A stretch of 63,009 bases of DNA, the filler included. It is 7 parts of 7 records of this genome, joined end to end, with 100 filler letters (N's around TTAATTAATTAA, not from the genome) between each part and the next. Parts side by side here need not be neighbours in the genome. Positions count along the whole stretch, not along the records: positions 46,865 to 57,512 come from SRR31156797_23523; 6 more parts are not named here. One strand, given 5' to 3'. The stretch's first letter is position 1, and every line of letters starts with the position of its first letter. Below are positions 1 through 63,009 of the stretch, one piece after another. Made by a program: the position numbers and the translations under genes. Under the pieces are notes generated by a model. That model was not told the DNA's origin. It saw only the letters and a list, made by a program, of their open reading frames with translations, and made no database searches.

Positions 1-750
1 ATCGAAAGTGAACTGCGTATCGCCCATGACATCCAGATGAGTCTTGTGCCGCAGGTGTTTCCAGCGTTTCCGGATCGTAACGAATTTGAAATTTTCGGAC
101 TGATCGATCCGGCCAGGGAGGTCGGCGGCGATCTGTATGACTTTTTTTTCATAGACAATGATCATCTACTATTCGTCATCGGGGATGTCTCCGATAAAGG
201 CGTTCCAGCCGCACTGTTGATGGCGAGAACCAAAACCCTGATCAAGTCGGCCGCCGCCGGTGTTTTGCCTCCAGACCAAATACTAAGCCTGGCCAATCGT
301 GAATTTTGCGAAAACAACGACGCCATGATGTTTGTTACGGTTTTTCTCGGGATTATAAACCTGAAGGACGGCCGAATTATATACACGAACGCCGGGCATA
401 ATCCGCCGTTGATATGCGGAAGCGGACGCAACGCCGCTTTTTTGAAGAGCGCGCCGGCCGCTCCCCTGGGAATAGACGAAGATACGGTATACAAGACGAT
501 TGACTTTAAACTGGAAAAAGGCGAGCAGCTTTTCATGTATACCGACGGGGTTACGGAGGCGTTTAATAAGGAAGGCGTCATGTTTTCCGATGAAAAACTG
601 CGGACCCTGCTTTCTCAGCCTGATCAACTTTCTCCAAGAACGCAGGTTCAGGCTGTTTACGAACAGTTGAAAACATTTGCCGAAGGAGCTGAACAGACTG
701 ACGACATTACAATTCTGGCTTTGAAATATCTAGCCGCGGTTGAATCTTAA
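1..750 (+). CDS. PP2C-type SpoIIE/RsbU family Ser phosphatase, 5'-truncated
   Basis: Frame open from base 1 (IESELRIAHDIQM...); motifs EVGGDLYD, IGDVSDKGVPAAL, NAGHNPP, YTDGVTEA, DDIT. Confidence 0.95.
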   Translation: MESELRIAHDIQMSLVPQVFPAFPDRNEFEIFGLIDPAREVGGDLYDFFFIDNDHLLFVIGDVSDKGVPAALLMARTKTLIKSAAAGVLPPDQILSLANREFCENNDAMMFVTVFLGIINLKDGRIIYTNAGHNPPLICGSGRNAAFLKSAPAAPLGIDEDTVYKTIDFKLEKGEQLFMYTDGVTEAFNKEGVMFSDEKLRTLLSQPDQLSPRTQVQAVYEQLKTFAEGAEQTDDITILALKYLAAVES

Positions 751-751
751 T

Positions 752-1183
752 ATGGAAATAAAAATAGAAAACAGAATAAATGAAATACCTCGCCTGAATG
801 AGATGCTCGCTGATTATGCTGTAAGCAAAGGCATGTCCGAAGAACTGGTCTTTCAAATACGCCTGGCCTTGGAAGAAATGATCACGAATACAATAAAATA
901 TGGTTATGACGGGGAAGAAAAGCATATAATCAGTATTATAGTGGAAATTGACCAAAATAAATTGACAATTGAAGTATTGGACGACGCCAATCCTTTCAAT
1001 CCCATGGATCATGAATCCCGGGATCTTTCAGGCGATATGGAAGATTGGGATATTGGCGGACTGGGCATTCATATGGTCAAACAGCTTATGGATGATATTG
1101 AATACCGGCGTGAAGCGGGCGTAAACAAATTAAAATTAACGAAGAATATTATAAAAACATCGGAAGGCAAGGAGGAAACATGA
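752..1183 (+). CDS. RsbW-like anti-sigma factor Ser/Thr kinase (HATPase_c_2)
   Basis: LALEEMITNTIKYGY, DDANPFNP, IGGLGIHMVKQLMD; ATG at 752 preferred over TTG at 740. Confidence 0.92.
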   Translation: MEIKIENRINEIPRLNEMLADYAVSKGMSEELVFQIRLALEEMITNTIKYGYDGEEKHIISIIVEIDQNKLTIEVLDDANPFNPMDHESRDLSGDMEDWDIGGLGIHMVKQLMDDIEYRREAGVNKLKLTKNIIKTSEGKEET

Positions 1184-1554
1184 AATTAACCGTGAAATCA
1201 GAGAAAAAAACGGCGAACGCATACGTGGTGTTTCCCGAAGGTTCTCTGGACGCAAACACCTTCCCGTTATTTGATGATAAAACCGAAAAAGTATTAGAGG
1301 AAAATCCACAGGTCGTCGTCCTCGACCTTGAAAAACTTGAATACCTCAGCAGCGCAGGCATAAGGTCGATTCTGAAATTTAAAAAAGCCCTGAAAGCCAG
1401 GGGCGGAAAGACGACATTCATCAACCTGCAGCCCCAGATTAAAAAGGTGTTTGAAATCATTAACGCCCTGCCTTCCATGCAGATTTTTTCAAATTTCGAG
1501 GAAATGGATGAGTACCTGGACAAAATGCAGAAAAAGATTGTCTCAGGAGAATAG
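1180..1554 (+). CDS. STAS-domain anti-sigma factor antagonist
   Basis: GSLDA...DLEKLEYLSSAGIR with the conserved phosphoacceptor Ser; GGAGG RBS; 4-nt overlap with the kinase gene. Confidence 0.92.
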   Translation: MKLTVKSEKKTANAYVVFPEGSLDANTFPLFDDKTEKVLEENPQVVVLDLEKLEYLSSAGIRSILKFKKALKARGGKTTFINLQPQIKKVFEIINALPSMQIFSNFEEMDEYLDKMQKKIVSGE

Positions 1555-1771
1555 AAGGGATTCGTTTATTAGCCGCAGGTCGAACATGATCCGGGAATCA
1601 GACAGGAGTAATAGTGAATAACGCTTGATTCCCGGATTATTTTAAGCCCTTCCGCTGACTGGCCGTTTTTCGAAGACGGCGCCAACCAGCAATATTTCTG
1701 CAAGCACGCCTGGCAAGATATTTACCCGACCGTAATGACTCTGGCCCAAAATGGGACTTGCAAGGCCCTGA

Positions 1772-3442
1772 TTAATTCGCCCAATAAACATATTCGGCGT
1801 TCGGGCCGACATTATCATCCAAGGTGTGATCTATCATCACCGGGGCTTCGAACAGAGCCGGCCAGATGGGTGTTTTCATCTGAGAATTGAAGTCGTTTAG
1901 AACTTCCATCAATTCTTTGACCTTAGCGGGATATTTATCAGCAAGGTTGACCTGTTCAGTCGGATCATCGGCCATATTAAACAACCATAACTTTTTTGGC
2001 CTTTCGGAAACCTGCAATTTCCAGTCTTCCACAATTACCACTTTGTAATGACCGGAACGCCAGAACAGCTTCTCATGGGGCCGGTCCTGCTTGTCGTCGG
2101 AAACAAACGGAATAAGGTTTACGCCGTCGATGACCCGGTCGTCCGGCAGAGACGCGCCAGCAGATGCAGCGGCCGTGGCAAATATATCAGTCTGCGCGAC
2201 CGGTTTCTTATAGGTTTTACCCGCAGGAAGCCCCGCCGGCCATTTGGCGAAAAACGGCACATGGATTCCGCCTTCGAAAAAGCTGGCCTTCCAGCCTCGA
2301 AACGGTTTATTGATGTTGGGGAGCCCGATGTAATTCGCACCGCCGTTGTCGCTGGTGAAAAAGACCATTGTATTGTTTTCCAGGCCATTTTTTTTAAGGG
2401 TTTCAAGGACCTGCCCCACGCCGCGATCAACAGCCCGGATCATGGCGCCATAGACCCGCTCAGTATGGTCGGTTATCCCGGACAAGGCGTTATAATCCTC
2501 TTTGGTCGCCTGGAGCGGCGTGTGCGGGGCATTGTAGGCCAGGTAAAGGAAAAAGGGCCGATTTTTGTTTTTTTCAATCACTTCAACTGCCTGGTCGGAA
2601 AAGTAGTCGGTCAGGTATTTGTCGGGTCTAAACCTCTTTCCTTTGTCCTCCCTCACATAGTACTGAAGATTATTCCAGAGAAAGACGTCAATCGGGTCGA
2701 ATTCCTGAATGGAATTGACAACATTGGGGTCGTCAATGGGCAGGAACAACGAGGCGCCGGGATAAAAGCCGACAAATTCATCAAAGCCCTGTTCAGTGGG
2801 ACGCATGCCCTCTTCGCCGCCCAGGTGCCATTTTCCTATCATGGCCGTATGATAGCCCTGCTTTTTAAGAAGCTCGGCCAAAGTAATCTCATCGCCGGGG
2901 ATGCCCAAACTATCCATGCCGGTATGGTCTTTTTCCCGTTCCTTGAAGTACTGCGCCTTGGGATAATATGGTCCCCGATCATATTCGAATCCGGCCACGA
3001 GACGGGAAAAGGCTACAGGCGTCGGCGTGAATTCGAATCCAAAGCGGGTGGCAATTCTGCCTGTCAACAACGAAGCCCTGGACGGCGCACACGTGCCGCA
3101 ACCGGAATACCCGTTGGCAAAGCAAACCCCGCCTTGAGCTATGGAATCTATATTGGGCGTGCCCACGGCGCCGTTTCCCACTCCGCCTCCGCCATAGGTA
3201 AGATCATTGAAACCCAGGTCGTCGACCATGATGACAATTATATTCGGCGGGCGTTCATCAGGGGGTTCGGCAGCCTCGGCGAGCCCCTGCTCCCACTCCA
3301 TCGGCCTGTTTTCGGCAATGGGGTCTGTTATAAGTAGGATATGCATTGGATGTTTCTTAATATACCTAAAAGCCATCCAGCCGCCGATCAACAGGACGCA
3401 GAGAGAGACAATCAAACCGATTTTCCACTTTTTCATTTTCAT
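1772..3442 (-). CDS. Formylglycine-dependent sulfatase with N-terminal membrane anchor or signal
   Basis: PNIIVIMVDDLG, CAPSRASLLTGR (CxPxR), GKWHLG, YNAPHTPLQ, SDNG; ATG at 3442 follows GAAGGAG. Confidence 0.95.
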   Translation of the reverse strand: MKMKKWKIGLIVSLCVLLIGGWMAFRYIKKHPMHILLITDPIAENRPMEWEQGLAEAAEPPDERPPNIIVIMVDDLGFNDLTYGGGGVGNGAVGTPNIDSIAQGGVCFANGYSGCGTCAPSRASLLTGRIATRFGFEFTPTPVAFSRLVAGFEYDRGPYYPKAQYFKEREKDHTGMDSLGIPGDEITLAELLKKQGYHTAMIGKWHLGGEEGMRPTEQGFDEFVGFYPGASLFLPIDDPNVVNSIQEFDPIDVFLWNNLQYYVREDKGKRFRPDKYLTDYFSDQAVEVIEKNKNRPFFLYLAYNAPHTPLQATKEDYNALSGITDHTERVYGAMIRAVDRGVGQVLETLKKNGLENNTMVFFTSDNGGANYIGLPNINKPFRGWKASFFEGGIHVPFFAKWPAGLPAGKTYKKPVAQTDIFATAAASAGASLPDDRVIDGVNLIPFVSDDKQDRPHEKLFWRSGHYKVVIVEDWKLQVSERPKKLWLFNMADDPTEQVNLADKYPAKVKELMEVLNDFNSQMKTPIWPALFEAPVMIDHTLDDNVGPNAEYVYWAN

Positions 3443-3578
3443 GCCAAGCTCCTTCAATTCAGTTTGCGGTTCAGTGAATATGGAATATGCGCATTAATTA
3501 TATGGCCTGATGGGCGTGTCGCCGCTTCAAATAGAGGGCTTTTTTTGTAAATTTGCCCGGTTTGGATGAAGAAATATT

Positions 3579-3604
3579 GGGCGCCCACAGTGGAGCGCCC
3601 CTAC
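3579..3604 (-). repeat. GTAG-type REP-like palindrome
   Basis: Minus strand GTAG-GGGCGC-TCCACTGTGG-GCGCCC; intergenic; single copy in window. Confidence 0.55.
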
Positions 3605-3804
3605 TGTAGTTCGGTTTATAGCAAAATTAAAAAGCGGCCCCGGCCCTTGCCATATAAATTAGGATTATTGTTATCGAGTAAACAGGGATTTATTATTCCA
3701 TTTAGACCCAATTAGCGTATCCGGTCTATTTTGTCAAACTTTATTTCACTTGGTGCACTTCTGGAATTTAATCGGGTTGTCCAGAGGATGTTTTTTGTAA
3801 TCAC

Positions 3805-3837
3805 AAAAAAAGAGGCGGTGTCAACCTACCGCCTCTT
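3805..3837 (-). terminator. Intrinsic terminator of the USP gene
   Basis: AGAGGCGGT/ACCGCCTCT stem followed by a U-run on the minus strand. Confidence 0.8.
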
Positions 3838-3882
3838 CCTGATATGATAAATATTTTGTATTTATGTAGTAGTTTATTCCGC

Positions 3883-4884
3883 TTAATTCACCAACCAGAC
3901 CGCGATATCGTCCGCCCGGCGAATAACCCTGTCCGACGTTGTGCCCAAAAACGCCGATTTACCCATGCCCCTTCTGCCGAGGACTATTGTGCCGTAACCG
4001 CCTTCCTTGGCGGCCTTGACAATTGTTCTGGCTATGCCCAGGCTTATTTCACGCTGTTCCACTTTTATGCGGTCGCTGGAAAAACCGGCATTTTTCATTA
4101 TCCTGATTGCTTTTTCAAAAAAGTCGTCCATGCAGATGCTGTCGTTTCTTCTGAATTCTTCTTCCATGTCTCCCAATTCATCTTCATTTAAATCCCAATA
4201 GCCGCTGTCTTCCTCCAGGTTGATTGAGCAAAAATTCTGAAGTTTCGGGGTTATGTGAAGAAAATCGACAAAGGCTTCCGGATTATGGCCGAGAATAAAA
4301 GCAACATGGTCAACCGCACGCAAGCTTGCTTCCGATCCGTCAATCGCAACCAGGACCTTGGGTTTCTTGACCTTGCCGTCAATAATCCACAAAGGCACAT
4401 TGGCGGCATGTTGAATAACCTGGTTGGAAACAGATCCCATAAACACTTCCTGGGCCCTGGTCAATCCCCTTCTTCCCAGAATCAACGAATCAAAATGGCC
4501 GAGTTCGGCCTGGTTAACCAGATCCTTGGCCAACCCGTTCATCCTGCTGACAAGCCGGACCTCGATTCTATCGGGTGAAATGTTTTTTTCCACCAGGTAA
4601 TCCCGCGCCTTATCCAATATTTCACGGCCTTTTTTCTTATTGACCTGTTCCAGCTTTCTCAACCGGGCCAACATGGCCCCGTCCGTTTTGGCTTCGGCTT
4701 TGTAAAGAGGCGGAGTCTGAGGCATTACGGTCATAAGAACCATTTTCAGGTCGGTTACAATTCCGGTCAGACCGACCGCATATTCGAGCGCCTGGGTGGA
4801 AGATTTTGAACCATCCAGAGCAATCAGTACGCAAGGGCTTGGTTTTTCCTTTATTAAATCATTATTGGCCATTTTATCCCTCAT
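3883..4884 (-). CDS. Tandem-domain universal stress protein
   Basis: Two Usp domains, each with LxAxDGS and LGRRG...GSVS/GTTS motifs. Confidence 0.93.
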   Translation of the reverse strand: MRDKMANNDLIKEKPSPCVLIALDGSKSSTQALEYAVGLTGIVTDLKMVLMTVMPQTPPLYKAEAKTDGAMLARLRKLEQVNKKKGREILDKARDYLVEKNISPDRIEVRLVSRMNGLAKDLVNQAELGHFDSLILGRRGLTRAQEVFMGSVSNQVIQHAANVPLWIIDGKVKKPKVLVAIDGSEASLRAVDHVAFILGHNPEAFVDFLHITPKLQNFCSINLEEDSGYWDLNEDELGDMEEEFRRNDSICMDDFFEKAIRIMKNAGFSSDRIKVEQREISLGIARTIVKAAKEGGYGTIVLGRRGMGKSAFLGTTSDRVIRRADDIAVWLVN

Positions 4885-4972
4885 AATTCATAATAAAACC
4901 GCAAATTAGCAGATCATCAGTTGACAGTCGCCCGAATCCGTCAGGCGCCTTTTTAAGAACACGACTCCGAAT

Positions 4973-6142
4973 TCAATTATAGAGCAAGTATTTCTCTCTT
5001 TCCATAGTGAATTTTCCCAGTTCGTCTTTCCATTTCTCAGCTATCCCGGCCATGGGGCGTCCTTGTTCCAGTTCCTCCCTGATCGTCCGGTCCCCCAATA
5101 TCAGGTCTATGGGCATTCGTTCATATTCATATTCGTATGGCGGGTTCTTCCATTCAAACTCATCCGGATAATGCCTGAGTATAATCTCCAGGAAACTCAG
5201 GGATGTCAAATAAGGCTTATATTCCTTTCTGTTTACGGGATGTATTTCCAGGCCCCCGCATACCTGCCCCGCGAATTTATGAAAGGTGGGCTCAAAATAT
5301 GCGATCCGGAAATATGCGCCGGGCAAATCTAGTTTTTCGATTTCAGACTTTAAAAGACGGGGATCGATAAACGGCGCCCCGAACAGGTGAAACGGTTTTG
5401 TGGTTCCTCTGGCTTCGGAAATATTGGTTCCTTCCCAGAGCACCTGGCCGGGATATATCCAGGCCGTAACCGGATCGGGCATGTTCGGCGAAGGCATCAC
5501 CCAAGGCAGGCCGGTGTCCTGAAAATGCATATCCCTGGTCCAGCCTTCAGCCTTAACCACTTCGAGATCCGGTTTGACCTCGAATTTATCCGCCATAAAA
5601 AGGGCCAGTTCTCCCATGGTCAGGCCGTGACGCATGGGTGTGGGAAAAAGGCCTACAAAGGATCTGCAATCCGGTTTGAGTATATTGCCTTCCACTTCCC
5701 TTCCGCCGATGGGATTGGGCCTGTCCAGAACGATTACCTTTATCCCGGCCGCGGCCGCTTCTTCCAGACAATAGGCCATGGTCTGAGCGAAAGTATATAT
5801 GCGCGAGCCTATATCCACCAAATCCACTAGCAGAACGTCCAAGCCCTCCAGCATTTCCTGATCGGGCCGCCTCGTTTCACCGTAAAGGCTGAAAATCCGC
5901 CGTCTTCCGCTCTTCTCAACGTCATGATCGGATTCGATCATGTTATCCTGTTTTTCACCCGCAAATCCGTGCTGCGGCCCGAATACCGTTTTGAGGCGGC
6001 CGGGGAAAGCCATGTCGATCAGTGTTATGGCGTGCTCATAATCCGGCCCGATGGAAGCCTGGTTGGCCAGGAGTCCGAAATTAGCCTTTTTCAGGCTTTG
6101 AGGCGGCGACGATGTAAATACTTCCAGTCCTGTTTTAACCAT
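4973..6142 (-). CDS. namZ: Exo-beta-N-acetylmuramidase NamZ family (DUF1343)
   Basis: GPQHGFAG, DLVDIGSRIYTF, VLDRPNPIGG, RHGLTMGELA, WVMPSPNMP, EGTNISEARGT. Confidence 0.9.
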   Translation of the reverse strand: MVKTGLEVFTSSPPQSLKKANFGLLANQASIGPDYEHAITLIDMAFPGRLKTVFGPQHGFAGEKQDNMIESDHDVEKSGRRRIFSLYGETRRPDQEMLEGLDVLLVDLVDIGSRIYTFAQTMAYCLEEAAAAGIKVIVLDRPNPIGGREVEGNILKPDCRSFVGLFPTPMRHGLTMGELALFMADKFEVKPDLEVVKAEGWTRDMHFQDTGLPWVMPSPNMPDPVTAWIYPGQVLWEGTNISEARGTTKPFHLFGAPFIDPRLLKSEIEKLDLPGAYFRIAYFEPTFHKFAGQVCGGLEIHPVNRKEYKPYLTSLSFLEIILRHYPDEFEWKNPPYEYEYERMPIDLILGDRTIREELEQGRPMAGIAEKWKDELGKFTMEREKYLLYN

Positions 6143-6196
6143 TGTATGTTGCGTTCTCCTTCAAATTCCGAAATTTTATGAGCTTCGACCGACAAT

Positions 6197-7021
6197 TCAC
6201 GATTCGCAGGGCTGGCATGCCGGGCAAAAATGAGTGCCTCTGCCGCCTATGACATCCCTTTCCAATGTTTCGCCGCACCTGGGGCAGCAATCGCCCTTTT
6301 TCCCATACACCTGGTGTCTTTTCTGATATTCCCCGCCGCTGCCGCTCAAGCTGACGTAATTATCCGTGGTGGAACCTTTGGAATTGATTGCGTCCGTTAG
6401 TATCCGCACCATTTCCCGATGCAATAGGCCGGCTTGTTCCGGGCTGACTTTTTCAGCCGAACTGCATGGATGAATGCCGGCGGCAAAAAGGGATTCATCC
6501 ACGTAAATGTTGCCAAGCCCGCTGATAAAGCCTTGATTCAACAACAGCGGTTTTATCCTGCCTCTTCTGTTTGTTAGCATTGCTATAAAATCATCGTCCG
6601 ATAGCTGGAAAGGATCCGGCCCAATGGTCTGTGAGGCCAGCCATTCGGAATATTCATCCTGGTTTAATCCCAGTAAATAGCCGAACTGCCTCATGTCTCG
6701 ATAGAGAAGCAGCTTTCCGTCTTCGAAATATATCCCCACATGCACATGCCGGGGCCATTCTTCGGAAGGATTTCCCCACAAAAACTGGCCGGTCATTTTG
6801 AGGTGAACAACTATATATTTATTATTGGTAAGTGAAATTACAATAAATTTGCCTCTCCTGGAAACATTTTCCACAATCTCGTTTTTAACCAGGTTTTGCA
6901 AACGACGCGGACCGGTCCGGACTATTTTGTTTAACCTGACCTTTACGTTCTTGATTCGGCGCATGGCAATCTGGCTATGCAATTCCCTGACAATGGTTTC
7001 GACTTCCGGCAACTCGGGCAC
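6197..7021 (-). CDS. mutM: Formamidopyrimidine-DNA glycosylase / AP lyase
   Basis: N-terminal PELPEVE, H2TH motif GLGNIYVDESLF, C-terminal zinc finger CPRC...CPACQ. Confidence 0.97.
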   Translation of the reverse strand: MPELPEVETIVRELHSQIAMRRIKNVKVRLNKIVRTGPRRLQNLVKNEIVENVSRRGKFIVISLTNNKYIVVHLKMTGQFLWGNPSEEWPRHVHVGIYFEDGKLLLYRDMRQFGYLLGLNQDEYSEWLASQTIGPDPFQLSDDDFIAMLTNRRGRIKPLLLNQGFISGLGNIYVDESLFAAGIHPCSSAEKVSPEQAGLLHREMVRILTDAINSKGSTTDNYVSLSGSGGEYQKRHQVYGKKGDCCPRCGETLERDVIGGRGTHFCPACQPCES

Positions 7022-7713
7022 AGAAACAACTCCTTTGCTGTTGCAGCATAAATTTCAATAAGCCGCCCCGTCGGGTGAGGCTTTTTCCGGAATAATGGTT
7101 CACCTACACTTTAGAGGCGATATATACTATAGGCCCAACAAGGCGTTCAAACAAGTCTTCAATAATCTTACCGGCGCTGTTTCGAAGCAAAATGATGCCA
7201 CTAAAATTTCAACCCTTTTTGACATCAGTCGGATATTATCAAATTTATGGGGCATAATATATGGGGGCGTCTTTGATCAACTGATTTTCTAGGGATCTGT
7301 ATATTAATTGATCTTTAGTATGGGACGTGGCAATTTCTTTCTATTTCCAGATAGACAGATCAGCTTTTACATCCCGCAATATATTATTGATGCCGATACA
7401 TGGGAGTAAGGCTGGCCTTGGTATTTACATTTTAATTCAAATAAAAAACGGCACTTGGGTATGCCTGAGGGTATGGTTTCTACTTGACTGAGTTCCCGAA
7501 TATTGAATACTATGGACATATTAAAAAAGTCGGCGTTTTAGAGAAATTGGCGAGTAATGACCTTTGGAGGATAGATCTCCCCTAAACCGGGTCAATTATC
7601 CTTCAAAAAGGTAAGTAGACTGATTCAGGAGCCTTTAAATAAGGCCATAGTGGCAATTTACGCCTAATTTCAATCAATACTAATCGGGGCACAGGCATTG
7701 GAGGTGCTTTAGT

Positions 7714-9342
7714 ATGAGCGAATCCTACGAACTGCAAACACGGACCATAGAAGTTGAAGGCGAATCACTTGAGGAGGCGCTACAGAAACTTGAAATGGAA
7801 GTACCGCAGGGCTGGCGTGTTTTGTCCAATAAAATCATCTCGGAACCGGTTGTTTATAACACCGTTGTCCAAGCCAATGATGAGGAATCAGCCAAGGAGC
7901 TAGCGGTAAAAGAGTTCAGTGTTCCTACATTAGTAAAAAGTATTCGACTACAGGAGAAGGGTAAGAAAGGCTTTCTGGGGATAGGTAAAAAACTAAGTTC
8001 TTGGGAACTAGAATTAATCCCGGCCGACAAGATGAAAGCCATAATCAGAGTTGAATTATATCTTGAGTGGGAGCCCGAGTTCATATTGGTCCCCGAGAAC
8101 ATGACGGAGCCGGATATGAACAAATGGATGGCAACTCATAATATTCCTTTTCGATTGGAGGATATGCCGGTATTTCTATGTTCCAGCAAGCCGGAGTTCT
8201 TCCGTGTCGGTGAAAGAACTGCCCCGCCCCAAAGTATGTTGTTAACAGGAGAGGGTGAAGAGCTGTTTTATAAGGACGCAGACGAAAGAGAGTGGCTCAT
8301 CAGGCAACCGCTGATTCAAAGAATAAGGCACACATTCGGACTCCATCCATTGGCGAACTTCACCCGATCCGGCTTTTCATATGCTTATGCTGATTCAAGT
8401 TCCACGGACTTTGCATACGGATGTAAAGTATTTCGCGACAGCTTGATGGATGCGGACAAAATCGTAGTCTATGAAGACTTGCCATGCGTCATATTTCATA
8501 CAAGAACGCAGAAAAATGAATACTGGGACAATTACGTCATGTGCTTCCGGGATAACGATACTTCCTGTGTGGTTAGAAAGGTCTCGTTCAGGTGTGATGT
8601 CGAGGAGACCGCCCGTCGAAGAAGTGCTGCCGAGCTTGCGGAACGAGCAAGGGAAGATGAGCAACTTTCAAATGGCGCCACATTTATATTACAGGATTCC
8701 CGATCAGGTATAGCCGTTCGCGAGCGAGCTTTTAGCGCCCTCCTTTCCAATGAAGAGGCATCAGCGCCGGGTCTGATTGAACTGCTGGAAGACTCGGATA
8801 CATTGGTTAAATGGCCGTTGGTTGCCCTCTTGATCAGGGACGGTGAAAGGGCTTACGGAGCAATAAAAAATGCAGCGGACTTGAGCTCCCGCGCTTGCCT
8901 TTCAGATGCAGCCCGTATTCTCGAGTTCGCCGCCAAAGTTGAGGTTGAAGAACCAACCATATTAGAGTACCAGCGTGAGGTCATTGAACATACTATGGGC
9001 CAAGAGGGATACGCTTTGTGCTTTCACAATGAACAGAGCGCAATAACCGCTTTTCGTGTGCTTGCAGGTCTTTGTTTTGCCGCGAAAGAAATCGAGATGG
9101 AACCTCATGCGTTTAGTGTCGTACTTACCAAGAGCAATGCACTGTATCCTTATATCCTGGTAGTGCTAACAAGTGCGGATCAGATGATTGACGGTTATTA
9201 CTCAAGTATCGTCTGCGGACGCAGCTTCTCCACTATCTATCAGTATGTCAAAGGCGAGGAACTTGAAACAATGAGGGCTCAAAAAGCACATGCCTACTTC
9301 AAGAACGATGTGGATTATGCTCTTGGGTATGTCATGTTCTGA
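7714..9342 (+). CDS. Hypothetical protein with Jag_N-like N-terminus and a HEAT-like helical segment
   Basis: 542-aa ORF with GGAGGT RBS; EVEGESLEEAL and EKGKKGFLGIGKK resemble Jag_N; remainder not recognised. Confidence 0.7.
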   Translation: MSESYELQTRTIEVEGESLEEALQKLEMEVPQGWRVLSNKIISEPVVYNTVVQANDEESAKELAVKEFSVPTLVKSIRLQEKGKKGFLGIGKKLSSWELELIPADKMKAIIRVELYLEWEPEFILVPENMTEPDMNKWMATHNIPFRLEDMPVFLCSSKPEFFRVGERTAPPQSMLLTGEGEELFYKDADEREWLIRQPLIQRIRHTFGLHPLANFTRSGFSYAYADSSSTDFAYGCKVFRDSLMDADKIVVYEDLPCVIFHTRTQKNEYWDNYVMCFRDNDTSCVVRKVSFRCDVEETARRRSAAELAERAREDEQLSNGATFILQDSRSGIAVRERAFSALLSNEEASAPGLIELLEDSDTLVKWPLVALLIRDGERAYGAIKNAADLSSRACLSDAARILEFAAKVEVEEPTILEYQREVIEHTMGQEGYALCFHNEQSAITAFRVLAGLCFAAKEIEMEPHAFSVVLTKSNALYPYILVVLTSADQMIDGYYSSIVCGRSFSTIYQYVKGEELETMRAQKAHAYFKNDVDYALGYVMF

Positions 9343-9355
9343 GTAAAAAGGAGAG

Positions 9356-9396
9356 TTTCCCCTGGTTCCAAGCTCCAGTTTTGGATCCAGGGGAAA
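9356..9396. terminator. Long hairpin after the orphan gene (terminator or REP-like)
   Basis: TTTCCCCTGG-T-TCCAA...TTGGA-T-CCAGGGGAAA. Confidence 0.55.
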
Positions 9397-9812
9397 AAGA
9401 ATAGTCACAAAATATTTACAGCTAAGTAGTGACTCACATTAATACTGAATTAATTTTTACCCCAGCCGTTACACCATGATTCTTTAGGACTCATAGCTGC
9501 CTTCGGCCTTCGCTAGACCCAGATGAACGGAGGTGACAAATGAAAAAAACGAATCTATTATCAAAACAAACGTAAATGAATTAAAAAGCGAACAAGACAA
9601 AACAATGTAACTGTCAAACATCAATAGATAAAACGGCTTTTGTTACGTATAGTTACTAACTTTATTGAATAAATAATTTGTTATATAATTCTGTAGCAAG
9701 GTTTAGGCCGCCGATAATAAAACCGTTCTACACGCCCGGGAATACCGCAATCAATCCCCCCATTCTTGGCTGCAATAGTCAACTAATTGTAATTTCTTGT
9801 TTTATATCATCA

Positions 9813-9841
9813 TTGATTACTCGCTTCCGGCCTGATATAAT
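9813..9841 (+). promoter_or_regulatory. Sigma70-like promoter of the FlgC-like gene
   Basis: TTGATT-N17-TATAAT ending 32 nt before the ATG. Confidence 0.6.
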
Positions 9842-9873
9842 AGAACCCAATAACAACGCCCGGGAGACTTTAT

Positions 9874-10227
9874 ATGATTATCAGCGGGCCGAATTTGACT
9901 GCTTTAAAAGCTTTTTCAACAAAGCTGCAGTCCACGTCCAACAATATAGCCAATTCCCTGACAGACGGGTATAAAGGGACAAGAGTTGAAATGGCAGAAC
10001 TTAAGGGCGGCGGCGTTTCAGCGACCGTGACCCGGGATTTAACTCCAGGCCCTACCCTGCCCCCGCGACAAGGGTCTCCCAATGAAGAGCCGCGCGAAGG
10101 TTCCAATGTGGATTTGGCCGGTGAAATGGTGAACCTGATTACAACTCAAAGGGCTTACCAGGCCAATGCCCGGACCATAGCCAGCCAGGAAGAGACTAAG
10201 GGCTCAATTCTAGACATAATTAAATAG
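9874..10227 (+). CDS. Short flagellar basal-body rod family protein (FlgC-like)
   Basis: SNNIANSLTDGYK N-terminal motif; SNVDLAGEMVNLITTQRAYQAN C-terminal motif. Confidence 0.88.
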   Translation: MIISGPNLTALKAFSTKLQSTSNNIANSLTDGYKGTRVEMAELKGGGVSATVTRDLTPGPTLPPRQGSPNEEPREGSNVDLAGEMVNLITTQRAYQANARTIASQEETKGSILDIIK

Positions 10228-10506
10228 CTTCTCCGTCAACACGCCCTCTTTGTTAATTCGGCTAAATAATCCGAACACCCCGGTTTCTCCGATAGAAAAT
10301 TGTCGTCATCTTGGACATACCGGCCAATATAACCATATCATCTTGATATTATTTCCTAAATCATAACTTCAGATTACCGGCGCCTAAAAAATAGGTTGTG
10401 TACCGAGCGTCAAAATATTATCATTTAATCACAATGTCCGCGAAAGGGACTTATGACCTTTCTGGATAAGGTAAATAATTAAGAGCATTTGGAGACGACG
10501 GCTGCA

Positions 10507-11150
10507 ATGAAACAAGCCTTGATCGTTCATAATAATCCTGAAGCCGCTGGTATGATTGAATCCGAACTGGCCGCCAGGGGAGTCGCATCCATTCAGGCCT
10601 CGGATAACAAGGATGTGTTGGAAGCGATTGAAAACAAACCTTTGGACCTGTTTTTTTTAGTAATGGGCGAAGATGTTGAACAAGGCATGGAAAATTTTCA
10701 GTTTTTGCTCAATGCAGCCCCGAACGCCAAGGCGATTGCCGTTTCTCCCGACAACAGCGCTGCCTGCGCCAAGAACTTTCTGATCAACGGCGCGTTTGAT
10801 TACCTGTCGTTCCCGTTGAACAAGAATGATATTTCGGAAACCATTGATCGCTCTTTCCATAAAGAAGAAGCAGCCTGCGAACCCGGCCCGGATTCCCGGA
10901 AGACAGGCAGATTTGATCACATAGTCGGTCAAAGCCCGGCCATTGAAAGCGTGTTTCGATTGGTCAACAAGGTCGCCAATACGGACAGCACGGTCATGAT
11001 ATACGGCGAGTCCGGCACCGGCAAGGAGTTGATAGCCCGGGCCATTCACAAGGCCAGCAACAGAAAAAACAAGCCGCTCATACCGGTCAACTGCGGCGCC
11101 ATTCCCGAGGAATTGCTGGAAAGCGAGCTGTTCGGCCACGAAAAAGGCGC
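10507..11150 (+). CDS. Sigma54-dependent activator with atypical receiver domain, 3'-truncated
   Basis: GESGTGKELIARAIH, VNCGAIPEELLESELFGHEKG; runs into the spacer. Confidence 0.92.
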
Positions 11151-11250
11151 NNNNNNNNNNNNNNNNNNNNNNNNNNNNNNNNNNNNNNNNNNNNTTAATT
11201 AATTAANNNNNNNNNNNNNNNNNNNNNNNNNNNNNNNNNNNNNNNNNNNN
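11151..11250. other. Artificial contig spacer
   Basis: 44 N + TTAATTAATTAA (stops in all six frames) + 44 N. Confidence 0.99.
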
Positions 11251-12474
11251 TCTTTTTGCAATAGATACAACAAGTCTAAGATTTGATTTTGCCATTCTAT
11301 TTTTAGCTTCATCAGTGATCTTTTTCCCAAGTTTGATTTGCTCAAGAACATCTTTAAGCTCTTCCTCTTCAAGATCAAAACCACCTTTACTAGCTTCCGC
11401 TGTTTGGTAAAGTTTTTTGATCTCCATATAAGTAGATACCATAGTAGCTTCAGGAACCATACCAATAATATCAACTTTAGATAATGTTAATATCTTTTCT
11501 AATATCTTTTTATGGTTTTCTAATAATGTATCATTAAAAAGAGGGAGTTTATACTCTAATCTTTTTAATTCATTCTCAAATCCATCTGTACTATTAAGTG
11601 AAGTCTCCATCGCTTTAACAATTTCAGCAATAAGTTTACTTGTAGGTCCAAGTTCTACAAGGCTTTCTTTAATACTATTCTTTTTAAAAGCACATTGAAG
11701 GTCAAATAGTAATACATCTGCTTCTTCAGCACTTTTAGCTGTTTCTTTGGCAATAAATTTTAACCAATCTTTTTTTGCTTTTTCCAGCTTTTTAAAATCT
11801 TCGATGATTTTTTTAGCTCTTTTATCAAGTTTTTTATCTTTGTTTTTTGATTTGTCATCGTCATCTTGATCTACATCAGACTCTTCCGCTTCAAAATCAT
11901 TATCAGCTTCTATATCTTCAGTATCACTGCTTTCTTCATCTTCATCATCAAAGTTTTTAAATAACTCTTTAACTTTTCTTTCACGATTAACTAAAGGCTC
12001 TTTATATTCTAAAATAAAATCAATGAGGTATGGAACAGAACAGATAGCATCAAGGATAGTATTCTCTCCTCTTTCCATATTTTGAGAGATCTCTACCTCT
12101 TCTTCTTTTGTAAGAAGTGGAACTTTTCCCATCTCTCTTAGATACATTCTTACGGGAGAGTCTGATCGTGACCACTCTAGTAGTTCTTTACTTTTTAAAA
12201 GATCAAACTCTTCTGCGTCAGGGTTTTCTTGACGCTTTAATCTTGCATCTTCTCTTTTTTTATATTCTAGTTCATTAAGTCTTTTTGCTTGTTCTTTAGA
12301 GCTCATAAGATCAACATTAAAAAGCTGCTTTTGAGCTATTATCTTTTTAACATTGGCACTTGTTGGTGCTTTTGGAAATAACTGAATCAGTTTTTCATGG
12401 GTTAAGGAACTGTCTTTATTATCTTTAAAAATCTTCTCTAATACTTTGTTTATGTCTTTTACTTTTGCTGCCAT
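11251..12474 (-). CDS. rpoD: RNA polymerase sigma factor RpoD, 3'-truncated
   Basis: Region 1.2 DSPVRMYLREMG; region 2.1 MAKSNLRLVVSIAKR; Campylobacterota-type LLEWSRSDSP. Confidence 0.96.
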
Positions 12475-12624
12475 TCAACCTATATCCGTATTTCAAATTA
12501 ACTTGCTAACTTTATTTGTTAGTAGTACAAGGCTATAATTTTACCCAAAATATATTAAAAATATGATTAATTAATAAAAAATTAGGTAAAATGGCAATAT
12601 TTTTAGAATAAGGGAATATGATTT

Positions 12625-13125
12625 ATGAATAAAATTACTGGTAAAGTATGGAATTTTGGAGATAATATTGATACAGATTTGATCATTGCTGCAAGATATT
12701 TAAATAGTAGTGATCCTCATCATTTAGCAAAGTTTGTAATGGAAGATGCCGACCCAAATTTTGCTTCAAAAGTACAACCAGGGGATATAATAGTAGCAGG
12801 TGAGAACTTTGGATGTGGAAGTAGTAGAGAACATGCTCCAATCGCTTTAAAAGCTGCAGGTGTTGCAGCTGTAATTGCACCAAGTTTTGCAAGAATTTTT
12901 TATAGAAATGCCTTTAATATGGGATTACCAATTTTTGAATTGCCAAATGTAAAAGAGATTAAAGAAGGAGAACTGATTTCAGTTGATCTAGATGCTGGAA
13001 CTATTGAAAATGTTGATACAAATAAAACTTATAATTTTACCCCAATCCCTCCATTTATGCAAGAGCTTTTAGCTGATGGTGGATTAATGAATTACGCAAA
13101 AAAGGAAGCAAATGGCAAGTTATAA
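12625..13125 (+). CDS. leuD: 3-isopropylmalate dehydratase small subunit
   Basis: [35 protein letters not shown]; directly upstream of leuB. Confidence 0.95.
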
Positions 13126-14173
13126 TATCTCTTTAATTAAAGGTGATGGAATAGGTGTTGAGATTGTAGATGAAGCAGTAAAAGTTTTAGATGCAGTTGG
13201 AAAAAAATTTGATATAGAATTTAACTATAAAGAGTATTTAATGGGTGGAGCGGCTATTGATGCAACTGGTGATCCACTTCCACAGGAAACTGTTGATGGC
13301 GTTTTAAATTCAGATGCTTGTCTTTTTGGTGCAATTGGTGGACCAAAATGGGATACACTTCCACGTGAAAAAAGACCAGAGTCTGGACTATTAAAGTTTA
13401 GAAAAGAGATGGGTGTTTTTGCAAATCTAAGACCAGCGGTTGTATACGATGAGCTTGTTGATGCAAGTTCATTAAAGCCTGATGTAATTCGTGGTGTTGA
13501 TATTATGGTAGTACGTGAGCTTATTGGTGGAATCTATTTTGGTGAACCAAGAGGAAAAACTGAAGAAAAAGGATGGAACACAATGGTATATACTGTTCCT
13601 GAGATCGAAAGAATTGCTCATGTTGCATTTAAACTAGCAATGAAAAGAGATAAAAAAGTATGTTCAGTGGATAAATCAAATGTTCTAGATGTATCTCAAC
13701 TTTGGAGAGATACAGTTGAGCGAATTGCTTCACAGTATCCTGAAGTACAACTTTCTCATATGTATGTAGATAATGCAGCAATGCAACTTATTGCAAATCC
13801 TAAACAATTTGATGTAATGCTTACGGGAAATATTTTTGGAGATATTCTTAGTGATGAAGCTTCAATGTTAAGTGGATCAATTGGTCTTTTACCATCAGCT
13901 TCTACTGGAGAGAAAACTGCAGTGTATGAACCAATTCATGGTTCAGCTCCAGATATTGCAGGGCAGGGGATTGCAAACCCTATAGCTACAATTTCAAGTG
14001 CTTCTATGATGCTACGATATTCATTAAATGAAGATGCAGCAGCAGATGCTATTGATAATGCAATTAAAAGAGCTATGAGCGAGGGATATAGAACAGGAGA
14101 TCTTGCAGCATATGACTGTAAAGAGAAAGTGAACTGTTCACAAATGGGTGATTTAATCGCTAGTTTTCTTTAA
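13112..14173 (+). CDS. leuB: 3-isopropylmalate dehydrogenase
   Basis: [31 protein letters not shown]. Confidence 0.97.
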
Positions 14174-14192
14174 TAAGTAATTATTAGATAAT

Positions 14193-14225
14193 AAAAAAGC
14201 TCCTAAAATATTAGGAGCTTTTTTT
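14193..14225. terminator. Bidirectional intrinsic terminator
   Basis: AAAAAAGCTCCTAA-aata-TTAGGAGCTTTTTTT between convergent genes. Confidence 0.9.
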
Positions 14226-14242
14226 ATAGTTAGAAAAAGAGA

Positions 14243-16081
14243 TTAAAAGAGTTCTACTTCTACTTTTTCTTTCCATCTTACAACTTTATTTCTTCCTGAT
14301 GATTTAGCATCATATAGAGCAATATCTGCATTTTTCATCACAATATCAAAGTTTTTAGAATCATGTGGGAACATTGAAAGACCAATACTAATTGTTTTTT
14401 GTAGCACATTTCCTGCATAGATATTAATCTCATTGCTAGCTACTTGATTTCGTAGCTTATTAGCTACTTCTAAAGCAGTCTCTTCACCACTTACTCCAAC
14501 AAGTAATACAACAAACTCTTCACCACCATAACGAACTACAATATCAGATTCTCGAACATTTTCATTTAAAATTCTTCCAAGCTCTTTTAATACAAGATCT
14601 CCCACATCATGCCCATACTCATCATTGACTGCTTTAAAGTGATCCATATCAAGCATCAATACACCAATAGTGATGTTCTCTCTTAATGCTTGAGGGACAA
14701 GCTTTCCAAGGTGTTCATCTAGGAACTTTCTATTATAAAGACCAGTTAGACCATCTTTAAATACTGATGCTTGTAAGGCTTCTAAAAGAAGTTTTACTAC
14801 AAGTGATGGCACCGCTTCCATAAAATAGTTTTTAATTAATGGCATATTTTCTTTTAGATGACTGAGCTCTCTTTCATTTTCTAAAATAAAATTGATGATC
14901 AAAATAGACTGATCTCCAATATCAATAGATCCACAATAATAGAGTGATTTGTCATTTTCAAAATATTGGCATACTTGATGATCTTGTACACTTGATACAT
15001 CACTAGTACTTCTTACCACTCGGCAAAGATCAGGGTCATTTTCTATATTTTTAATACAGTAGTTACAATCCCCTTTTTGATAGACAAGTTTTGTTCTACT
15101 AGTAGCATAGTTTTGTTCCATAAAATTAAATTTATTGATCCCAAATTTATTTGTTAAGATCTGTCCTAATCTTGCATAGATCTCCTCTTTTGTTTTGTCA
15201 AGTTCTATCTCTTTTTTAAATTGGTAGATCTCTGAGAGGTTTTTAATAACTCTTTGGGCATTTAAAAGTGGATTTGATGAGTGATCTGAGAGGTTTCCAA
15301 TAAAGATAGTGAGTTTTTGATCTATATCACTAAAGGTTGTACTCAAACCATTGACTAGAGTATTATACTCTTTAATAAGGTTTTCTGATTCAGTGGCAAG
15401 TCCTGGTTTTTTAACAATATTTGTAAAGATTCCATTTGAGATATTTTTTATTTTTCCACTGAGTTCATCTATTGTTTCTAAGTGAGGTTTTAAGATCTTA
15501 TTTGCAAAATAGCTTACTAGAAGGATAGCTAAAAAAGTAAATAAAATAATAGAAAATGCTAGTTGTAATCCAGAAGTTCTAAACTCTGAGATATCCATCA
15601 CAATACTAATAGCTCCTAGAGTTTCCCCATAACTTACATCATGACAACTAATACAGTTAGCGATACTATTTTGTTCTGCTTTATAGGGAATCGTGACTCG
15701 AATAGAGGTTTGATCAAAAGATTCATGGAGTTGATATTGAAGCTTTGAAGAGTCTAATACTTTTTTATCAATCTCATCTCTAGGAACTTCCATTTTTGAA
15801 GGCAATCCATATTGTTTAATTACATTCTCACCTCGAATGATCCACAACTCTTCTACATTATCCATATCAGATATTGATTTAATATATACATCTCTATGAT
15901 CCATAGTTCCATTAACCATATAAGAGGTGAGTCCATTTCTTACAACTTCTGCAATAGATTTTGCTTTATTTATAGCAGATTCAATACCATATGTTCTAAA
16001 ATTATATGATTCTACAACTGCTAAACATATTCCAATCAGGAGCATCACTAATATAAGTTTTGAGAGGACCTTTTGTTTCAT
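14243..16081 (-). CDS. Membrane diguanylate cyclase with a periplasmic heme-c (CxxCH) sensor region
   Basis: Two TM segments flanking NCISCH; DGLTGLYNR, DMDHFK, RESD I-site, RYGGEEF. Confidence 0.93.
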   Translation of the reverse strand: MKQKVLSKLILVMLLIGICLAVVESYNFRTYGIESAINKAKSIAEVVRNGLTSYMVNGTMDHRDVYIKSISDMDNVEELWIIRGENVIKQYGLPSKMEVPRDEIDKKVLDSSKLQYQLHESFDQTSIRVTIPYKAEQNSIANCISCHDVSYGETLGAISIVMDISEFRTSGLQLAFSIILFTFLAILLVSYFANKILKPHLETIDELSGKIKNISNGIFTNIVKKPGLATESENLIKEYNTLVNGLSTTFSDIDQKLTIFIGNLSDHSSNPLLNAQRVIKNLSEIYQFKKEIELDKTKEEIYARLGQILTNKFGINKFNFMEQNYATSRTKLVYQKGDCNYCIKNIENDPDLCRVVRSTSDVSSVQDHQVCQYFENDKSLYYCGSIDIGDQSILIINFILENERELSHLKENMPLIKNYFMEAVPSLVVKLLLEALQASVFKDGLTGLYNRKFLDEHLGKLVPQALRENITIGVLMLDMDHFKAVNDEYGHDVGDLVLKELGRILNENVRESDIVVRYGGEEFVVLLVGVSGEETALEVANKLRNQVASNEINIYAGNVLQKTISIGLSMFPHDSKNFDIVMKNADIALYDAKSSGRNKVVRWKEKVEVELF

Positions 16082-16090
16082 ATATATTAC

Positions 16091-17047
16091 CTAAAAAAGT
16101 TCAATAGTACTTTCATCTTTCTTTTTAAATCGTTTTACTTGGTTTCTTCCAATATCTTTTGCATCACTTAAAGCCATGTCTGCATTTTTAATGATAGTAT
16201 TAATGTTATTTGCATCTTCAGGAAACATAGATATTCCTATACACACAGTTTTCTTAAATTCATCTCCATTAGGACTAAGTAGATGAGTCTCCGCTAGTCG
16301 GTCTTTGATTTTATTGGCAATTTGAATAGTTCTCTCTTCTGAATCAACATTGATAAGAAGAACCAAAAACTCTCCACCACCAAAACGTACAACAATATCA
16401 GAACTTCTTACAATGTTTTTAATAGTACTTGCATAGAGTTTTAAAAACTCATCTCCAAAATGATCTCCATGCTCATCATTAACAGCTCTAAATCTATCAA
16501 TATTAATAAGAAGAAGTCCTAAGTTCATATTCTCTCTAATTGCTAGAGGGATCAAGGTTTTCATCTCTTGATTAAAAGCGATTCTATTAGTGAGTTTTGT
16601 AAGTGGATCAGTTGTTGTACTTTTTTTAAAACTAGTAAGAACAAATTGGATATATAAAATATGAACCAGTTCTTTAAAGTAAGTATTTAATGTAAGCCGT
16701 TGATATTCATCTAATCTTTTACAACAGTATTCAATAGAGATATAGGTATCATTTGATACTTTATTTGTAAATGTACATCCTAAATCTTTTGCTAATCCTA
16801 GCTCAAAGATCACATTTTCAATATTGTTTGTCAATAAAGATATTTTTAAAGCATCGATATCAAACTCTTTTTTCAGTTCGCTTACCATATTGTCATAAAG
16901 GTTTTTTTCACAAAGATCCCCTTCGATAATATGTTTAAAACTATTGATCCTTGTTAAGGTTGTGATGATCGATTTTACTTCATCTAAATGGATCTCATCA
17001 ACAATTTCACCAAGTCTATCGATAAGTGTGGGGTTCTTTCTTTTCAT
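16091..17047 (-). CDS. Degenerate GGDEF-domain protein
   Basis: DPLTKLTNR, INIDRFR, RSSD, RFGGGEF. Confidence 0.9.
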   Translation of the reverse strand: MKRKNPTLIDRLGEIVDEIHLDEVKSIITTLTRINSFKHIIEGDLCEKNLYDNMVSELKKEFDIDALKISLLTNNIENVIFELGLAKDLGCTFTNKVSNDTYISIEYCCKRLDEYQRLTLNTYFKELVHILYIQFVLTSFKKSTTTDPLTKLTNRIAFNQEMKTLIPLAIRENMNLGLLLINIDRFRAVNDEHGDHFGDEFLKLYASTIKNIVRSSDIVVRFGGGEFLVLLINVDSEERTIQIANKIKDRLAETHLLSPNGDEFKKTVCIGISMFPEDANNINTIIKNADMALSDAKDIGRNQVKRFKKKDESTIELF

Positions 17048-17048
17048 C

Positions 17049-17651
17049 CTATTCGTTCCTTAGGTGTATAAGCCAGTTTTGTAATGATCGTCTCTCATAC
17101 TCAAGTGTTGTATCTTCCCCATGTCCAGGATGGATGTTTAAGTTTCCTTCCCAATCTAAAACCTTTTCAATACTTTTTACCATATCGTTTGGATTTGAGT
17201 AAGGGAAGTCAACTCTTCCAATAGAACCTTGGAAAATAAAGTCACCACTAAATAAATGATCATTGATCTTAATAGCACTACACCCAGGAGTATGACCAGC
17301 AAAATGATAAAAAGTAAACTCAGTACCATCAAAGTTAATCGTCTCATCTGGTTGCACTATAAAATCAGCTTTACTAGATGGAGTTCCTTGTGAAAAAGGA
17401 TCATTCTCAAGCATAAAACAATCATCTTTTGGACAATAGATAGGAATGCCTAGTTTCTCTTTAACAGAAGAGTTACTCCATACATGATCAAAATGCCCGT
17501 GGGTATTTAAGATAGCTATTGGATTTGTAACATTGTTACTTACCCAATCTGTCGCATCAACTCCAGGATCGATTATAAAATCTTTATCGTCGATCGTTAC
17601 AATATAACAGTTCGTTTGATAAGCTCCCATTGGCATTTTTTGAATATTCAT
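17049..17651 (-). CDS. MBL-fold metallo-hydrolase (glyoxalase II-like)
   Basis: THGHFDH, GHTPG, FSGD, HPGHG. Confidence 0.93.
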   Translation of the reverse strand: MNIQKMPMGAYQTNCYIVTIDDKDFIIDPGVDATDWVSNNVTNPIAILNTHGHFDHVWSNSSVKEKLGIPIYCPKDDCFMLENDPFSQGTPSSKADFIVQPDETINFDGTEFTFYHFAGHTPGCSAIKINDHLFSGDFIFQGSIGRVDFPYSNPNDMVKSIEKVLDWEGNLNIHPGHGEDTTLEYERRSLQNWLIHLRNE

Positions 17652-17652
17652 T

Positions 17653-18238
17653 TTATTTGAACCAACTTTTTACTGTATCAAAAAGTGAGCTAAACATATC
17701 TTCATGTGGTTTAGAAGCTATTCCAAAGCTCTCTTGAAGTTTTTCTAATAGCTCTTTTTGTTCAGCGTTTACTTTTTCAGGATAAAGTATTTTTATCTGA
17801 ACAATGAATTTCCCTTTTCCGTATCCATTGACACTTTTTACCCCCTCATCATGGAAGATAAATTGGTGTTTATCACTAGCTCCTGCTGGAATCTTTAGTT
17901 CAAGTTCCCCTTTAAGGCTTGGAACTTTAATAGTGTCTCCTAAAGCGATTTGAGTAAAAAAGATAGGAACTTCAAGATAGATATCATCATCATGTCTAAC
18001 AAAGTGTTTATGATCTTCCACATGGATTCTAATATAAAGGTCACCTCTTGTACCATCAGGGGCAATATTTCCTTTACCGCTGACTCTCATTCGATTTCCA
18101 TGGTTAATACCCTCTGGGATATCTACTTCAAATCTATCACTTTTCTCTTCATATCCAAGACCATTACAATCCCCACATTTATCACTTACCCCTTGTCCTG
18201 TTCCTTGGCAGTGTGGACAAGTTTGTGCAAAAGTCATA
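17653..18238 (-). CDS. dnaJ: Chaperone DnaJ, C-terminal part (5'-truncated)
   Basis: CPHCQGTG and CGDCNGLG zinc repeats; C-terminal GDLYI..HFVRHDDDIY domain. Confidence 0.93.
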
Positions 18239-18338
18239 NNNNNNNNNNNNNNNNNNNNNNNNNNNNNNNNNNNNNNNNNNNNTTAATTAATTAANNNNNN
18301 NNNNNNNNNNNNNNNNNNNNNNNNNNNNNNNNNNNNNN
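18239..18338. other. Artificial contig spacer
   Basis: N-run with TTAATTAATTAA. Confidence 0.99.
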
Positions 18339-18489
18339 GCTGTTAAAATCAGCGCGCGAAAGTAATGCATAATATTGAAATTGTGTTATAGAGCATATTT
18401 TTGAGATGAATGTTAATGTAGCCTTAATCCATCGATTTTAGAAAAAGGGTGTGAAAAAAGGGAATTTAATATATAAAATAAAGAAAATA

Positions 18490-19113
18490 TTACGCCAAAT
18501 TGCCAACTATCTTTCTTCCATGGAATTCAGTTGCTTCGGTAAGTATTTCAATTTCTTTAATGTTGGTGTCCAATACTTTTCCGGCAACCAGAATTGTAAT
18601 TTTTTTGTTTGTTGCCATTATCATTTTTCGAATAGTTTCCTGCCCTTCAATTGCCGTAGCTTTTCCACCTGAAGTTAAAATCCTTTTTATTCCTGAAATG
18701 TTACAAAGGAGCTCTGCGCCTTCAACCGGGTTTTCTAGTACATCGATTGCTTTATGAAACGTAACAGGAAGTGGATGGGCATATTCGGCAAGAACTTTTG
18801 TGTTTTCAATATCAATTTTGTTTTCATTTGTCAGCAATCCAAATACAACACCAGCAGCTCCTGCTTTTTTTGCCTCGTCAATCTCAGACTTCATTTGAAA
18901 AACCTCCTTTTCTTTATAAACAAAATCTCCTGCTTTTGGGCGAATCATAACCATAACCGGAATTTTAAGCGTTGAACAGGCTTTTCTCATTAAATCGATA
19001 GAAGGCGTAAGTCCATCGTTAGTTAAATCGGAACATAACTCAATTCGATTGACTCCTCTTTTTTCTGCCAAAACAGCTTCTTTAAGGGTTTCTACACAGG
19101 CTTCTTTTAACAT
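18490..19113 (-). CDS. cutC: Copper homeostasis protein CutC family
   Basis: RIELCSDL..GLTPS, VMIRP..GDFVY, TFHKAID, RILTSGG. Confidence 0.93.
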   Translation of the reverse strand: MLKEACVETLKEAVLAEKRGVNRIELCSDLTNDGLTPSIDLMRKACSTLKIPVMVMIRPKAGDFVYKEKEVFQMKSEIDEAKKAGAAGVVFGLLTNENKIDIENTKVLAEYAHPLPVTFHKAIDVLENPVEGAELLCNISGIKRILTSGGKATAIEGQETIRKMIMATNKKITILVAGKVLDTNIKEIEILTEATEFHGRKIVGNLA

Positions 19114-19131
19114 GCTTTTTTTTGTAAAAAT

Positions 19132-19171
19132 AAAAAAGGCTGACTTTATAAATAAATAAAAATCAGCCTTT
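19132..19171 (-). terminator. Intrinsic terminator after the T9SS cargo gene
   Basis: AAAGGCTGA/TCAGCCTTT stem with a U-run on the minus strand. Confidence 0.7.
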
Positions 19172-19190
19172 CGCTTAAAATTCTAAAAAA

Positions 19191-20477
19191 TTATTGTTTT
19201 ACTATTTTTTTTGTAGTTGATTTTCCGTTGTTTTTTACATTGAAAATATAAATCCCATTTTCTAAATTCTCAATGTTTACCGGCGTAATTTGTGCATGAA
19301 TATTTTTTGTTAACATAAGTTGACCCTGTAAGTTAAAAACTTCCAAACGGCAGTTTCCCGGATTGTTTATTTGAAGGATAACTTTATTGTTTGCCGGATT
19401 AGGATAGATTAGATTTACAGCCTCAGGATTTGCTTTTACCGAAGTGGGTGTATCATTGTAATAATAAACAAAGGCATATGTTTTTGTAAAATCGATATTT
19501 TCTGCAGCCGATTTACTTTCGTCTACGGTTGGCGAATATGTATCATCGGAAATAATCATGCCATGCTCGGTAGAATAATTCATTTTATCAAACCAGTCAG
19601 GGGTATAAGTTTCCGTTTCCGAATCGTAATAAAAAGACATTACTGTATCTATATTTTCAGTATTGCCAACATATACATATTTTTCCATCGAGAATTCCTC
19701 GAAGCCACCAATGAAATCTGATTGAAAATCGGTTTGTGTTTGTATTCGATTTAAATTATCATATTCATACGTTGTTTTTGATGCCGACAGCCAATTTAAA
19801 TTATAGTCGTCCCAAATAAGATATTCATCTTCAGTTAAAAGATTACTGTTGTATTTGTAAATGTTTTTTGTCCAAAGCATCCATTCTAAATTATCCGGAT
19901 CCCACACCCAAAAGATATCTTGTGTTTGGTTTTCATTTCCATCGTATGAATAGTTATTTTTTGTTTCAAATTCCCATACTCCGGATTCTTCGTTATACAG
20001 GTATGAAATAAGTGTTGTATCTAAACCGGCTGCGTTATAATATAAAACCTCTTTTCGTACTGCATCCCAGCCGCCATTAATGGTGTCAACATCGCTGTAA
20101 ATCATAGAGTCGGGTTGTAAAATATTATCATTGTGATACGTTTCTAGCAGCAAAAACAGATCCCATCCGGTATTTGTAATATTCCTTTCAGAATAGGTGG
20201 TTGCCCAAATGTTATCCTGGAAATCCAGTTCAATTAAAATATTTGGGATTGAATCTTCAGTAGCAGCACTTTTATTTAGAATAGCCTCAGCATTTACACT
20301 TACAACCGGGCTGTTTTGAATATTGTATCCAATAATCTTTTTTACAGTTGTCAGGTCAGAAATTTCTGTTTTACTGGTTTTCAATATATTTTTTTTGTCT
20401 TTTTTATCTGAAGCAAAAGAAATTGAAGAGGAAAAAATTAAAAGGATTAGAAAAAATTGTAAAGTAGAGTTTTTCAT
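19191..20477 (-). CDS. T9SS type-A sorting domain protein with Trp/Tyr-rich beta repeats
   Basis: Signal peptide MKNSTLQFFLILLIFSSSISFA; repeats of the form W...K..Y.YD; C-terminal IYPNPA...GIYIFNV...KKIVKQ. Confidence 0.88.
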   Translation of the reverse strand: MKNSTLQFFLILLIFSSSISFASDKKDKKNILKTSKTEISDLTTVKKIIGYNIQNSPVVSVNAEAILNKSAATEDSIPNILIELDFQDNIWATTYSERNITNTGWDLFLLLETYHNDNILQPDSMIYSDVDTINGGWDAVRKEVLYYNAAGLDTTLISYLYNEESGVWEFETKNNYSYDGNENQTQDIFWVWDPDNLEWMLWTKNIYKYNSNLLTEDEYLIWDDYNLNWLSASKTTYEYDNLNRIQTQTDFQSDFIGGFEEFSMEKYVYVGNTENIDTVMSFYYDSETETYTPDWFDKMNYSTEHGMIISDDTYSPTVDESKSAAENIDFTKTYAFVYYYNDTPTSVKANPEAVNLIYPNPANNKVILQINNPGNCRLEVFNLQGQLMLTKNIHAQITPVNIENLENGIYIFNVKNNGKSTTKKIVKQ

Positions 20478-20621
20478 GTTTGATTTGGTTTTAAAATATA
20501 TGTTCAATATAAGCCAAGAATTTGTTTTAATCAACCTGAAACAAAAGTATTAATTCACATTTTATTAAAAAGTATAATATCCACAATTATATTCGCTAAT
20601 TTTACCGATTAAACTTAAAGA

Positions 20622-21545
20622 TTGATTTTGCGCTATAATTTAATTACAATTTTAGGTCCTACAGCAACAGGAAAAACAACACTTGCAGCTCAATTGGCCG
20701 CAAAAATCGATGGTGAAATTATTTCGGCCGATTCGCGTCAGGTATATCGTGGAATGGATTTGGGCACGGGAAAAGATTTGGAAGATTATTTTGTGAATGG
20801 GGTGGAAGTGCCCTCTCATTTGGTCGATATTGAGGATGCCGGAGTTCATTATAATGTGTACCGTTTTCAATCCGATTTTATTAAAGTTTTTGAAGAAATT
20901 CAGCAAAAGAAAAAATTTCCGGTTTTATGCGGCGGAAGTGGATTATACCTGGAAGCCGTTCTGAAAAATTATAAACTTATTCAGGTTCCGCCTAACAAAG
21001 AATTACGCAAAGAACTTGATGGAAAATCGTTGGTTGAACTCACTGAAATTCTGAAATCGTTAAAATCCGAATTGCACAACGAAACCGATGTGGAAACAGA
21101 CCGTCGTGCAGTTCGGGCCATAGAGATTGAAATGTATTACAGGGAACATCCCGAAATTGATACATTTATGCCTGAAATAAACAGCTTAAATATTGGTGTT
21201 CAATTCGACCGGGAAACACGTCGCTCCAGAATATCACAACGGCTAAAACAACGGCTCGATGAGGGCATGCTGGATGAAGTTCAACGATTGCTCGATTCGG
21301 GTTTAACACCGGAACAGCTTATTTATTATGGACTGGAATACAAATACCTTACTTTACATTTAACCGGCGAACTGACTTTCGATGAAATGTTTCGTCAGCT
21401 GGAAATAGCCATTCACCAGTTTGCCAAACGGCAAATGACCTGGTTTCGGGGTATGGAAAAACGGGGTACAAAAATCCATTGGATCGACGGGCATTTGCCG
21501 ATGGAAATAAAGCTCGAAAAGATTGAGGAATTATTTAATAACTGA
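20622..21545 (+). CDS. miaA: tRNA dimethylallyltransferase
   Basis: GPTATGKT, ISADSRQVYRGMDLGTGK, CGGSGLY, FAKRQMTWFR. Confidence 0.95.
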   Translation: MILRYNLITILGPTATGKTTLAAQLAAKIDGEIISADSRQVYRGMDLGTGKDLEDYFVNGVEVPSHLVDIEDAGVHYNVYRFQSDFIKVFEEIQQKKKFPVLCGGSGLYLEAVLKNYKLIQVPPNKELRKELDGKSLVELTEILKSLKSELHNETDVETDRRAVRAIEIEMYYREHPEIDTFMPEINSLNIGVQFDRETRRSRISQRLKQRLDEGMLDEVQRLLDSGLTPEQLIYYGLEYKYLTLHLTGELTFDEMFRQLEIAIHQFAKRQMTWFRGMEKRGTKIHWIDGHLPMEIKLEKIEELFNN

Positions 21546-21566
21546 TAAAAACAACTAATTATTTTA

Positions 21567-22295
21567 CTATCGATCGCGCCAAACCAGCCGCGCTTTTATT
21601 AGTTCAACTCCATCGCTTTCGCGTATAACACTGCACAAATAATTTTTTTTGTCGAGGCATTGTTTTTTTACTGCCAGTTTATCTGAAGGCATCCCTTCTT
21701 TTATAAAATTAATTTCAAATTCGGCCAGTTCATTTTTTTCATGAAAGTCAAAATCGTAGCTGTCGATAATTCTTTCCAAATATCTGCCGCTGTTAAAATG
21801 CTGGTTAATATCTATTTCATTAAAAAGTACCGGGGTAAATTGTAAATCACTTTCCGATTTTGGCGATTTCACTTTTGCTGCATTTTTACCAAAAACACTT
21901 TCTTCGTATCTGGGGAACTGGTCAAATTCCGATAAACGCACTATTCGTTTCGATTTCAGATCGAGCACCAGCCAGCTGCTGGTAGCCTGAATAATATTAT
22001 TTCCTTCTTGGTCGACAAAATTGTAATCGCGATATCCAAAAAAACCATCAGTTCCGCGCGACCATGTTTCCAGGGTAAAATCTTCTCCCCAATTTGGTCG
22101 GCGATCAATTTTTACCAACAGCTTTGAAAGCACCCAGAATTGTTGATCAACTTTAAGGTGTTCATATCCAAAACCCAGTAAGCTGGCATGTTCCCAGGCG
22201 ATGTCCTGCATTTGATAAAACATGAATGAGGTCGATAATTTCCCAAAACGATTTATAAAATATGATTTTGTTGAAAGCTGTTTTTTGTGTTTCAT
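21567..22295 (-). CDS. Acyl-ACP thioesterase (double hotdog)
   Basis: MQDIAWEHA..LG, WVLSKL, EIDINQHFNSGRY. Confidence 0.88.
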   Translation of the reverse strand: MKHKKQLSTKSYFINRFGKLSTSFMFYQMQDIAWEHASLLGFGYEHLKVDQQFWVLSKLLVKIDRRPNWGEDFTLETWSRGTDGFFGYRDYNFVDQEGNNIIQATSSWLVLDLKSKRIVRLSEFDQFPRYEESVFGKNAAKVKSPKSESDLQFTPVLFNEIDINQHFNSGRYLERIIDSYDFDFHEKNELAEFEINFIKEGMPSDKLAVKKQCLDKKNYLCSVIRESDGVELIKARLVWRDR

Positions 22296-22387
22296 AATAA
22301 ACTATGGTAAACTTTTCTGCAAATTTATTGTTCGGTTTTGAAATACAGCGTGAATTAACCATTTTTACAAAAAAATTATCAACGTCA

Positions 22388-23167
22388 ATGAGTGGAATAA
22401 TAATAAAAGATGCAGAACAAATTGAAGGAATCAGAAAAAGTAGCAAACTCGCAGCCGAAACGCTTGATTTTGCGGCACAGTTTGTAAAAGCAGGAGTATC
22501 CACTAATTTTATTGATGAAAAAATTGAAGAGTTTATAATCGGTCATGGAGCAATTCCGGCACCGAAAGGATATAACGGGTTTCCAAAATCGTCGTGTATT
22601 TCATTAAACGAAGTGGTTTGTCATGGAATCCCTTCGGAAGAGATTGTTATAAAAGATGGCGATATTCTGAATATTGATATTACAACAATTTTAGATGGTT
22701 ATTATGGCGATACTTCGCGAATGTTTACCGTGGGTGAGATTTCTTCGGACGCTGAAGATTTGATTGAAGTAACAAAACATTGCTTAAATTTGGGAATCCA
22801 ACAGGTTATGCCAGGTAATCATTTCGGAAATATTGGATTTGTAATTAGCCGCTACGCCCGTGCAAAAGGATATAGTGTGGTTTATGAATTTTGCGGACAC
22901 GGTGTGGGAGTTAAGTTTCATGAAGCTCCGCAGGTCGATCATACTTCGCGAAGGAATACCGGGTCTAAAATGAAACCGGGTATGATTTTTACCATTGAAC
23001 CCATGATTAATCAGGGAAAAGCATCAACCAATTTAGATAAAAAAGATGGCTGGACTGCAAGAACCGTTGATAATAAATTATCGGCGCAGTTTGAACATAC
23101 CATTCTTGTAACTAAAACAGGGTACGAAGTGCTTACCGATATTCACGATGAATACCCGCTAACATAA
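22388..23167 (+). CDS. map: Methionine aminopeptidase type I
   Basis: NEVVCHGIP, NIDIT, GDTSRMF, GHGVG..FHE.P, FTIEPMIN, AQFEHT; start at MSGIIIK. Confidence 0.96.
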   Translation: MSGIIIKDAEQIEGIRKSSKLAAETLDFAAQFVKAGVSTNFIDEKIEEFIIGHGAIPAPKGYNGFPKSSCISLNEVVCHGIPSEEIVIKDGDILNIDITTILDGYYGDTSRMFTVGEISSDAEDLIEVTKHCLNLGIQQVMPGNHFGNIGFVISRYARAKGYSVVYEFCGHGVGVKFHEAPQVDHTSRRNTGSKMKPGMIFTIEPMINQGKASTNLDKKDGWTARTVDNKLSAQFEHTILVTKTGYEVLTDIHDEYPLT

Positions 23168-23191
23168 AAAAAGCCGGCATTTAACCGGCTT
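23166..23191. terminator. Intrinsic terminator between map and the repeat-protein gene
   Basis: AAGCCGG/CCGGCTT stem; U-run on the minus strand. Confidence 0.7.
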
Positions 23192-23216
23192 AATTGTTGC
23201 TTTGAAAAAATTGTTT

Positions 23217-23751
23217 CTAGTTCCAGTAATTTTCTGATAACATCCAGGGCTCAAGGTTTAAATCATTTTCAGTTTCTTGCTCGTAAGAGAAATTAGATGT
23301 ATTGTCTGAATCTTTCTGACCGAAATTAATCATCCAGTCTTCCAATTCAAGAGCTTCTTCAGTTTCTTGTTCAACGCTGAAAGTGTTAATATCGAAGTAG
23401 TTATTATCAGTCATCCAGCTTTCTAGTTCTAACGACTCTTCGGTTTCCTGTTCAACAAAAAACATGTTTGAATCGAAATAAGTTGCATCGGTCATCCAAT
23501 CTTCCAATTCCATTGGATTTTCTGTTTCTGTTTCTAATAAAGCTGCAAAGGCATTTGCATCAGTTGAGCTGCTTGCTTCCAGTTTAGTGTTTCCTGTTTC
23601 TGTCATTACCATTGCGATTTCGTTGAAGCTGTTGTTTTCTAAAATTGTTTTCCAAAAGTGTTGTGCATTTACTGTTATGCTTAACAAAACCAGACTTACT
23701 ACTATCGCCATCGATTTTAAAATTGCTTTCTGAACATTGTTTGTTGTTTTC
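23217..23751 (-). CDS. Secreted acidic protein with four ETE..LELExWM repeats (start clipped by contig edge)
   Basis: Frame open to the edge (KTTNNVQKAILKSMAIVVSLVLLSITVNAQ); repeats MELEDWM, LELESWM, LELEDWM, LNLEPWM. Confidence 0.8.
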
Positions 23752-23851
23752 NNNNNNNNNNNNNNNNNNNNNNNNNNNNNNNNNNNNNNNNNNNNTTAAT
23801 TAATTAANNNNNNNNNNNNNNNNNNNNNNNNNNNNNNNNNNNNNNNNNNNN
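23752..23851. other. Artificial contig spacer
   Basis: N-run with TTAATTAATTAA. Confidence 0.99.
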
Positions 23852-25210
23852 AATGATATTCTTGATTTTTCTAAAATTGAATCTGGAAAACTTGAGGTGG
23901 AATCGATTCCGGTTAATTTAAAGAAAGAAATTGAGCAAACGCTAGAAGACTTTAAAACCATATCAAAAGAAAGAGGGTTGGATATTAAAACGGATATAGG
24001 TATTGATTTACCGTCTGATTTTATGACTGATCCCTTAAGACTTCGCCAGATTTTAAATAATCTAATCGGAAATGCCATTAAATTCACACCAGCCGGATTA
24101 ATTCAATTGTCAATAACAAATTCTAAAACGTTGAATGGGGTGCCGGCGTTGCAATTTACAATAAGTGATACCGGTATTGGTGTTAGAAAGGAGAAGTTAA
24201 AAAAGATATTTAATTCCTTTGCACAGGAAGATGATAGTACAACACGTAAGTTTGGAGGTACTGGTCTGGGTACGTCTATATCGAAGAATTTAGTAGAGTT
24301 GATGGGAGGAGAGATTTGGGCAAACAGCCCGTCAACAATATCTTCATCAGAGGAGTATCCGGGCGCAGAGTTTTGTTTTACGCTACCTCTTGTAACAAAG
24401 CATAAATTAAAAGATCTTGATTTTTCTTTTGTACTCTCTTGGGGACAAATAAACTCCTTAATTATCACAGATGACACGCTTCAGGTGCAAAACATCATTC
24501 GAAATTTGATGGCCTTGGGAGTGCATCATAAAATAATGGCGCCATCTGAAGAAACCTTGTTGTTATTAAAGAATAATTCTAATATTCAGCTACTCATTAT
24601 TGATCAGCGACCTGATTTTAATGGACTAGATTTCTTACAGCAATTATATAATTACGAGTTGCATAAAAATTTCATAATTCTTTTGCAAAGTTCCGATTAT
24701 CAGCACATCAATACTAATGTGAGCAAAAAACTTGGAGCAGATATTTATCTGCGAAAGCCTGTGCGTTTAAATATACTCCGGATGTTTATGCTGCGTCATT
24801 TTCCATCTATAAAATCTCAAAATGGATTGGCAGGAATGGTGGTGCCAGATAATTTAAAGATTCTATTGGTTGAGGATAATTTATTTAATCAGCGTGTGGC
24901 TGAAAACATTTTTCAGAAATTAGGTTATCAGATCGATATTGCCAATAATGGAAAAGAGGCTATAGAACAATTCAAAAAAGTAAAGTATCAAATCATCTTT
25001 ATGGATTTGATGATGCCTGAGTTGGATGGATTTGATGCTGCCCGGGAATTAAAATGCTACGATGAGTCAACGCCTATCGTAGCCATGACGGCCAATAATG
25101 ATGACAAGCAGCGCGAAATGGCTTTTAAAGCCGGGATGGATGATTTTATAGTAAAGCCTGCGCATAAGGAAGAAATAGGGCGCATGATAATCAAATGGTG
25201 TTCTCATTAA
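23852..25210 (+). CDS. Hybrid histidine kinase with two receiver domains, 5'-truncated
   Basis: NDILDFSKIESGK from the edge; NLIGNAIKFT, DTGIG, GGTGLG; C-terminal receiver VEDN...FMDLMMP...KP. Confidence 0.93.
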   Translation, partial: NDILDFSKIESGKLEVESIPVNLKKEIEQTLEDFKTISKERGLDIKTDIGIDLPSDFMTDPLRLRQILNNLIGNAIKFTPAGLIQLSITNSKTLNGVPALQFTISDTGIGVRKEKLKKIFNSFAQEDDSTTRKFGGTGLGTSISKNLVELMGGEIWANSPSTISSSEEYPGAEFCFTLPLVTKHKLKDLDFSFVLSWGQINSLIITDDTLQVQNIIRNLMALGVHHKIMAPSEETLLLLKNNSNIQLLIIDQRPDFNGLDFLQQLYNYELHKNFIILLQSSDYQHINTNVSKKLGADIYLRKPVRLNILRMFMLRHFPSIKSQNGLAGMVVPDNLKILLVEDNLFNQRVAENIFQKLGYQIDIANNGKEAIEQFKKVKYQIIFMDLMMPELDGFDAARELKCYDESTPIVAMTANNDDKQREMAFKAGMDDFIVKPAHKEEIGRMIIKWCSH

Positions 25211-25275
25211 CTGATGCTTTGCAATATTTTTGTTCTTCAATACGTTTGAAAGCTATCTAATCGATTTAATGGTTT

Positions 25276-26427
25276 ATGAAATATTACACACGTAAAAAGC
25301 GATTTAAGCTATGGGTGTTTTTGGGCGCCATTTGTATTGCTGTTTTTACCAGTTTTTACACCAATCATCTGGTGAAAGAATTAAAGCTGGAAGAAAAGAA
25401 AAAAGTGGAACTATGGGCAGAAGCTACCAGGCAATTGGTTCAACCGGGAAATAATGAAGGATCTATCAATCTAACACTGGAGGTGCTAAAGAATAATACA
25501 ACAGTTCCGGTAATTATTGTTGATCAGAACGATTCTATTCTACAGCATCGTAATTTAAAAGCCACTGATAATGTTACTTCCACCAGATATTTAACTCGGC
25601 AATTGAATGCCATGAAGAAAAATGGTAAGCATATAGAAATTGATTTAGGAGGAGGAGAAAGGCAATATTTGTATTATAAGACATCAACTTTACTCACCAA
25701 GTTACAGTGGTTTCCGTTGGTGCAATTACTGGTTGTCAGCATATTTGTATTGATTGCATACCTGGCTTTTAGTAATTCCAGAAAGGCAGAGCAGAACCAG
25801 GTATGGGTTGGGATGGCCAAAGAAACAGCCCATCAGTTAGGAACCCCCATTACTTCCTTGTATGGTTGGATTGAGTTGTTATCACTTAAAAAACCGGATG
25901 AGGATGGTATTGAGGAGATGAAGAAGGATATCAGTAGGCTTCAGAATATTGCGGATCGTTTTTCAAAAATTGGAAGTAAACCTAAGTTGAGTCAGGTAAG
26001 TGTAAATCAGGTGGTAGAACAGAGTGTTCATTATTTACGACAACGATCATCTGATAAAGTAGCGTTTGAAATGGACTTGGCGAAGGAAATTAATGTGTTG
26101 GCCAATTATACTCTAATAGAATGGGTTCTGGAAAACTTAATTAAGAATGCCATAGATGCTATTAAAGGAGATGGAAAAATTATAGTTTCTGCAAAGCAAA
26201 CAGATGATACTGTATTGATCGATATTACAGATAATGGAAAAGGAATTGTCAAGTCTAATTTTAAAACGGTATTTGAACCTGGCTATACAACCAAAAGCAG
26301 AGGTTGGGGATTAGGTTTATCGCTTACGAAAAGAATTATTGAAGAATACCACAAAGGGAAAATATTTGTAAAAGACTCGGAGCCGGGTGAAAAAACTACA
26401 TTTAGAATTGTTTTAGAAAGTGCTTAA
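25276..26427 (+). CDS. Membrane sensor histidine kinase
   Basis: Two TM segments; H-box KETAHQLGTP; NLIKNAIDA, DNGKG, GWGLGL. Confidence 0.93.
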   Translation: MKYYTRKKRFKLWVFLGAICIAVFTSFYTNHLVKELKLEEKKKVELWAEATRQLVQPGNNEGSINLTLEVLKNNTTVPVIIVDQNDSILQHRNLKATDNVTSTRYLTRQLNAMKKNGKHIEIDLGGGERQYLYYKTSTLLTKLQWFPLVQLLVVSIFVLIAYLAFSNSRKAEQNQVWVGMAKETAHQLGTPITSLYGWIELLSLKKPDEDGIEEMKKDISRLQNIADRFSKIGSKPKLSQVSVNQVVEQSVHYLRQRSSDKVAFEMDLAKEINVLANYTLIEWVLENLIKNAIDAIKGDGKIIVSAKQTDDTVLIDITDNGKGIVKSNFKTVFEPGYTTKSRGWGLGLSLTKRIIEEYHKGKIFVKDSEPGEKTTFRIVLESA

Positions 26428-26525
26428 ATTGCATTGTATCAATCTGTACAAAACTTGTATTTGTTGTGGATAAAGAAAATGAAAATAATTTTTAGCGAAT
26501 ATTTCTCTACTCCTATTTATTTTTA

Positions 26526-26533
26526 TACTTTTG
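26526..26533 (+). promoter_or_regulatory. Bacteroidota -7 promoter element
   Basis: TACTTTTG matches TAnnTTTG, 22 nt before the yceD start. Confidence 0.55.
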
Positions 26534-26555
26534 CAAAGTTTTTATTTATGGTGAA

Positions 26556-27092
26556 ATGGATAAATTGAAGGATTACGATATAGCTTTCAAGGGATTAAAG
26601 GACGGGAAGCACCAATTTCACTACACAATAAGTGAATCGTTTTTTGAAGAAATTGAAGATTCGGTTATTGAAAAAGGTAGTTTCGAAGTAGATGTGATGA
26701 TGAATAAAAAATCGCAGATGCTGGAACTGGATTTTATTATTGATGGAAACGTCCAATCGATATGCGACAATTGCTTGGGAGAATTAACAATACCTGTTTC
26801 GTACGAAGGTAAATTGTATGTAAAGTTTGGAATTGTATATGATGAGCCCAGCGACGAAATTATTGTACTTCCGTATGAAGAGGATAGTTTGAATGTTTCG
26901 CAATTAATTTACGAATATATAGTGGTTAGTATGCCTCTTAGATCTGTCCATGAAGATACTGAGAGCTGTGATCCGGATATGCAAGCCAGATTGACTGAGT
27001 TTTCAGCAGAAAGCCACAAAGATGATAGTACAGACGAAGCAATAGATCCCCGTTGGGAAGCTTTAAAAAAATTAAAAGATAATAGTAATTAG
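26556..27092 (+). CDS. yceD: DUF177/YceD family protein
   Basis: CDNC motif, C-terminal DPRWEALKKL, immediately upstream of rpmF. Confidence 0.9.
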   Translation: MDKLKDYDIAFKGLKDGKHQFHYTISESFFEEIEDSVIEKGSFEVDVMMNKKSQMLELDFIIDGNVQSICDNCLGELTIPVSYEGKLYVKFGIVYDEPSDEIIVLPYEEDSLNVSQLIYEYIVVSMPLRSVHEDTESCDPDMQARLTEFSAESHKDDSTDEAIDPRWEALKKLKDNSN

Positions 27093-27109
27093 TAAAGAGG
27101 TTATAAAAA

Positions 27110-27295
27110 ATGGCACATCCTAAGAGAAAGATTTCTAAAACAAGAAGAGACAAGAGAAGGACGCATTATAAAGCTACTGCTCCTGCATTGGGAGTTTGCT
27201 CAAACTGTGGTTCAACTGTAAAATTACACACTGTATGTGGTGACTGTGGTTATTACAGAGGAAAGCTAGCTGTTGAAAAAGAAATTACAGCATAA
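27110..27295 (+). CDS. rpmF: 50S ribosomal protein L32
   Basis: MAHPKRKISKTRRDKRRTH; CSNC and CGDCG zinc ribbon. Confidence 0.97.
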   Translation: MAHPKRKISKTRRDKRRTHYKATAPALGVCSNCGSTVKLHTVCGDCGYYRGKLAVEKEITA

Positions 27296-27323
27296 TAACT
27301 TTTTATTTTAAAAAGTACTTTTT

Positions 27324-27354
27324 AAATTTGCTTCGCCTCCGCGAGGCAAATTTT
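27324..27354 (+). terminator. Intrinsic terminator after rpmF
   Basis: AAATTTGCTTCGC-ctcc-GCGAGGCAAATTTT. Confidence 0.7.
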
Positions 27355-27512
27355 GCTTTAGGGCACTCATATCTTCGAAAAGGGTAGAGCCTGATTATTC
27401 AGACTAAGTAGTAGTTGCAATTCTGATACTTTTACTGAAAACAGAATAGGCAAGAGTGTAATTTAGTCTTTAACTTTTGTCATTATTAGTCTGGCAAAAA
27501 CACTATGAACAC

Positions 27513-28511
27513 ATGGAAAAAATCAATGCTGTAATCACCGGCATAGGTGCTTATGTACCGGAATATGTCTTAACCAACGAAGAACTAAGTACAATGGTCG
27601 ACACTTCTGACGAGTGGATTATGACCCGTGTTGGTATTAAGGAGAGACGAATTTTAAAAGGCGAAGGTAAAGGTTCTTCTGATATGGGAGCCGAAGCTGT
27701 TAAGCAATTGTTGGAAAAAACAGGAACCAAGCCGGAAGAAGTAGATTTGTTGATTTGTGCAACAGTTACTCCTGATCATGTATTCCCTGGTACTTCTGCA
27801 ATTATTTGCGATAAAGTAGGAATTAAAAACATTCAGAGTTTTGATATAAATGCAGCTTGTTCGGGCTTTTTGTATGCTTTAGATACAGCAACAAAATTTG
27901 TTCAGTGTGGTAAGCATAAAAAAGTAGTTGTAGTAGGTGCTGAGAAAATGTCAGCTATTACAGATTATAGTGATAGAACTACCTGCGTTTTATTTGGAGA
28001 TGCTTCTGCAGCTGTAATGTTGGAGCCAACAACTGAAGAATTTGGTGTGTTGGATACAATTCTACGAAGCGATGGTATGGGGCGTCATCATTTACAAATG
28101 AAGGCTGGAGGTTCGGTTAAGCCGTCTTCTCACGAAACTGTCGATAATAAAGAGCACTTTGTTTATCAGGAAGGTCAAGCTGTATTTAAGCATGCAGTTT
28201 CTAATATGGCAGATGTTTCTGTAGAAATAATGGAAAAAAATAATTTAAAGTCAGAAGATGTGGCGTGGTTAGTACCACATCAGGCTAACCTGAGAATTAT
28301 TGATGCAACAGCCAGAAGAATGGGAGTTTCTAAGGATAAGGTGATGATTAACATTGAGCGTTATGGAAACACTACTTCAGCTACAATTCCATTGTGCTTA
28401 TGGGAATGGGAAAAGCAGTTGAAAAAAGGAGATAATATTGTATTGGCCGCATTCGGAGCCGGGTTTACCTGGGGTTCTGTTTATTTGAAATGGGGATATG
28501 ATGCAAAATAA
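27513..28511 (+). CDS. fabH: Beta-ketoacyl-ACP synthase III
   Basis: [36 protein letters not shown] at 27513. Confidence 0.96.
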
Positions 28512-28538
28512 TATGTAATACATATTGATATTATATAT

Positions 28539-28569
28539 AAAGGGGTCTTGTTGCAAGATCCCTTTTTTT
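28539..28569 (+). terminator. Intrinsic terminator after fabH
   Basis: AAAGGGGTCTTG-ttg-CAAGATCCCTTTTTTT. Confidence 0.85.
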
Positions 28570-28754
28570 ATTTTATTAATCTTTGATCTAATCAAAACAA
28601 TCCGGCTACAAATCAACTAATTATTTTTATTCAAAGTCAAATAGCTAGTTTTGAAAAAGTAAATAGTTGGATCGAGCCATGAGAATAAGTTCTCACACAT
28701 ATGGATGATTAAATTTGGCGAATTCCATCTGGTAAAATAACAAATTAAAAACAG

Positions 28755-29765
28755 ATGAAAGAAAGGTTTGAATACATTGACCTGATGAAAGGTATATGTA
28801 TATTGTTGGTGGTGTTGTATCATTGCGAAATTCCATTTATCCTGGAGAGTAAAGCCTTGACTACTTTTAGGATGCCCTTATATTACATTTTATCCGGTAT
28901 CTTTTTTAAGAAGTATGGAAACTTGATTGATTTTGGACTTAAAAAGACCAATAAGTTGATGATCCCTTATCTGGTCACCTGGGTGTTGTATAATGTAATG
29001 TTGTTTGCATTTAGTGAATACGCCGGAGAGGTTTTTGTGTTTAAAAAATACCCTCGGTCTATTTGGTTTTTGATGAGTTTGTTTCAGGTGGGAGGGATGT
29101 ATTACATCGTTAAATACTTGAATAATATTTATCTGGAAACGCTGACTTGTTTGGGGATTTCTCTTTACGGTTACTATTTATCCTTAGATGATGTATGGAT
29201 TGCCTATAACCTATGTACTTCTTTAACTGCCATCTCCTTTTATCATTATGGAAGTGTAATGAAAACTACCGGAATGTTAAAAGCTTTAAAACAAAGAACC
29301 AATGTGTTATTGTTTCTGGGCTGCATCTCACTATTTGTTGCTATTACTTATTTTGTGCCCATTGTAAAGTTAGATATGAAGTTTAACCGATACCCAACTA
29401 ATTTTCCGCTAACACATGCAATGGCTATTCTGGGTACACTATCGGTGTTTTATTTTTCCCGGATATTTAATAAAATTCCGGTGATCTCGTACTTAGGCAG
29501 ATATTCTTTAATAGTACTGTGTTCGCATGTCATTTATTTATATATCCTTCAAAATACTTTGAATATTTGGTATCCGAGCGATTACAGTCCTTATTTTAAT
29601 TTTACCATTATAATGGCCTTATTGTATCCGACTATTGTATTTACCATTCGTTTTATTCCTTTTTTATATGCTCAAGAACCATTCTTCAAAGAAGATTCAT
29701 CCTATTATGTATTAAAAGGGGTGAAGTTGGCTGCAATAAGTCTAAAATATATGAAGGGAAAATAG
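28755..29765 (+). CDS. Acyltransferase family 3 (membrane O-acyltransferase)
   Basis: RFEYIDLMKGICILLVVLYH, FRMPLYYILSG, WFL, LGRYSL; multiple TM segments. Confidence 0.9.
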   Translation: MKERFEYIDLMKGICILLVVLYHCEIPFILESKALTTFRMPLYYILSGIFFKKYGNLIDFGLKKTNKLMIPYLVTWVLYNVMLFAFSEYAGEVFVFKKYPRSIWFLMSLFQVGGMYYIVKYLNNIYLETLTCLGISLYGYYLSLDDVWIAYNLCTSLTAISFYHYGSVMKTTGMLKALKQRTNVLLFLGCISLFVAITYFVPIVKLDMKFNRYPTNFPLTHAMAILGTLSVFYFSRIFNKIPVISYLGRYSLIVLCSHVIYLYILQNTLNIWYPSDYSPYFNFTIIMALLYPTIVFTIRFIPFLYAQEPFFKEDSSYYVLKGVKLAAISLKYMKGK

Positions 29766-29936
29766 GGGAGGACGATAAAGTTTGCTTTTAAATACATACA
29801 TTTTTAGGTTTATGTAAGACCTTGAGATATGAAATAGATACCTCATGGGCTTGGATTAAAAATATATTTTTGACGATATATCAAGAACTAAATTAGAATG
29901 GAGTAATGGTTTAAAAAATAACTGATATTTTACGGT

Positions 29937-30036
29937 NNNNNNNNNNNNNNNNNNNNNNNNNNNNNNNNNNNNNNNNNNNNTTAATTAATTAANNNNNNNN
30001 NNNNNNNNNNNNNNNNNNNNNNNNNNNNNNNNNNNN
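29937..30036. other. Artificial contig spacer
   Basis: N-run with TTAATTAATTAA. Confidence 0.99.
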
Positions 30037-30038
30037 TT

Positions 30039-30815
30039 TTTGGTTATCAAATGAGATTTGATTTAAGTGAAGGTTTTCCTTTAGTTACTACTAAAAAAAC
30101 ACATCTTAAAGCTATTATTTCTGAACTATTATGGTTTATTGAGGGAAGCACAGACGAAAGAAGACTTGCTGAGATTCATTTTGGAGATAAAGCAGAAAAT
30201 TTAATTGGTAAAAAGACTGTTTGGACTGCAAATGCAGATGCACAAGGGAAAGCTTTAGGGTATACAAATACTGACACTGAGAAACAATTAGGACCAGTAT
30301 ATGGAGCTCAATGGAGATCTTGGGAAGGTGCAAATGGAAAAAGAGTTGACCAATTAACTGAAGTTATAAATCAAATCAAAACAAACCCAGATAGTAGAAG
30401 AATTATTCTAAATGCTTGGAATGCAGCTGAGATAGATAATATGGCATTACCACCTTGCCATACTTTTTTCCAGTTTTATGTAGCAAATGGAAAACTATCT
30501 TGTCAACTATATCAAAGAAGTGCAGATGTATTTTTAGGAGTTCCTTTTAACATAGCTTCTTATGCACTATTAACTATGATGATTGCACAAGTTTGTGATT
30601 TAGAGTTGGGGGATTTTGTTCATACATTTGGTGATGCACATATTTATTCAAATCATATGGAGCAAGTAAACTTACAATTAAGTAGAACTCCTCATCCTAA
30701 ACCAACAATGAAAATCAATCCAGATATAAAAGATATCAATGACTTTAAAATGGAAGATTTTGAACTTATTGATTATGAGTGTGATGAAGCAATAAAAGCT
30801 GTAATGGCTGTATAA
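30039..30815 (+). CDS. thyA: Thymidylate synthase, 5'-truncated
   Basis: [50 protein letters not shown]. Confidence 0.97.
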
Positions 30816-30829
30816 GGAAATAAAATATT

Positions 30830-31333
30830 ATGAAAATTTCGATGATTGTAGCATATGGAAAAAATTGGGAAATTGGTTTAAACAATCAAATGTTATGGCA
30901 TATCTCTGAAGATTTTAAAAACTTCAAACAAATAACTTCAGGACACCATATACTAATGGGAAGAAAAACTTTTGAATCTATAGGAAAACCTCTTCCAAAC
31001 AGAACATCTCTTGTTTTAAGTAATAGTGGTTTTGAACATGAAGGTGTTCACACTTTCAATGATGTTCAAGAAGCTTTTAATTTTGCAAGAAAAAATGCAG
31101 AAGAGGAACTATTTATTATAGGTGGAGCAAACATCTATAAAACGCTATTTCCTTATGTTGATAAAATGTATTTAAGTGAGGTTGATTTTGAAGGTGAAGC
31201 AGATGCTTATCTTAATGAGATTGATTTTACTTATTGGGACTTAATCGAGCAAAAAGATTATGAAGCAATAATCGAAGAGGATAAAGTAAAAAGTCCAGCT
31301 TGGAAGTTTAAAGTTTATGAAAAAAGAGATTAA
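30830..31333 (+). CDS. folA: Dihydrofolate reductase
   Basis: IG..N.MLWHISED, MGRKTFESIGKPLPNR, IIGGANIY; follows thyA. Confidence 0.96.
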   Translation: MKISMIVAYGKNWEIGLNNQMLWHISEDFKNFKQITSGHHILMGRKTFESIGKPLPNRTSLVLSNSGFEHEGVHTFNDVQEAFNFARKNAEEELFIIGGANIYKTLFPYVDKMYLSEVDFEGEADAYLNEIDFTYWDLIEQKDYEAIIEEDKVKSPAWKFKVYEKRD

Positions 31334-34300
31334 TTCTCTTTTTTCTTTAAATAATCAATAATATCTTTTGATTCGCTATTTTTAATAGCTTGTTCTAGTG
31401 CTACTTCAACACTAGCCCCATATTTAATAAGAAGATTTACAATAGCATCTTCTTCCTCTTTTATCTCTATCTCTTCAGGTAAAAATCCCATTGTTCGATT
31501 AGCTGAAAAATTCATATCTTTGATATAGTATAGAAGTGCAGAGTCTATATTTTTATTGTAGTTCATATCGATTCCATACTCACTAAATAGTTTAAGGTAT
31601 AATTCAAATTCACTTATTGTAAATGTAGTATCTATTAGGAAGTGAATTGCAGTTTTTCCCTCTTTTGAAACAGTGTGGATATCTGCTCCCAGTTCTAGGA
31701 GTGTTTTAATTAAATTTATCTGTTTTAAGGCAATTACACTTGTAAGAATATGATTATCCTCTTTATCAATCACATTTATATTTGCCCCTTTTTCAACAAG
31801 TAGTTTTACTATTTTGATAGTTTTAAACTCATATGTTTCATAGCTAGTTAATACTGAACTTAAAAGGGGTGTTGAACCAAACTCATCAGTCTCATCAATA
31901 TCATATTTTGTGAACTCTAATATTGAAGGAATTATTCCAATATTCCCCACTTCACAAGCTTTATGAAGTAGAGTTCTTCCATCTTCTATTTTAGACTCTT
32001 CAATTCCCGCTTTTATTAACTTATCAAATATTGAGATAGCTTCATTGGTATTGTTTCTATAAATGGTAAAGAAAAGTGCATTTGCATTGTAATTGTCCAC
32101 TTCATTGATAATCAAACTTTTCTCATCTAAAAGTTTATTTATAAAGTGTATTGAGCCTTGGGCAACTGCATACATAAGAGGAGTTACAGAATCGGTATCT
32201 TTTTTATTAACATCAACTTTTAGTTGTAGAAGATGGTCAAATAGTTCCCTTCTATTATCTAAAATAGTTGTAACTAGGGCACTTTTTCTTGTATCAGGGA
32301 TATTATCTAAATCTGCTCCATATTTATGTAGAAGCAGAAGGGTTCTACTCTTTACACTCTCAACACTAAATGGACTATCATAACCACTATTTCCTTGAAC
32401 ACAATAGTTCACAGCAGTTGTATTATCTTTGTTTTTTGCATTTATTTCTGCCCCATTTTCAAGTAAGAATTGGGTACAAATATATGTTCCATAGAAACTT
32501 GAGGCCATCAAGGCTGTTAAGTTATTTGATAGTTCTTCTATATTAGCTCCATACTCTATTAGAACTTTAAGTGTATTTAGTCTCTCTACAGCTTTTACAT
32601 CTCTATTTGTACAAAGGGTTGTATATATTGCATTTACATTTAACCTTCCACCTGTAACACTAATATCAGCCCCCTTATCAAGAAGCCATCTTACAGTTTG
32701 GGCTTTACATACCCAACAAGCTGTTAAAAGTAGGGTTGTTCCATCAATATCAGCATCTTCAATATCAATACCAACTTTTTTGTCAAAGTAGTCTAAATAT
32801 GAGATAATAGTATCATCTGTTACATCTATAGAGCGGTCTATAATATTATGAATAACACTATTTTGAAAAACTACTGTTCTTATTTTAGGGTCTGCACCAT
32901 ACTCAATTAACATATCAAGTATTTTTTCATTTGCTTTATCTTTATTTACTAAAAGTTCAAAAATAGTTGAAGAGTCAATTTTCTCATTTTTGTATACCTC
33001 TTGTATATTTGGATTTGCTCCATTTTGTAGTAAAAACTCTAAAATATCTATATATTTATCTTTTTTATTATACTTCTCATCTTGTATTCTTTTTATACAC
33101 ATTAGAAGTATTGTTGAGGTATATGGCTCTTTATTTCCTAAAATATACTCTCTATTTATATTTGGGTCTCTTTTAATAAGCTCTTTAATAGTACTTAGTT
33201 CAAATCTACTTTCAACCAAATCTAGAATAATCTCTTTGATATTGCAATGGGCTTTCATATTAGGAAAAGAGTCAAGAAGAAGTTTTATTAAGCTCTCTTT
33301 TCTATACTCTATTGCTATTCCTAAGGCTTGGGCACTATCTTTTTGTTTTTTAACTTCGTAAAAATCTTTATACTCATACTCTTCATTTAAATCAATAACT
33401 CTTTTTTGAACGGTTGCTTTTCTTAAATATCTTACTGCGTAGTACACATAGTCATTTTCTTTATCTAAAGGTAGATTTTCATTTAGTATAAACTCAATGC
33501 AGTTTTCTCTTATTTCACATAAAAAGATACTAAACATATCAAGTAGAGTTGGCTCTTCGTCATCTGCTTCAACAAGATAATTTGATTTGGTATTTAAATC
33601 AATACCATTTTTGATACATAGTTTTAGTATTTCAACTACTTTGTTCTCATCATCATTTATTATCTCATCTTCAACTATATAGTTAGCAAGGCTTTTATTA
33701 TCCTTTGTTACAAAATTAACATTTGCATTATGCTCTATAAATAGTGAGAATAGATTTAAGTTATAGCTTTTTATTGCATAGAAGAAGGCACTTTGTTCAC
33801 ATATCTCTATTTTTGCACCAAATTGTAGAAGTAGTTCTGCCAAATCTATAGAGTTTGTCTCTCTTATTAGTTTTGAATAATTTAATAGTGCAGTTGTATT
33901 AAGTTTTTTATCAATCTCATTTACATCTGCCTCTTTTTTTACAGCCATTAAGATTAACTCTTTTTTTTGTTCGATATTTAGTTTTGGATTCTCTATGATA
34001 TTTAGTATTACAAGGGAGTTTTTTAGAGTTTCGCATGAGTTAAAATAGTTGTAAATCTCTTCATATGTAAGAATTGAACAATAATCAATAAAATTTAAAT
34101 CAGTTGATCTTATATAGTTTATAATATCATCTAAATCACCCTTCTCAAAAATAGAGTTTATCTCTGCTTTTATATTTGAAAAATCAGCTCCCAAAAGAAT
34201 AAGCTCTTTTGCAACAACTGCTTGTTTAAGCTCAATAACTAACTCTAAAATGGTTTTTTCATCATCTTTCGTATTTTGATCTAGGGTAATATTTGTTTGT

Positions 34301-34956
34301 TTTTTTAAATCCTTTATTACCTCTATTTTTTTTAAATTATCCAAAGGTGAAAGAATAATATCCTCTAAAATATTTTTTTTATGGTTAAAAATATGGATAT
34401 TTTGTGTATCTAATTTGATTAAATATTGAATTATTTCAAAGTCACTATTAACTTCTAAAGCTCTTTGCAATGCAGTTCTATCTTTATACTCTTCAAGTTG
34501 GGCTCTATTTTTTAAAAGTAGCTGTAAAAATTCTAAACTTACTTTTTTTTCAAGGGCGTAATGAATTAGAGGAATAGTAGATATAAGTCTAGGAAGTATT
34601 ATTTTTTGATTAATAAAGGCTTCTAATATTTTGTAATTATTTATATCTATTAGAAGTTTAGTCACATTATCTGAAACCATTTTTTTTGCAGTATCAACCT
34701 TTGCTCCTATTGAAAAAAGATACTCTACAATATCTTCTTTATCATAAATTACAGCGTAGTGTAGGGCATAGTTTGAAGTTGGTTCTTTTTCATTTACATT
34801 TTGTGAGGTAATTTCTTTTTTTAACTCTTCAAGCTTATTCTCTTTTATTAACTCTTCTATTTTAGAGTTTTTTTTCTTTTTAGAGAAGAAGAATTCACCA
34901 CTTGAACTCTTCTGCTCTTTTTTATTGTTATTTAAAATTTTATCTAGAAATGACAT
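31330..34956 (-). CDS. Giant ankyrin-repeat protein (1208 aa)
   Basis: Many TPL/TAL..A...LL..GA..N repeats, e.g. VTPLMYAV, GRTLLHKAC, GSTPLL, GKTAIH. Confidence 0.9.
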   Translation of the reverse strand: MSFLDKILNNNKKEQKSSSGEFFFSKKKKNSKIEELIKENKLEELKKEITSQNVNEKEPTSNYALHYAVIYDKEDIVEYLFSIGAKVDTAKKMVSDNVTKLLIDINNYKILEAFINQKIILPRLISTIPLIHYALEKKVSLEFLQLLLKNRAQLEEYKDRTALQRALEVNSDFEIIQYLIKLDTQNIHIFNHKKNILEDIILSPLDNLKKIEVIKDLKKQTNITLDQNTKDDEKTILELVIELKQAVVAKELILLGADFSNIKAEINSIFEKGDLDDIINYIRSTDLNFIDYCSILTYEEIYNYFNSCETLKNSLVILNIIENPKLNIEQKKELILMAVKKEADVNEIDKKLNTTALLNYSKLIRETNSIDLAELLLQFGAKIEICEQSAFFYAIKSYNLNLFSLFIEHNANVNFVTKDNKSLANYIVEDEIINDDENKVVEILKLCIKNGIDLNTKSNYLVEADDEEPTLLDMFSIFLCEIRENCIEFILNENLPLDKENDYVYYAVRYLRKATVQKRVIDLNEEYEYKDFYEVKKQKDSAQALGIAIEYRKESLIKLLLDSFPNMKAHCNIKEIILDLVESRFELSTIKELIKRDPNINREYILGNKEPYTSTILLMCIKRIQDEKYNKKDKYIDILEFLLQNGANPNIQEVYKNEKIDSSTIFELLVNKDKANEKILDMLIEYGADPKIRTVVFQNSVIHNIIDRSIDVTDDTIISYLDYFDKKVGIDIEDADIDGTTLLLTACWVCKAQTVRWLLDKGADISVTGGRLNVNAIYTTLCTNRDVKAVERLNTLKVLIEYGANIEELSNNLTALMASSFYGTYICTQFLLENGAEINAKNKDNTTAVNYCVQGNSGYDSPFSVESVKSRTLLLLHKYGADLDNIPDTRKSALVTTILDNRRELFDHLLQLKVDVNKKDTDSVTPLMYAVAQGSIHFINKLLDEKSLIINEVDNYNANALFFTIYRNNTNEAISIFDKLIKAGIEESKIEDGRTLLHKACEVGNIGIIPSILEFTKYDIDETDEFGSTPLLSSVLTSYETYEFKTIKIVKLLVEKGANINVIDKEDNHILTSVIALKQINLIKTLLELGADIHTVSKEGKTAIHFLIDTTFTISEFELYLKLFSEYGIDMNYNKNIDSALLYYIKDMNFSANRTMGFLPEEIEIKEEEDAIVNLLIKYGASVEVALEQAIKNSESKDIIDYLKKKEN

Positions 34957-37900
34957 TAGAAAGACTCCATAAATGAGTTTAAATATGAATCCTCTCCATA
35001 CTCTTTGGCAATTGATTTGGCCTCTTCTATATTTGCACCATTTGAAATCATTTTTGTAAAGAAGTACTCAAAAAACTCAGTATTAGATTCATAAACATTT
35101 TCAAAATAGTTTTGAAGTAGTAGAGCCATAGGTGAATCACCATTTGAATCTTTTTGGTTGATATCTAGGGCATTTTCTAAACCAACTAAATATTCAAAGA
35201 CTAAATCATAGTGGTTAATAGCACAATGGTGAAGTAGATTTCTACCATTATTATCTATAGCATCTTGTTTATTAGCCCCTAAAGAGATTAAAATTTTAAT
35301 AGCTTCAAGTCTTTGCTCTTGAGGAATATTAAGATTAGATTGTAAAGTCCAAGATAATGCACTAAGACCAAAACTATCTTTTGTATTGATATCCTCAACA
35401 AAATTAAGAAGATACTCAAAAAGATTGTAGTGGCAAAAATATGAAGCAAAAATAAGAGGATTCATTCCATTTTCAAGATTTTTAAAAGGAACACCATTCT
35501 CTTTAAGATAATCAATCAAATCAATAAGATTAGAATCATTATCCCTTTTAATAGCTTTGTAAATAAGATTTTCACCATTGCTGTCTTCAACAAGAAGATT
35601 AATATTTTCATTTTGAAGAAGAGTATTAGCAAAATATAAATCACTAAACTCAATTGCAACCATAATAGGAGTAACACCATTTCTATCAGCAGTGTTAATA
35701 TCAATTTCAAGTTGTAAAAGAGTATTAAATATAGTTTTAAAGTTGTAACCAATAGCATTGTTTAGAATAGTAGAGCCTTCAAGAGGAACATTATCTAAAT
35801 CGCAAGCATAATCCTTTAGAACTGCTAGGATTTTTGATTTGTTCTCCTGAAAGTTCTCTTTGTCATCATAACTATAATTTTTACTATGAAAATCACTTGG
35901 TATCATAATATTAGCTGCATTACAAGCAGACTCATTTTTGCTATTAGCATTAGCACCATTTTCTAAAAGGGTAACTAAAGCTTCAAAGCAACCATATTTA
36001 GCAGCACTCATCACAGGAGTTAGTTGTTCAGAGTCAAGTTGTTCTAAATCAACTCCCGCATCAATTAATACTTTTACAGTCTGGGCTCTTTTTGTTTTAT
36101 TTAGGTGTGGATAGTTAGAGATTGCCTTATGAATAGCAGGAGAGTTATCAAAACCTCCCACAAGATGAACATCACTTCCTAACTCAATTAGAAACTTTAG
36201 ACATTTTGGTAAGCATTCTGTTGAAGCTTTTAGAAGTAGGGTGTCCCCTTGGGTATTTTGTTGTTCTACATCTATTTTGCATTTTTTACTGAAAAGTTTT
36301 AGATGTTTTAAAATAGCTTCATCACTTAAGCCTCTAACCCCTAAGCATGAGCAAATTATAGATTCATTTCGTCCACCTCTTTGCTCATTTAAATCAATAT
36401 TTCCCTTATCAATTAGAATATTAAGTAAGTTTTCCTCAAAACTCTCTTCAAAAGCATATAAAAGTGGCTGCTCTTCTTTTATTGCTGCGTTTCCTAAGTT
36501 TGTCTTAATAAGAGGAATATTTGCCTCTGCACTATTTTCTAATAAACAATCCACAAGTGGAGTTATTATCTTTGTTGAAATATTTCCCAGACAAGCTAAA
36601 ACGGCAATCAAAGAGGTCTCTTTTGTTGTGATTTTCTCTTCTGTCGAGGGATTTGTTTTAGTGCAATAATATGCTCTATTTAAATCTGGATCTTTCTCTA
36701 TTAATCTTTTTATAAACTCAACACTAAAGTTGTTTGAAAGAGCCATCTCTATTAGTGATCTATGTTCTGTATATGTTTTCATATTTGGGTAGTTATCTAG
36801 CAGATATTGTGCGAGTTCTTTTCTCTCCCAATTTATTGCCATATCCAAAGCTTGAGCACTATAGTGGTATTTTTTTTCATCAATCTCTACAGAATAATAA
36901 AAATCACTTGTATAGTTTGGATTTTTTTCAATTAGAAGTTTGCATAACCCATCATTTGCTTTTTTTGCAAACATAAAACTAATTTGATCACCTAGCTCTA
37001 CCTCTTTATATGTTTTAAGAATATACTCCAAAAAAGGATGGTTATTCTCATCATTTAAAAGTAAATCTATTATTGAGCTTGTAGGTGATGTATTATTACT
37101 ATTTGCTGCAACTTTCTGGTTTATATCTAAGCCTAGTTCCATTAGAACTTTAAGCATTTTGATTTTATCTTCAATAGTTTGTAAAAATCTAAAACCAACA
37201 AGACCACTAATTGCTCCACGACCATCTTTATTTATCTCATTTATATCTATATTTTTATCATTTACTAAATGTCTTGTAAGGGGTATTTGATTTAAAAATA
37301 CACTATTTGCAATTGAAGAGTTATCACCAAAGTTATAAATTGCTCCATTATCAAATAGAAAATCGATAAAAGAGAAATCTTCTCCTACTATATAACTTCT
37401 ACAATAGTATTGTAGAACTGTTAAATGCTCTGTATCGTTGTTTTGTTCATTTATATCACAACCTTTATCTAAAGCAATTTTACAAAGCTCTATTTTCTCA
37501 CTATTTTCAATTAGTACATTTTCACATATCAAGGTTAGCATTTGCATATTTTTAAGATCTTCAAATTTGAAAAAGAGTTTTTTAAAATCCTCAAAGGTTA
37601 AAAAAGTTGAAAAATATCTATAATCTTTTAGTGGTTGTTTTTCCAATAAAAGATTTGACATCTTTGCTATTTCTTTTTCTGTTAAAAAAATCTCTTTATA
37701 AAACCTATGGATTGTTTTTATTGAGGCCCCATAAGATAGAAATAGTTCGATTAGATATTTGTTTTGAGTATCATAGGCTTTTTCTAAAAGAGATTTTTGC
37801 CCATCAATCTCTTCATTTAAATCAATATCTTTAGTTTTTAAAAGATAGGTTATTATGTCAATTTTTAATTGGTATGTTATATTCTCATCTTCAACTAGTT

Positions 37901-38333
37901 GATGTAAAATAGGTAGTTTTGATACGCTATTTTTTAAAATATCATTATCAATTAATAGTTTAAATATTTTTAAATCTGCTTTTATATCTAAGGCAGTTTC
38001 AAAGGGACTTAATCCATATTTATACTCTTTTGTAAATGCATCATTCTTTATTATATATGTAATAACATCTAAATTTGAAGTCTCATTTAAGCAGTAAGAC
38101 AAAATGTTTAGATTATCTATATTGTTGGGAATAGGTGAATTTAAACCTAAAATATATTCTAAAAAACTTTTATTTTCGCTTTTTATTCCTAAGTGTAAGA
38201 AATTATTAATATTTTTTTTTATGCTGATATTATTTTTGTCTAAATATTTTATAGTCTTTTTTATTTTTCCTTTTAATATTAATGATTCTAAATCTCCATT
38301 ATTATTAAAAGAGAAGAAATTTTTTAATTGCAT
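34956..38333 (-). CDS. Giant ankyrin-repeat protein (1125 aa), paralog of its neighbour
   Basis: GDTLLLKA, LTPVMSAA, GVTPIMVA, GRNLLHHCA; 1-nt stop/start overlap with the next gene. Confidence 0.9.
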   Translation of the reverse strand: MQLKNFFSFNNNGDLESLILKGKIKKTIKYLDKNNISIKKNINNFLHLGIKSENKSFLEYILGLNSPIPNNIDNLNILSYCLNETSNLDVITYIIKNDAFTKEYKYGLSPFETALDIKADLKIFKLLIDNDILKNSVSKLPILHQLVEDENITYQLKIDIITYLLKTKDIDLNEEIDGQKSLLEKAYDTQNKYLIELFLSYGASIKTIHRFYKEIFLTEKEIAKMSNLLLEKQPLKDYRYFSTFLTFEDFKKLFFKFEDLKNMQMLTLICENVLIENSEKIELCKIALDKGCDINEQNNDTEHLTVLQYYCRSYIVGEDFSFIDFLFDNGAIYNFGDNSSIANSVFLNQIPLTRHLVNDKNIDINEINKDGRGAISGLVGFRFLQTIEDKIKMLKVLMELGLDINQKVAANSNNTSPTSSIIDLLLNDENNHPFLEYILKTYKEVELGDQISFMFAKKANDGLCKLLIEKNPNYTSDFYYSVEIDEKKYHYSAQALDMAINWERKELAQYLLDNYPNMKTYTEHRSLIEMALSNNFSVEFIKRLIEKDPDLNRAYYCTKTNPSTEEKITTKETSLIAVLACLGNISTKIITPLVDCLLENSAEANIPLIKTNLGNAAIKEEQPLLYAFEESFEENLLNILIDKGNIDLNEQRGGRNESIICSCLGVRGLSDEAILKHLKLFSKKCKIDVEQQNTQGDTLLLKASTECLPKCLKFLIELGSDVHLVGGFDNSPAIHKAISNYPHLNKTKRAQTVKVLIDAGVDLEQLDSEQLTPVMSAAKYGCFEALVTLLENGANANSKNESACNAANIMIPSDFHSKNYSYDDKENFQENKSKILAVLKDYACDLDNVPLEGSTILNNAIGYNFKTIFNTLLQLEIDINTADRNGVTPIMVAIEFSDLYFANTLLQNENINLLVEDSNGENLIYKAIKRDNDSNLIDLIDYLKENGVPFKNLENGMNPLIFASYFCHYNLFEYLLNFVEDINTKDSFGLSALSWTLQSNLNIPQEQRLEAIKILISLGANKQDAIDNNGRNLLHHCAINHYDLVFEYLVGLENALDINQKDSNGDSPMALLLQNYFENVYESNTEFFEYFFTKMISNGANIEEAKSIAKEYGEDSYLNSFMESF

Positions 38334-38758
38334 TTTGTGACCTTTAAAAAGTGAGATTATAGCTAAAAATAATATTAAAAGCTAATAAATAATATTTTAA
38401 ATGGATATATTGACAAAAATTGATAACATTTTTTTTCTTATTTTTCAGTAAGTTTTTTATAATTTGCTATATTTCCACCCAATTTCGCTTGTAGAATTAA
38501 AAGGTTTAATTATTTTTTATATGATAAACAATTTCTGTACCTACTACTAGTATGTTATTTGTAAAGCATTTGGTTATAATAAAAAAGAGTGTAAAACATA
38601 AGCTATTGAAGTTAGTATGTGAAATTTAGGATGAACGCTTATATTAATGATGAAATATTTTTCCTCCGTGAGTGTATTAACTGGAGTAATAATATTATAG
38701 GGCACAGTATATTTGGTTCTATTGATACTGGATATGGGCAAAATAAAAGGATTGATTT

Positions 38759-39553
38759 ATGAAGTTTGAAGATATAGATTTTAATGAAATGTATATGGAA
38801 CAAAAGAAAAAGACTACTTTTAAACCTAAAAGTAGTGATGATTGGAATAATAAAGCACTTTCTATGAATGAAAGAGTCCACTCTTCAATTTACAATGATG
38901 AGTTTTTAGATAGATTGAATTTAGATAAAATTAACTCTTTACTTGATGTAGGTTGCGGTGTTGGAAATTTATCTTTGAAATTAGCAAAAAAATTAAATAG
39001 TGTTTATTCTTTGGATTACTCTTCTAAAATGTTAGAGTTACTAAATGAAAATGCAAAACAACAAAATATAAAAAATATTACTACAATAAATAAATCTTGG
39101 TATGATAATTGGGATGATATCCCAAATGCTGACCTAGTTATAGCTTCAAGATCTTTAGAAGTTGAAAACATGAAAGAAGCATTGGTTAAGCTAAATGAAA
39201 AAGCAAACAAAAAAGTTGTACTATCTTTTAAAGTAGGGGGCTCATTTCTATCAGATGAAATCTTAGATGTATTACAAAATGATATTGTAAAAAAGCCTGA
39301 TTACATCTATTTGTTAAATATTCTTTATCAAATGGGAATCCATGCAAAATTAGATTTTATTAAAAGTGAAGGCAAAAGATTAAATAAAGGTTCTTTTGGT
39401 GATTTTGTAGATTCTATAACTTGGAGTATCGGAAGTTTAAAAGCAGATGATATTCAAAACTTATGTACTTACTACAATGAAGTATTATCTAAAAATGAGC
39501 CTAAAGATGAAGAGATTATTTGGGCAATAATCTCTTGGGATAAGAAGGATTAA
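38759..39553 (+). CDS. Class I SAM-dependent methyltransferase
   Basis: LLDVGCGVG, LDYSSKML, DLVIASRS. Confidence 0.9.
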   Translation: MKFEDIDFNEMYMEQKKKTTFKPKSSDDWNNKALSMNERVHSSIYNDEFLDRLNLDKINSLLDVGCGVGNLSLKLAKKLNSVYSLDYSSKMLELLNENAKQQNIKNITTINKSWYDNWDDIPNADLVIASRSLEVENMKEALVKLNEKANKKVVLSFKVGGSFLSDEILDVLQNDIVKKPDYIYLLNILYQMGIHAKLDFIKSEGKRLNKGSFGDFVDSITWSIGSLKADDIQNLCTYYNEVLSKNEPKDEEIIWAIISWDKKD

Positions 39554-40449
39554 ACCTTCTTAAGCCTATTTTTTCTGAATTTTTTAGGTGAGAATTCACT
39601 AACAAATACACCAAATAAGATAATAGCTGATGCAAGAATCTCAACATAAGTAATTTTTTCATCTAAAATAACATTTGCTAAAATCAATGCAAAAATAGGG
39701 ATTAAGTATATAAATACAACCGCTTTTGATGCTTCAATTTTTGTTAATGCATAGTTATATAATCCATAACCAACCAAAGTTACTACAATACCTAAATAAA
39801 ATAAAGCAAATACAGAATTAAATGTAAAATTTAAATCGATTGAGCCTAACTCATAGATAAAGAATGGTAAAAAGAATATAGCTCCTATAAATACTTGAAA
39901 AGCAGTAATAAATAATGCAGAAAACTCTTTTGTTAAATATCTTGCAACAAGAGTATATCCTGCACCACAAACCATCGCTAAAAATTCAAATATATTTCCT
40001 AAAATAGGGTTTGGCGCAATATCTGAAGCTGTTGCTTGTGAACTTAATATTACTGCTCCTGTTAAAGCTATAATAGAACCTAAAATTAATCTTTTTGTGA
40101 TTTTTTCTTTTAAGAAAAAACCTGCACCAACTCCAACAATTATAGGAAGTAGTGAAGTAATCATCCCTGCTTGTGAAACAGTAGTATTTTGTAAAGCTTT
40201 TGCTTCAAAAATAAAATATAAACAAGGTTCAAAAAAAGCTAAAAGCAATAATAATTGAATATTCTTTTTTGTAAAATTAAATTTTAAAAAGTCTTTAATA
40301 AAATATACAAAACATAATGAGGCTATAACCATTCTAAAAAAGATAACAGTTAATGGTCCTAAGTCTAACATTGCTATTTTTAATGCAATAAATGAGCTAC
40401 CCCAAATAAACATTGCAAGCGTTAGTAATAAAGCTCCGACTAAATTCAT
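39550..40449 (-). CDS. EamA/DMT family transporter
   Basis: IWGSSFIA, two EamA repeats, about ten TM segments. Confidence 0.92.
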   Translation of the reverse strand: MNLVGALLLTLAMFIWGSSFIALKIAMLDLGPLTVIFFRMVIASLCFVYFIKDFLKFNFTKKNIQLLLLLAFFEPCLYFIFEAKALQNTTVSQAGMITSLLPIIVGVGAGFFLKEKITKRLILGSIIALTGAVILSSQATASDIAPNPILGNIFEFLAMVCGAGYTLVARYLTKEFSALFITAFQVFIGAIFFLPFFIYELGSIDLNFTFNSVFALFYLGIVVTLVGYGLYNYALTKIEASKAVVFIYLIPIFALILANVILDEKITYVEILASAIILFGVFVSEFSPKKFRKNRLKKV

Positions 40450-40464
40450 TAATACTCTTTATTT

Positions 40465-41235
40465 TTAATTTTTGTTAAATCTAACAGACATACAAGTAAG
40501 TCCCGCTTCTGCTTTAACAAACTCACTTATATCAACACTATCAGTTTTGTATCCCAATGAATTTACAAGTTCTAAAGAGTTAGGAAATGCTTGATTCATA
40601 CAAATAGTATCGTTGATTTTCATTATATTTGCACCAAAAGGTTCCTCTTTTGGAACTTCTACTAGCTTGTAGTCTTTTTCAAAAACTTTTTTATCAACCC
40701 AGTTTGAATTGATCAAAATAGTATTTTCATCTAATGCTGTACATCCTGTTTTTAGATGTAAACATCCGAAAACTTCAACAGGAAAAACCTCATATCCAAA
40801 AGGTGAAACAATACTTTCTAAATCTTTAATAGCTTCAATATTTGTTCTTTTTGAAACTCCCACATAAAGTTTTTTACCAATTTGAAGTAAATCTCCACCT
40901 TCTATTTTAGAAGGAAGTTTAATCTCTTTTATCTTTTTAATTTTTGAAAAATAGTTTTTTAATGCAGCGCTTTCTTTTCTTCTTGATTCTACACCCATAG
41001 AAGTAAGTATTGCAATCTCATCTAAAACTATAATAGGGTCTTCAACAAAAACAGAATCTGCTAAGTCTAAATTTTCTTCAAGTGTGATAACTTTAGAACC
41101 ACATCTTTTAATCATTTCACAATAAGCATTGTGTTGTTCATAAGCTTTTTCCATATCAATTTTTTCATTTTCTAAAAAAGTTAATTCACAGTTTTGTAAA
41201 TTGTATGATGGCTTATGTGTTAAAACAGTTAACAT
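40465..41235 (-). CDS. Dimethylarginine dimethylaminohydrolase family (amidinotransferase fold)
   Basis: DSVFVED, EGGD, LHLKTG, AGLTCMS (Cys/His/acidic catalytic set). Confidence 0.9.
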   Translation of the reverse strand: MLTVLTHKPSYNLQNCELTFLENEKIDMEKAYEQHNAYCEMIKRCGSKVITLEENLDLADSVFVEDPIIVLDEIAILTSMGVESRRKESAALKNYFSKIKKIKEIKLPSKIEGGDLLQIGKKLYVGVSKRTNIEAIKDLESIVSPFGYEVFPVEVFGCLHLKTGCTALDENTILINSNWVDKKVFEKDYKLVEVPKEEPFGANIMKINDTICMNQAFPNSLELVNSLGYKTDSVDISEFVKAEAGLTCMSVRFNKN

Positions 41236-41376
41236 CTTTTTATCCTTAATAAATTACTATCAAGCTATATAATATATCTCTTAAAGTTAGGGGCAAAATT
41301 ATATACCTCCTTAGCTAAAAAGATTATTTTGTATGATAAAAAAATAAAATATAATTTTTTTGATTAGTTTTTAATG

Positions 41377-41392
41377 TTAAGTAGAGTATAAT
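41377..41392 (+). promoter_or_regulatory. Campylobacterota sigma70-type promoter with no downstream plus-strand gene
   Basis: TTAAGT-N4-TATAAT with upstream T-tracts. Confidence 0.5.
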
Positions 41393-41412
41393 TTTTCTTG
41401 CTTTTTTATTTT

Positions 41413-41446
41413 AAGCCACTAAAGTTTTACTTTGGTGGCTTTTTTT
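41413..41446 (+). terminator. Intrinsic terminator with plus-strand U-run
   Basis: AAGCCACTAAAG-tttta-CTTTGGTGGCTTTTTTT. Confidence 0.75.
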
Positions 41447-41450
41447 ATGT

Positions 41451-42563
41451 TTATAAAATATTTAGTTGATGTGCTAAATCCGCAGCAATTCTTTGGTAGT
41501 TTCTTACATCTAGTAATCTTTGTTGTCCACTTAGACCAACATTTGCAACTTCTTCTTTTGATAATTTTAAAATCTCTTCAAGTTTTGATTTTATAGAAGT
41601 TTTTTCAAATTGACAAAACCATGCATTTATATCATCTGTAAATATCTCATTGTTATTTGCATTATTTGTCATGATACAAGGTACAGCAGAAGAGTAGTAA
41701 TCCATAATCTTAATTGGAGTAGATGTATTGAAAAGCTCAATATTTGGTAATATAGATACACCAATATCTGATTGTGCAATCAGATTTAAAAGCTCTTGTT
41801 TTGTTTTTGCATTTTGTATATCTACATTGTTTTCTAGATTTGAATAAGAAGATATAACAGTTTTTGCATACTCTGGGTCTTTTGTTGAGATTGTAAGTTT
41901 CCAGTTTGATTTTTCAAGTTCATTAAATGCTTCTAAAACAGTCTCAAACTCTCTTAATTTATCTAATGTTCCTGCATAAAAAAATCTTTTTTCTTCCCCT
42001 TCATGGTGAAGGTTTTCATGCATAACTTGTGGGTCAATTGCAGGTGGACAAATGAATGTTTTTATTTTAACATCACTGTAGTATTCCTCTTGCATTTGTT
42101 TTGAAGTTGGTAGAAACAAATCGCATTGGTTTATTAAGTTTGTTTCTGAATATGAAGATAAAGTGTTATTTATGAACTTTAGAAAGCTGGTTTTATTATT
42201 TGCTTTATCATTTTCAATTTGTGCGATTCTTTTAGGAAAAGAGAGTCTGTATCCAACTTTATAGTCATAAACCCCGCTATGAGATAAAACATCTTTTAAA
42301 ATTGTACCATTGTTTCTAACTACTACAAATGAGTACTCAGAAATATTTATACCTGAATTTTCAAGCTCTTTCATAACCTTTGATTGTGAAGAGATTGGCA
42401 AAATAAATCTAGAATCATCTTTTTTTTCAAATTCTGCTTTAAATTGACTGAAGTAAAGTATGTTTACTTCAAAATGTTCTTGTAGGTATTTTTCAAATAA
42501 AGGTCCAATAAAACTATGGTCTGTATATTCATCTTGATCAGTAATATATAAAAACTTTTTCAT
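41451..42563 (-). CDS. GT-B (GT4-like) glycosyltransferase
   Basis: FYAGTLDKLR, SDIGVS, STPIKIMDY; ATG at 42563 with AGGAG RBS. Confidence 0.82.
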   Translation of the reverse strand: MKKFLYITDQDEYTDHSFIGPLFEKYLQEHFEVNILYFSQFKAEFEKKDDSRFILPISSQSKVMKELENSGINISEYSFVVVRNNGTILKDVLSHSGVYDYKVGYRLSFPKRIAQIENDKANNKTSFLKFINNTLSSYSETNLINQCDLFLPTSKQMQEEYYSDVKIKTFICPPAIDPQVMHENLHHEGEEKRFFYAGTLDKLREFETVLEAFNELEKSNWKLTISTKDPEYAKTVISSYSNLENNVDIQNAKTKQELLNLIAQSDIGVSILPNIELFNTSTPIKIMDYYSSAVPCIMTNNANNNEIFTDDINAWFCQFEKTSIKSKLEEILKLSKEEVANVGLSGQQRLLDVRNYQRIAADLAHQLNIL

Positions 42564-42733
42564 GTATATATCTCCTTGTTGAAATAAGCCAATTATATAC
42601 CATTTGCGTTGCAATAAAAAAGCATTTGAGTTTTTTTTTAAATATTTGGTTACAAAAAGACTAAGTATTTAAAAAGATTATTTAAGTTAGATTGGATTAA
42701 TATAGATTAACTAGATTAATAAAGGAGTATATT

Positions 42734-43900
42734 ATGGCTCGTTTTACATTGCCAAGAGATATTTATCATGGTGCCGGTTCTTTAGAAGAATTAAAAAATC
42801 TAAAAGGTAAAAAAGCAATTTTAATTGTTGGTGGAAATTCAATGAAAAAGTTTGGTTTTCTAGATAAAGCAATTGGATATTTAGAAGAAGCAGATATTGA
42901 GGTTCAAACTATTGAAGGAATAGAACCAGATCCAGGTGTAGATACTGTTATGAATGGGGCAAAAAAGATGCTTGAATTCCAACCAGATATAATTGTATCA
43001 ATGGGTGGAGGTTCTGCAATTGATGCAGCAAAAGCAATGTGGATTTTTTATGAATATCCAGACTTCACTTTTAAAGAAGCAATTATCCCTTTTAATCTTC
43101 CAACACTAAGACAAAAAGCAATATTTGTAGCTATTCCATCTACTAGTGGAACAGCAACTGAAGTTACTGCTTTTTCTGTGATTACAGATTATAAAGAGAA
43201 GATAAAATATCCATTGGCAGATTTTAATATAACTCCAGATATTGCAATAGTTGATCCAAATATAGCCAAAACTATGCCTCAAAAACTTGTAGCTCATACA
43301 GGGATGGATGCTTTAACACATGCAACAGAAGCTTATGTTGCAGCGCTACATAGTAATTTTTCAGACCCTTTAGCCTTAAAGTCTTTGGAGATGATAAAAG
43401 ATATATTGATAGATTCTTATAATGGAGATGAAAAAGCAAAAGAGCAAATGCATGAAGCACAATGTTTAGCGGGAATGGCTTTTACAAATGCTTTGCTTGG
43501 AATTACCCATTCAATGGCACATAAAGTTGGTGCAGTATTTGGAATTCCACATGGATGTGCAAATGCAATATTTTTACCTTATGTTATATCTTACAACAGA
43601 AAAGCTTGTGAAGAAAGATATGCAGATATTGCAAGATTTTTAAAACTTGAAGGTGAAACTTCAGAAGAGTTAGTTGATTCTTTTATTTGTCTTATTGATG
43701 ATTTAAACAATAAAATGGATATTCCTCACTCTATGAAAGAGTATGGAATAAAAAAAGATGAGTTTGAAGAGCATTTAGATTTTATTGCACACAATGCAGT
43801 TATTGATGCTTGTACAGGAGCAAACCCAAGAGAAATAGATGATGAAAAAATGAAACAGATGTTTATTTGTAGTTATGAAGGTATAAAAGTAGACTTCTAG
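42734..43900 (+). CDS. Iron-containing alcohol dehydrogenase (clostridial butanol dehydrogenase-like)
   Basis: GGGSAIDAAK, PSTSGTATE, DALTHATEAY, GITHSMAH, HGCANA. Confidence 0.95.
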   Translation: MARFTLPRDIYHGAGSLEELKNLKGKKAILIVGGNSMKKFGFLDKAIGYLEEADIEVQTIEGIEPDPGVDTVMNGAKKMLEFQPDIIVSMGGGSAIDAAKAMWIFYEYPDFTFKEAIIPFNLPTLRQKAIFVAIPSTSGTATEVTAFSVITDYKEKIKYPLADFNITPDIAIVDPNIAKTMPQKLVAHTGMDALTHATEAYVAALHSNFSDPLALKSLEMIKDILIDSYNGDEKAKEQMHEAQCLAGMAFTNALLGITHSMAHKVGAVFGIPHGCANAIFLPYVISYNRKACEERYADIARFLKLEGETSEELVDSFICLIDDLNNKMDIPHSMKEYGIKKDEFEEHLDFIAHNAVIDACTGANPREIDDEKMKQMFICSYEGIKVDF

Positions 43901-43904
43901 AAAT

Positions 43905-43940
43905 AAAAAACTAAAATAGAAATTTTTCTATTTTAGTTTT
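43905..43940. terminator. Bidirectional AT-rich terminator
   Basis: AAAACTAAAATAGAAA/TTTCTATTTTAGTTTT between convergent genes. Confidence 0.7.
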
Positions 43941-44814
43941 ACTCTTTTTTTAATTTAACTTCTGCTAAAAGTACTGCAAATATAATCAATGTTGCACCCA
44001 AAATTTGAACAGTAGTTAATAGTTCATTCCCTACAAAATAGCCATAAATTCCAGCGCTTACTGGTTCCATAGAAAATATAATTGCTGTTTTTGTAGGTGT
44101 AGTAAATTGTTGCATATATGTTTGAATCAAAAAAGCATAAACAGTTGCAAATATTGATGTAATAATTAGTGCTTTTAGAAACACAAAATCAAAATTTAAA
44201 TCAAAAGTTTTATCATCAATCATAAGTGAAAAGATTAAAGACAGTATAGTTACAGTTAAAAACTGAAAAAATACCAGTACAAAAACATTTACTTTTTTTG
44301 AGTATCTATCCGTAAAAGTGATTTGCAATGCAAAAAATAAGGCACAAATAAGACCTAAAATCTCGCCAGTTTCTATTACAAGTTCGCCACTCATCGTAAG
44401 CATATATAGACCAATAGCTGCAAAAAAAGAACCTAGTATTACCATTTTTCTAACATACTCTTTAAAAACAAAGTATGCTAGGAAAGGAACAATAATAACA
44501 CTTAGTCCAGTCAAAAATGCAATAATAGAACTTTTAGTATATGACAATCCAAAAGTTTGTGTAGCAAAACCTGAAAATAAAAAAACTCCTAATATAACTC
44601 CATATTTGATTGTTAAAAGGTTGATTTTATCTTTATACTTATATGCAATAACTCCCATTATAAATGTAGCTATCATAAATCTAAAAAATAAAAATGCATA
44701 AACTGGTACAGTTTCAATTGCTTTTTGCACCATTAAAAATGTTACACCCCAGGCAATAGCAACTGTAAGTAAAAGAAAGTCTGCACGGTATTCTATTAGT
44801 TTTTTCTTATTCAA
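43939..44814 (-). CDS. EamA/DMT family transporter
   Basis: AWGVTF, FSMEPVSA, about ten TM segments. Confidence 0.92.
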   Translation of the reverse strand: MNKKKLIEYRADFLLLTVAIAWGVTFLMVQKAIETVPVYAFLFFRFMIATFIMGVIAYKYKDKINLLTIKYGVILGVFLFSGFATQTFGLSYTKSSIIAFLTGLSVIIVPFLAYFVFKEYVRKMVILGSFFAAIGLYMLTMSGELVIETGEILGLICALFFALQITFTDRYSKKVNVFVLVFFQFLTVTILSLIFSLMIDDKTFDLNFDFVFLKALIITSIFATVYAFLIQTYMQQFTTPTKTAIIFSMEPVSAGIYGYFVGNELLTTVQILGATLIIFAVLLAEVKLKKE

Positions 44815-44991
44815 TAATACTCCCCTTAAAATAAAGCTTCGAATTATACATTTTAAGTAATTAAAATAAACATCTTAAAAATAGTGTGTAAAGTACAAAA
44901 TTTCAAAAAATTGTATAATTGTTACACAATTATATTTGAGTTTAAATCTAATTGTTATATTATAATCGTTTAGTCTAAAAAAAGAGAGAGA

Positions 44992-45732
44992 ATGGATAGC
45001 AATATTATAAGTATGAATAATATTGATAAATTTTTTGACGATTTTCATGTCTTAAAAGGTATCAATTTTTATGTAAAACAAGGTGAAATTGTAGTTGTAT
45101 GTGGACCTTCAGGTTCAGGTAAGTCTACACTGATTAGATGTATTAATGGTTTAGAAGATATTGATAGTGGAAAAATACTTGTAGATAACATTGATATTAA
45201 TGAGAGTAAAAAGAATCTTCAAGAAATCAGAGGTGAAGTGGGAATGGTATTCCAACACTTTAATCTATTTCCTCACTTAACAATATTAGAAAATATTACA
45301 TTAGCTCCAGGTTTAGTTAAAAATATAAAAAAAGATGAAGCTCGAAAAATAGCTATGGGATTATTAGCAAAAGTTAAACTTGAGCATAAAGCTGATTCTT
45401 ATCCTAGTGACTTAAGTGGTGGTCAAAAACAAAGAGTTGCAATTGCAAGAAGTCTTGCTATGAAACCTAAAGTTATTCTTTTTGATGAACCTACTTCAGC
45501 ACTGGACCCTGAAACAATTGGTGATGTTCTTTCTGTTATGAAAGATTTAGCAAAAGAAAAATTTACATTAGTTTGTGTAACTCATGAAATGGGATTTGCC
45601 AAAGAAGTTGGGGATAGAATTGTTTTTATGGATGAGGGTGTGATTGTTGAAGAGAGTACTCCAAAAGAGTTTTTTGCTAGTCCTAAAAGTGATAGAGCTA
45701 AAAAATTTCTAAATGAAATTTTAACACATTAA
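44992..45732 (+). CDS. Polar amino acid ABC transporter ATP-binding protein (GlnQ-like)
   Basis: [36 protein letters not shown]. Confidence 0.96.
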
Positions 45733-45756
45733 TTTTACAACAAGGACAATTTTTAG

Positions 45757-46578
45757 ATGTTTAGAAAGATTTTACTAGGATTATTTGTTTTTCTATCAGT
45801 AAATAGTTTATTTGCAGATGATATTAATTTATGGAAAAACTCAACACTAAATAAAATTTTAGAGAGTGGAGTATTAAAAGTTGGTTTAGAACCTGGATAT
45901 ATGCCTTTTGAGATGAAAGATAGAAAAGGTAGAATAATAGGTTATGATGTGGATATTGCAAAAGCAATGGCAAAAGCAATGGATGTAAAACTTGAGATTG
46001 TTCCAACATCATTTGATGGAATTATTGCTGGTTTATTAACTGGTAAGTTTGATATTATAATTGCTGGTATGACAATAACACAACAAAGAAATCTAAAGAT
46101 CAATTTTTCTGACCCATATTTAGTTGTGGGACAAACTGTTTTATTAAATAAAGATTTTGAAAAAGAGATTAAAAAAGCAAAAGATTTAGATAATGAAAAA
46201 TATATTATAACTGCAAAGCTTGGACAAACAGGAGAGATTGTTGCAAGAAAGTTTTTCAAAAATGCAAAAATCAATACTTTTGATACAGAAGCAGAAGCAG
46301 TAGCTGAGGTTCTAAATGGTAGAGCAACAGCATTTATAAATGACCAACCTTATAATGCAGTTTTTGCAGATGATAAAGGAAAGGGGAAATTAGTACATTT
46401 AGATAAACCTTTAACTTATGAACCTCTTGCATTTGCAATCAAAAAAGGTGACCCTGATTTTCTTAACTGGTTAAACAACTTCTTAAGACAAATCAAAGAA
46501 GATAAAGTTGTTAATCTACATGAAAGACTTTATGAAAAATGGTTTGTTGACACTAAGTGGTTAAACAAACTACAGTAA
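45757..46578 (+). CDS. Polar amino acid ABC substrate-binding protein (family 3)
   Basis: Signal peptide; YMPFE, GYDVDI, GMTITQQR, FSDPY. Confidence 0.93.
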   Translation: MFRKILLGLFVFLSVNSLFADDINLWKNSTLNKILESGVLKVGLEPGYMPFEMKDRKGRIIGYDVDIAKAMAKAMDVKLEIVPTSFDGIIAGLLTGKFDIIIAGMTITQQRNLKINFSDPYLVVGQTVLLNKDFEKEIKKAKDLDNEKYIITAKLGQTGEIVARKFFKNAKINTFDTEAEAVAEVLNGRATAFINDQPYNAVFADDKGKGKLVHLDKPLTYEPLAFAIKKGDPDFLNWLNNFLRQIKEDKVVNLHERLYEKWFVDTKWLNKLQ

Positions 46579-46602
46579 CTCAATCTTAAAATAGGAGTAA
46601 AG

Positions 46603-46764
46603 ATGAAAAAAATATTTTTGGCACTTTGTGTCTTTTTGACTGCATCTGTTTTTGCAGATGATATTAACTTGTGGAAGAAATCTACACTTAACCAGATTCT
46701 TCAAAGAGGGGAACTTCAAGTTTGTTTAGAACCTGGATATATGCCTTTTGAAATGAAAGACAAA
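46603..46764 (+). CDS. Second substrate-binding protein paralog, 3'-truncated
   Basis: ADDINLWK.STLN.IL..G.L.V.LEPGYMPFEMKD closely matches the upstream gene. Confidence 0.88.
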
Positions 46765-46864
46765 NNNNNNNNNNNNNNNNNNNNNNNNNNNNNNNNNNNN
46801 NNNNNNNNTTAATTAATTAANNNNNNNNNNNNNNNNNNNNNNNNNNNNNNNNNNNNNNNNNNNN
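46765..46864. other. Artificial contig spacer
   Basis: N-run with TTAATTAATTAA. Confidence 0.99.
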
Positions 46865-46894
46865 CCCATCTTCTATAGAAGATGGGGGAATTTT

Positions 46895-47758
46895 TTAATG
46901 TGTGTTCGGACGGGCGTGGAAAATGAATTTTCCGTCCTGTTCTTCGGCAACAGCTTTCAGCCGTGGCGGGATATTGCGATATTTTACAGTCGGATGACCT
47001 AGAAATAAGGCTCCATGGGCCATGTACCCTTCGGGGACACCTAAGTAGTCCAGCACTTTTGTGCTGTAGGCCGCAGCTAGCACTATATATCCGGCCCAGC
47101 AGGTTCCATATCCTTTGGCATGGGCTGCTAGTTCTAGGGTGTTGGTGGCGATTACCGTGTCCGCCTGCGGGGTTATGCCCAGCTTAGGTGCCCATGCAAT
47201 CGTAACTGCCGGAGCATCGCGGCAGATGACATCCTTGCCTTTTTTCCAGGCATTGACCAATCCGGCAAGGAACAGCTTTTCCGCCAGCGGGTTTTTCTTC
47301 TGCACCATTTCTTCCATCCATTCAACAACGATCGCGCCCAGTTCGTGGACTTTTTCCGCTGTGTTGAGGACCGTCCATGATACAGGCTGGGCATTGTGCC
47401 CGGAAGGGGCGTAGGCAGCAGTGTGGATAAGCTCACCGATTTCCTGCGCGCTGATATTTTTCTTTTTGAATTTTCGCACGGAGCGTCGGGTTTTGATAAG
47501 TGTTTCAACGGTAGCAGGTTCGGGCATATCGTCTTGGTTGTAGGGAGCTGCCGCTTGTTTTTCAAACGCACTCAGGGTGATGGCCCCGGTGGGGCAGACG
47601 GCCATACAGTGACCGCAATTAATACAGTAGTTAGTTTTTTTGGGGTGGACTACGGGGACTTGCCCTTTTTCTTCTACGGTCAGGACCATGAGCGGGCATT
47701 CATGTACACAAAGTTCGTCCCTTTTGCAGAGCTCAGCATCGATTGTAACTGGTAACAT
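46895..47758 (-). CDS. Nitroreductase with N-terminal ferredoxin-like domain
   Basis: CKRDELCVHECP, CINCGHCMAVCP, RRSVRKFK, APSGHNAQP, GTCWAG. Confidence 0.93.
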   Translation of the reverse strand: MLPVTIDAELCKRDELCVHECPLMVLTVEEKGQVPVVHPKKTNYCINCGHCMAVCPTGAITLSAFEKQAAAPYNQDDMPEPATVETLIKTRRSVRKFKKKNISAQEIGELIHTAAYAPSGHNAQPVSWTVLNTAEKVHELGAIVVEWMEEMVQKKNPLAEKLFLAGLVNAWKKGKDVICRDAPAVTIAWAPKLGITPQADTVIATNTLELAAHAKGYGTCWAGYIVLAAAYSTKVLDYLGVPEGYMAHGALFLGHPTVKYRNIPPRLKAVAEEQDGKFIFHARPNTH

Positions 47759-47832
47759 TTTAGTGTCCTGTGTTTGTGTGGTGAATTTGGTGTTCGGAAA
47801 TAGATAAGCATTGTTCGTGTTTTGACCAGCGT

Positions 47833-47863
47833 AAAAAAGCCCCGGCCTTTGAGGGTCGGGGCT
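47833..47863 (-). terminator. Intrinsic terminator after the CTERM gene
   Basis: AGCCCCGGCC/GGTCGGGGCT stem with a minus-strand U-run. Confidence 0.8.
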
Positions 47864-47869
47864 AAGGTG

Positions 47870-48406
47870 TCAGGCTGTGGTGCGTTTCAGCACTGTGAGA
47901 ATTGTTAATCCTACCACAGCGAGCATCCAAGTGGCTGGGATGGGGACAGGGGCTGGAACAGACTCAAGCAATCCGAGTTTTACGTTGGCATGCAGGTTTT
48001 TGTGGCCTTCATATCCGAAGTGTCCGAAGCGAATTTTCTTGGGTTCGAATTCTACATAGAAAGCGTTTTCAATAGTCTGTGTTCCGGTAAGTGAAGTGTA
48101 ATCAAAGACGGAATCGGCTGTCAGCGGGGTGTATTCATTGTAGTCAGTCATGCCCTTGCCGGCGTAGAAGCGGATAGTTATTCCATGGTCGATATGCGAA
48201 TCAAGATCACCGATGGTGAAGGTATCGGTTGCTTGCAGATCCTTAAAACCTATGGAACCAAGGTAGTGGTTATTGCCGAGTTTCCACGTTTTGCCTTTGT
48301 TCTCCAGCACGAATCTGAAACTTGCTCCCTGGGCTATGGTTGCAAAAATAAGCATTGCAGCCGCCAGGGCAATAACAAATAAAGTTTTAATAGTGTTGAA
48401 CTTCAT
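47870..48406 (-). CDS. VPLPA/PEP-CTERM sorting-signal protein
   Basis: Signal peptide; C-terminal PVPIPATW + TM + KR; GGAGG RBS. Confidence 0.8.
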   Translation of the reverse strand: MKFNTIKTLFVIALAAAMLIFATIAQGASFRFVLENKGKTWKLGNNHYLGSIGFKDLQATDTFTIGDLDSHIDHGITIRFYAGKGMTDYNEYTPLTADSVFDYTSLTGTQTIENAFYVEFEPKKIRFGHFGYEGHKNLHANVKLGLLESVPAPVPIPATWMLAVVGLTILTVLKRTTA

Positions 48407-48575
48407 TTGGCCCTCCTGCGACTGAGTAGTTAAACTAAAGCTTATTAGTACTAGTTCTTAATAATAAAATAAGAAGAGGGGGCGGGAAGTCAATGTGTGC
48501 TCACTTTCTGTTGGATAAATAAAAGAACTCCTCCCTGTTTTTTAGGGATGAGTCAAAAGATATCTTTTTCGGTCC

Positions 48576-49763
48576 TTAGGTCAGTGAGAGCAAGGCCTGC
48601 GAAAGAAGTTCCGGGTCAAGGTAGGGAGTACTCTCCTCGCTGACAAGCTCGCAGTCGATTACCCGGATACCACGTTTATTAATTTCTTTTTTATCAACTC
48701 CGCCGGGATAGATTCCGTTGACCGAGTCCACAAGAACAAAATTAAGCACATCGCTGATATTGATGTTGTCCGGATCGTCCTTGCGCAGGTAGCAGAGAAG
48801 TTTGTTGATCTGGTCGGTCAGGGAGTGCCCTTTTAGTTCCGGGTCGCTTCCGGTGTTGGGGGTAAAAACTTTGGGACATTTGCTTTCACTGACAGCTTTG
48901 CCGATGCCTTCAGGCAGCAGGTTGGCCACCACGCTGGAATAGAAGCTCCCCAAGGGATAGCATATCAACTCAGCGCTGTTGATCAGCTTTGTCATTTTGG
49001 GGCGGATCTGGACTGTACAGGGGGTTGAGTCTTCCAGATGTTCAGCCAGCCAGAGTCTCTTGATGCCAGAACCGATAGGGGAAGCTTCCTTGCCGGTGAG
49101 CAGATGCTGCCCGACTACGAAGGTTCCGTCATCCAGTTCCGCAGCAAGATGTACGTCCTTGTTCACAGTGGGGCGCACAACTCCGCGAACTTCAACCAGC
49201 TTAGAAAAAATGTAGATCACCGGATCGATATGGCGGCGGTTGCTGATGTATCCGGCGGTGAGGATGATGTTGCCGATACTGGCTCCGCGCAGGTTGAAAT
49301 CATCCATGATGTCTGCGAATTTGATAAAGTGGTTGCGGATGATTTTGCGCATTGGTGCTGGAATATTTCGGACCAGTGGATGCTTGCACTCCATCATTTC
49401 TTCAAATTCAGCGTGCAGTTCTCCTTCTTCAGCATCTTTGGGTAGCCGATAGGAAAAAAGTTTATATATTTCAGGATTGCCGAGCACTGACTGGTCCGCA
49501 AGGGCCATGAGCCTGTTACGGATGTCTCCCACTGCCAGCATATTGAATTGGTTGCGGATGACCGCAGAGCTACCCCCTGAATCAAAGGGGGTGATCACGT
49601 GGATAGTGTTGTGAGTGTACTGGGTCAGCACGGATGAAGTCTTTTTGAGCGCAGTACCGCCGCTGAAAAAGAGTATGCGGGGCCCGAGATCCGGGGTTCT
49701 TCTATAGCGTTCCAGTTTAATCGGGTCCGGCACCCTGACTTCCCGTTCGATTTTAATGCGCAT
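48576..49763 (-). CDS. GAK system CofD/YvcK-like protein
   Basis: FFSGGTAL, ITPFDSGGSS, GDIRNRL, YPLGSFYSS; operon context. Confidence 0.9.
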   Translation of the reverse strand: MRIKIEREVRVPDPIKLERYRRTPDLGPRILFFSGGTALKKTSSVLTQYTHNTIHVITPFDSGGSSAVIRNQFNMLAVGDIRNRLMALADQSVLGNPEIYKLFSYRLPKDAEEGELHAEFEEMMECKHPLVRNIPAPMRKIIRNHFIKFADIMDDFNLRGASIGNIILTAGYISNRRHIDPVIYIFSKLVEVRGVVRPTVNKDVHLAAELDDGTFVVGQHLLTGKEASPIGSGIKRLWLAEHLEDSTPCTVQIRPKMTKLINSAELICYPLGSFYSSVVANLLPEGIGKAVSESKCPKVFTPNTGSDPELKGHSLTDQINKLLCYLRKDDPDNINISDVLNFVLVDSVNGIYPGGVDKKEINKRGIRVIDCELVSEESTPYLDPELLSQALLSLT

Positions 49764-49796
49764 TAATTTCCTTGGATTGTTAATAATTAAGGCCGA

Positions 49797-50885
49797 TTAA
49801 ATGTTGCCTTCCTTCATGAATTTCAGGCAGGCTTCGGCAGCTTTATTAAAATCCACACCGCCGCTGATTTCAATGAGAGTTGTCTTTGACAGAAAATCAG
49901 CATAGGCGTCAATACCCGGATCGACCTCTTTTGGCGGGGAGTCCGGGAGGTAGAAGAGTCCGGTCCCTTTCATAAAGGCGGGAAGCAGGTCTTTGCGCTT
50001 TTTGGGATCAACAATATTTATTTCCGTTTCAGAGTTGTCGCGCTGCCAGTTCAGGATGACCAGCCCGCTCATGGGGGCTTTGAGTATGAACTTGTTCTTG
50101 CCATAACACTCATCAATAAGGGCGTCGTATTTGTGCTCAAGTTCCCATAGTTTCTCCTTGGGCATGGATAGGAATTTCTCCTTGTCTTCAGGCGTAACAA
50201 TACAGGAAAGGTCAGGGTTGTTCAGGGCGGTTCCGGGGTTGATGCGTGGCTGCTTGGCTACTCCGTACATGGTCAGGGAATCGCCGTTGTCTTCGGCCAT
50301 GATTCGGTCGTTGCTGACAAAAGTTGTTCCACGGCTCATCAGGTGCAGGGCAAGGGTTGATTTGCCCATGCCGGAGAAACCAGCCATGGCAATGCCGCGT
50401 TCGTTTGTGATAACTCCTGCTGCATGCCCTAGAAAGCAGCCATGGTTGAGCTTGTATTCGATAAAACGGCTGTTGATGAAATTAATGATCTGATTTGAAT
50501 TTTCGATACAGGGACCAATGGCAATGTTCTCATCCTCGCCCAAGACAAAAACCATTCCGGTAAGCCTTTTGTAGACCACGCGGCCATCGGAAAGGTTGTG
50601 GAATTCTTCCTTGATTTTGGTTTTACCAGGATCAGGCTGCTTCACAGTGTATTCGAGGCCGAGGTCCACTTTAGGGCATTCATGGGCGGTGATCAGGATG
50701 TCGCCTTTGTCTGCGTCGATTAGAAATTCTTTAAAGTAGTTGGTCAGATCGTCCAGCAACTTGGTATTGTTGACCCGTGTTTCAATTATGCAGCCGCCGA
50801 AATCAATGAACAAGGATTCGGTGGCCGGGAATTTTTTGCGGTATTTTTCAACAATTGTGGCTCTGGTCATTGTTGTCCGGTTCAT
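49797..50885 (-). CDS. HprK-related kinase B (GAK system)
   Basis: HAAGV, Walker A GFSGMGKST, FVSNDR. Confidence 0.9.
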   Translation of the reverse strand: MNRTTMTRATIVEKYRKKFPATESLFIDFGGCIIETRVNNTKLLDDLTNYFKEFLIDADKGDILITAHECPKVDLGLEYTVKQPDPGKTKIKEEFHNLSDGRVVYKRLTGMVFVLGEDENIAIGPCIENSNQIINFINSRFIEYKLNHGCFLGHAAGVITNERGIAMAGFSGMGKSTLALHLMSRGTTFVSNDRIMAEDNGDSLTMYGVAKQPRINPGTALNNPDLSCIVTPEDKEKFLSMPKEKLWELEHKYDALIDECYGKNKFILKAPMSGLVILNWQRDNSETEINIVDPKKRKDLLPAFMKGTGLFYLPDSPPKEVDPGIDAYADFLSKTTLIEISGGVDFNKAAEACLKFMKEGNI

Positions 50886-51760
50886 TATCTTTTCACCTTT
50901 CTGATCACATAGTCTACGTAGTGGGCTGCAGCGTCGATGCCTCTTGCATCGCGCAGGCCGCGGAACCCACCGAAAGCAGATACTTCAAAAATATAAGGAC
51001 CGTCAGGGGTGATGGCTACATCTACACAGGTGAAATCAAGGTTGAAGATAGCCTGTGCTTTTTGGGCAAGGTCGATTATTTCCTGCGGCGGATCAATGGG
51101 AGCGTATTTGCCGCCGTTAACAGTTGTGGTGTTCCATGAATCGGTGGTTTTACAGCGGGCATAGGTTGTTAGATATTTGCCGCCGAGGAAGACAATACCT
51201 AAGTCGCTGTCATTGAGGTCGATGGTTTTCTGGATGTACATGGTATTGTACTCCTTGTGGTAGTCCTCAATGGTCTTGCGGGCATCAGGGCCGGGCTTGA
51301 GCACGAACATGCCTCGGGCTTTGGTACTGTACAAGGGTTTGAATACTGCCTCGCCGTATTCGTCCACTGCTGCAAGGGCGTGATCCACGTCTTCGGTGAT
51401 AGTGGTCGGGGGCATGGGGATATCACCCAGTTGCAGGGAAATGGTGCAGGTAAGACGGTCCAGAACGCGCAGGATGGAGTAGGGGGAGGAGAAAATCTTC
51501 ATTCCGCGTCCTTCAAGCATGCGCAGCATTTCAAGACGGTCCAGCAGGTCCGGGGAGTACTGTTTACCTATCTTTTTGATGATCAGTGAGTCGTAAGAAG
51601 AAAGGTCTTCACCTTCCACCATGGCCCGCCCGGAGGGCAGGTCGAGACGCACGTCCTGCATTTCGAATATTTTAGTTTCCCGGCCTGTTTTTTCGGCCAC
51701 TGCCTTGGCAAGCTGTTCGGAGGACCATGCGCCTTTAAGTCCGATTACACCTATTTTCAT
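50885..51760 (-). CDS. GAK system ATP-grasp enzyme (RimK-like)
   Basis: VFKPLYSTKARGM, YIQK, WNTT..GG, FTCVDVA, FEVSAFGGF; 1-nt overlap with the kinase gene. Confidence 0.9.
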   Translation of the reverse strand: MKIGVIGLKGAWSSEQLAKAVAEKTGRETKIFEMQDVRLDLPSGRAMVEGEDLSSYDSLIIKKIGKQYSPDLLDRLEMLRMLEGRGMKIFSSPYSILRVLDRLTCTISLQLGDIPMPPTTITEDVDHALAAVDEYGEAVFKPLYSTKARGMFVLKPGPDARKTIEDYHKEYNTMYIQKTIDLNDSDLGIVFLGGKYLTTYARCKTTDSWNTTTVNGGKYAPIDPPQEIIDLAQKAQAIFNLDFTCVDVAITPDGPYIFEVSAFGGFRGLRDARGIDAAAHYVDYVIRKVKR

Positions 51761-51783
51761 AGTCAGCACCTTTTCTTAAGCTT

Positions 51784-53436
51784 TTAGTAGTGCAGGATAT
51801 CTTCCGGCAGAATGAAATTGTTCCATTTTCCGCTGTATCGGTTCATTTTTTCCAGTAAGAACATGGAACGGTTGAACATTTCCTTGGCAAATGCGTAGTT
51901 GAATTCAAAACGGGTGGATGTGTAGAAAGAACGGGCCAGAGCCAGTGCCATCCGGGCCTGCCATGTTTCGTCGTTGTTCTCCTGAGCAAATTCTTCCGTA
52001 AAGCTGTACATACGGGAAATTACGGCATTAATTTTGTCTCTGATGGGTCGCTCAAAGACCGGCATACGGAAACCGGAAACAAGGAAGACCGAAAGGTCTT
52101 GAATGTAGTCAAAATCTCGGGAGCGATGCAGGTCGATGAATCTGACCCTTTCGTCCTCATTGCTGTAAACAACATTGTTGCAGTTGAAATCGCCGTGGAT
52201 AAATACGGTGAATGGGGCTGGAAGAGATTTTTCAATGGCTGCGCATTCACGGAGCAGGTCTTCGGAGGAAATGATTTCATCATTTCCCATTTGATGGTCA
52301 TTGCGGCGGAATTCAGGATGAACCTGTAACACGCCGCTCTGGCGGGATTTGAGTTGGTCCATGAAGGTGGTCGGAGTGGGGCCGTCCTTTTGGGTGCTGG
52401 TCCATACGTGGCGCAGGGTCTGTTCAAGGGTGAACAGGGCGTTTTCAAGGTCTGCGTCATCAGAGGTCAGTATCATGGTATCAAGGGTGCATCCGGGCAG
52501 GAATTCGACTAGCATGGAACCCTTGTTCTCGTCTTTGCTTTCGTGGAATCCGAAGATTTCCGGAACCATGCCCGGAAAGCGCTTATTCCATTGTTCGAGG
52601 CTGGTACGTTCCAGTCTGATCTTGTCGAGGTTACCTTCCTTATAAATACTTCCCTGAGCCACCGGAGGCGCCTGCTCTTTGTCCTTGGTCTGGACATGGC
52701 CGATGCGGCATCCTGAACGGGAACCCCAGATACCTTGAAAGTCGATGTCCGAGAAGGATCCGTCATACCCGGAAACACTCAAGGTTTGTTGCAGGGATTC
52801 AAACTGTTCAATTTTAATGCGCTCGCCGAGGATGGAAAAAATGATTGCTTCCCCGATATTGAGCAGGGAGTCACCGATTCTTTCCAGATAGCGGAAGATA
52901 AAGAGGCAGGTTACGCGGTCGGGAATGTTCTTCCCACTGCCCATTTCAGCCATAATCCGGTTGAAATTGTCTTTGTATAATGAATCCAGTCTGTTCTCGG
53001 ATTTGCAGATTTCAAGGGCCAGAGGCATATCTTCCGAGCTGAATCCTCCTGCAATTTTTGCGGTGCTCTCTTCAATAATATCAAAGGCTTCAGCGCATTC
53101 GTAGCGGTTAACGCAACCTTTGTCCTCAAGGTAGGCCATCTGGTTGACAATGTTGACGCAATGATCGCCGATACGCTCCAGATTGACCGAGGAAAGCTGA
53201 ATGGCCCTGATCTTGTTCAGCAGTTTGGGATCAAGATCAATGGAACTGTTGATGCGGGAGTATGACTTGTTTTCGATAACAGTCTTCAGGTTATCGATGT
53301 AGTCGTCGCGCGAGGTTATTTTGCGAAACAGGGACCGGGAGGGCGAAGCCACGAATTCCCGGGTAGCCTTAAGTTGATTCAATACCTCGAGGATGAGGAA
53401 TTTGAAGTTCTCATCCAACCCTTCAAATGTGAGCAT
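51784..53436 (-). CDS. PhoU domain fused to an aminoglycoside/choline kinase-like phosphotransferase
   Basis: PhoU repeats DDYID..LERIGDH and ENRLD..LERIGDS; kinase motifs IYKEG, VEFLPG, HGDFNCNN, FIDL. Confidence 0.9.
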   Translation of the reverse strand: MLTFEGLDENFKFLILEVLNQLKATREFVASPSRSLFRKITSRDDYIDNLKTVIENKSYSRINSSIDLDPKLLNKIRAIQLSSVNLERIGDHCVNIVNQMAYLEDKGCVNRYECAEAFDIIEESTAKIAGGFSSEDMPLALEICKSENRLDSLYKDNFNRIMAEMGSGKNIPDRVTCLFIFRYLERIGDSLLNIGEAIIFSILGERIKIEQFESLQQTLSVSGYDGSFSDIDFQGIWGSRSGCRIGHVQTKDKEQAPPVAQGSIYKEGNLDKIRLERTSLEQWNKRFPGMVPEIFGFHESKDENKGSMLVEFLPGCTLDTMILTSDDADLENALFTLEQTLRHVWTSTQKDGPTPTTFMDQLKSRQSGVLQVHPEFRRNDHQMGNDEIISSEDLLRECAAIEKSLPAPFTVFIHGDFNCNNVVYSNEDERVRFIDLHRSRDFDYIQDLSVFLVSGFRMPVFERPIRDKINAVISRMYSFTEEFAQENNDETWQARMALALARSFYTSTRFEFNYAFAKEMFNRSMFLLEKMNRYSGKWNNFILPEDILHY

Positions 53437-53471
53437 AATATTAGTGTCGATGTTTAGGGTTTTGTTGCTTA

Positions 53472-54614
53472 CTAGCCGGCCATGCGGGCTTTGTATTCTT
53501 CAATTACCGAGTGACGGTCAATCCCGGCCACGATAAGTTTTTTCCTGATGTTCAGGTCATCCCATGCGGGTTGCAGGCCGATTTCCCGGGCTGCTTTGGC
53601 AGGGTCCTGAGTATCCAGCGGTTTGGTCTTTTCACTCATATGGCAATCATCGCCCATGAAGATGAGCAATTCTTTGCTTCCGGCAGGGCGGGAAGCGTTC
53701 TGTTCGTTGACCACAGAAATAAGGAAATCGGTATAGCGCTGTGATTGCGGGTTCCAGACCTCAATGCCGTCTACATCGTATTTGGCCAGTAGAATGGGCC
53801 AGAACTCTTCCGGGTGCGGGATAACTACGCAGCCGCCAAGGGAGCGTGCTTCTTCGATTACCTCAGTGGCCCGGTAGAAGAATTTCAGGGAGAAGTCGGC
53901 TTTGACCAGCTTTTTTACCTGCTTGAGATAGGCTTGGATGCGGTTGATCAGGTTGTCTCCGTACTTGGGGCGCATGGCATCAAAGTAATTGCCCAGCAGT
54001 TTATTCTTGATAGAATCCTTGGGCACAGTGGACCATTCTGCATCAAGCATAGTCTGGATTTTGGTCACGTATACCCGGACCATTTCCACAAGCTCTGCAT
54101 CCGCACCGGTGGCTTTGGCTGCTTTTTCCACTCGTTCTTCCATGGGTTTGGTAATGGAGTCCATGTATTCGAAAAGTTGGGAGGAGCGGTACTTGAAAGT
54201 GTGGGCCAGCATGGATTTCAGCACATGTGCTTTTTCAACCTTATCATTCTCAAAGTGGAGCAGGAGCTGTACTTTCTGGTTGAAGCCGCTGGCGTAGCAG
54301 TCCACTTCAACTCCGGTGTAATCCCCGTAACTCATGAGCACGTTGTGTTGGGTGGGGATCATCAGTTTATCATTCACATTGGGGAACATTTTTTTCACGC
54401 GCTGGCTGATATGCGGCAAAGGCACGAATTCCGGATGCCAGTGCACGGCCAGCAGGTGTTCCTGTCGGGCATGGATTTTTGTGGGCGTAACCACCTGTTC
54501 GATCTGCCAGTCGGCAAGCTCTGTAGATATTACGTCGTGGAACCGCTCCCGGTCCTCATCAGTTATTTCAGGGGAAACTTTTACTGCCGCGGGGCAGGAT
54601 GCTGCTGCGTTCAT
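53472..54614 (-). CDS. Divergent PHP-family metallophosphoesterase-like protein (GAK-associated)
   Basis: VHWH, PTQHN, GVEVD, VIPHP, DGIEVWN, GDDCH occur in PHP motif order. Confidence 0.72.
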   Translation of the reverse strand: MNAAASCPAAVKVSPEITDEDRERFHDVISTELADWQIEQVVTPTKIHARQEHLLAVHWHPEFVPLPHISQRVKKMFPNVNDKLMIPTQHNVLMSYGDYTGVEVDCYASGFNQKVQLLLHFENDKVEKAHVLKSMLAHTFKYRSSQLFEYMDSITKPMEERVEKAAKATGADAELVEMVRVYVTKIQTMLDAEWSTVPKDSIKNKLLGNYFDAMRPKYGDNLINRIQAYLKQVKKLVKADFSLKFFYRATEVIEEARSLGGCVVIPHPEEFWPILLAKYDVDGIEVWNPQSQRYTDFLISVVNEQNASRPAGSKELLIFMGDDCHMSEKTKPLDTQDPAKAAREIGLQPAWDDLNIRKKLIVAGIDRHSVIEEYKARMAG

Positions 54615-54623
54615 TCTATCCTC

Positions 54624-55184
54624 TTATTTGTACCGCGAATGGCAGTGGGCGGTAATGCTGTTGATTTCGTCGCAGGCTTTGTGGGCGGTTTCAACATCTG
54701 AATCATTGCAGGCCTGCTGGAATTTTTCGCAGGCGGCTATGAATTCGTCATAATATTCATCGCCATAGCCTTCAAAACTGACCATAAGTCGTGAATCTGC
54801 CATGAATTCTTCCACTACTTCAGGCGGTGGGAGAGTTCCCGCATGTACGGATTTAAAAATAATTTTAAAGGACGCTTTCATCCCTTTTTTGAGATTTTTG
54901 TATTTAGGTTTGTCGCTGCTGCTTTGTTCGTCTGGCGAGACAAATTCTGCTTCAGACCTTTCTTCCTTGTCTAGGGACGTGGGCATGGGTTTGGCCGTGA
55001 CTTTTACAGCGGTGTGGCCGTATTCATTGCGGATATTGATTTTCAGCTTTTTGAAACCCTCAATCATTACAAGATAAGCGTCATCTTCTGAGGCTCCACC
55101 TTCAAGGGCGTCCGCTATTTTACGCAGGAATGCCGGGAGTTCTCCTGGCTGTATATATGTTTCAATTTTGCTTTTTTTTGCCAT
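54624..55184 (-). CDS. GAK system XXXCH-domain protein
   Basis: C-terminal TAHCHSRYK; helical bundle starting YKNLKKGMK; no signal peptide. Confidence 0.88.
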   Translation of the reverse strand: MAKKSKIETYIQPGELPAFLRKIADALEGGASEDDAYLVMIEGFKKLKINIRNEYGHTAVKVTAKPMPTSLDKEERSEAEFVSPDEQSSSDKPKYKNLKKGMKASFKIIFKSVHAGTLPPPEVVEEFMADSRLMVSFEGYGDEYYDEFIAACEKFQQACNDSDVETAHKACDEINSITAHCHSRYK

Positions 55185-55251
55185 CCCTTTCTCCTGATCT
55201 GCAAGATTGTCATGGGAATTTATTAAGCTGGAAGCTCAGATCGATAGCTGA

Positions 55252-55296
55252 GTTTTACTGTGTAAGTATCGCGAAACTATTACAAGTTTGCAACGT
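55252..55296 (-). promoter_or_regulatory. Candidate Pho-box-like 11-bp direct repeats upstream of the GAK operon
   Basis: Minus strand ACGTTGC-AAAC-TTGTAAT-AGTT-TCGCGAT-N10-TAAAAC. Confidence 0.35.
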
Positions 55297-55333
55297 TAAG
55301 ATTTAATTATAACCCGATCAGAGCTGGAAACGC

Positions 55334-55370
55334 AAAAGCCCGCTAACATTGTGACATGTTAGCGGGCCTT
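55334..55370 (-). terminator. Intrinsic terminator separating the HD gene from the GAK operon
   Basis: GCCCGCTAACAT/ATGTTAGCGGGC 12-bp stem with a minus-strand U-run. Confidence 0.85.
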
Positions 55371-55395
55371 ATCTTGTTCATATCGTGGGCGAATC

Positions 55396-55920
55396 TTAGT
55401 CTTCTGCAATGGCAAGTTCTTCAAGGTTTTTGCCTGTTTCCTGTTCAATGGCAGTCTTGATGCGCAAGGCAACTTCCTTGGATTGTTTCAGTTTTGCCAG
55501 CAACTGTTCATCGGCACAGGATTCAATTTTATGGTCAAACATATAGACAACAGTGACCATCTGGTCGCCTTTGACCAGTTTGTCGGCAATAAAGACGATT
55601 TCTTGCTCAGTAACCGGAAGGTCACCGGAATATTCCAGTTCATTATGGGCAGCCACAATGTCCGCCACTTCGTCATAGCCGTTCTCACGCACAATTGCAG
55701 CCCCGGCTGCAGCATGGTCCGGCTGGCCCTTGGCAATGTCATGCAGCAGGGCAGCAGCTGTAATCAGGGCCATGTTCGGGCCTCTATCGCGCAGCCATTT
55801 AAGGTCGCGCCCGATGCGGCGAGCGACATCGCGCACAATTCGAGAGTGGATAATGCTCGCTTCCGGTGTGTTGTTGGAGGCGAGGAGTTTTTCGCATTGT
55901 TCTGGGGTTGGGATGGGCAT
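55396..55920 (-). CDS. HD-domain phosphohydrolase
   Basis: IIHSRIV, ALLHDIAK, HAAAGA, AHN, IADK. Confidence 0.9.
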   Translation of the reverse strand: MPIPTPEQCEKLLASNNTPEASIIHSRIVRDVARRIGRDLKWLRDRGPNMALITAAALLHDIAKGQPDHAAAGAAIVRENGYDEVADIVAAHNELEYSGDLPVTEQEIVFIADKLVKGDQMVTVVYMFDHKIESCADEQLLAKLKQSKEVALRIKTAIEQETGKNLEELAIAED

Positions 55921-56018
55921 GGAGTTTATCTTCCTTACATATAAAGTAAATTGTAATTATGAGATGGATTGTGATTTCAATATTGGAGTTATTCTAATCA
56001 AAAAATGATCAGAATAAA

Positions 56019-56906
56019 CTATTCATCCACCCGCCCCTTATAAAACTCAATAAAATTCCTCACCAGCGGAGTCATGCGTTCGGGATTCCAGATCATACCG
56101 ATTTCGAAGGGGTGCAGTTCTATTTCTAAAGGTTTGAGGGCGATGCCGTCGGGGATGGTTCCGGCGGAATCGCTGCTGATTATGGTCCAGCCCAGTCCGG
56201 CGGCTACAAAGACGTTTCCGGTATGCTTGCGCTCGTATTGCATGCCTATTTTAAGATCAAGGTCCCTTTCGCCGAATATCCGTTGCATTTCATTTACGCG
56301 CATGCGGCAATAGGAATCGGTGCTGCATATATAGGGTAGTTCCGATACATCTTTCAGGGTCAGCACATCCTTCTGGGCAAGGGGATGGCTGGCTGGGATA
56401 GCTGCACATGAAGTGGCCCTGTGTACGACCATGCTTTCAAGACCTTGAAGATCAACCAGCTTCATGGTCACAAAGCCCACGTGGCGAGTTCCTTCCTTTA
56501 CTGCATTGACCTGAAAGTAGGTGTTTTCATCATGCATGCTGACATCAACGTCCGGGTAATCCTTGATGAAATCGCCTACTATCTCCGGGAATGCCGATGA
56601 CAATGCCAGATAGATGAAGCTTACTTTCAGCTTACCTGCAGTGCCGTCACCCATGGCTTGGAGCGTTGTTTTTGAGCGAGCCATGATAGCCAGCATTTCT
56701 TTGGCTTCCTGTAGGAAATATCTGCCCTCGTCGGTCAGTTCCACTTTGCGGTTGGTGCGTTTGAAAAGCTCGACCTCAAGTTCTTCTTCAAGCTTTTGAA
56801 TTTGTCTGCTTAGAGGCGGTTGCTGGATATGGAGCCTTTCTGCTGCCTTTCCGAAATGGAGCTCTTCAGCAACAGCTTGAAAATAGCGAAGTTGACGCAT
56901 GCGCAT
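56019..56906 (-). CDS. LysR family transcriptional regulator
   Basis: LRYFQAVAEELHFGKAAERLHIQQPPLSRQIQKLEEEL HTH. Confidence 0.96.
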   Translation of the reverse strand: MRMRQLRYFQAVAEELHFGKAAERLHIQQPPLSRQIQKLEEELEVELFKRTNRKVELTDEGRYFLQEAKEMLAIMARSKTTLQAMGDGTAGKLKVSFIYLALSSAFPEIVGDFIKDYPDVDVSMHDENTYFQVNAVKEGTRHVGFVTMKLVDLQGLESMVVHRATSCAAIPASHPLAQKDVLTLKDVSELPYICSTDSYCRMRVNEMQRIFGERDLDLKIGMQYERKHTGNVFVAAGLGWTIISSDSAGTIPDGIALKPLEIELHPFEIGMIWNPERMTPLVRNFIEFYKGRVDE

Positions 56907-57004
56907 AATGATACCTTTTTGGTCTCAAAAAACAGTTAAATGGTATTGGATTGATATTATATGCTGTCGTAAGTTTAATCAAACACAAATTGGAGGTAAT
57001 CACT

Positions 57005-57418
57005 ATGTACGGATTGTATTTTTCAGGTTTTGTGGGCCGGATCGTAATCGCAGCTGTGTTTGTATTGTCCTTTCTGGTCTTGATGGCGCAAACGTCTTCA
57101 GCCGGAATGCTGGTGGCGGAGGGCAAACGCAGCCATTACATCGCCAATCAGGAAGAAGGAATTGTCTATGTGATGTACGGTGATAGCGAGTGGGTTCGTT
57201 TTGCGGACGGATTTGGGTATATCAGCGGTCTTAGCACCGCTCCTGATAATTCGATCTATGTCCTGTCAAAATCGCAGTGCAGGCTGTATCGGGTGGCTGC
57301 AGACGGGAAAGTGCAGATGGTCAGGAAATTAGGTTCGTGTCCGCAGACGATGTTTGTGGATCGGGACGGGGAGGTGAAACTTGTTCAGCGAAATGGAGTT
57401 GTCACGGGCGTTAATTAG
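57005..57418 (+). CDS. Small exported beta-rich hypothetical protein, divergent from LysR
   Basis: GGAGGT RBS before ATG 57005; signal-like N-terminus; propeller-blade-like GLSTAPDNSIYV. Confidence 0.7.
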   Translation: MYGLYFSGFVGRIVIAAVFVLSFLVLMAQTSSAGMLVAEGKRSHYIANQEEGIVYVMYGDSEWVRFADGFGYISGLSTAPDNSIYVLSKSQCRLYRVAADGKVQMVRKLGSCPQTMFVDRDGEVKLVQRNGVVTGVN

Positions 57419-57438
57419 GATTGTCCGGGCTGGAAAAC

Positions 57439-57475
57439 AAAAAAGGATTGAATCTTGCGATTCAATCCTTTTTTT
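57439..57475. terminator. Bidirectional intrinsic terminator
   Basis: AAAAAAGGATTGAATC-ttgc-GATTCAATCCTTTTTT. Confidence 0.9.
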
Positions 57476-57483
57476 ATGAAAAG

Positions 57484-57512
57484 TGGCGTCCCCAAGGGGA
57501 TTTGAACCCCTG
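57484..57512 (-). tRNA. 3' end of a tRNA, probably tRNA-Glu (truncated by contig edge)
   Basis: Minus strand CAGGGGTTCAAATCCCCTTGGGGACGCCA: T-arm, GGGGAC acceptor strand, G discriminator, CCA; anticodon not visible. Confidence 0.8.
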
Positions 57513-57612
57513 NNNNNNNNNNNNNNNNNNNNNNNNNNNNNNNNNNNNNNNNNNNNTTAATTAATTAANNNNNNNNNNNNNNNNNNNNNNNNNNNNNNNN
57601 NNNNNNNNNNNN
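57513..57612. other. Artificial contig spacer
   Basis: N-run with TTAATTAATTAA. Confidence 0.99.
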
Positions 57613-58370
57613 ATTATCTTTTTATCTTTGTCCTGGAACATTCCAACTGCAGGAATTAGAGTTCCACCCCTTTTTACATCATCAATAAGCTTTTTCTTTA
57701 TATCTTCGTAGTGATCTGAAATGATGAAGATCCCTTTGTAGAAAGAGCTTCCATCGAGGGCGATCTCAATTGTTTTTGAAGAGGCGAAGTTAGCAACTAT
57801 CGCATAGATGAGGATTCTGAAAAAATCAGTCTCGGGGTTTGAAAAATAAAGAGCAACAGCTCCAAAAAGAACGATGAGCCCATTGGCATAAAGAAGGACC
57901 TGACCTGTAGGCATTTTCCACTTTTTATGAAAGATCTGACCGATGATGTCAGTTCCTCCGGTTGTTGCTTTAGCCTTAAAGATCATTGCTGCTCCTGATC
58001 CTACAAGAAAACCGCCGATTATGCAGCTTACAAGCATATCATCGCTAAGTTTAATATTTGGCCAGAGGTAGTTCATTCCATCATTAAAAAGTGATAGTAG
58101 TACCATTCCGACAATAGTTTTTGCACCAAATCGCGGACCAAGAACCTTAATGCCAATGATCAGTAGCGGAATGTTTAGAACAATTGCAACAATTCCAGCC
58201 GGAAGTCCAAAAATATGAAAAAGTACCGTTCCTATCCCGAAAACGCCACCGGGAACTATTTTGTGAGGGATAAGAAAGAAATTGTATCCTGCGGCTGCAA
58301 TTAAAGCTCCCTGGGTTATAAAATAGTAGCTTTTAAACCATTCTTTTGAAAATGATCTATCTTTAAACAA
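57613..58370 (-). CDS. YitT family membrane protein, 3'-truncated
   Basis: PGGVFGI, LNIPL, TTGGTDII, KRGGT. Confidence 0.92.
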
Positions 58371-58371
58371 A

Positions 58372-59196
58372 TTATTTCTCCAACTTATTTATAATTGTTT
58401 CACCAATTTTCTCAAAAGCCTTTCCTGCAGGAGTTTTTCCATAAATATGTGAGTAGCATTTTCCGCTGTCACCGCATTCTCCAACCAGAGGTTCTATCGG
58501 TATTTCACCAAGAATTTCAATGTTGTGGTCTTCGGCCATTTTCTTTATGTTGCCGTTTTGGAAAATATATGTTTTTTCCTGGCAGTGAGGACAAACAAAG
58601 TGACTCATATTCACTGCAAGTCCAAGTGTGTTGAAGTTAAGGTTTTTAGCAAAGGAAAGAGACTTCCTCACATCACTAATGGCCACTTCCTGAGGAGTTG
58701 TGACAATAATAGCATTTGTGTCTGCACCTAGAAACTGAGCAACGGTCAGAGGTTCATCACCAGTTCCGGGAGGGCTGTCAATGATGAGGTAGTCAAGTTC
58801 ACCCCAATTCACATCGCTTAGGAACTGTTTTATAGCGGCAACTTTCATCGGTCCTCTCCAAATTATCGGATTGTCCTGAGAATCAAGAACAAGACCGATA
58901 CTTATCGCATGAAAATTTGAAGCTACTTTTACAGGATTCATTCTTCCTGACTCATCAGATGTAAGTTTACTGCCCTCAATTCCAAGAAGTTTCGGCACAC
59001 TTGGCCCATGAAAATCTACGTCCATAACTCCAACGCTCTTCCCCTGCAGAGCAAGATAGTAAGCAAGATTTACAGCAACACTGCTTTTGCCGACGCCACC
59101 TTTTCCTGAAAGCACAACAATAGTGTTCCTGATCTTAGAAAGAGTGTCATTAAACTTCTTTTCTTCCTCTTCGTTTTGAAATAGTGAAAAACTCAT
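58372..59196 (-). CDS. mrp: Mrp/ApbC/NBP35 Fe-S cluster carrier ATPase
   Basis: SGKGGVGKS, IIWRGP, DSPPGTGDE, VTTPQ, CPHC. Confidence 0.95.
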   Translation of the reverse strand: MSFSLFQNEEEEKKFNDTLSKIRNTIVVLSGKGGVGKSSVAVNLAYYLALQGKSVGVMDVDFHGPSVPKLLGIEGSKLTSDESGRMNPVKVASNFHAISIGLVLDSQDNPIIWRGPMKVAAIKQFLSDVNWGELDYLIIDSPPGTGDEPLTVAQFLGADTNAIIVTTPQEVAISDVRKSLSFAKNLNFNTLGLAVNMSHFVCPHCQEKTYIFQNGNIKKMAEDHNIEILGEIPIEPLVGECGDSGKCYSHIYGKTPAGKAFEKIGETIINKLEK

Positions 59197-59282
59197 ATTT
59201 ATCTCCATGAAATAAAAAACATTACGCGACTATCACAATAATCGCATGTTTGGATTTTTCAAGGGGAATTAGATAGATAGTT

Positions 59283-61166
59283 TTATTTTCTGTGAACTGA
59301 ATATGCATGGTTGCCAAGAAACTTAAGCCAGTCATAGCTGTGTTTAACTATCCTTTCTGAGTAAGGTTCTGTAAAGTTGATATCATCGTTGTACTTATAA
59401 ATGTTTTCAGGCTCGTTTGCTCCTTCATAGATAGAATCTCTGACATAAAAAACGCCCTGTTTCGCACAGCCACCTTCCTTATCAAGATAGTCCTGAAGTT
59501 TGTTGGCATAGCCTGTAGCATCCTTTTCTTTGTAATAGCTCAGTGATTGAGTGACAAAAGGACAGTTTTTCTGTGAAGTATCATTGTCATCATAACCAAC
59601 GACCATAACTGCATGCCAGTAAAGAAAATGGTTATAAACAACAACAACTGGAGCATTCCTAGTTCTGATCTCATATTTTACTCTGTCAACAACATTGTCG
59701 TTCATTATTGCAAGATTCCAAATGCTGCTGTCATCAAGGTCAGGATCAATGAAAATTATTGTTCTATCAACTTCAGGAGTCTCGGTAACGAGCTCTTCAA
59801 AATTCTCAGGAAGGTCATCAAGCCAGTTGTAATAACATGAAAGGTAAGCACCTTCCTCTGATGAAGATGTTGCAGGTCTGATGCTTCCATTTTCTTCTTC
59901 AACAAGATAGCCGGCTGTAAAACGATAGTCCTTGTTGAGCATTCCGCCTTCAAAACGATCAAAAGTTTTAATAATATCAGTTATATGGTACTGAACGTCA
60001 GCCTTTGTTACATGGTCTGAAGCATTGATAAGAAATCTTTCTGAAAGGTCATTTTCGGAATCATGCTCAGAGAAAGCATCAGTTATCTTAAGTTTCTGAT
60101 TCCTAAGAGCTTCCATTGAACCTGTGTTTGCCATGAAAAGACATGTACCGCCGTCAAGCTGGTTAGGAGATGCCATAACAAATGGATCAAGTTCATTATA
60201 AACAGCATCAGGTGCACTTTCCTCAGTTTGAGGCTCTTCATCGTTTAATACAGCTTTTACGGTTACAACCGGATCTGATCCTGGATCGCTAGCAGAGGGA
60301 TACTTTATTCCGTAAACGAACCTGTAACCATTCTGGTCAATATCGAAGTCGTCTGCAAAAGTTCTGATCGCTGATCTGATGTTTCCCTTCTTATCTTCAT
60401 ATTGGAAAGTGATCTCGTTATCAGAGTTAATTACCGGTTGGATAACAGGTTTAAAAATTCCTGAGAGTTCATTTTTTTTCTTTAATGCAACTCTGTTTTT
60501 GATCACATTGTAATTTTTATAGCTGTAATAGATCTCAACGCCTTTTCCAATGAAATCATCCGCAATAGACCAGTTGGAAATGGGGTTTTGCTCAACAGTG
60601 ATCCATTCAAGGTTTGCGAGTTCAAGAAGGGGGCTGATGTCCTTGATATTGTTTGCATCAAGGTTAAGCCATTTTATAGAAGCCATTGCTTTTATAGTTG
60701 TAATGTCGCTGACTTTATTAAAAGAAGCACTGAGTTTTTCAATAGACCCAAGTTCGCTTAAAGGTGAAAGGTCCGAGATCTTATTTACTCCAAGTTCGAT
60801 TTCCTTAAGGTTTGTAAGTTCAGCAAGTTTTGAAATGTCTTCGATCTTGTTTTCAAAAAGAGAAAGGGTTTCAAGAGACGCGAAAGCCTCAATTCCTGAA
60901 ATATCCGTGATGCCCATGTTGGTACATCTGAGAATTTTGATCTGAGCGAGAGCTTCGGGGTCAATTTCATCTGTTCCTGTGAGGGTTTTAATGCAAGTCT
61001 TTAAAGCTTCATCGGTAAAAACGATCCCAGTAGCATCCGCATCTGAGAGTTCTGAATCTCCAACTTCATTTTTGTCAGGATCTTCATTTTTATTGGAAGT
61101 ATCCTCTCCACAGGACCCCAAAAAAAGAAGAATTGTTAGTAAAAGTAGTAACGTAGTTTTTTTCAT
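59283..61166 (-). CDS. Lipoprotein with internalin-like LRRs and a papain-like (C1) cysteine peptidase domain
   Basis: Lipobox LGSC; LxxLxLxxNxIxDI repeats; NQLDGGTC, LSE, HAVMVVGYDD, VRDS. Confidence 0.8.
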   Translation of the reverse strand: MKKTTLLLLLTILLFLGSCGEDTSNKNEDPDKNEVGDSELSDADATGIVFTDEALKTCIKTLTGTDEIDPEALAQIKILRCTNMGITDISGIEAFASLETLSLFENKIEDISKLAELTNLKEIELGVNKISDLSPLSELGSIEKLSASFNKVSDITTIKAMASIKWLNLDANNIKDISPLLELANLEWITVEQNPISNWSIADDFIGKGVEIYYSYKNYNVIKNRVALKKKNELSGIFKPVIQPVINSDNEITFQYEDKKGNIRSAIRTFADDFDIDQNGYRFVYGIKYPSASDPGSDPVVTVKAVLNDEEPQTEESAPDAVYNELDPFVMASPNQLDGGTCLFMANTGSMEALRNQKLKITDAFSEHDSENDLSERFLINASDHVTKADVQYHITDIIKTFDRFEGGMLNKDYRFTAGYLVEEENGSIRPATSSSEEGAYLSCYYNWLDDLPENFEELVTETPEVDRTIIFIDPDLDDSSIWNLAIMNDNVVDRVKYEIRTRNAPVVVVYNHFLYWHAVMVVGYDDNDTSQKNCPFVTQSLSYYKEKDATGYANKLQDYLDKEGGCAKQGVFYVRDSIYEGANEPENIYKYNDDINFTEPYSERIVKHSYDWLKFLGNHAYSVHRK

Positions 61167-61380
61167 CACACACTCCGAAAAAAGAATTTAAAAAGCTCGC
61201 CAAAGCGATCGAATAGTGCAAAAAGGATACCGCTGCAAAAACATCAATAAAAACAGGCAGATATTGAGAAATCGCTGTTTTGGTATAAATTGACCTATTC
61301 GTTTGAGTAACACTGGTGTTTATTGCGTTTTTTAACCAATAGTGATACTTTTACGCAGCTAATTTCTTACGGAGAGTACC

Positions 61381-63009
61381 ATGTTGACAAGCTGTTTTCG
61401 GAAATTGTTCTTTGTTTTTGTTGTTCTTTTTGCCGTTTTTAATCTAAGTGCTGAAGAATATGATCCCAACTGTCCTGAAACAACAATTACTGTTTCAAAG
61501 TCTCCCATTGGATATGAAGGTGTTTCGGAGATTACAATTGAATTTACATTTCCTGATTATGGCGCTGAAAACTACTACTATATTATGATTGGATCAGTTA
61601 GTGTTCCGGAAGAACTTTCATTTGCAGAGCCTTCAAACCTGAAGACAACCTGTGAGAATTTGCAAGTAACTATAGATTCGGGTTCAAATATTAAGTTCGA
61701 GGTTTCAGGTTTTAATGGTGTTCCGTTTGCACATAATAACTCGACCTGTCAGATATCGTTCGATGTCAGAGGTAATTCGCTTGGCACATATGATGTTTCA
61801 GTTGAGGATTATCAGTTTAAAATAAAACAGCTTCCATATACAACAATACAAGATCTTACCTGTGGCTCTGAACAACTTGCTTCAATTGAAGTTGTTACCT
61901 CTGGATTTTCAAAATCCTTTAAAGATGATCCAGTCGGTCCAAACCAGATAGTGACTTTGGAATATACGATCGTTAATAGAGACCGGAATAACGCTGCTAC
62001 AAATATAAGTTTTACTGAGGATCTGGATGCGTTGATGCTGGGTTTAGCTACGACGGCTCTTCCAGAAAGTGATATCTGTGGTTTAGGGTCACAACTATCA
62101 GGTTTTTCCGAGTTGACACTCTCAGGCGGACATCTTGAACCGATGGAAAGTTGTACGTTTGAGGTTGAGTTATCTGTTCCTGCGGGTGCGACTCTTGGAA
62201 AATATACTTCAACTTCGTCAGATCTGACAATGACAGTTGATGGATCAGAAGTTACTTTTCCTCCTGCAGAGGATTTTCTAAATGTGAATGCTGCATTTAT
62301 GGTTGAACTTAATATACTGGATGATCCGCAAAATTCCGGTGATGATATAAGGCTTGAATACATAATTACAAACCTGTCTGCTACTTCTTCAGCAATGGAC
62401 ATTGCTATCCTAGATAATTATACGGAATTTCTGGGAGTTTATCCTTTAAATATTACTTTGCCTAATCCTGGATTTTGTGGCGGAAGCTCTAGCAGCACTT
62501 TAGATCACGTTACTTTCGGTAAGGATACTATTGCCGTTTCTATTAACAATGCAAGTCTTGCAGCCGGGGCATCCTGTACTTTTGTAGTTTCAGTGACAAT
62601 CCCCGAGGATATGATGCCCGGAGTTTTTACAAATAATATTGAAGAAGCAGAAGGGACAGTTGATGGGGACATTTATTCAGCTGTAACATTTTCAGATGAT
62701 GTAACAATTTACAGAGCACCGCAGCTTTTTGTAAGTTTTGAAAAATCAGTCGCAGCTCCGGGAGAGACTTTAGATCTGGAATATACACTCCACTTTAATG
62801 AAAATGATACTGATTCCACTGCGGTCGCATTTACCCATGATCTGGAAACGGTTATGCCGGGTATTTTAGTTAATGATCTTCCAAAGCTCGGGATCTGTAC
62901 TTCAGGAACTCTTGAGTTTTTAGATGGAAAGATTGAGTATTCTGGTGGTGAGCTGGACAAAAATACTACATGTGAATTTGATGTTTCTGTTACAATCCCG
63001 CAAGATGTA
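61381..63009 (+). CDS. Large secreted protein with repeated Ig-like (DUF11-like) domains, 3'-truncated; absent from the ORF track
   Basis: GGAGAG RBS; ATG 61381 reads MLTSCFRKLFFVFVVLFAVFNLSAEE; repeats FSKSF..DPV.P...VTLEYTI.N and L....SCTF.V.V.VP; no stop seen before the window end. Confidence 0.85.
   Translation, partial: MLTSCFRKLFFVFVVLFAVFNLSAEEYDPNCPETTITVSKSPIGYEGVSEITIEFTFPDYGAENYYYIMIGSVSVPEELSFAEPSNLKTTCENLQVTIDSGSNIKFEVSGFNGVPFAHNNSTCQISFDVRGNSLGTYDVSVEDYQFKIKQLPYTTIQDLTCGSEQLASIEVVTSGFSKSFKDDPVGPNQIVTLEYTIVNRDRNNAATNISFTEDLDALMLGLATTALPESDICGLGSQLSGFSELTLSGGHLEPMESCTFEVELSVPAGATLGKYTSTSSDLTMTVDGSEVTFPPAEDFLNVNAAFMVELNILDDPQNSGDDIRLEYIITNLSATSSAMDIAILDNYTEFLGVYPLNITLPNPGFCGGSSSSTLDHVTFGKDTIAVSINNASLAAGASCTFVVSVTIPEDMMPGVFTNNIEEAEGTVDGDIYSAVTFSDDVTIYRAPQLFVSFEKSVAAPGETLDLEYTLHFNENDTDSTAVAFTHDLETVMPGILVNDLPKLGICTSGTLEFLDGKIEYSGGELDKNTTCEFDVSVTIPQDV

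Follow-up and report, generated by a model that had tools for sequence, protein, structure and literature searches.

One gene group that we compare with the GAK system is yvcI-yvcJ-yvcK-crh of Bacillus, with HprK/P and HPr or Crh. HprK/P phosphorylates the small protein HPr at a serine residue. Both this group and GAK have an HprK-related P-loop kinase, a YvcK-type protein and a small protein with a conserved serine. The Bacillus group also has a NUDIX enzyme, as do some GAK loci. However, it has no counterpart of the GAK ATP-grasp and PhoU-kinase genes. Among solved structures, the ATP-grasp enzyme is closest to RimK (which acts with ribosomal protein S6) and LysX/ArgX (with the carrier protein LysW). 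The substrates of LysX and RimK are proteins, and amino acids are ligated onto a small protein. A third comparison is the biosynthesis of the F420 tail (CofD with CofE/CofF), which likewise pairs a CofD-superfamily protein with a RimK-type glutamate ligase. GAK itself is defined by five marker families (TIGR04354-TIGR04358), and our literature search found no paper on its function.

The window analyzed here is a stretch of 63,009 nucleotides composed of seven unlinked contigs with N44-TTAATTAATTAA-N44 spacers between them. The genuine context of the GAK locus is only the contig at 46865-57512 (10,648 bp, GC 48.7%), which is bounded by the spacers at 46765-46864 and 57513-57612. The Logan contig of run X1 is equally long, and the region 48300-55300 shows no differences from it. 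The closest loci are from Maridesulfovibrio (HprK-B 85-87%), so that the Desulfovibrio guess of the first-pass annotation was close. These loci match the block 46865-57512 and no other part of the window, and the synteny spans the entire contig.

The operon (48576-55184) contains six intact, full-length ORFs, all on the minus strand. From gene 1 to gene 6 the gaps are 9, 35, 14 and 33 nt, except that genes 4 and 5 overlap by 1 nt. The six genes are co-transcribable. The ORF list thus confirms the six co-oriented genes described at first pass. The isolation of the operon from upstream is also confirmed, because a strong intrinsic terminator (55328..55367, minus strand) ends the upstream HD-domain gene. 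It consists of a G+C-rich hairpin (55338-55367) with a 12-bp stem, GCCCGCTAACAT/ATGTTAGCGGGC, followed by TTTTGCGTTT. Upstream of gene 1, a block with the pattern GTTGCAAAnTTGTAA...CG..A...TT (55264..55294, minus strand) corresponds to columns 107-137, which are invariant when the window is aligned to the upstream regions of five Maridesulfovibrio loci. We regard it as a putative promoter element. Four of the five GAK marker families are found in the customary order, with scores that exceed the cut-offs 1.6- to 3-fold. The gene order, family names and GAK assignment given earlier were right. The six-gene locus is a genuine copy of the GAK system.

We surveyed 30 genome loci and 37 metagenome loci from several phyla. 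The recurring set comprises a PhoU-kinase, an ATP-grasp enzyme, HprK-B, an amphi-Trp protein of about 90 aa and at least one phosphoesterase. The PhoU-kinase is present in 27 of the 30 genome loci, the ATP-grasp gene in 28 and amphi-Trp in 23. Among the seven loci with no amphi-Trp match, six are clipped by contig ends and one (L015) is a lone HprK-B gene. Of the 30 loci, 13 carry a PHP gene and 10 others His_Phos_1 and/or Metallophos instead, with no overlap between the two groups. Phosphoesterases of three superfamilies thus substitute for each other, sometimes accompanied by NUDIX, and one of them is a SixA-like protein fused to NUDIX. The first-pass annotation had made its reading depend on homologous loci keeping both PhoU and PHP genes. 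The PhoU-kinase does recur across phyla, so that on this point the reading is not refuted; the PHP gene recurs but is not universal. Since it is swapped for other phosphoesterases without overlap, the logic of kinase plus phosphatase holds. The PhoU-kinase and the phosphoesterases are as constant as the named markers, yet no GAK-specific model matches them.

Gene 1 (54624..55184, minus strand, 186 aa) encodes the XXXCH protein, and its residues 95-184 match TIGR04358 with 118.7 bits (cut-off 40). An amphi-Trp-like N-domain is joined through an acidic/basic linker to the XXXCH domain, which is C-terminal and ends in ...AHCHSRYK. In hhalign, the N-domain matches the profile of amphi-Trp with a probability of 68% and E 4.8e-5, and the Ser and Trp of amphi-Trp are missing from it. 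The domain is amphi-like only. Residues M102, C152, C181 and H182 are invariant. We compared the XXXCH domain with a class II cytochrome c/b562 four-helix bundle, in which a C-terminal heme-binding helix ends in CH.KY and a Met ligand lies close to the start of the domain. The last helix bears a weak resemblance to cytochrome c'/b562. PF07361 matches with E 0.0034 and 18.4 bits, below the cut-off of 30. Of the PDB matches at E<=10, 34 of 37 are cytochrome c' or b562; these cover only the last helix, and all have E of at least 0.23.

Gene 2 (53472..54614, minus strand, 380 aa) matched none of the Pfam and NCBIfam families (noise only at E<=10), and a PDB profile search returned no PHP chain. 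Its own family has at least 1611 proteins. The AF2 model (pLDDT 88.5) is matched by Foldseek to 9etk, 3e0f and 2yb1 with probability 1.0. The VIA Z scores are 16.3 for 3o0f, 15.8 for 9etk, 15.1 for 2yb1 and 11.6 for the PHP domain of Pol III alpha; all rows outside PHP-domain proteins have Z <=5.6. The predicted fold is that of a TrpH/RNase AM-type PHP phosphoesterase. It includes the inserted helical domain of TrpH/YciV (RNase AM) and Cv1693, with Z 15-16 over 241-247 residues, although the identity to these proteins is only 15-17%. The earlier description of gene 2 as PHP-like is therefore borne out by the predicted fold but not by any HMM. Ten His, Asp and Glu residues, candidates for the metal-binding set of PHP enzymes, are invariant in 19 sequences (H58, H60, H90, E103, D105, H120, H267, D322, D323 and H325).

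Gene 3 (51784..53436, minus strand, 550 aa) is a fusion of PhoU (residues ~7-220, PF01895 in two stretches) with an APH/choline-kinase-type kinase (residues ~270-475; PF01636, PF02958). Residues 27-211 match the PhoU structures 1t72 and 4q25. K266, H414, G415, D416, N418, N421 and D435 are invariant in 21 orthologues. The first-pass annotation had proposed a phosphate-linked pathway, in which the PhoU domain would sense phosphate status and control phosphate or polyphosphate metabolism. The fusion of a two-repeat PhoU to a kinase in nearly all genome loci is in keeping with this, as is the retention of both ER.GD-type motifs in the consensus of the 21 orthologues. The genes immediately upstream of the locus in Neiella (L023) encode proteins of the CHAD, ParA-like ATPase and CYTH types, and a CYTH gene lies near L015; CHAD and CYTH are associated with polyphosphate. 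However, there are no pst, phoB/R, ppk or ppx genes among 118 flanking ORFs of 22 loci, and the 10.6-kb contig has no pst/pho genes either. With TIGR02135, the PhoU part reaches 88.9 bits (cut-off 130.25), which rules out gene 3 as a PhoU orthologue. Control by phosphate status is thus quite unlikely.

Gene 4 (50885..51769, minus strand, 294 aa) is the GAK ATP-grasp ligase (TIGR04356, 472.6 bits, cut-off 300). Its best match outside GAK is MptN, with 142.6 bits, which is below the cut-off of that model. The RimK family (106.6 bits, cut-off 143.4) and LysX (76.7 bits, cut-off 275.6) also fall short, and CofF gives 29.1 bits (cut-off 300). Of the chains in the PDB, those of LysX (5k2m) and RimK (4iwx, 5zct and 7qyr) come closest. 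Gene 5 (49797..50885, minus strand, 362 aa) is the P-loop protein HprK-related kinase B (TIGR04355, 585.2 bits, cut-off 200). Its Walker A motif, GFSGMGKST, is invariant in 23 orthologues. Its only likeness in the PDB is to the P-loop region of HprK, and the scores against the HprK equivalog TIGR00679 (30.2 bits, cut-off 240) and PF07475 (28.3 bits, cut-off 33.3) are low. We rejected its assignment as HPr kinase/phosphorylase proper on these grounds. Both kinases, genes 3 and 5, retain their catalytic motifs.

Gene 6 (48576..49763, minus strand, 395 aa) is the GAK CofD-like protein (TIGR04357, 572.7 bits, cut-off 340; PF01933). The only other NCBIfam match is the YvcK-type TIGR01826 (125.9 bits), and the CofD equivalog is not among the matches. 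The nearest solved chains (2o2z, 2hzb, 2p0y and 2ppv) are all of the UPF0052/YvcK type. By these models and structures gene 6 is nearer to YvcK-type proteins than to CofD, and we rejected its assignment as CofD. The gene is optional, being absent from L010, L016 and L023 despite full flanks. The echo of F420 chemistry suggested earlier is therefore weak. The accompanying statement that the contig has no other cof genes is correct, but the contig spans only 10.6 kb.

The GAK system is a widespread set of kinases, a ligase and phosphatases. What is unusual here is the clean deletion of two small amphi-Trp genes, which stand for the A in GAK, a point which the sequence-only reading missed. The fifth marker, TIGR04354, has been lost from the locus through these two deletions. 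Close relatives hold two amphi-Trp copies at positions equivalent to the two sites. A tblastn search of the window found no amphi-Trp gene apart from a remnant at 53443..53469 (minus strand). It consists of the final nine codons of the gene, which spell NKTLNIDT and a mutated stop, and residues 83-91 are the only part of the L002 protein that matches. Alignment with L002 and L001 shows that about 372 nt are gone at this site. The second site is the 169-nt gap before the next gene (48407..48575, minus strand). In L002 the corresponding gap is 567 nt and holds an amphi-Trp gene at ~10374-10568, and about 400 nt are missing from the window. An amphi-Trp gene lies between the PHP and PhoU-kinase genes in all 37 other loci showing both (13 genome, 24 metagenome).

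These losses could mean that the system of this strain is a recently disabled remnant, in which both deletions killed function and decay of the other genes has yet to set in. Two separate clean deletions hit precisely the two amphi-Trp genes, and the window is the only one of 38 loci in which PHP directly precedes the PhoU-kinase. The first deletion also took the closely spaced stop and start codons (separated by 3 nt in L002) before the PhoU-kinase, and translational coupling may have been lost with them. However, none of the six ORFs is truncated and the catalytic motifs are kept. Their dN/dS against L002 is 0.04-0.10, and the flanking genes have equally low values (these values are pairwise, so a recent loss would stay invisible). 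The second amphi-Trp gene is missing from L006 too, where the junction is another one, yet the genes of L006 are intact. In G001 a third amphi-Trp gene lies far from the locus, so a substitute may exist elsewhere in the genome of the window strain. On balance we consider a disabled remnant unlikely.

Alignment of 25 amphi-Trp sequences shows that W73 is invariant and that F8, S12 and D15 are conserved at >=90%; in the 11 primary copies none of these four residues varies. The C-termini are unconserved, with no conserved acidic end. The predicted model is built of a single helix, four strands and a coil. Ser12 lies right before the helix, and the model matched no solved fold, HPr included.

The reading that we tentatively prefer, at less than even confidence, is that GAK is a self-contained, reversible switch that adds covalent marks to the amphi-Trp protein and takes them off again, and that this substrate is missing here. 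The amphi-Trp protein would be the substrate in complete systems. The HprK-like and/or the APH-type kinase would phosphorylate it, the best candidate site being the near-invariant Ser of F-x-x-E-S-L-Q-D just ahead of the helix. The ATP-grasp enzyme would attach an amino acid, probably glutamate. The PHP enzyme, or elsewhere a His-phosphatase, metallophosphoesterase or NUDIX enzyme, would strip the marks. The PhoU domain and the YvcK-like and XXXCH proteins may supply metabolic or redox input. In the window strain the enzymes may be idle, may have the degenerate amphi-like domain of XXXCH as their target, or may use an amphi-Trp protein encoded elsewhere in the genome. GAK scores far over cut-offs and an amphi-Trp gene in every complete locus surveyed are consistent with such a switch. 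The conserved Trp and Ser of amphi-Trp, the place of Ser12 ahead of the helix, the swappable phosphoesterases and the protein-modifying relatives LysX and RimK also speak for it, as does the phosphorylation of HPr at a serine by HprK/P. On the other side, the unconserved amphi-Trp C-termini argue against C-terminal chemistry in the style of RimK or LysX. Constraint on six genes in a strain without amphi-Trp would be easier to understand if there were another substrate.

This constraint also fits a possibility nearly as likely, which is that the enzymes make and turn over a small molecule. It might be a metabolite that is phosphorylated, phosphodiester-linked and glutamylated, with chemistry similar to the tail of F420 or methanopterin, or else a nucleotide-derived signal, and amphi-Trp would be only a regulator, scaffold or carrier. 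A CofD/YvcK-type protein and an APH/choline-kinase-type kinase fit this, as does an ATP-grasp enzyme whose best outside model, MptN, is a small-molecule ligase and which CofF also matched. Nucleotide substrates are suggested by the NUDIX partners and by the PHP relatives, RNase AM and Cv1693, of which Cv1693 was solved with Mn, AMP and phosphate; NUDIX and ApaH-like metallophosphoesterase genes occur in the non-PHP type of locus. These nucleotide relatives and the match to MptN also count against the switch. However, no conserved nucleotidyltransferase or other activating enzyme was found across the 30 loci, and the CofD-like gene is absent from three of them that have full flanks. A small-molecule pathway also leaves unexplained why every complete locus has a 90-aa non-enzymatic protein in which a Trp is invariant and a Ser nearly so.

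The modification switch on amphi-Trp might also be of a novel type, and to this fuller version we give the least credence. The amphi-Trp protein would be phosphorylated on its near-invariant Ser and would also be glutamylated, under a PhoU-gated kinase, a cytoplasmic b562-like heme or redox sensor (XXXCH) and a YvcK-like metabolite sensor. Interchangeable phosphoesterases would reset it, and the strain studied here would be a locked-state variant. If this were true, a strain without amphi-Trp that keeps its enzymes under selection would show that they have a second target.

The GAK operon proposed in the first-pass annotation is borne out by NCBIfam and Pfam scans: it comprises six ORFs on the minus strand, four of which score far above the cut-offs of GAK models. 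Gene 1 (54624–55184) carries the XXXCH domain at residues 95–184 (TIGR04358; 118.7 bits, cut-off 40). Gene 2 (53472–54614) gave no match to an NCBIfam or Pfam family. Gene 3 (51784–53436) combines two PhoU stretches with APH and EcKL kinase domains. The ATP-grasp protein of gene 4 (50885–51769; TIGR04356, 472.6 bits, cut-off 300), the HprK-related kinase B of gene 5 (HprK-B, 49797–50885; TIGR04355, 585.2 bits, cut-off 200) and the CofD-like protein of gene 6 (48576–49763; TIGR04357, 572.7 bits, cut-off 340) complete the set. The spacings from gene 1 to gene 6 are 9 nt, 35 nt, 14 nt, a 1-nt overlap, and 33 nt.

The operon is preceded by the terminator hairpin of an HD-domain gene (55338–55367, minus strand), a 12-bp G+C-rich stem followed by TTTTGCGTTT. 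Between it and gene 1 lie a promoter region of approximately 150 nt and an AGGAG ribosome-binding site; a sigma-70 promoter scan did not exceed the site count of shuffled sequence. The HD-domain gene itself (55396–55920) matches the DVU_1551-family NTP transferase model in its C-terminal half only (145.7 bits, cut-off 315), and its synteny is limited to Maridesulfovibrio. The gene after the operon (47870–48406, 178 aa) has its own promoter-like site and a weak PEP-CTERM-like C-terminus (E 0.002), and is kept in close relatives only.

The window consists of seven contigs, with a GC content of 28% to 49%, separated by six spacers of 100 nt each (N44-TTAATTAATTAA-N44, at 11151–11250, 18239–18338, 23752–23851, 29937–30036, 46765–46864, and 57513–57612). 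At 11202/11203, the apparent abutment of truncated NtrC-like and RpoD-like ORFs is an artefact of joining. DNA matches to Maridesulfovibrio genomes are confined to 46865–57512 (10,648 bp). As only this stretch is the operon's own contig, all statements on context rest on 10.6 kb. In a public sequencing run, probably the source and so not independent, a contig of identical length matches 48300–55300 without a single difference; no RNA run was listed for the sequence. Low-GC contigs (19191–20534; 31330–38333) encode two giant proteins with ankyrin repeats (1208 and 1125 aa) and one protein with a T9SS type A sorting domain. These contigs gave no match to the DNA of Maridesulfovibrio genomes and probably come from other organisms; the record thus resembles a mixed bin. 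A tRNA-like 3′ end (57483–57512) closes the GAK contig, and the last 29 nt of the contig are repeated at 100% identity several times, approximately 172 nt apart, in two relatives' genomes (G001 and G003). A tandem tRNA array probably broke the assembly here. Rfam gave no matches across the whole window.

The GAK system is common. Of 301 genomes sampled from the class of the nearest relative, 131 have an HprK-B that scores above the cut-off. Using HprK-B as the query, we collected 30 genome loci. The nearest are from Maridesulfovibrio (85–87%), and others are from Desulfatibacillum, Nitrospinota, Thermodesulfobacteriota, spirochaetes, Nannocystaceae, Gammaproteobacteria, Neiella, and Roseibium; HprK-B loci also place the system in myxobacteria and Alphaproteobacteria. 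ORFs for clustering were called crudely as the longest ORF, which gave antisense artefacts in G+C-rich loci, and the counts were therefore taken from tblastn. The PhoU-kinase is present in 27 of the 30 loci, the ATP-grasp protein in 28, the CofD-like protein in 19, the PHP gene (gene 2) in 13, and XXXCH in 8. The CofD-like gene is absent from L010, L016, and L023, three loci whose 8-kb flanks are complete. The amphi-Trp protein (TIGR04354, approximately 90 aa) was detected in 23; of the seven negative loci, six are cut by contig ends and one, L015, is a lone HprK-B.

Gamma- and Alphaproteobacteria were found by ORF clustering and family scans to have another type of locus, in which the PhoU-kinase, ATP-grasp, and HprK-B genes are followed, in this order, by those for His_Phos_1, metallophosphoesterase, and amphi-Trp; a SixA-like and NUDIX fusion sometimes stands between HprK-B and His_Phos_1. 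The 13 loci with the PHP gene and the 10 with His_Phos_1 or Metallophos do not overlap. Two locus types can thus be told apart, and the parts list of the system now also takes in a swappable phosphoesterase and the fusion of PhoU with a kinase.

The earlier description of gene 2 as PHP-like holds by fold and fails by sequence models. No PHP model in Pfam or NCBIfam matches it, and its profile, searched against PDB sequences, returned noise only. The AF2 model (pLDDT 88.5) was matched by Foldseek with a probability of 1.0 to RNase AM (9etk), BAD_1165 (3e0f, 3o0f), and Cv1693 (2yb1), the last solved with Mn, AMP, and phosphate. VIA-align gave Z scores of 16.3 (3o0f), 15.8 (9etk), and 15.1 (2yb1) over 241–247 residues and 11.6 for the PHP domain of Pol III alpha, against at most 5.6 for rows other than PHP domains. 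Several His, Asp, and Glu positions are invariant in an alignment of 19 sequences. Gene 2 has at least 1611 homologues, a few of which carry the name PHP in their source records. Paralogues with 53–55% identity occur outside GAK loci (L046:2390–4949, L066, and L069), one of them adjoining an inositol-monophosphatase/CysQ-like gene and an NAD kinase gene.

In relatives, the PHP gene is separated from the PhoU-kinase gene by an amphi-Trp gene. In the relatives' locus L002 the latter scores 69.9 bits with TIGR04354 (cut-off 31) and 36.7 bits with PF20068 (cut-off 27), and ends 3 nt ahead of the kinase start codon. The corresponding 35-nt interval in the window retains only the last nine codons of amphi-Trp, a loss of approximately 372 nt. 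Two or three amphi-Trp genes occur in each of the three closest complete genomes, where the second immediately follows the CofD-like gene. This second copy is also absent from the window, where the interval after the CofD-like gene is 169 nt, compared with 567 nt in L002. L006, another of the collected loci, lacks the second copy too, with a different junction. Of 37 metagenome loci collected with the PHP protein as the query, 24 show both PHP and PhoU-kinase genes with amphi-Trp between them; four have amphi-Trp after the PHP gene and then a contig end, three end too early to tell, and six hold a PHP paralogue in another context. Amphi-Trp therefore lies between the two genes in 37 of 37 other loci (13 genome and 24 metagenome), and the window is the sole exception. 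The remaining six genes are all full length. Their pairwise dN/dS against L002 is 0.04–0.10, similar to that of the flanking HD and nitroreductase genes (0.09–0.11), a figure that cannot date the loss because it averages both lineages.

All 25 aligned amphi-Trp sequences have W73, and at least 90% have F8, S12, and D15; across the 11 primary copies none of the four varies. The motif is F-x-x-E-S-L-Q-D, which the second paralogue lacks. The AF2 model (pLDDT 82) consists of a coil, a helix (residues 16–32), and two hairpins. It matched no solved fold (Foldseek best E 1.5; VIA, 48,161 chains, best Z 2.9), which does not establish a new fold. Longer, fused forms were not seen among 7999 candidates, a weak negative, and protein atlas look-ups led only to the proteins' own families. 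A predicted complex of HprK-B and amphi-Trp from L002 scored 0.00, which says nothing for or against an interaction. Some paralogues carry long basic tails rich in Lys, Ala, Pro, and Ser (L013:7353–7817, L016:4878–5411, and L017:245–928), which suggest polyanion binding. A third, orphan gene in G001 (L034:1453–1734) has no ESLQD motif and adjoins a ClpB-like gene, distant from the GAK locus. In Dissulfuribacter thermophilus, according to a table in PMC13490349, an 'Amphi-Trp domain-containing protein' belongs to the top 20 proteins by abundance.

The first 70 residues of XXXCH resemble the amphi-Trp domain (hhalign probability 68%, E 4.8e-5), without its Ser and Trp. The C-terminal helix (...AHCHSRYK) gave weak PDB matches, 34 of 37 of them to the heme-binding helix of cytochrome c′/b562 (E 0.23 or worse), and a sub-threshold Pfam b562 match. 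M102, C152, C181, and H182 are invariant. A heme-type helix is, from these residues and matches, a lead and no result.

Catalytic motifs are conserved in both kinases. Across 21 PhoU-kinase orthologues these are the Lys that binds ATP, the catalytic loop H-G-D-x-N-x-x-N, and the Asp that binds metal; in HprK-B it is the Walker A motif. Among solved structures, LysX and RimK are closest to the ATP-grasp protein, whose best outside HMM is MptN; YvcK-type proteins are nearest to the CofD-like protein. Two kinases, a ligase, and a swappable phosphoesterase are constantly paired with a small conserved protein, and the best fit, which we hold tentatively, would be a write-and-erase cycle acting on amphi-Trp. 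A pathway for a small molecule, though doubtful on its own, is nearly as likely, because the enzymes persist in the window without amphi-Trp and several have nucleotide- or cofactor-type relatives. PADLOC assigned no family to the six operon proteins or to the amphi-Trp, His-phosphatase, and metallophosphoesterase proteins, and gave a single weak match for the NUDIX fusion (E 4.7e-4); a defence-system signal is absent from the operon and its associated proteins.

The first-pass annotation had also considered a link to phosphate probable and named co-occurrence with pst, ppk, ppx, and phoBR as a check; the neighbourhoods scanned do not bear the link out. None of these genes was found among 118 flanking ORFs scanned from 22 loci. 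The scan covered 118 of 128 ORFs of at least 110 aa, outside the conserved clusters and six close relatives; the 10 dropped were antisense shadows, had been scanned already, or belonged to the known genes for LysR, HD, nitroreductase, and sensor-kinase proteins. The sole polyphosphate-flavoured neighbourhood seen is L023 (Neiella holothuriorum, 2324–5118), where the PhoU-kinase gene is directly preceded by genes for CHAD, ParA-like ATPase, and CYTH proteins; a CYTH gene also occurs in L015. Phosphate control of the system would be a hypothetical add-on.

The wording 'GAK system', which we take to mean Grasp, Amphipathic, Kinase, is present in NCBIfam descriptions. Full-text literature searches found no paper on its function, and none, by locus tag, on the Pseudodesulfovibrio mercurii homologues. 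GAK is a system already described, and the copy in the window is a natural variant of it without amphi-Trp genes. If amphi-Trp is the substrate, this strain should be without the output of the system; if it is not, the enzymes have another target.
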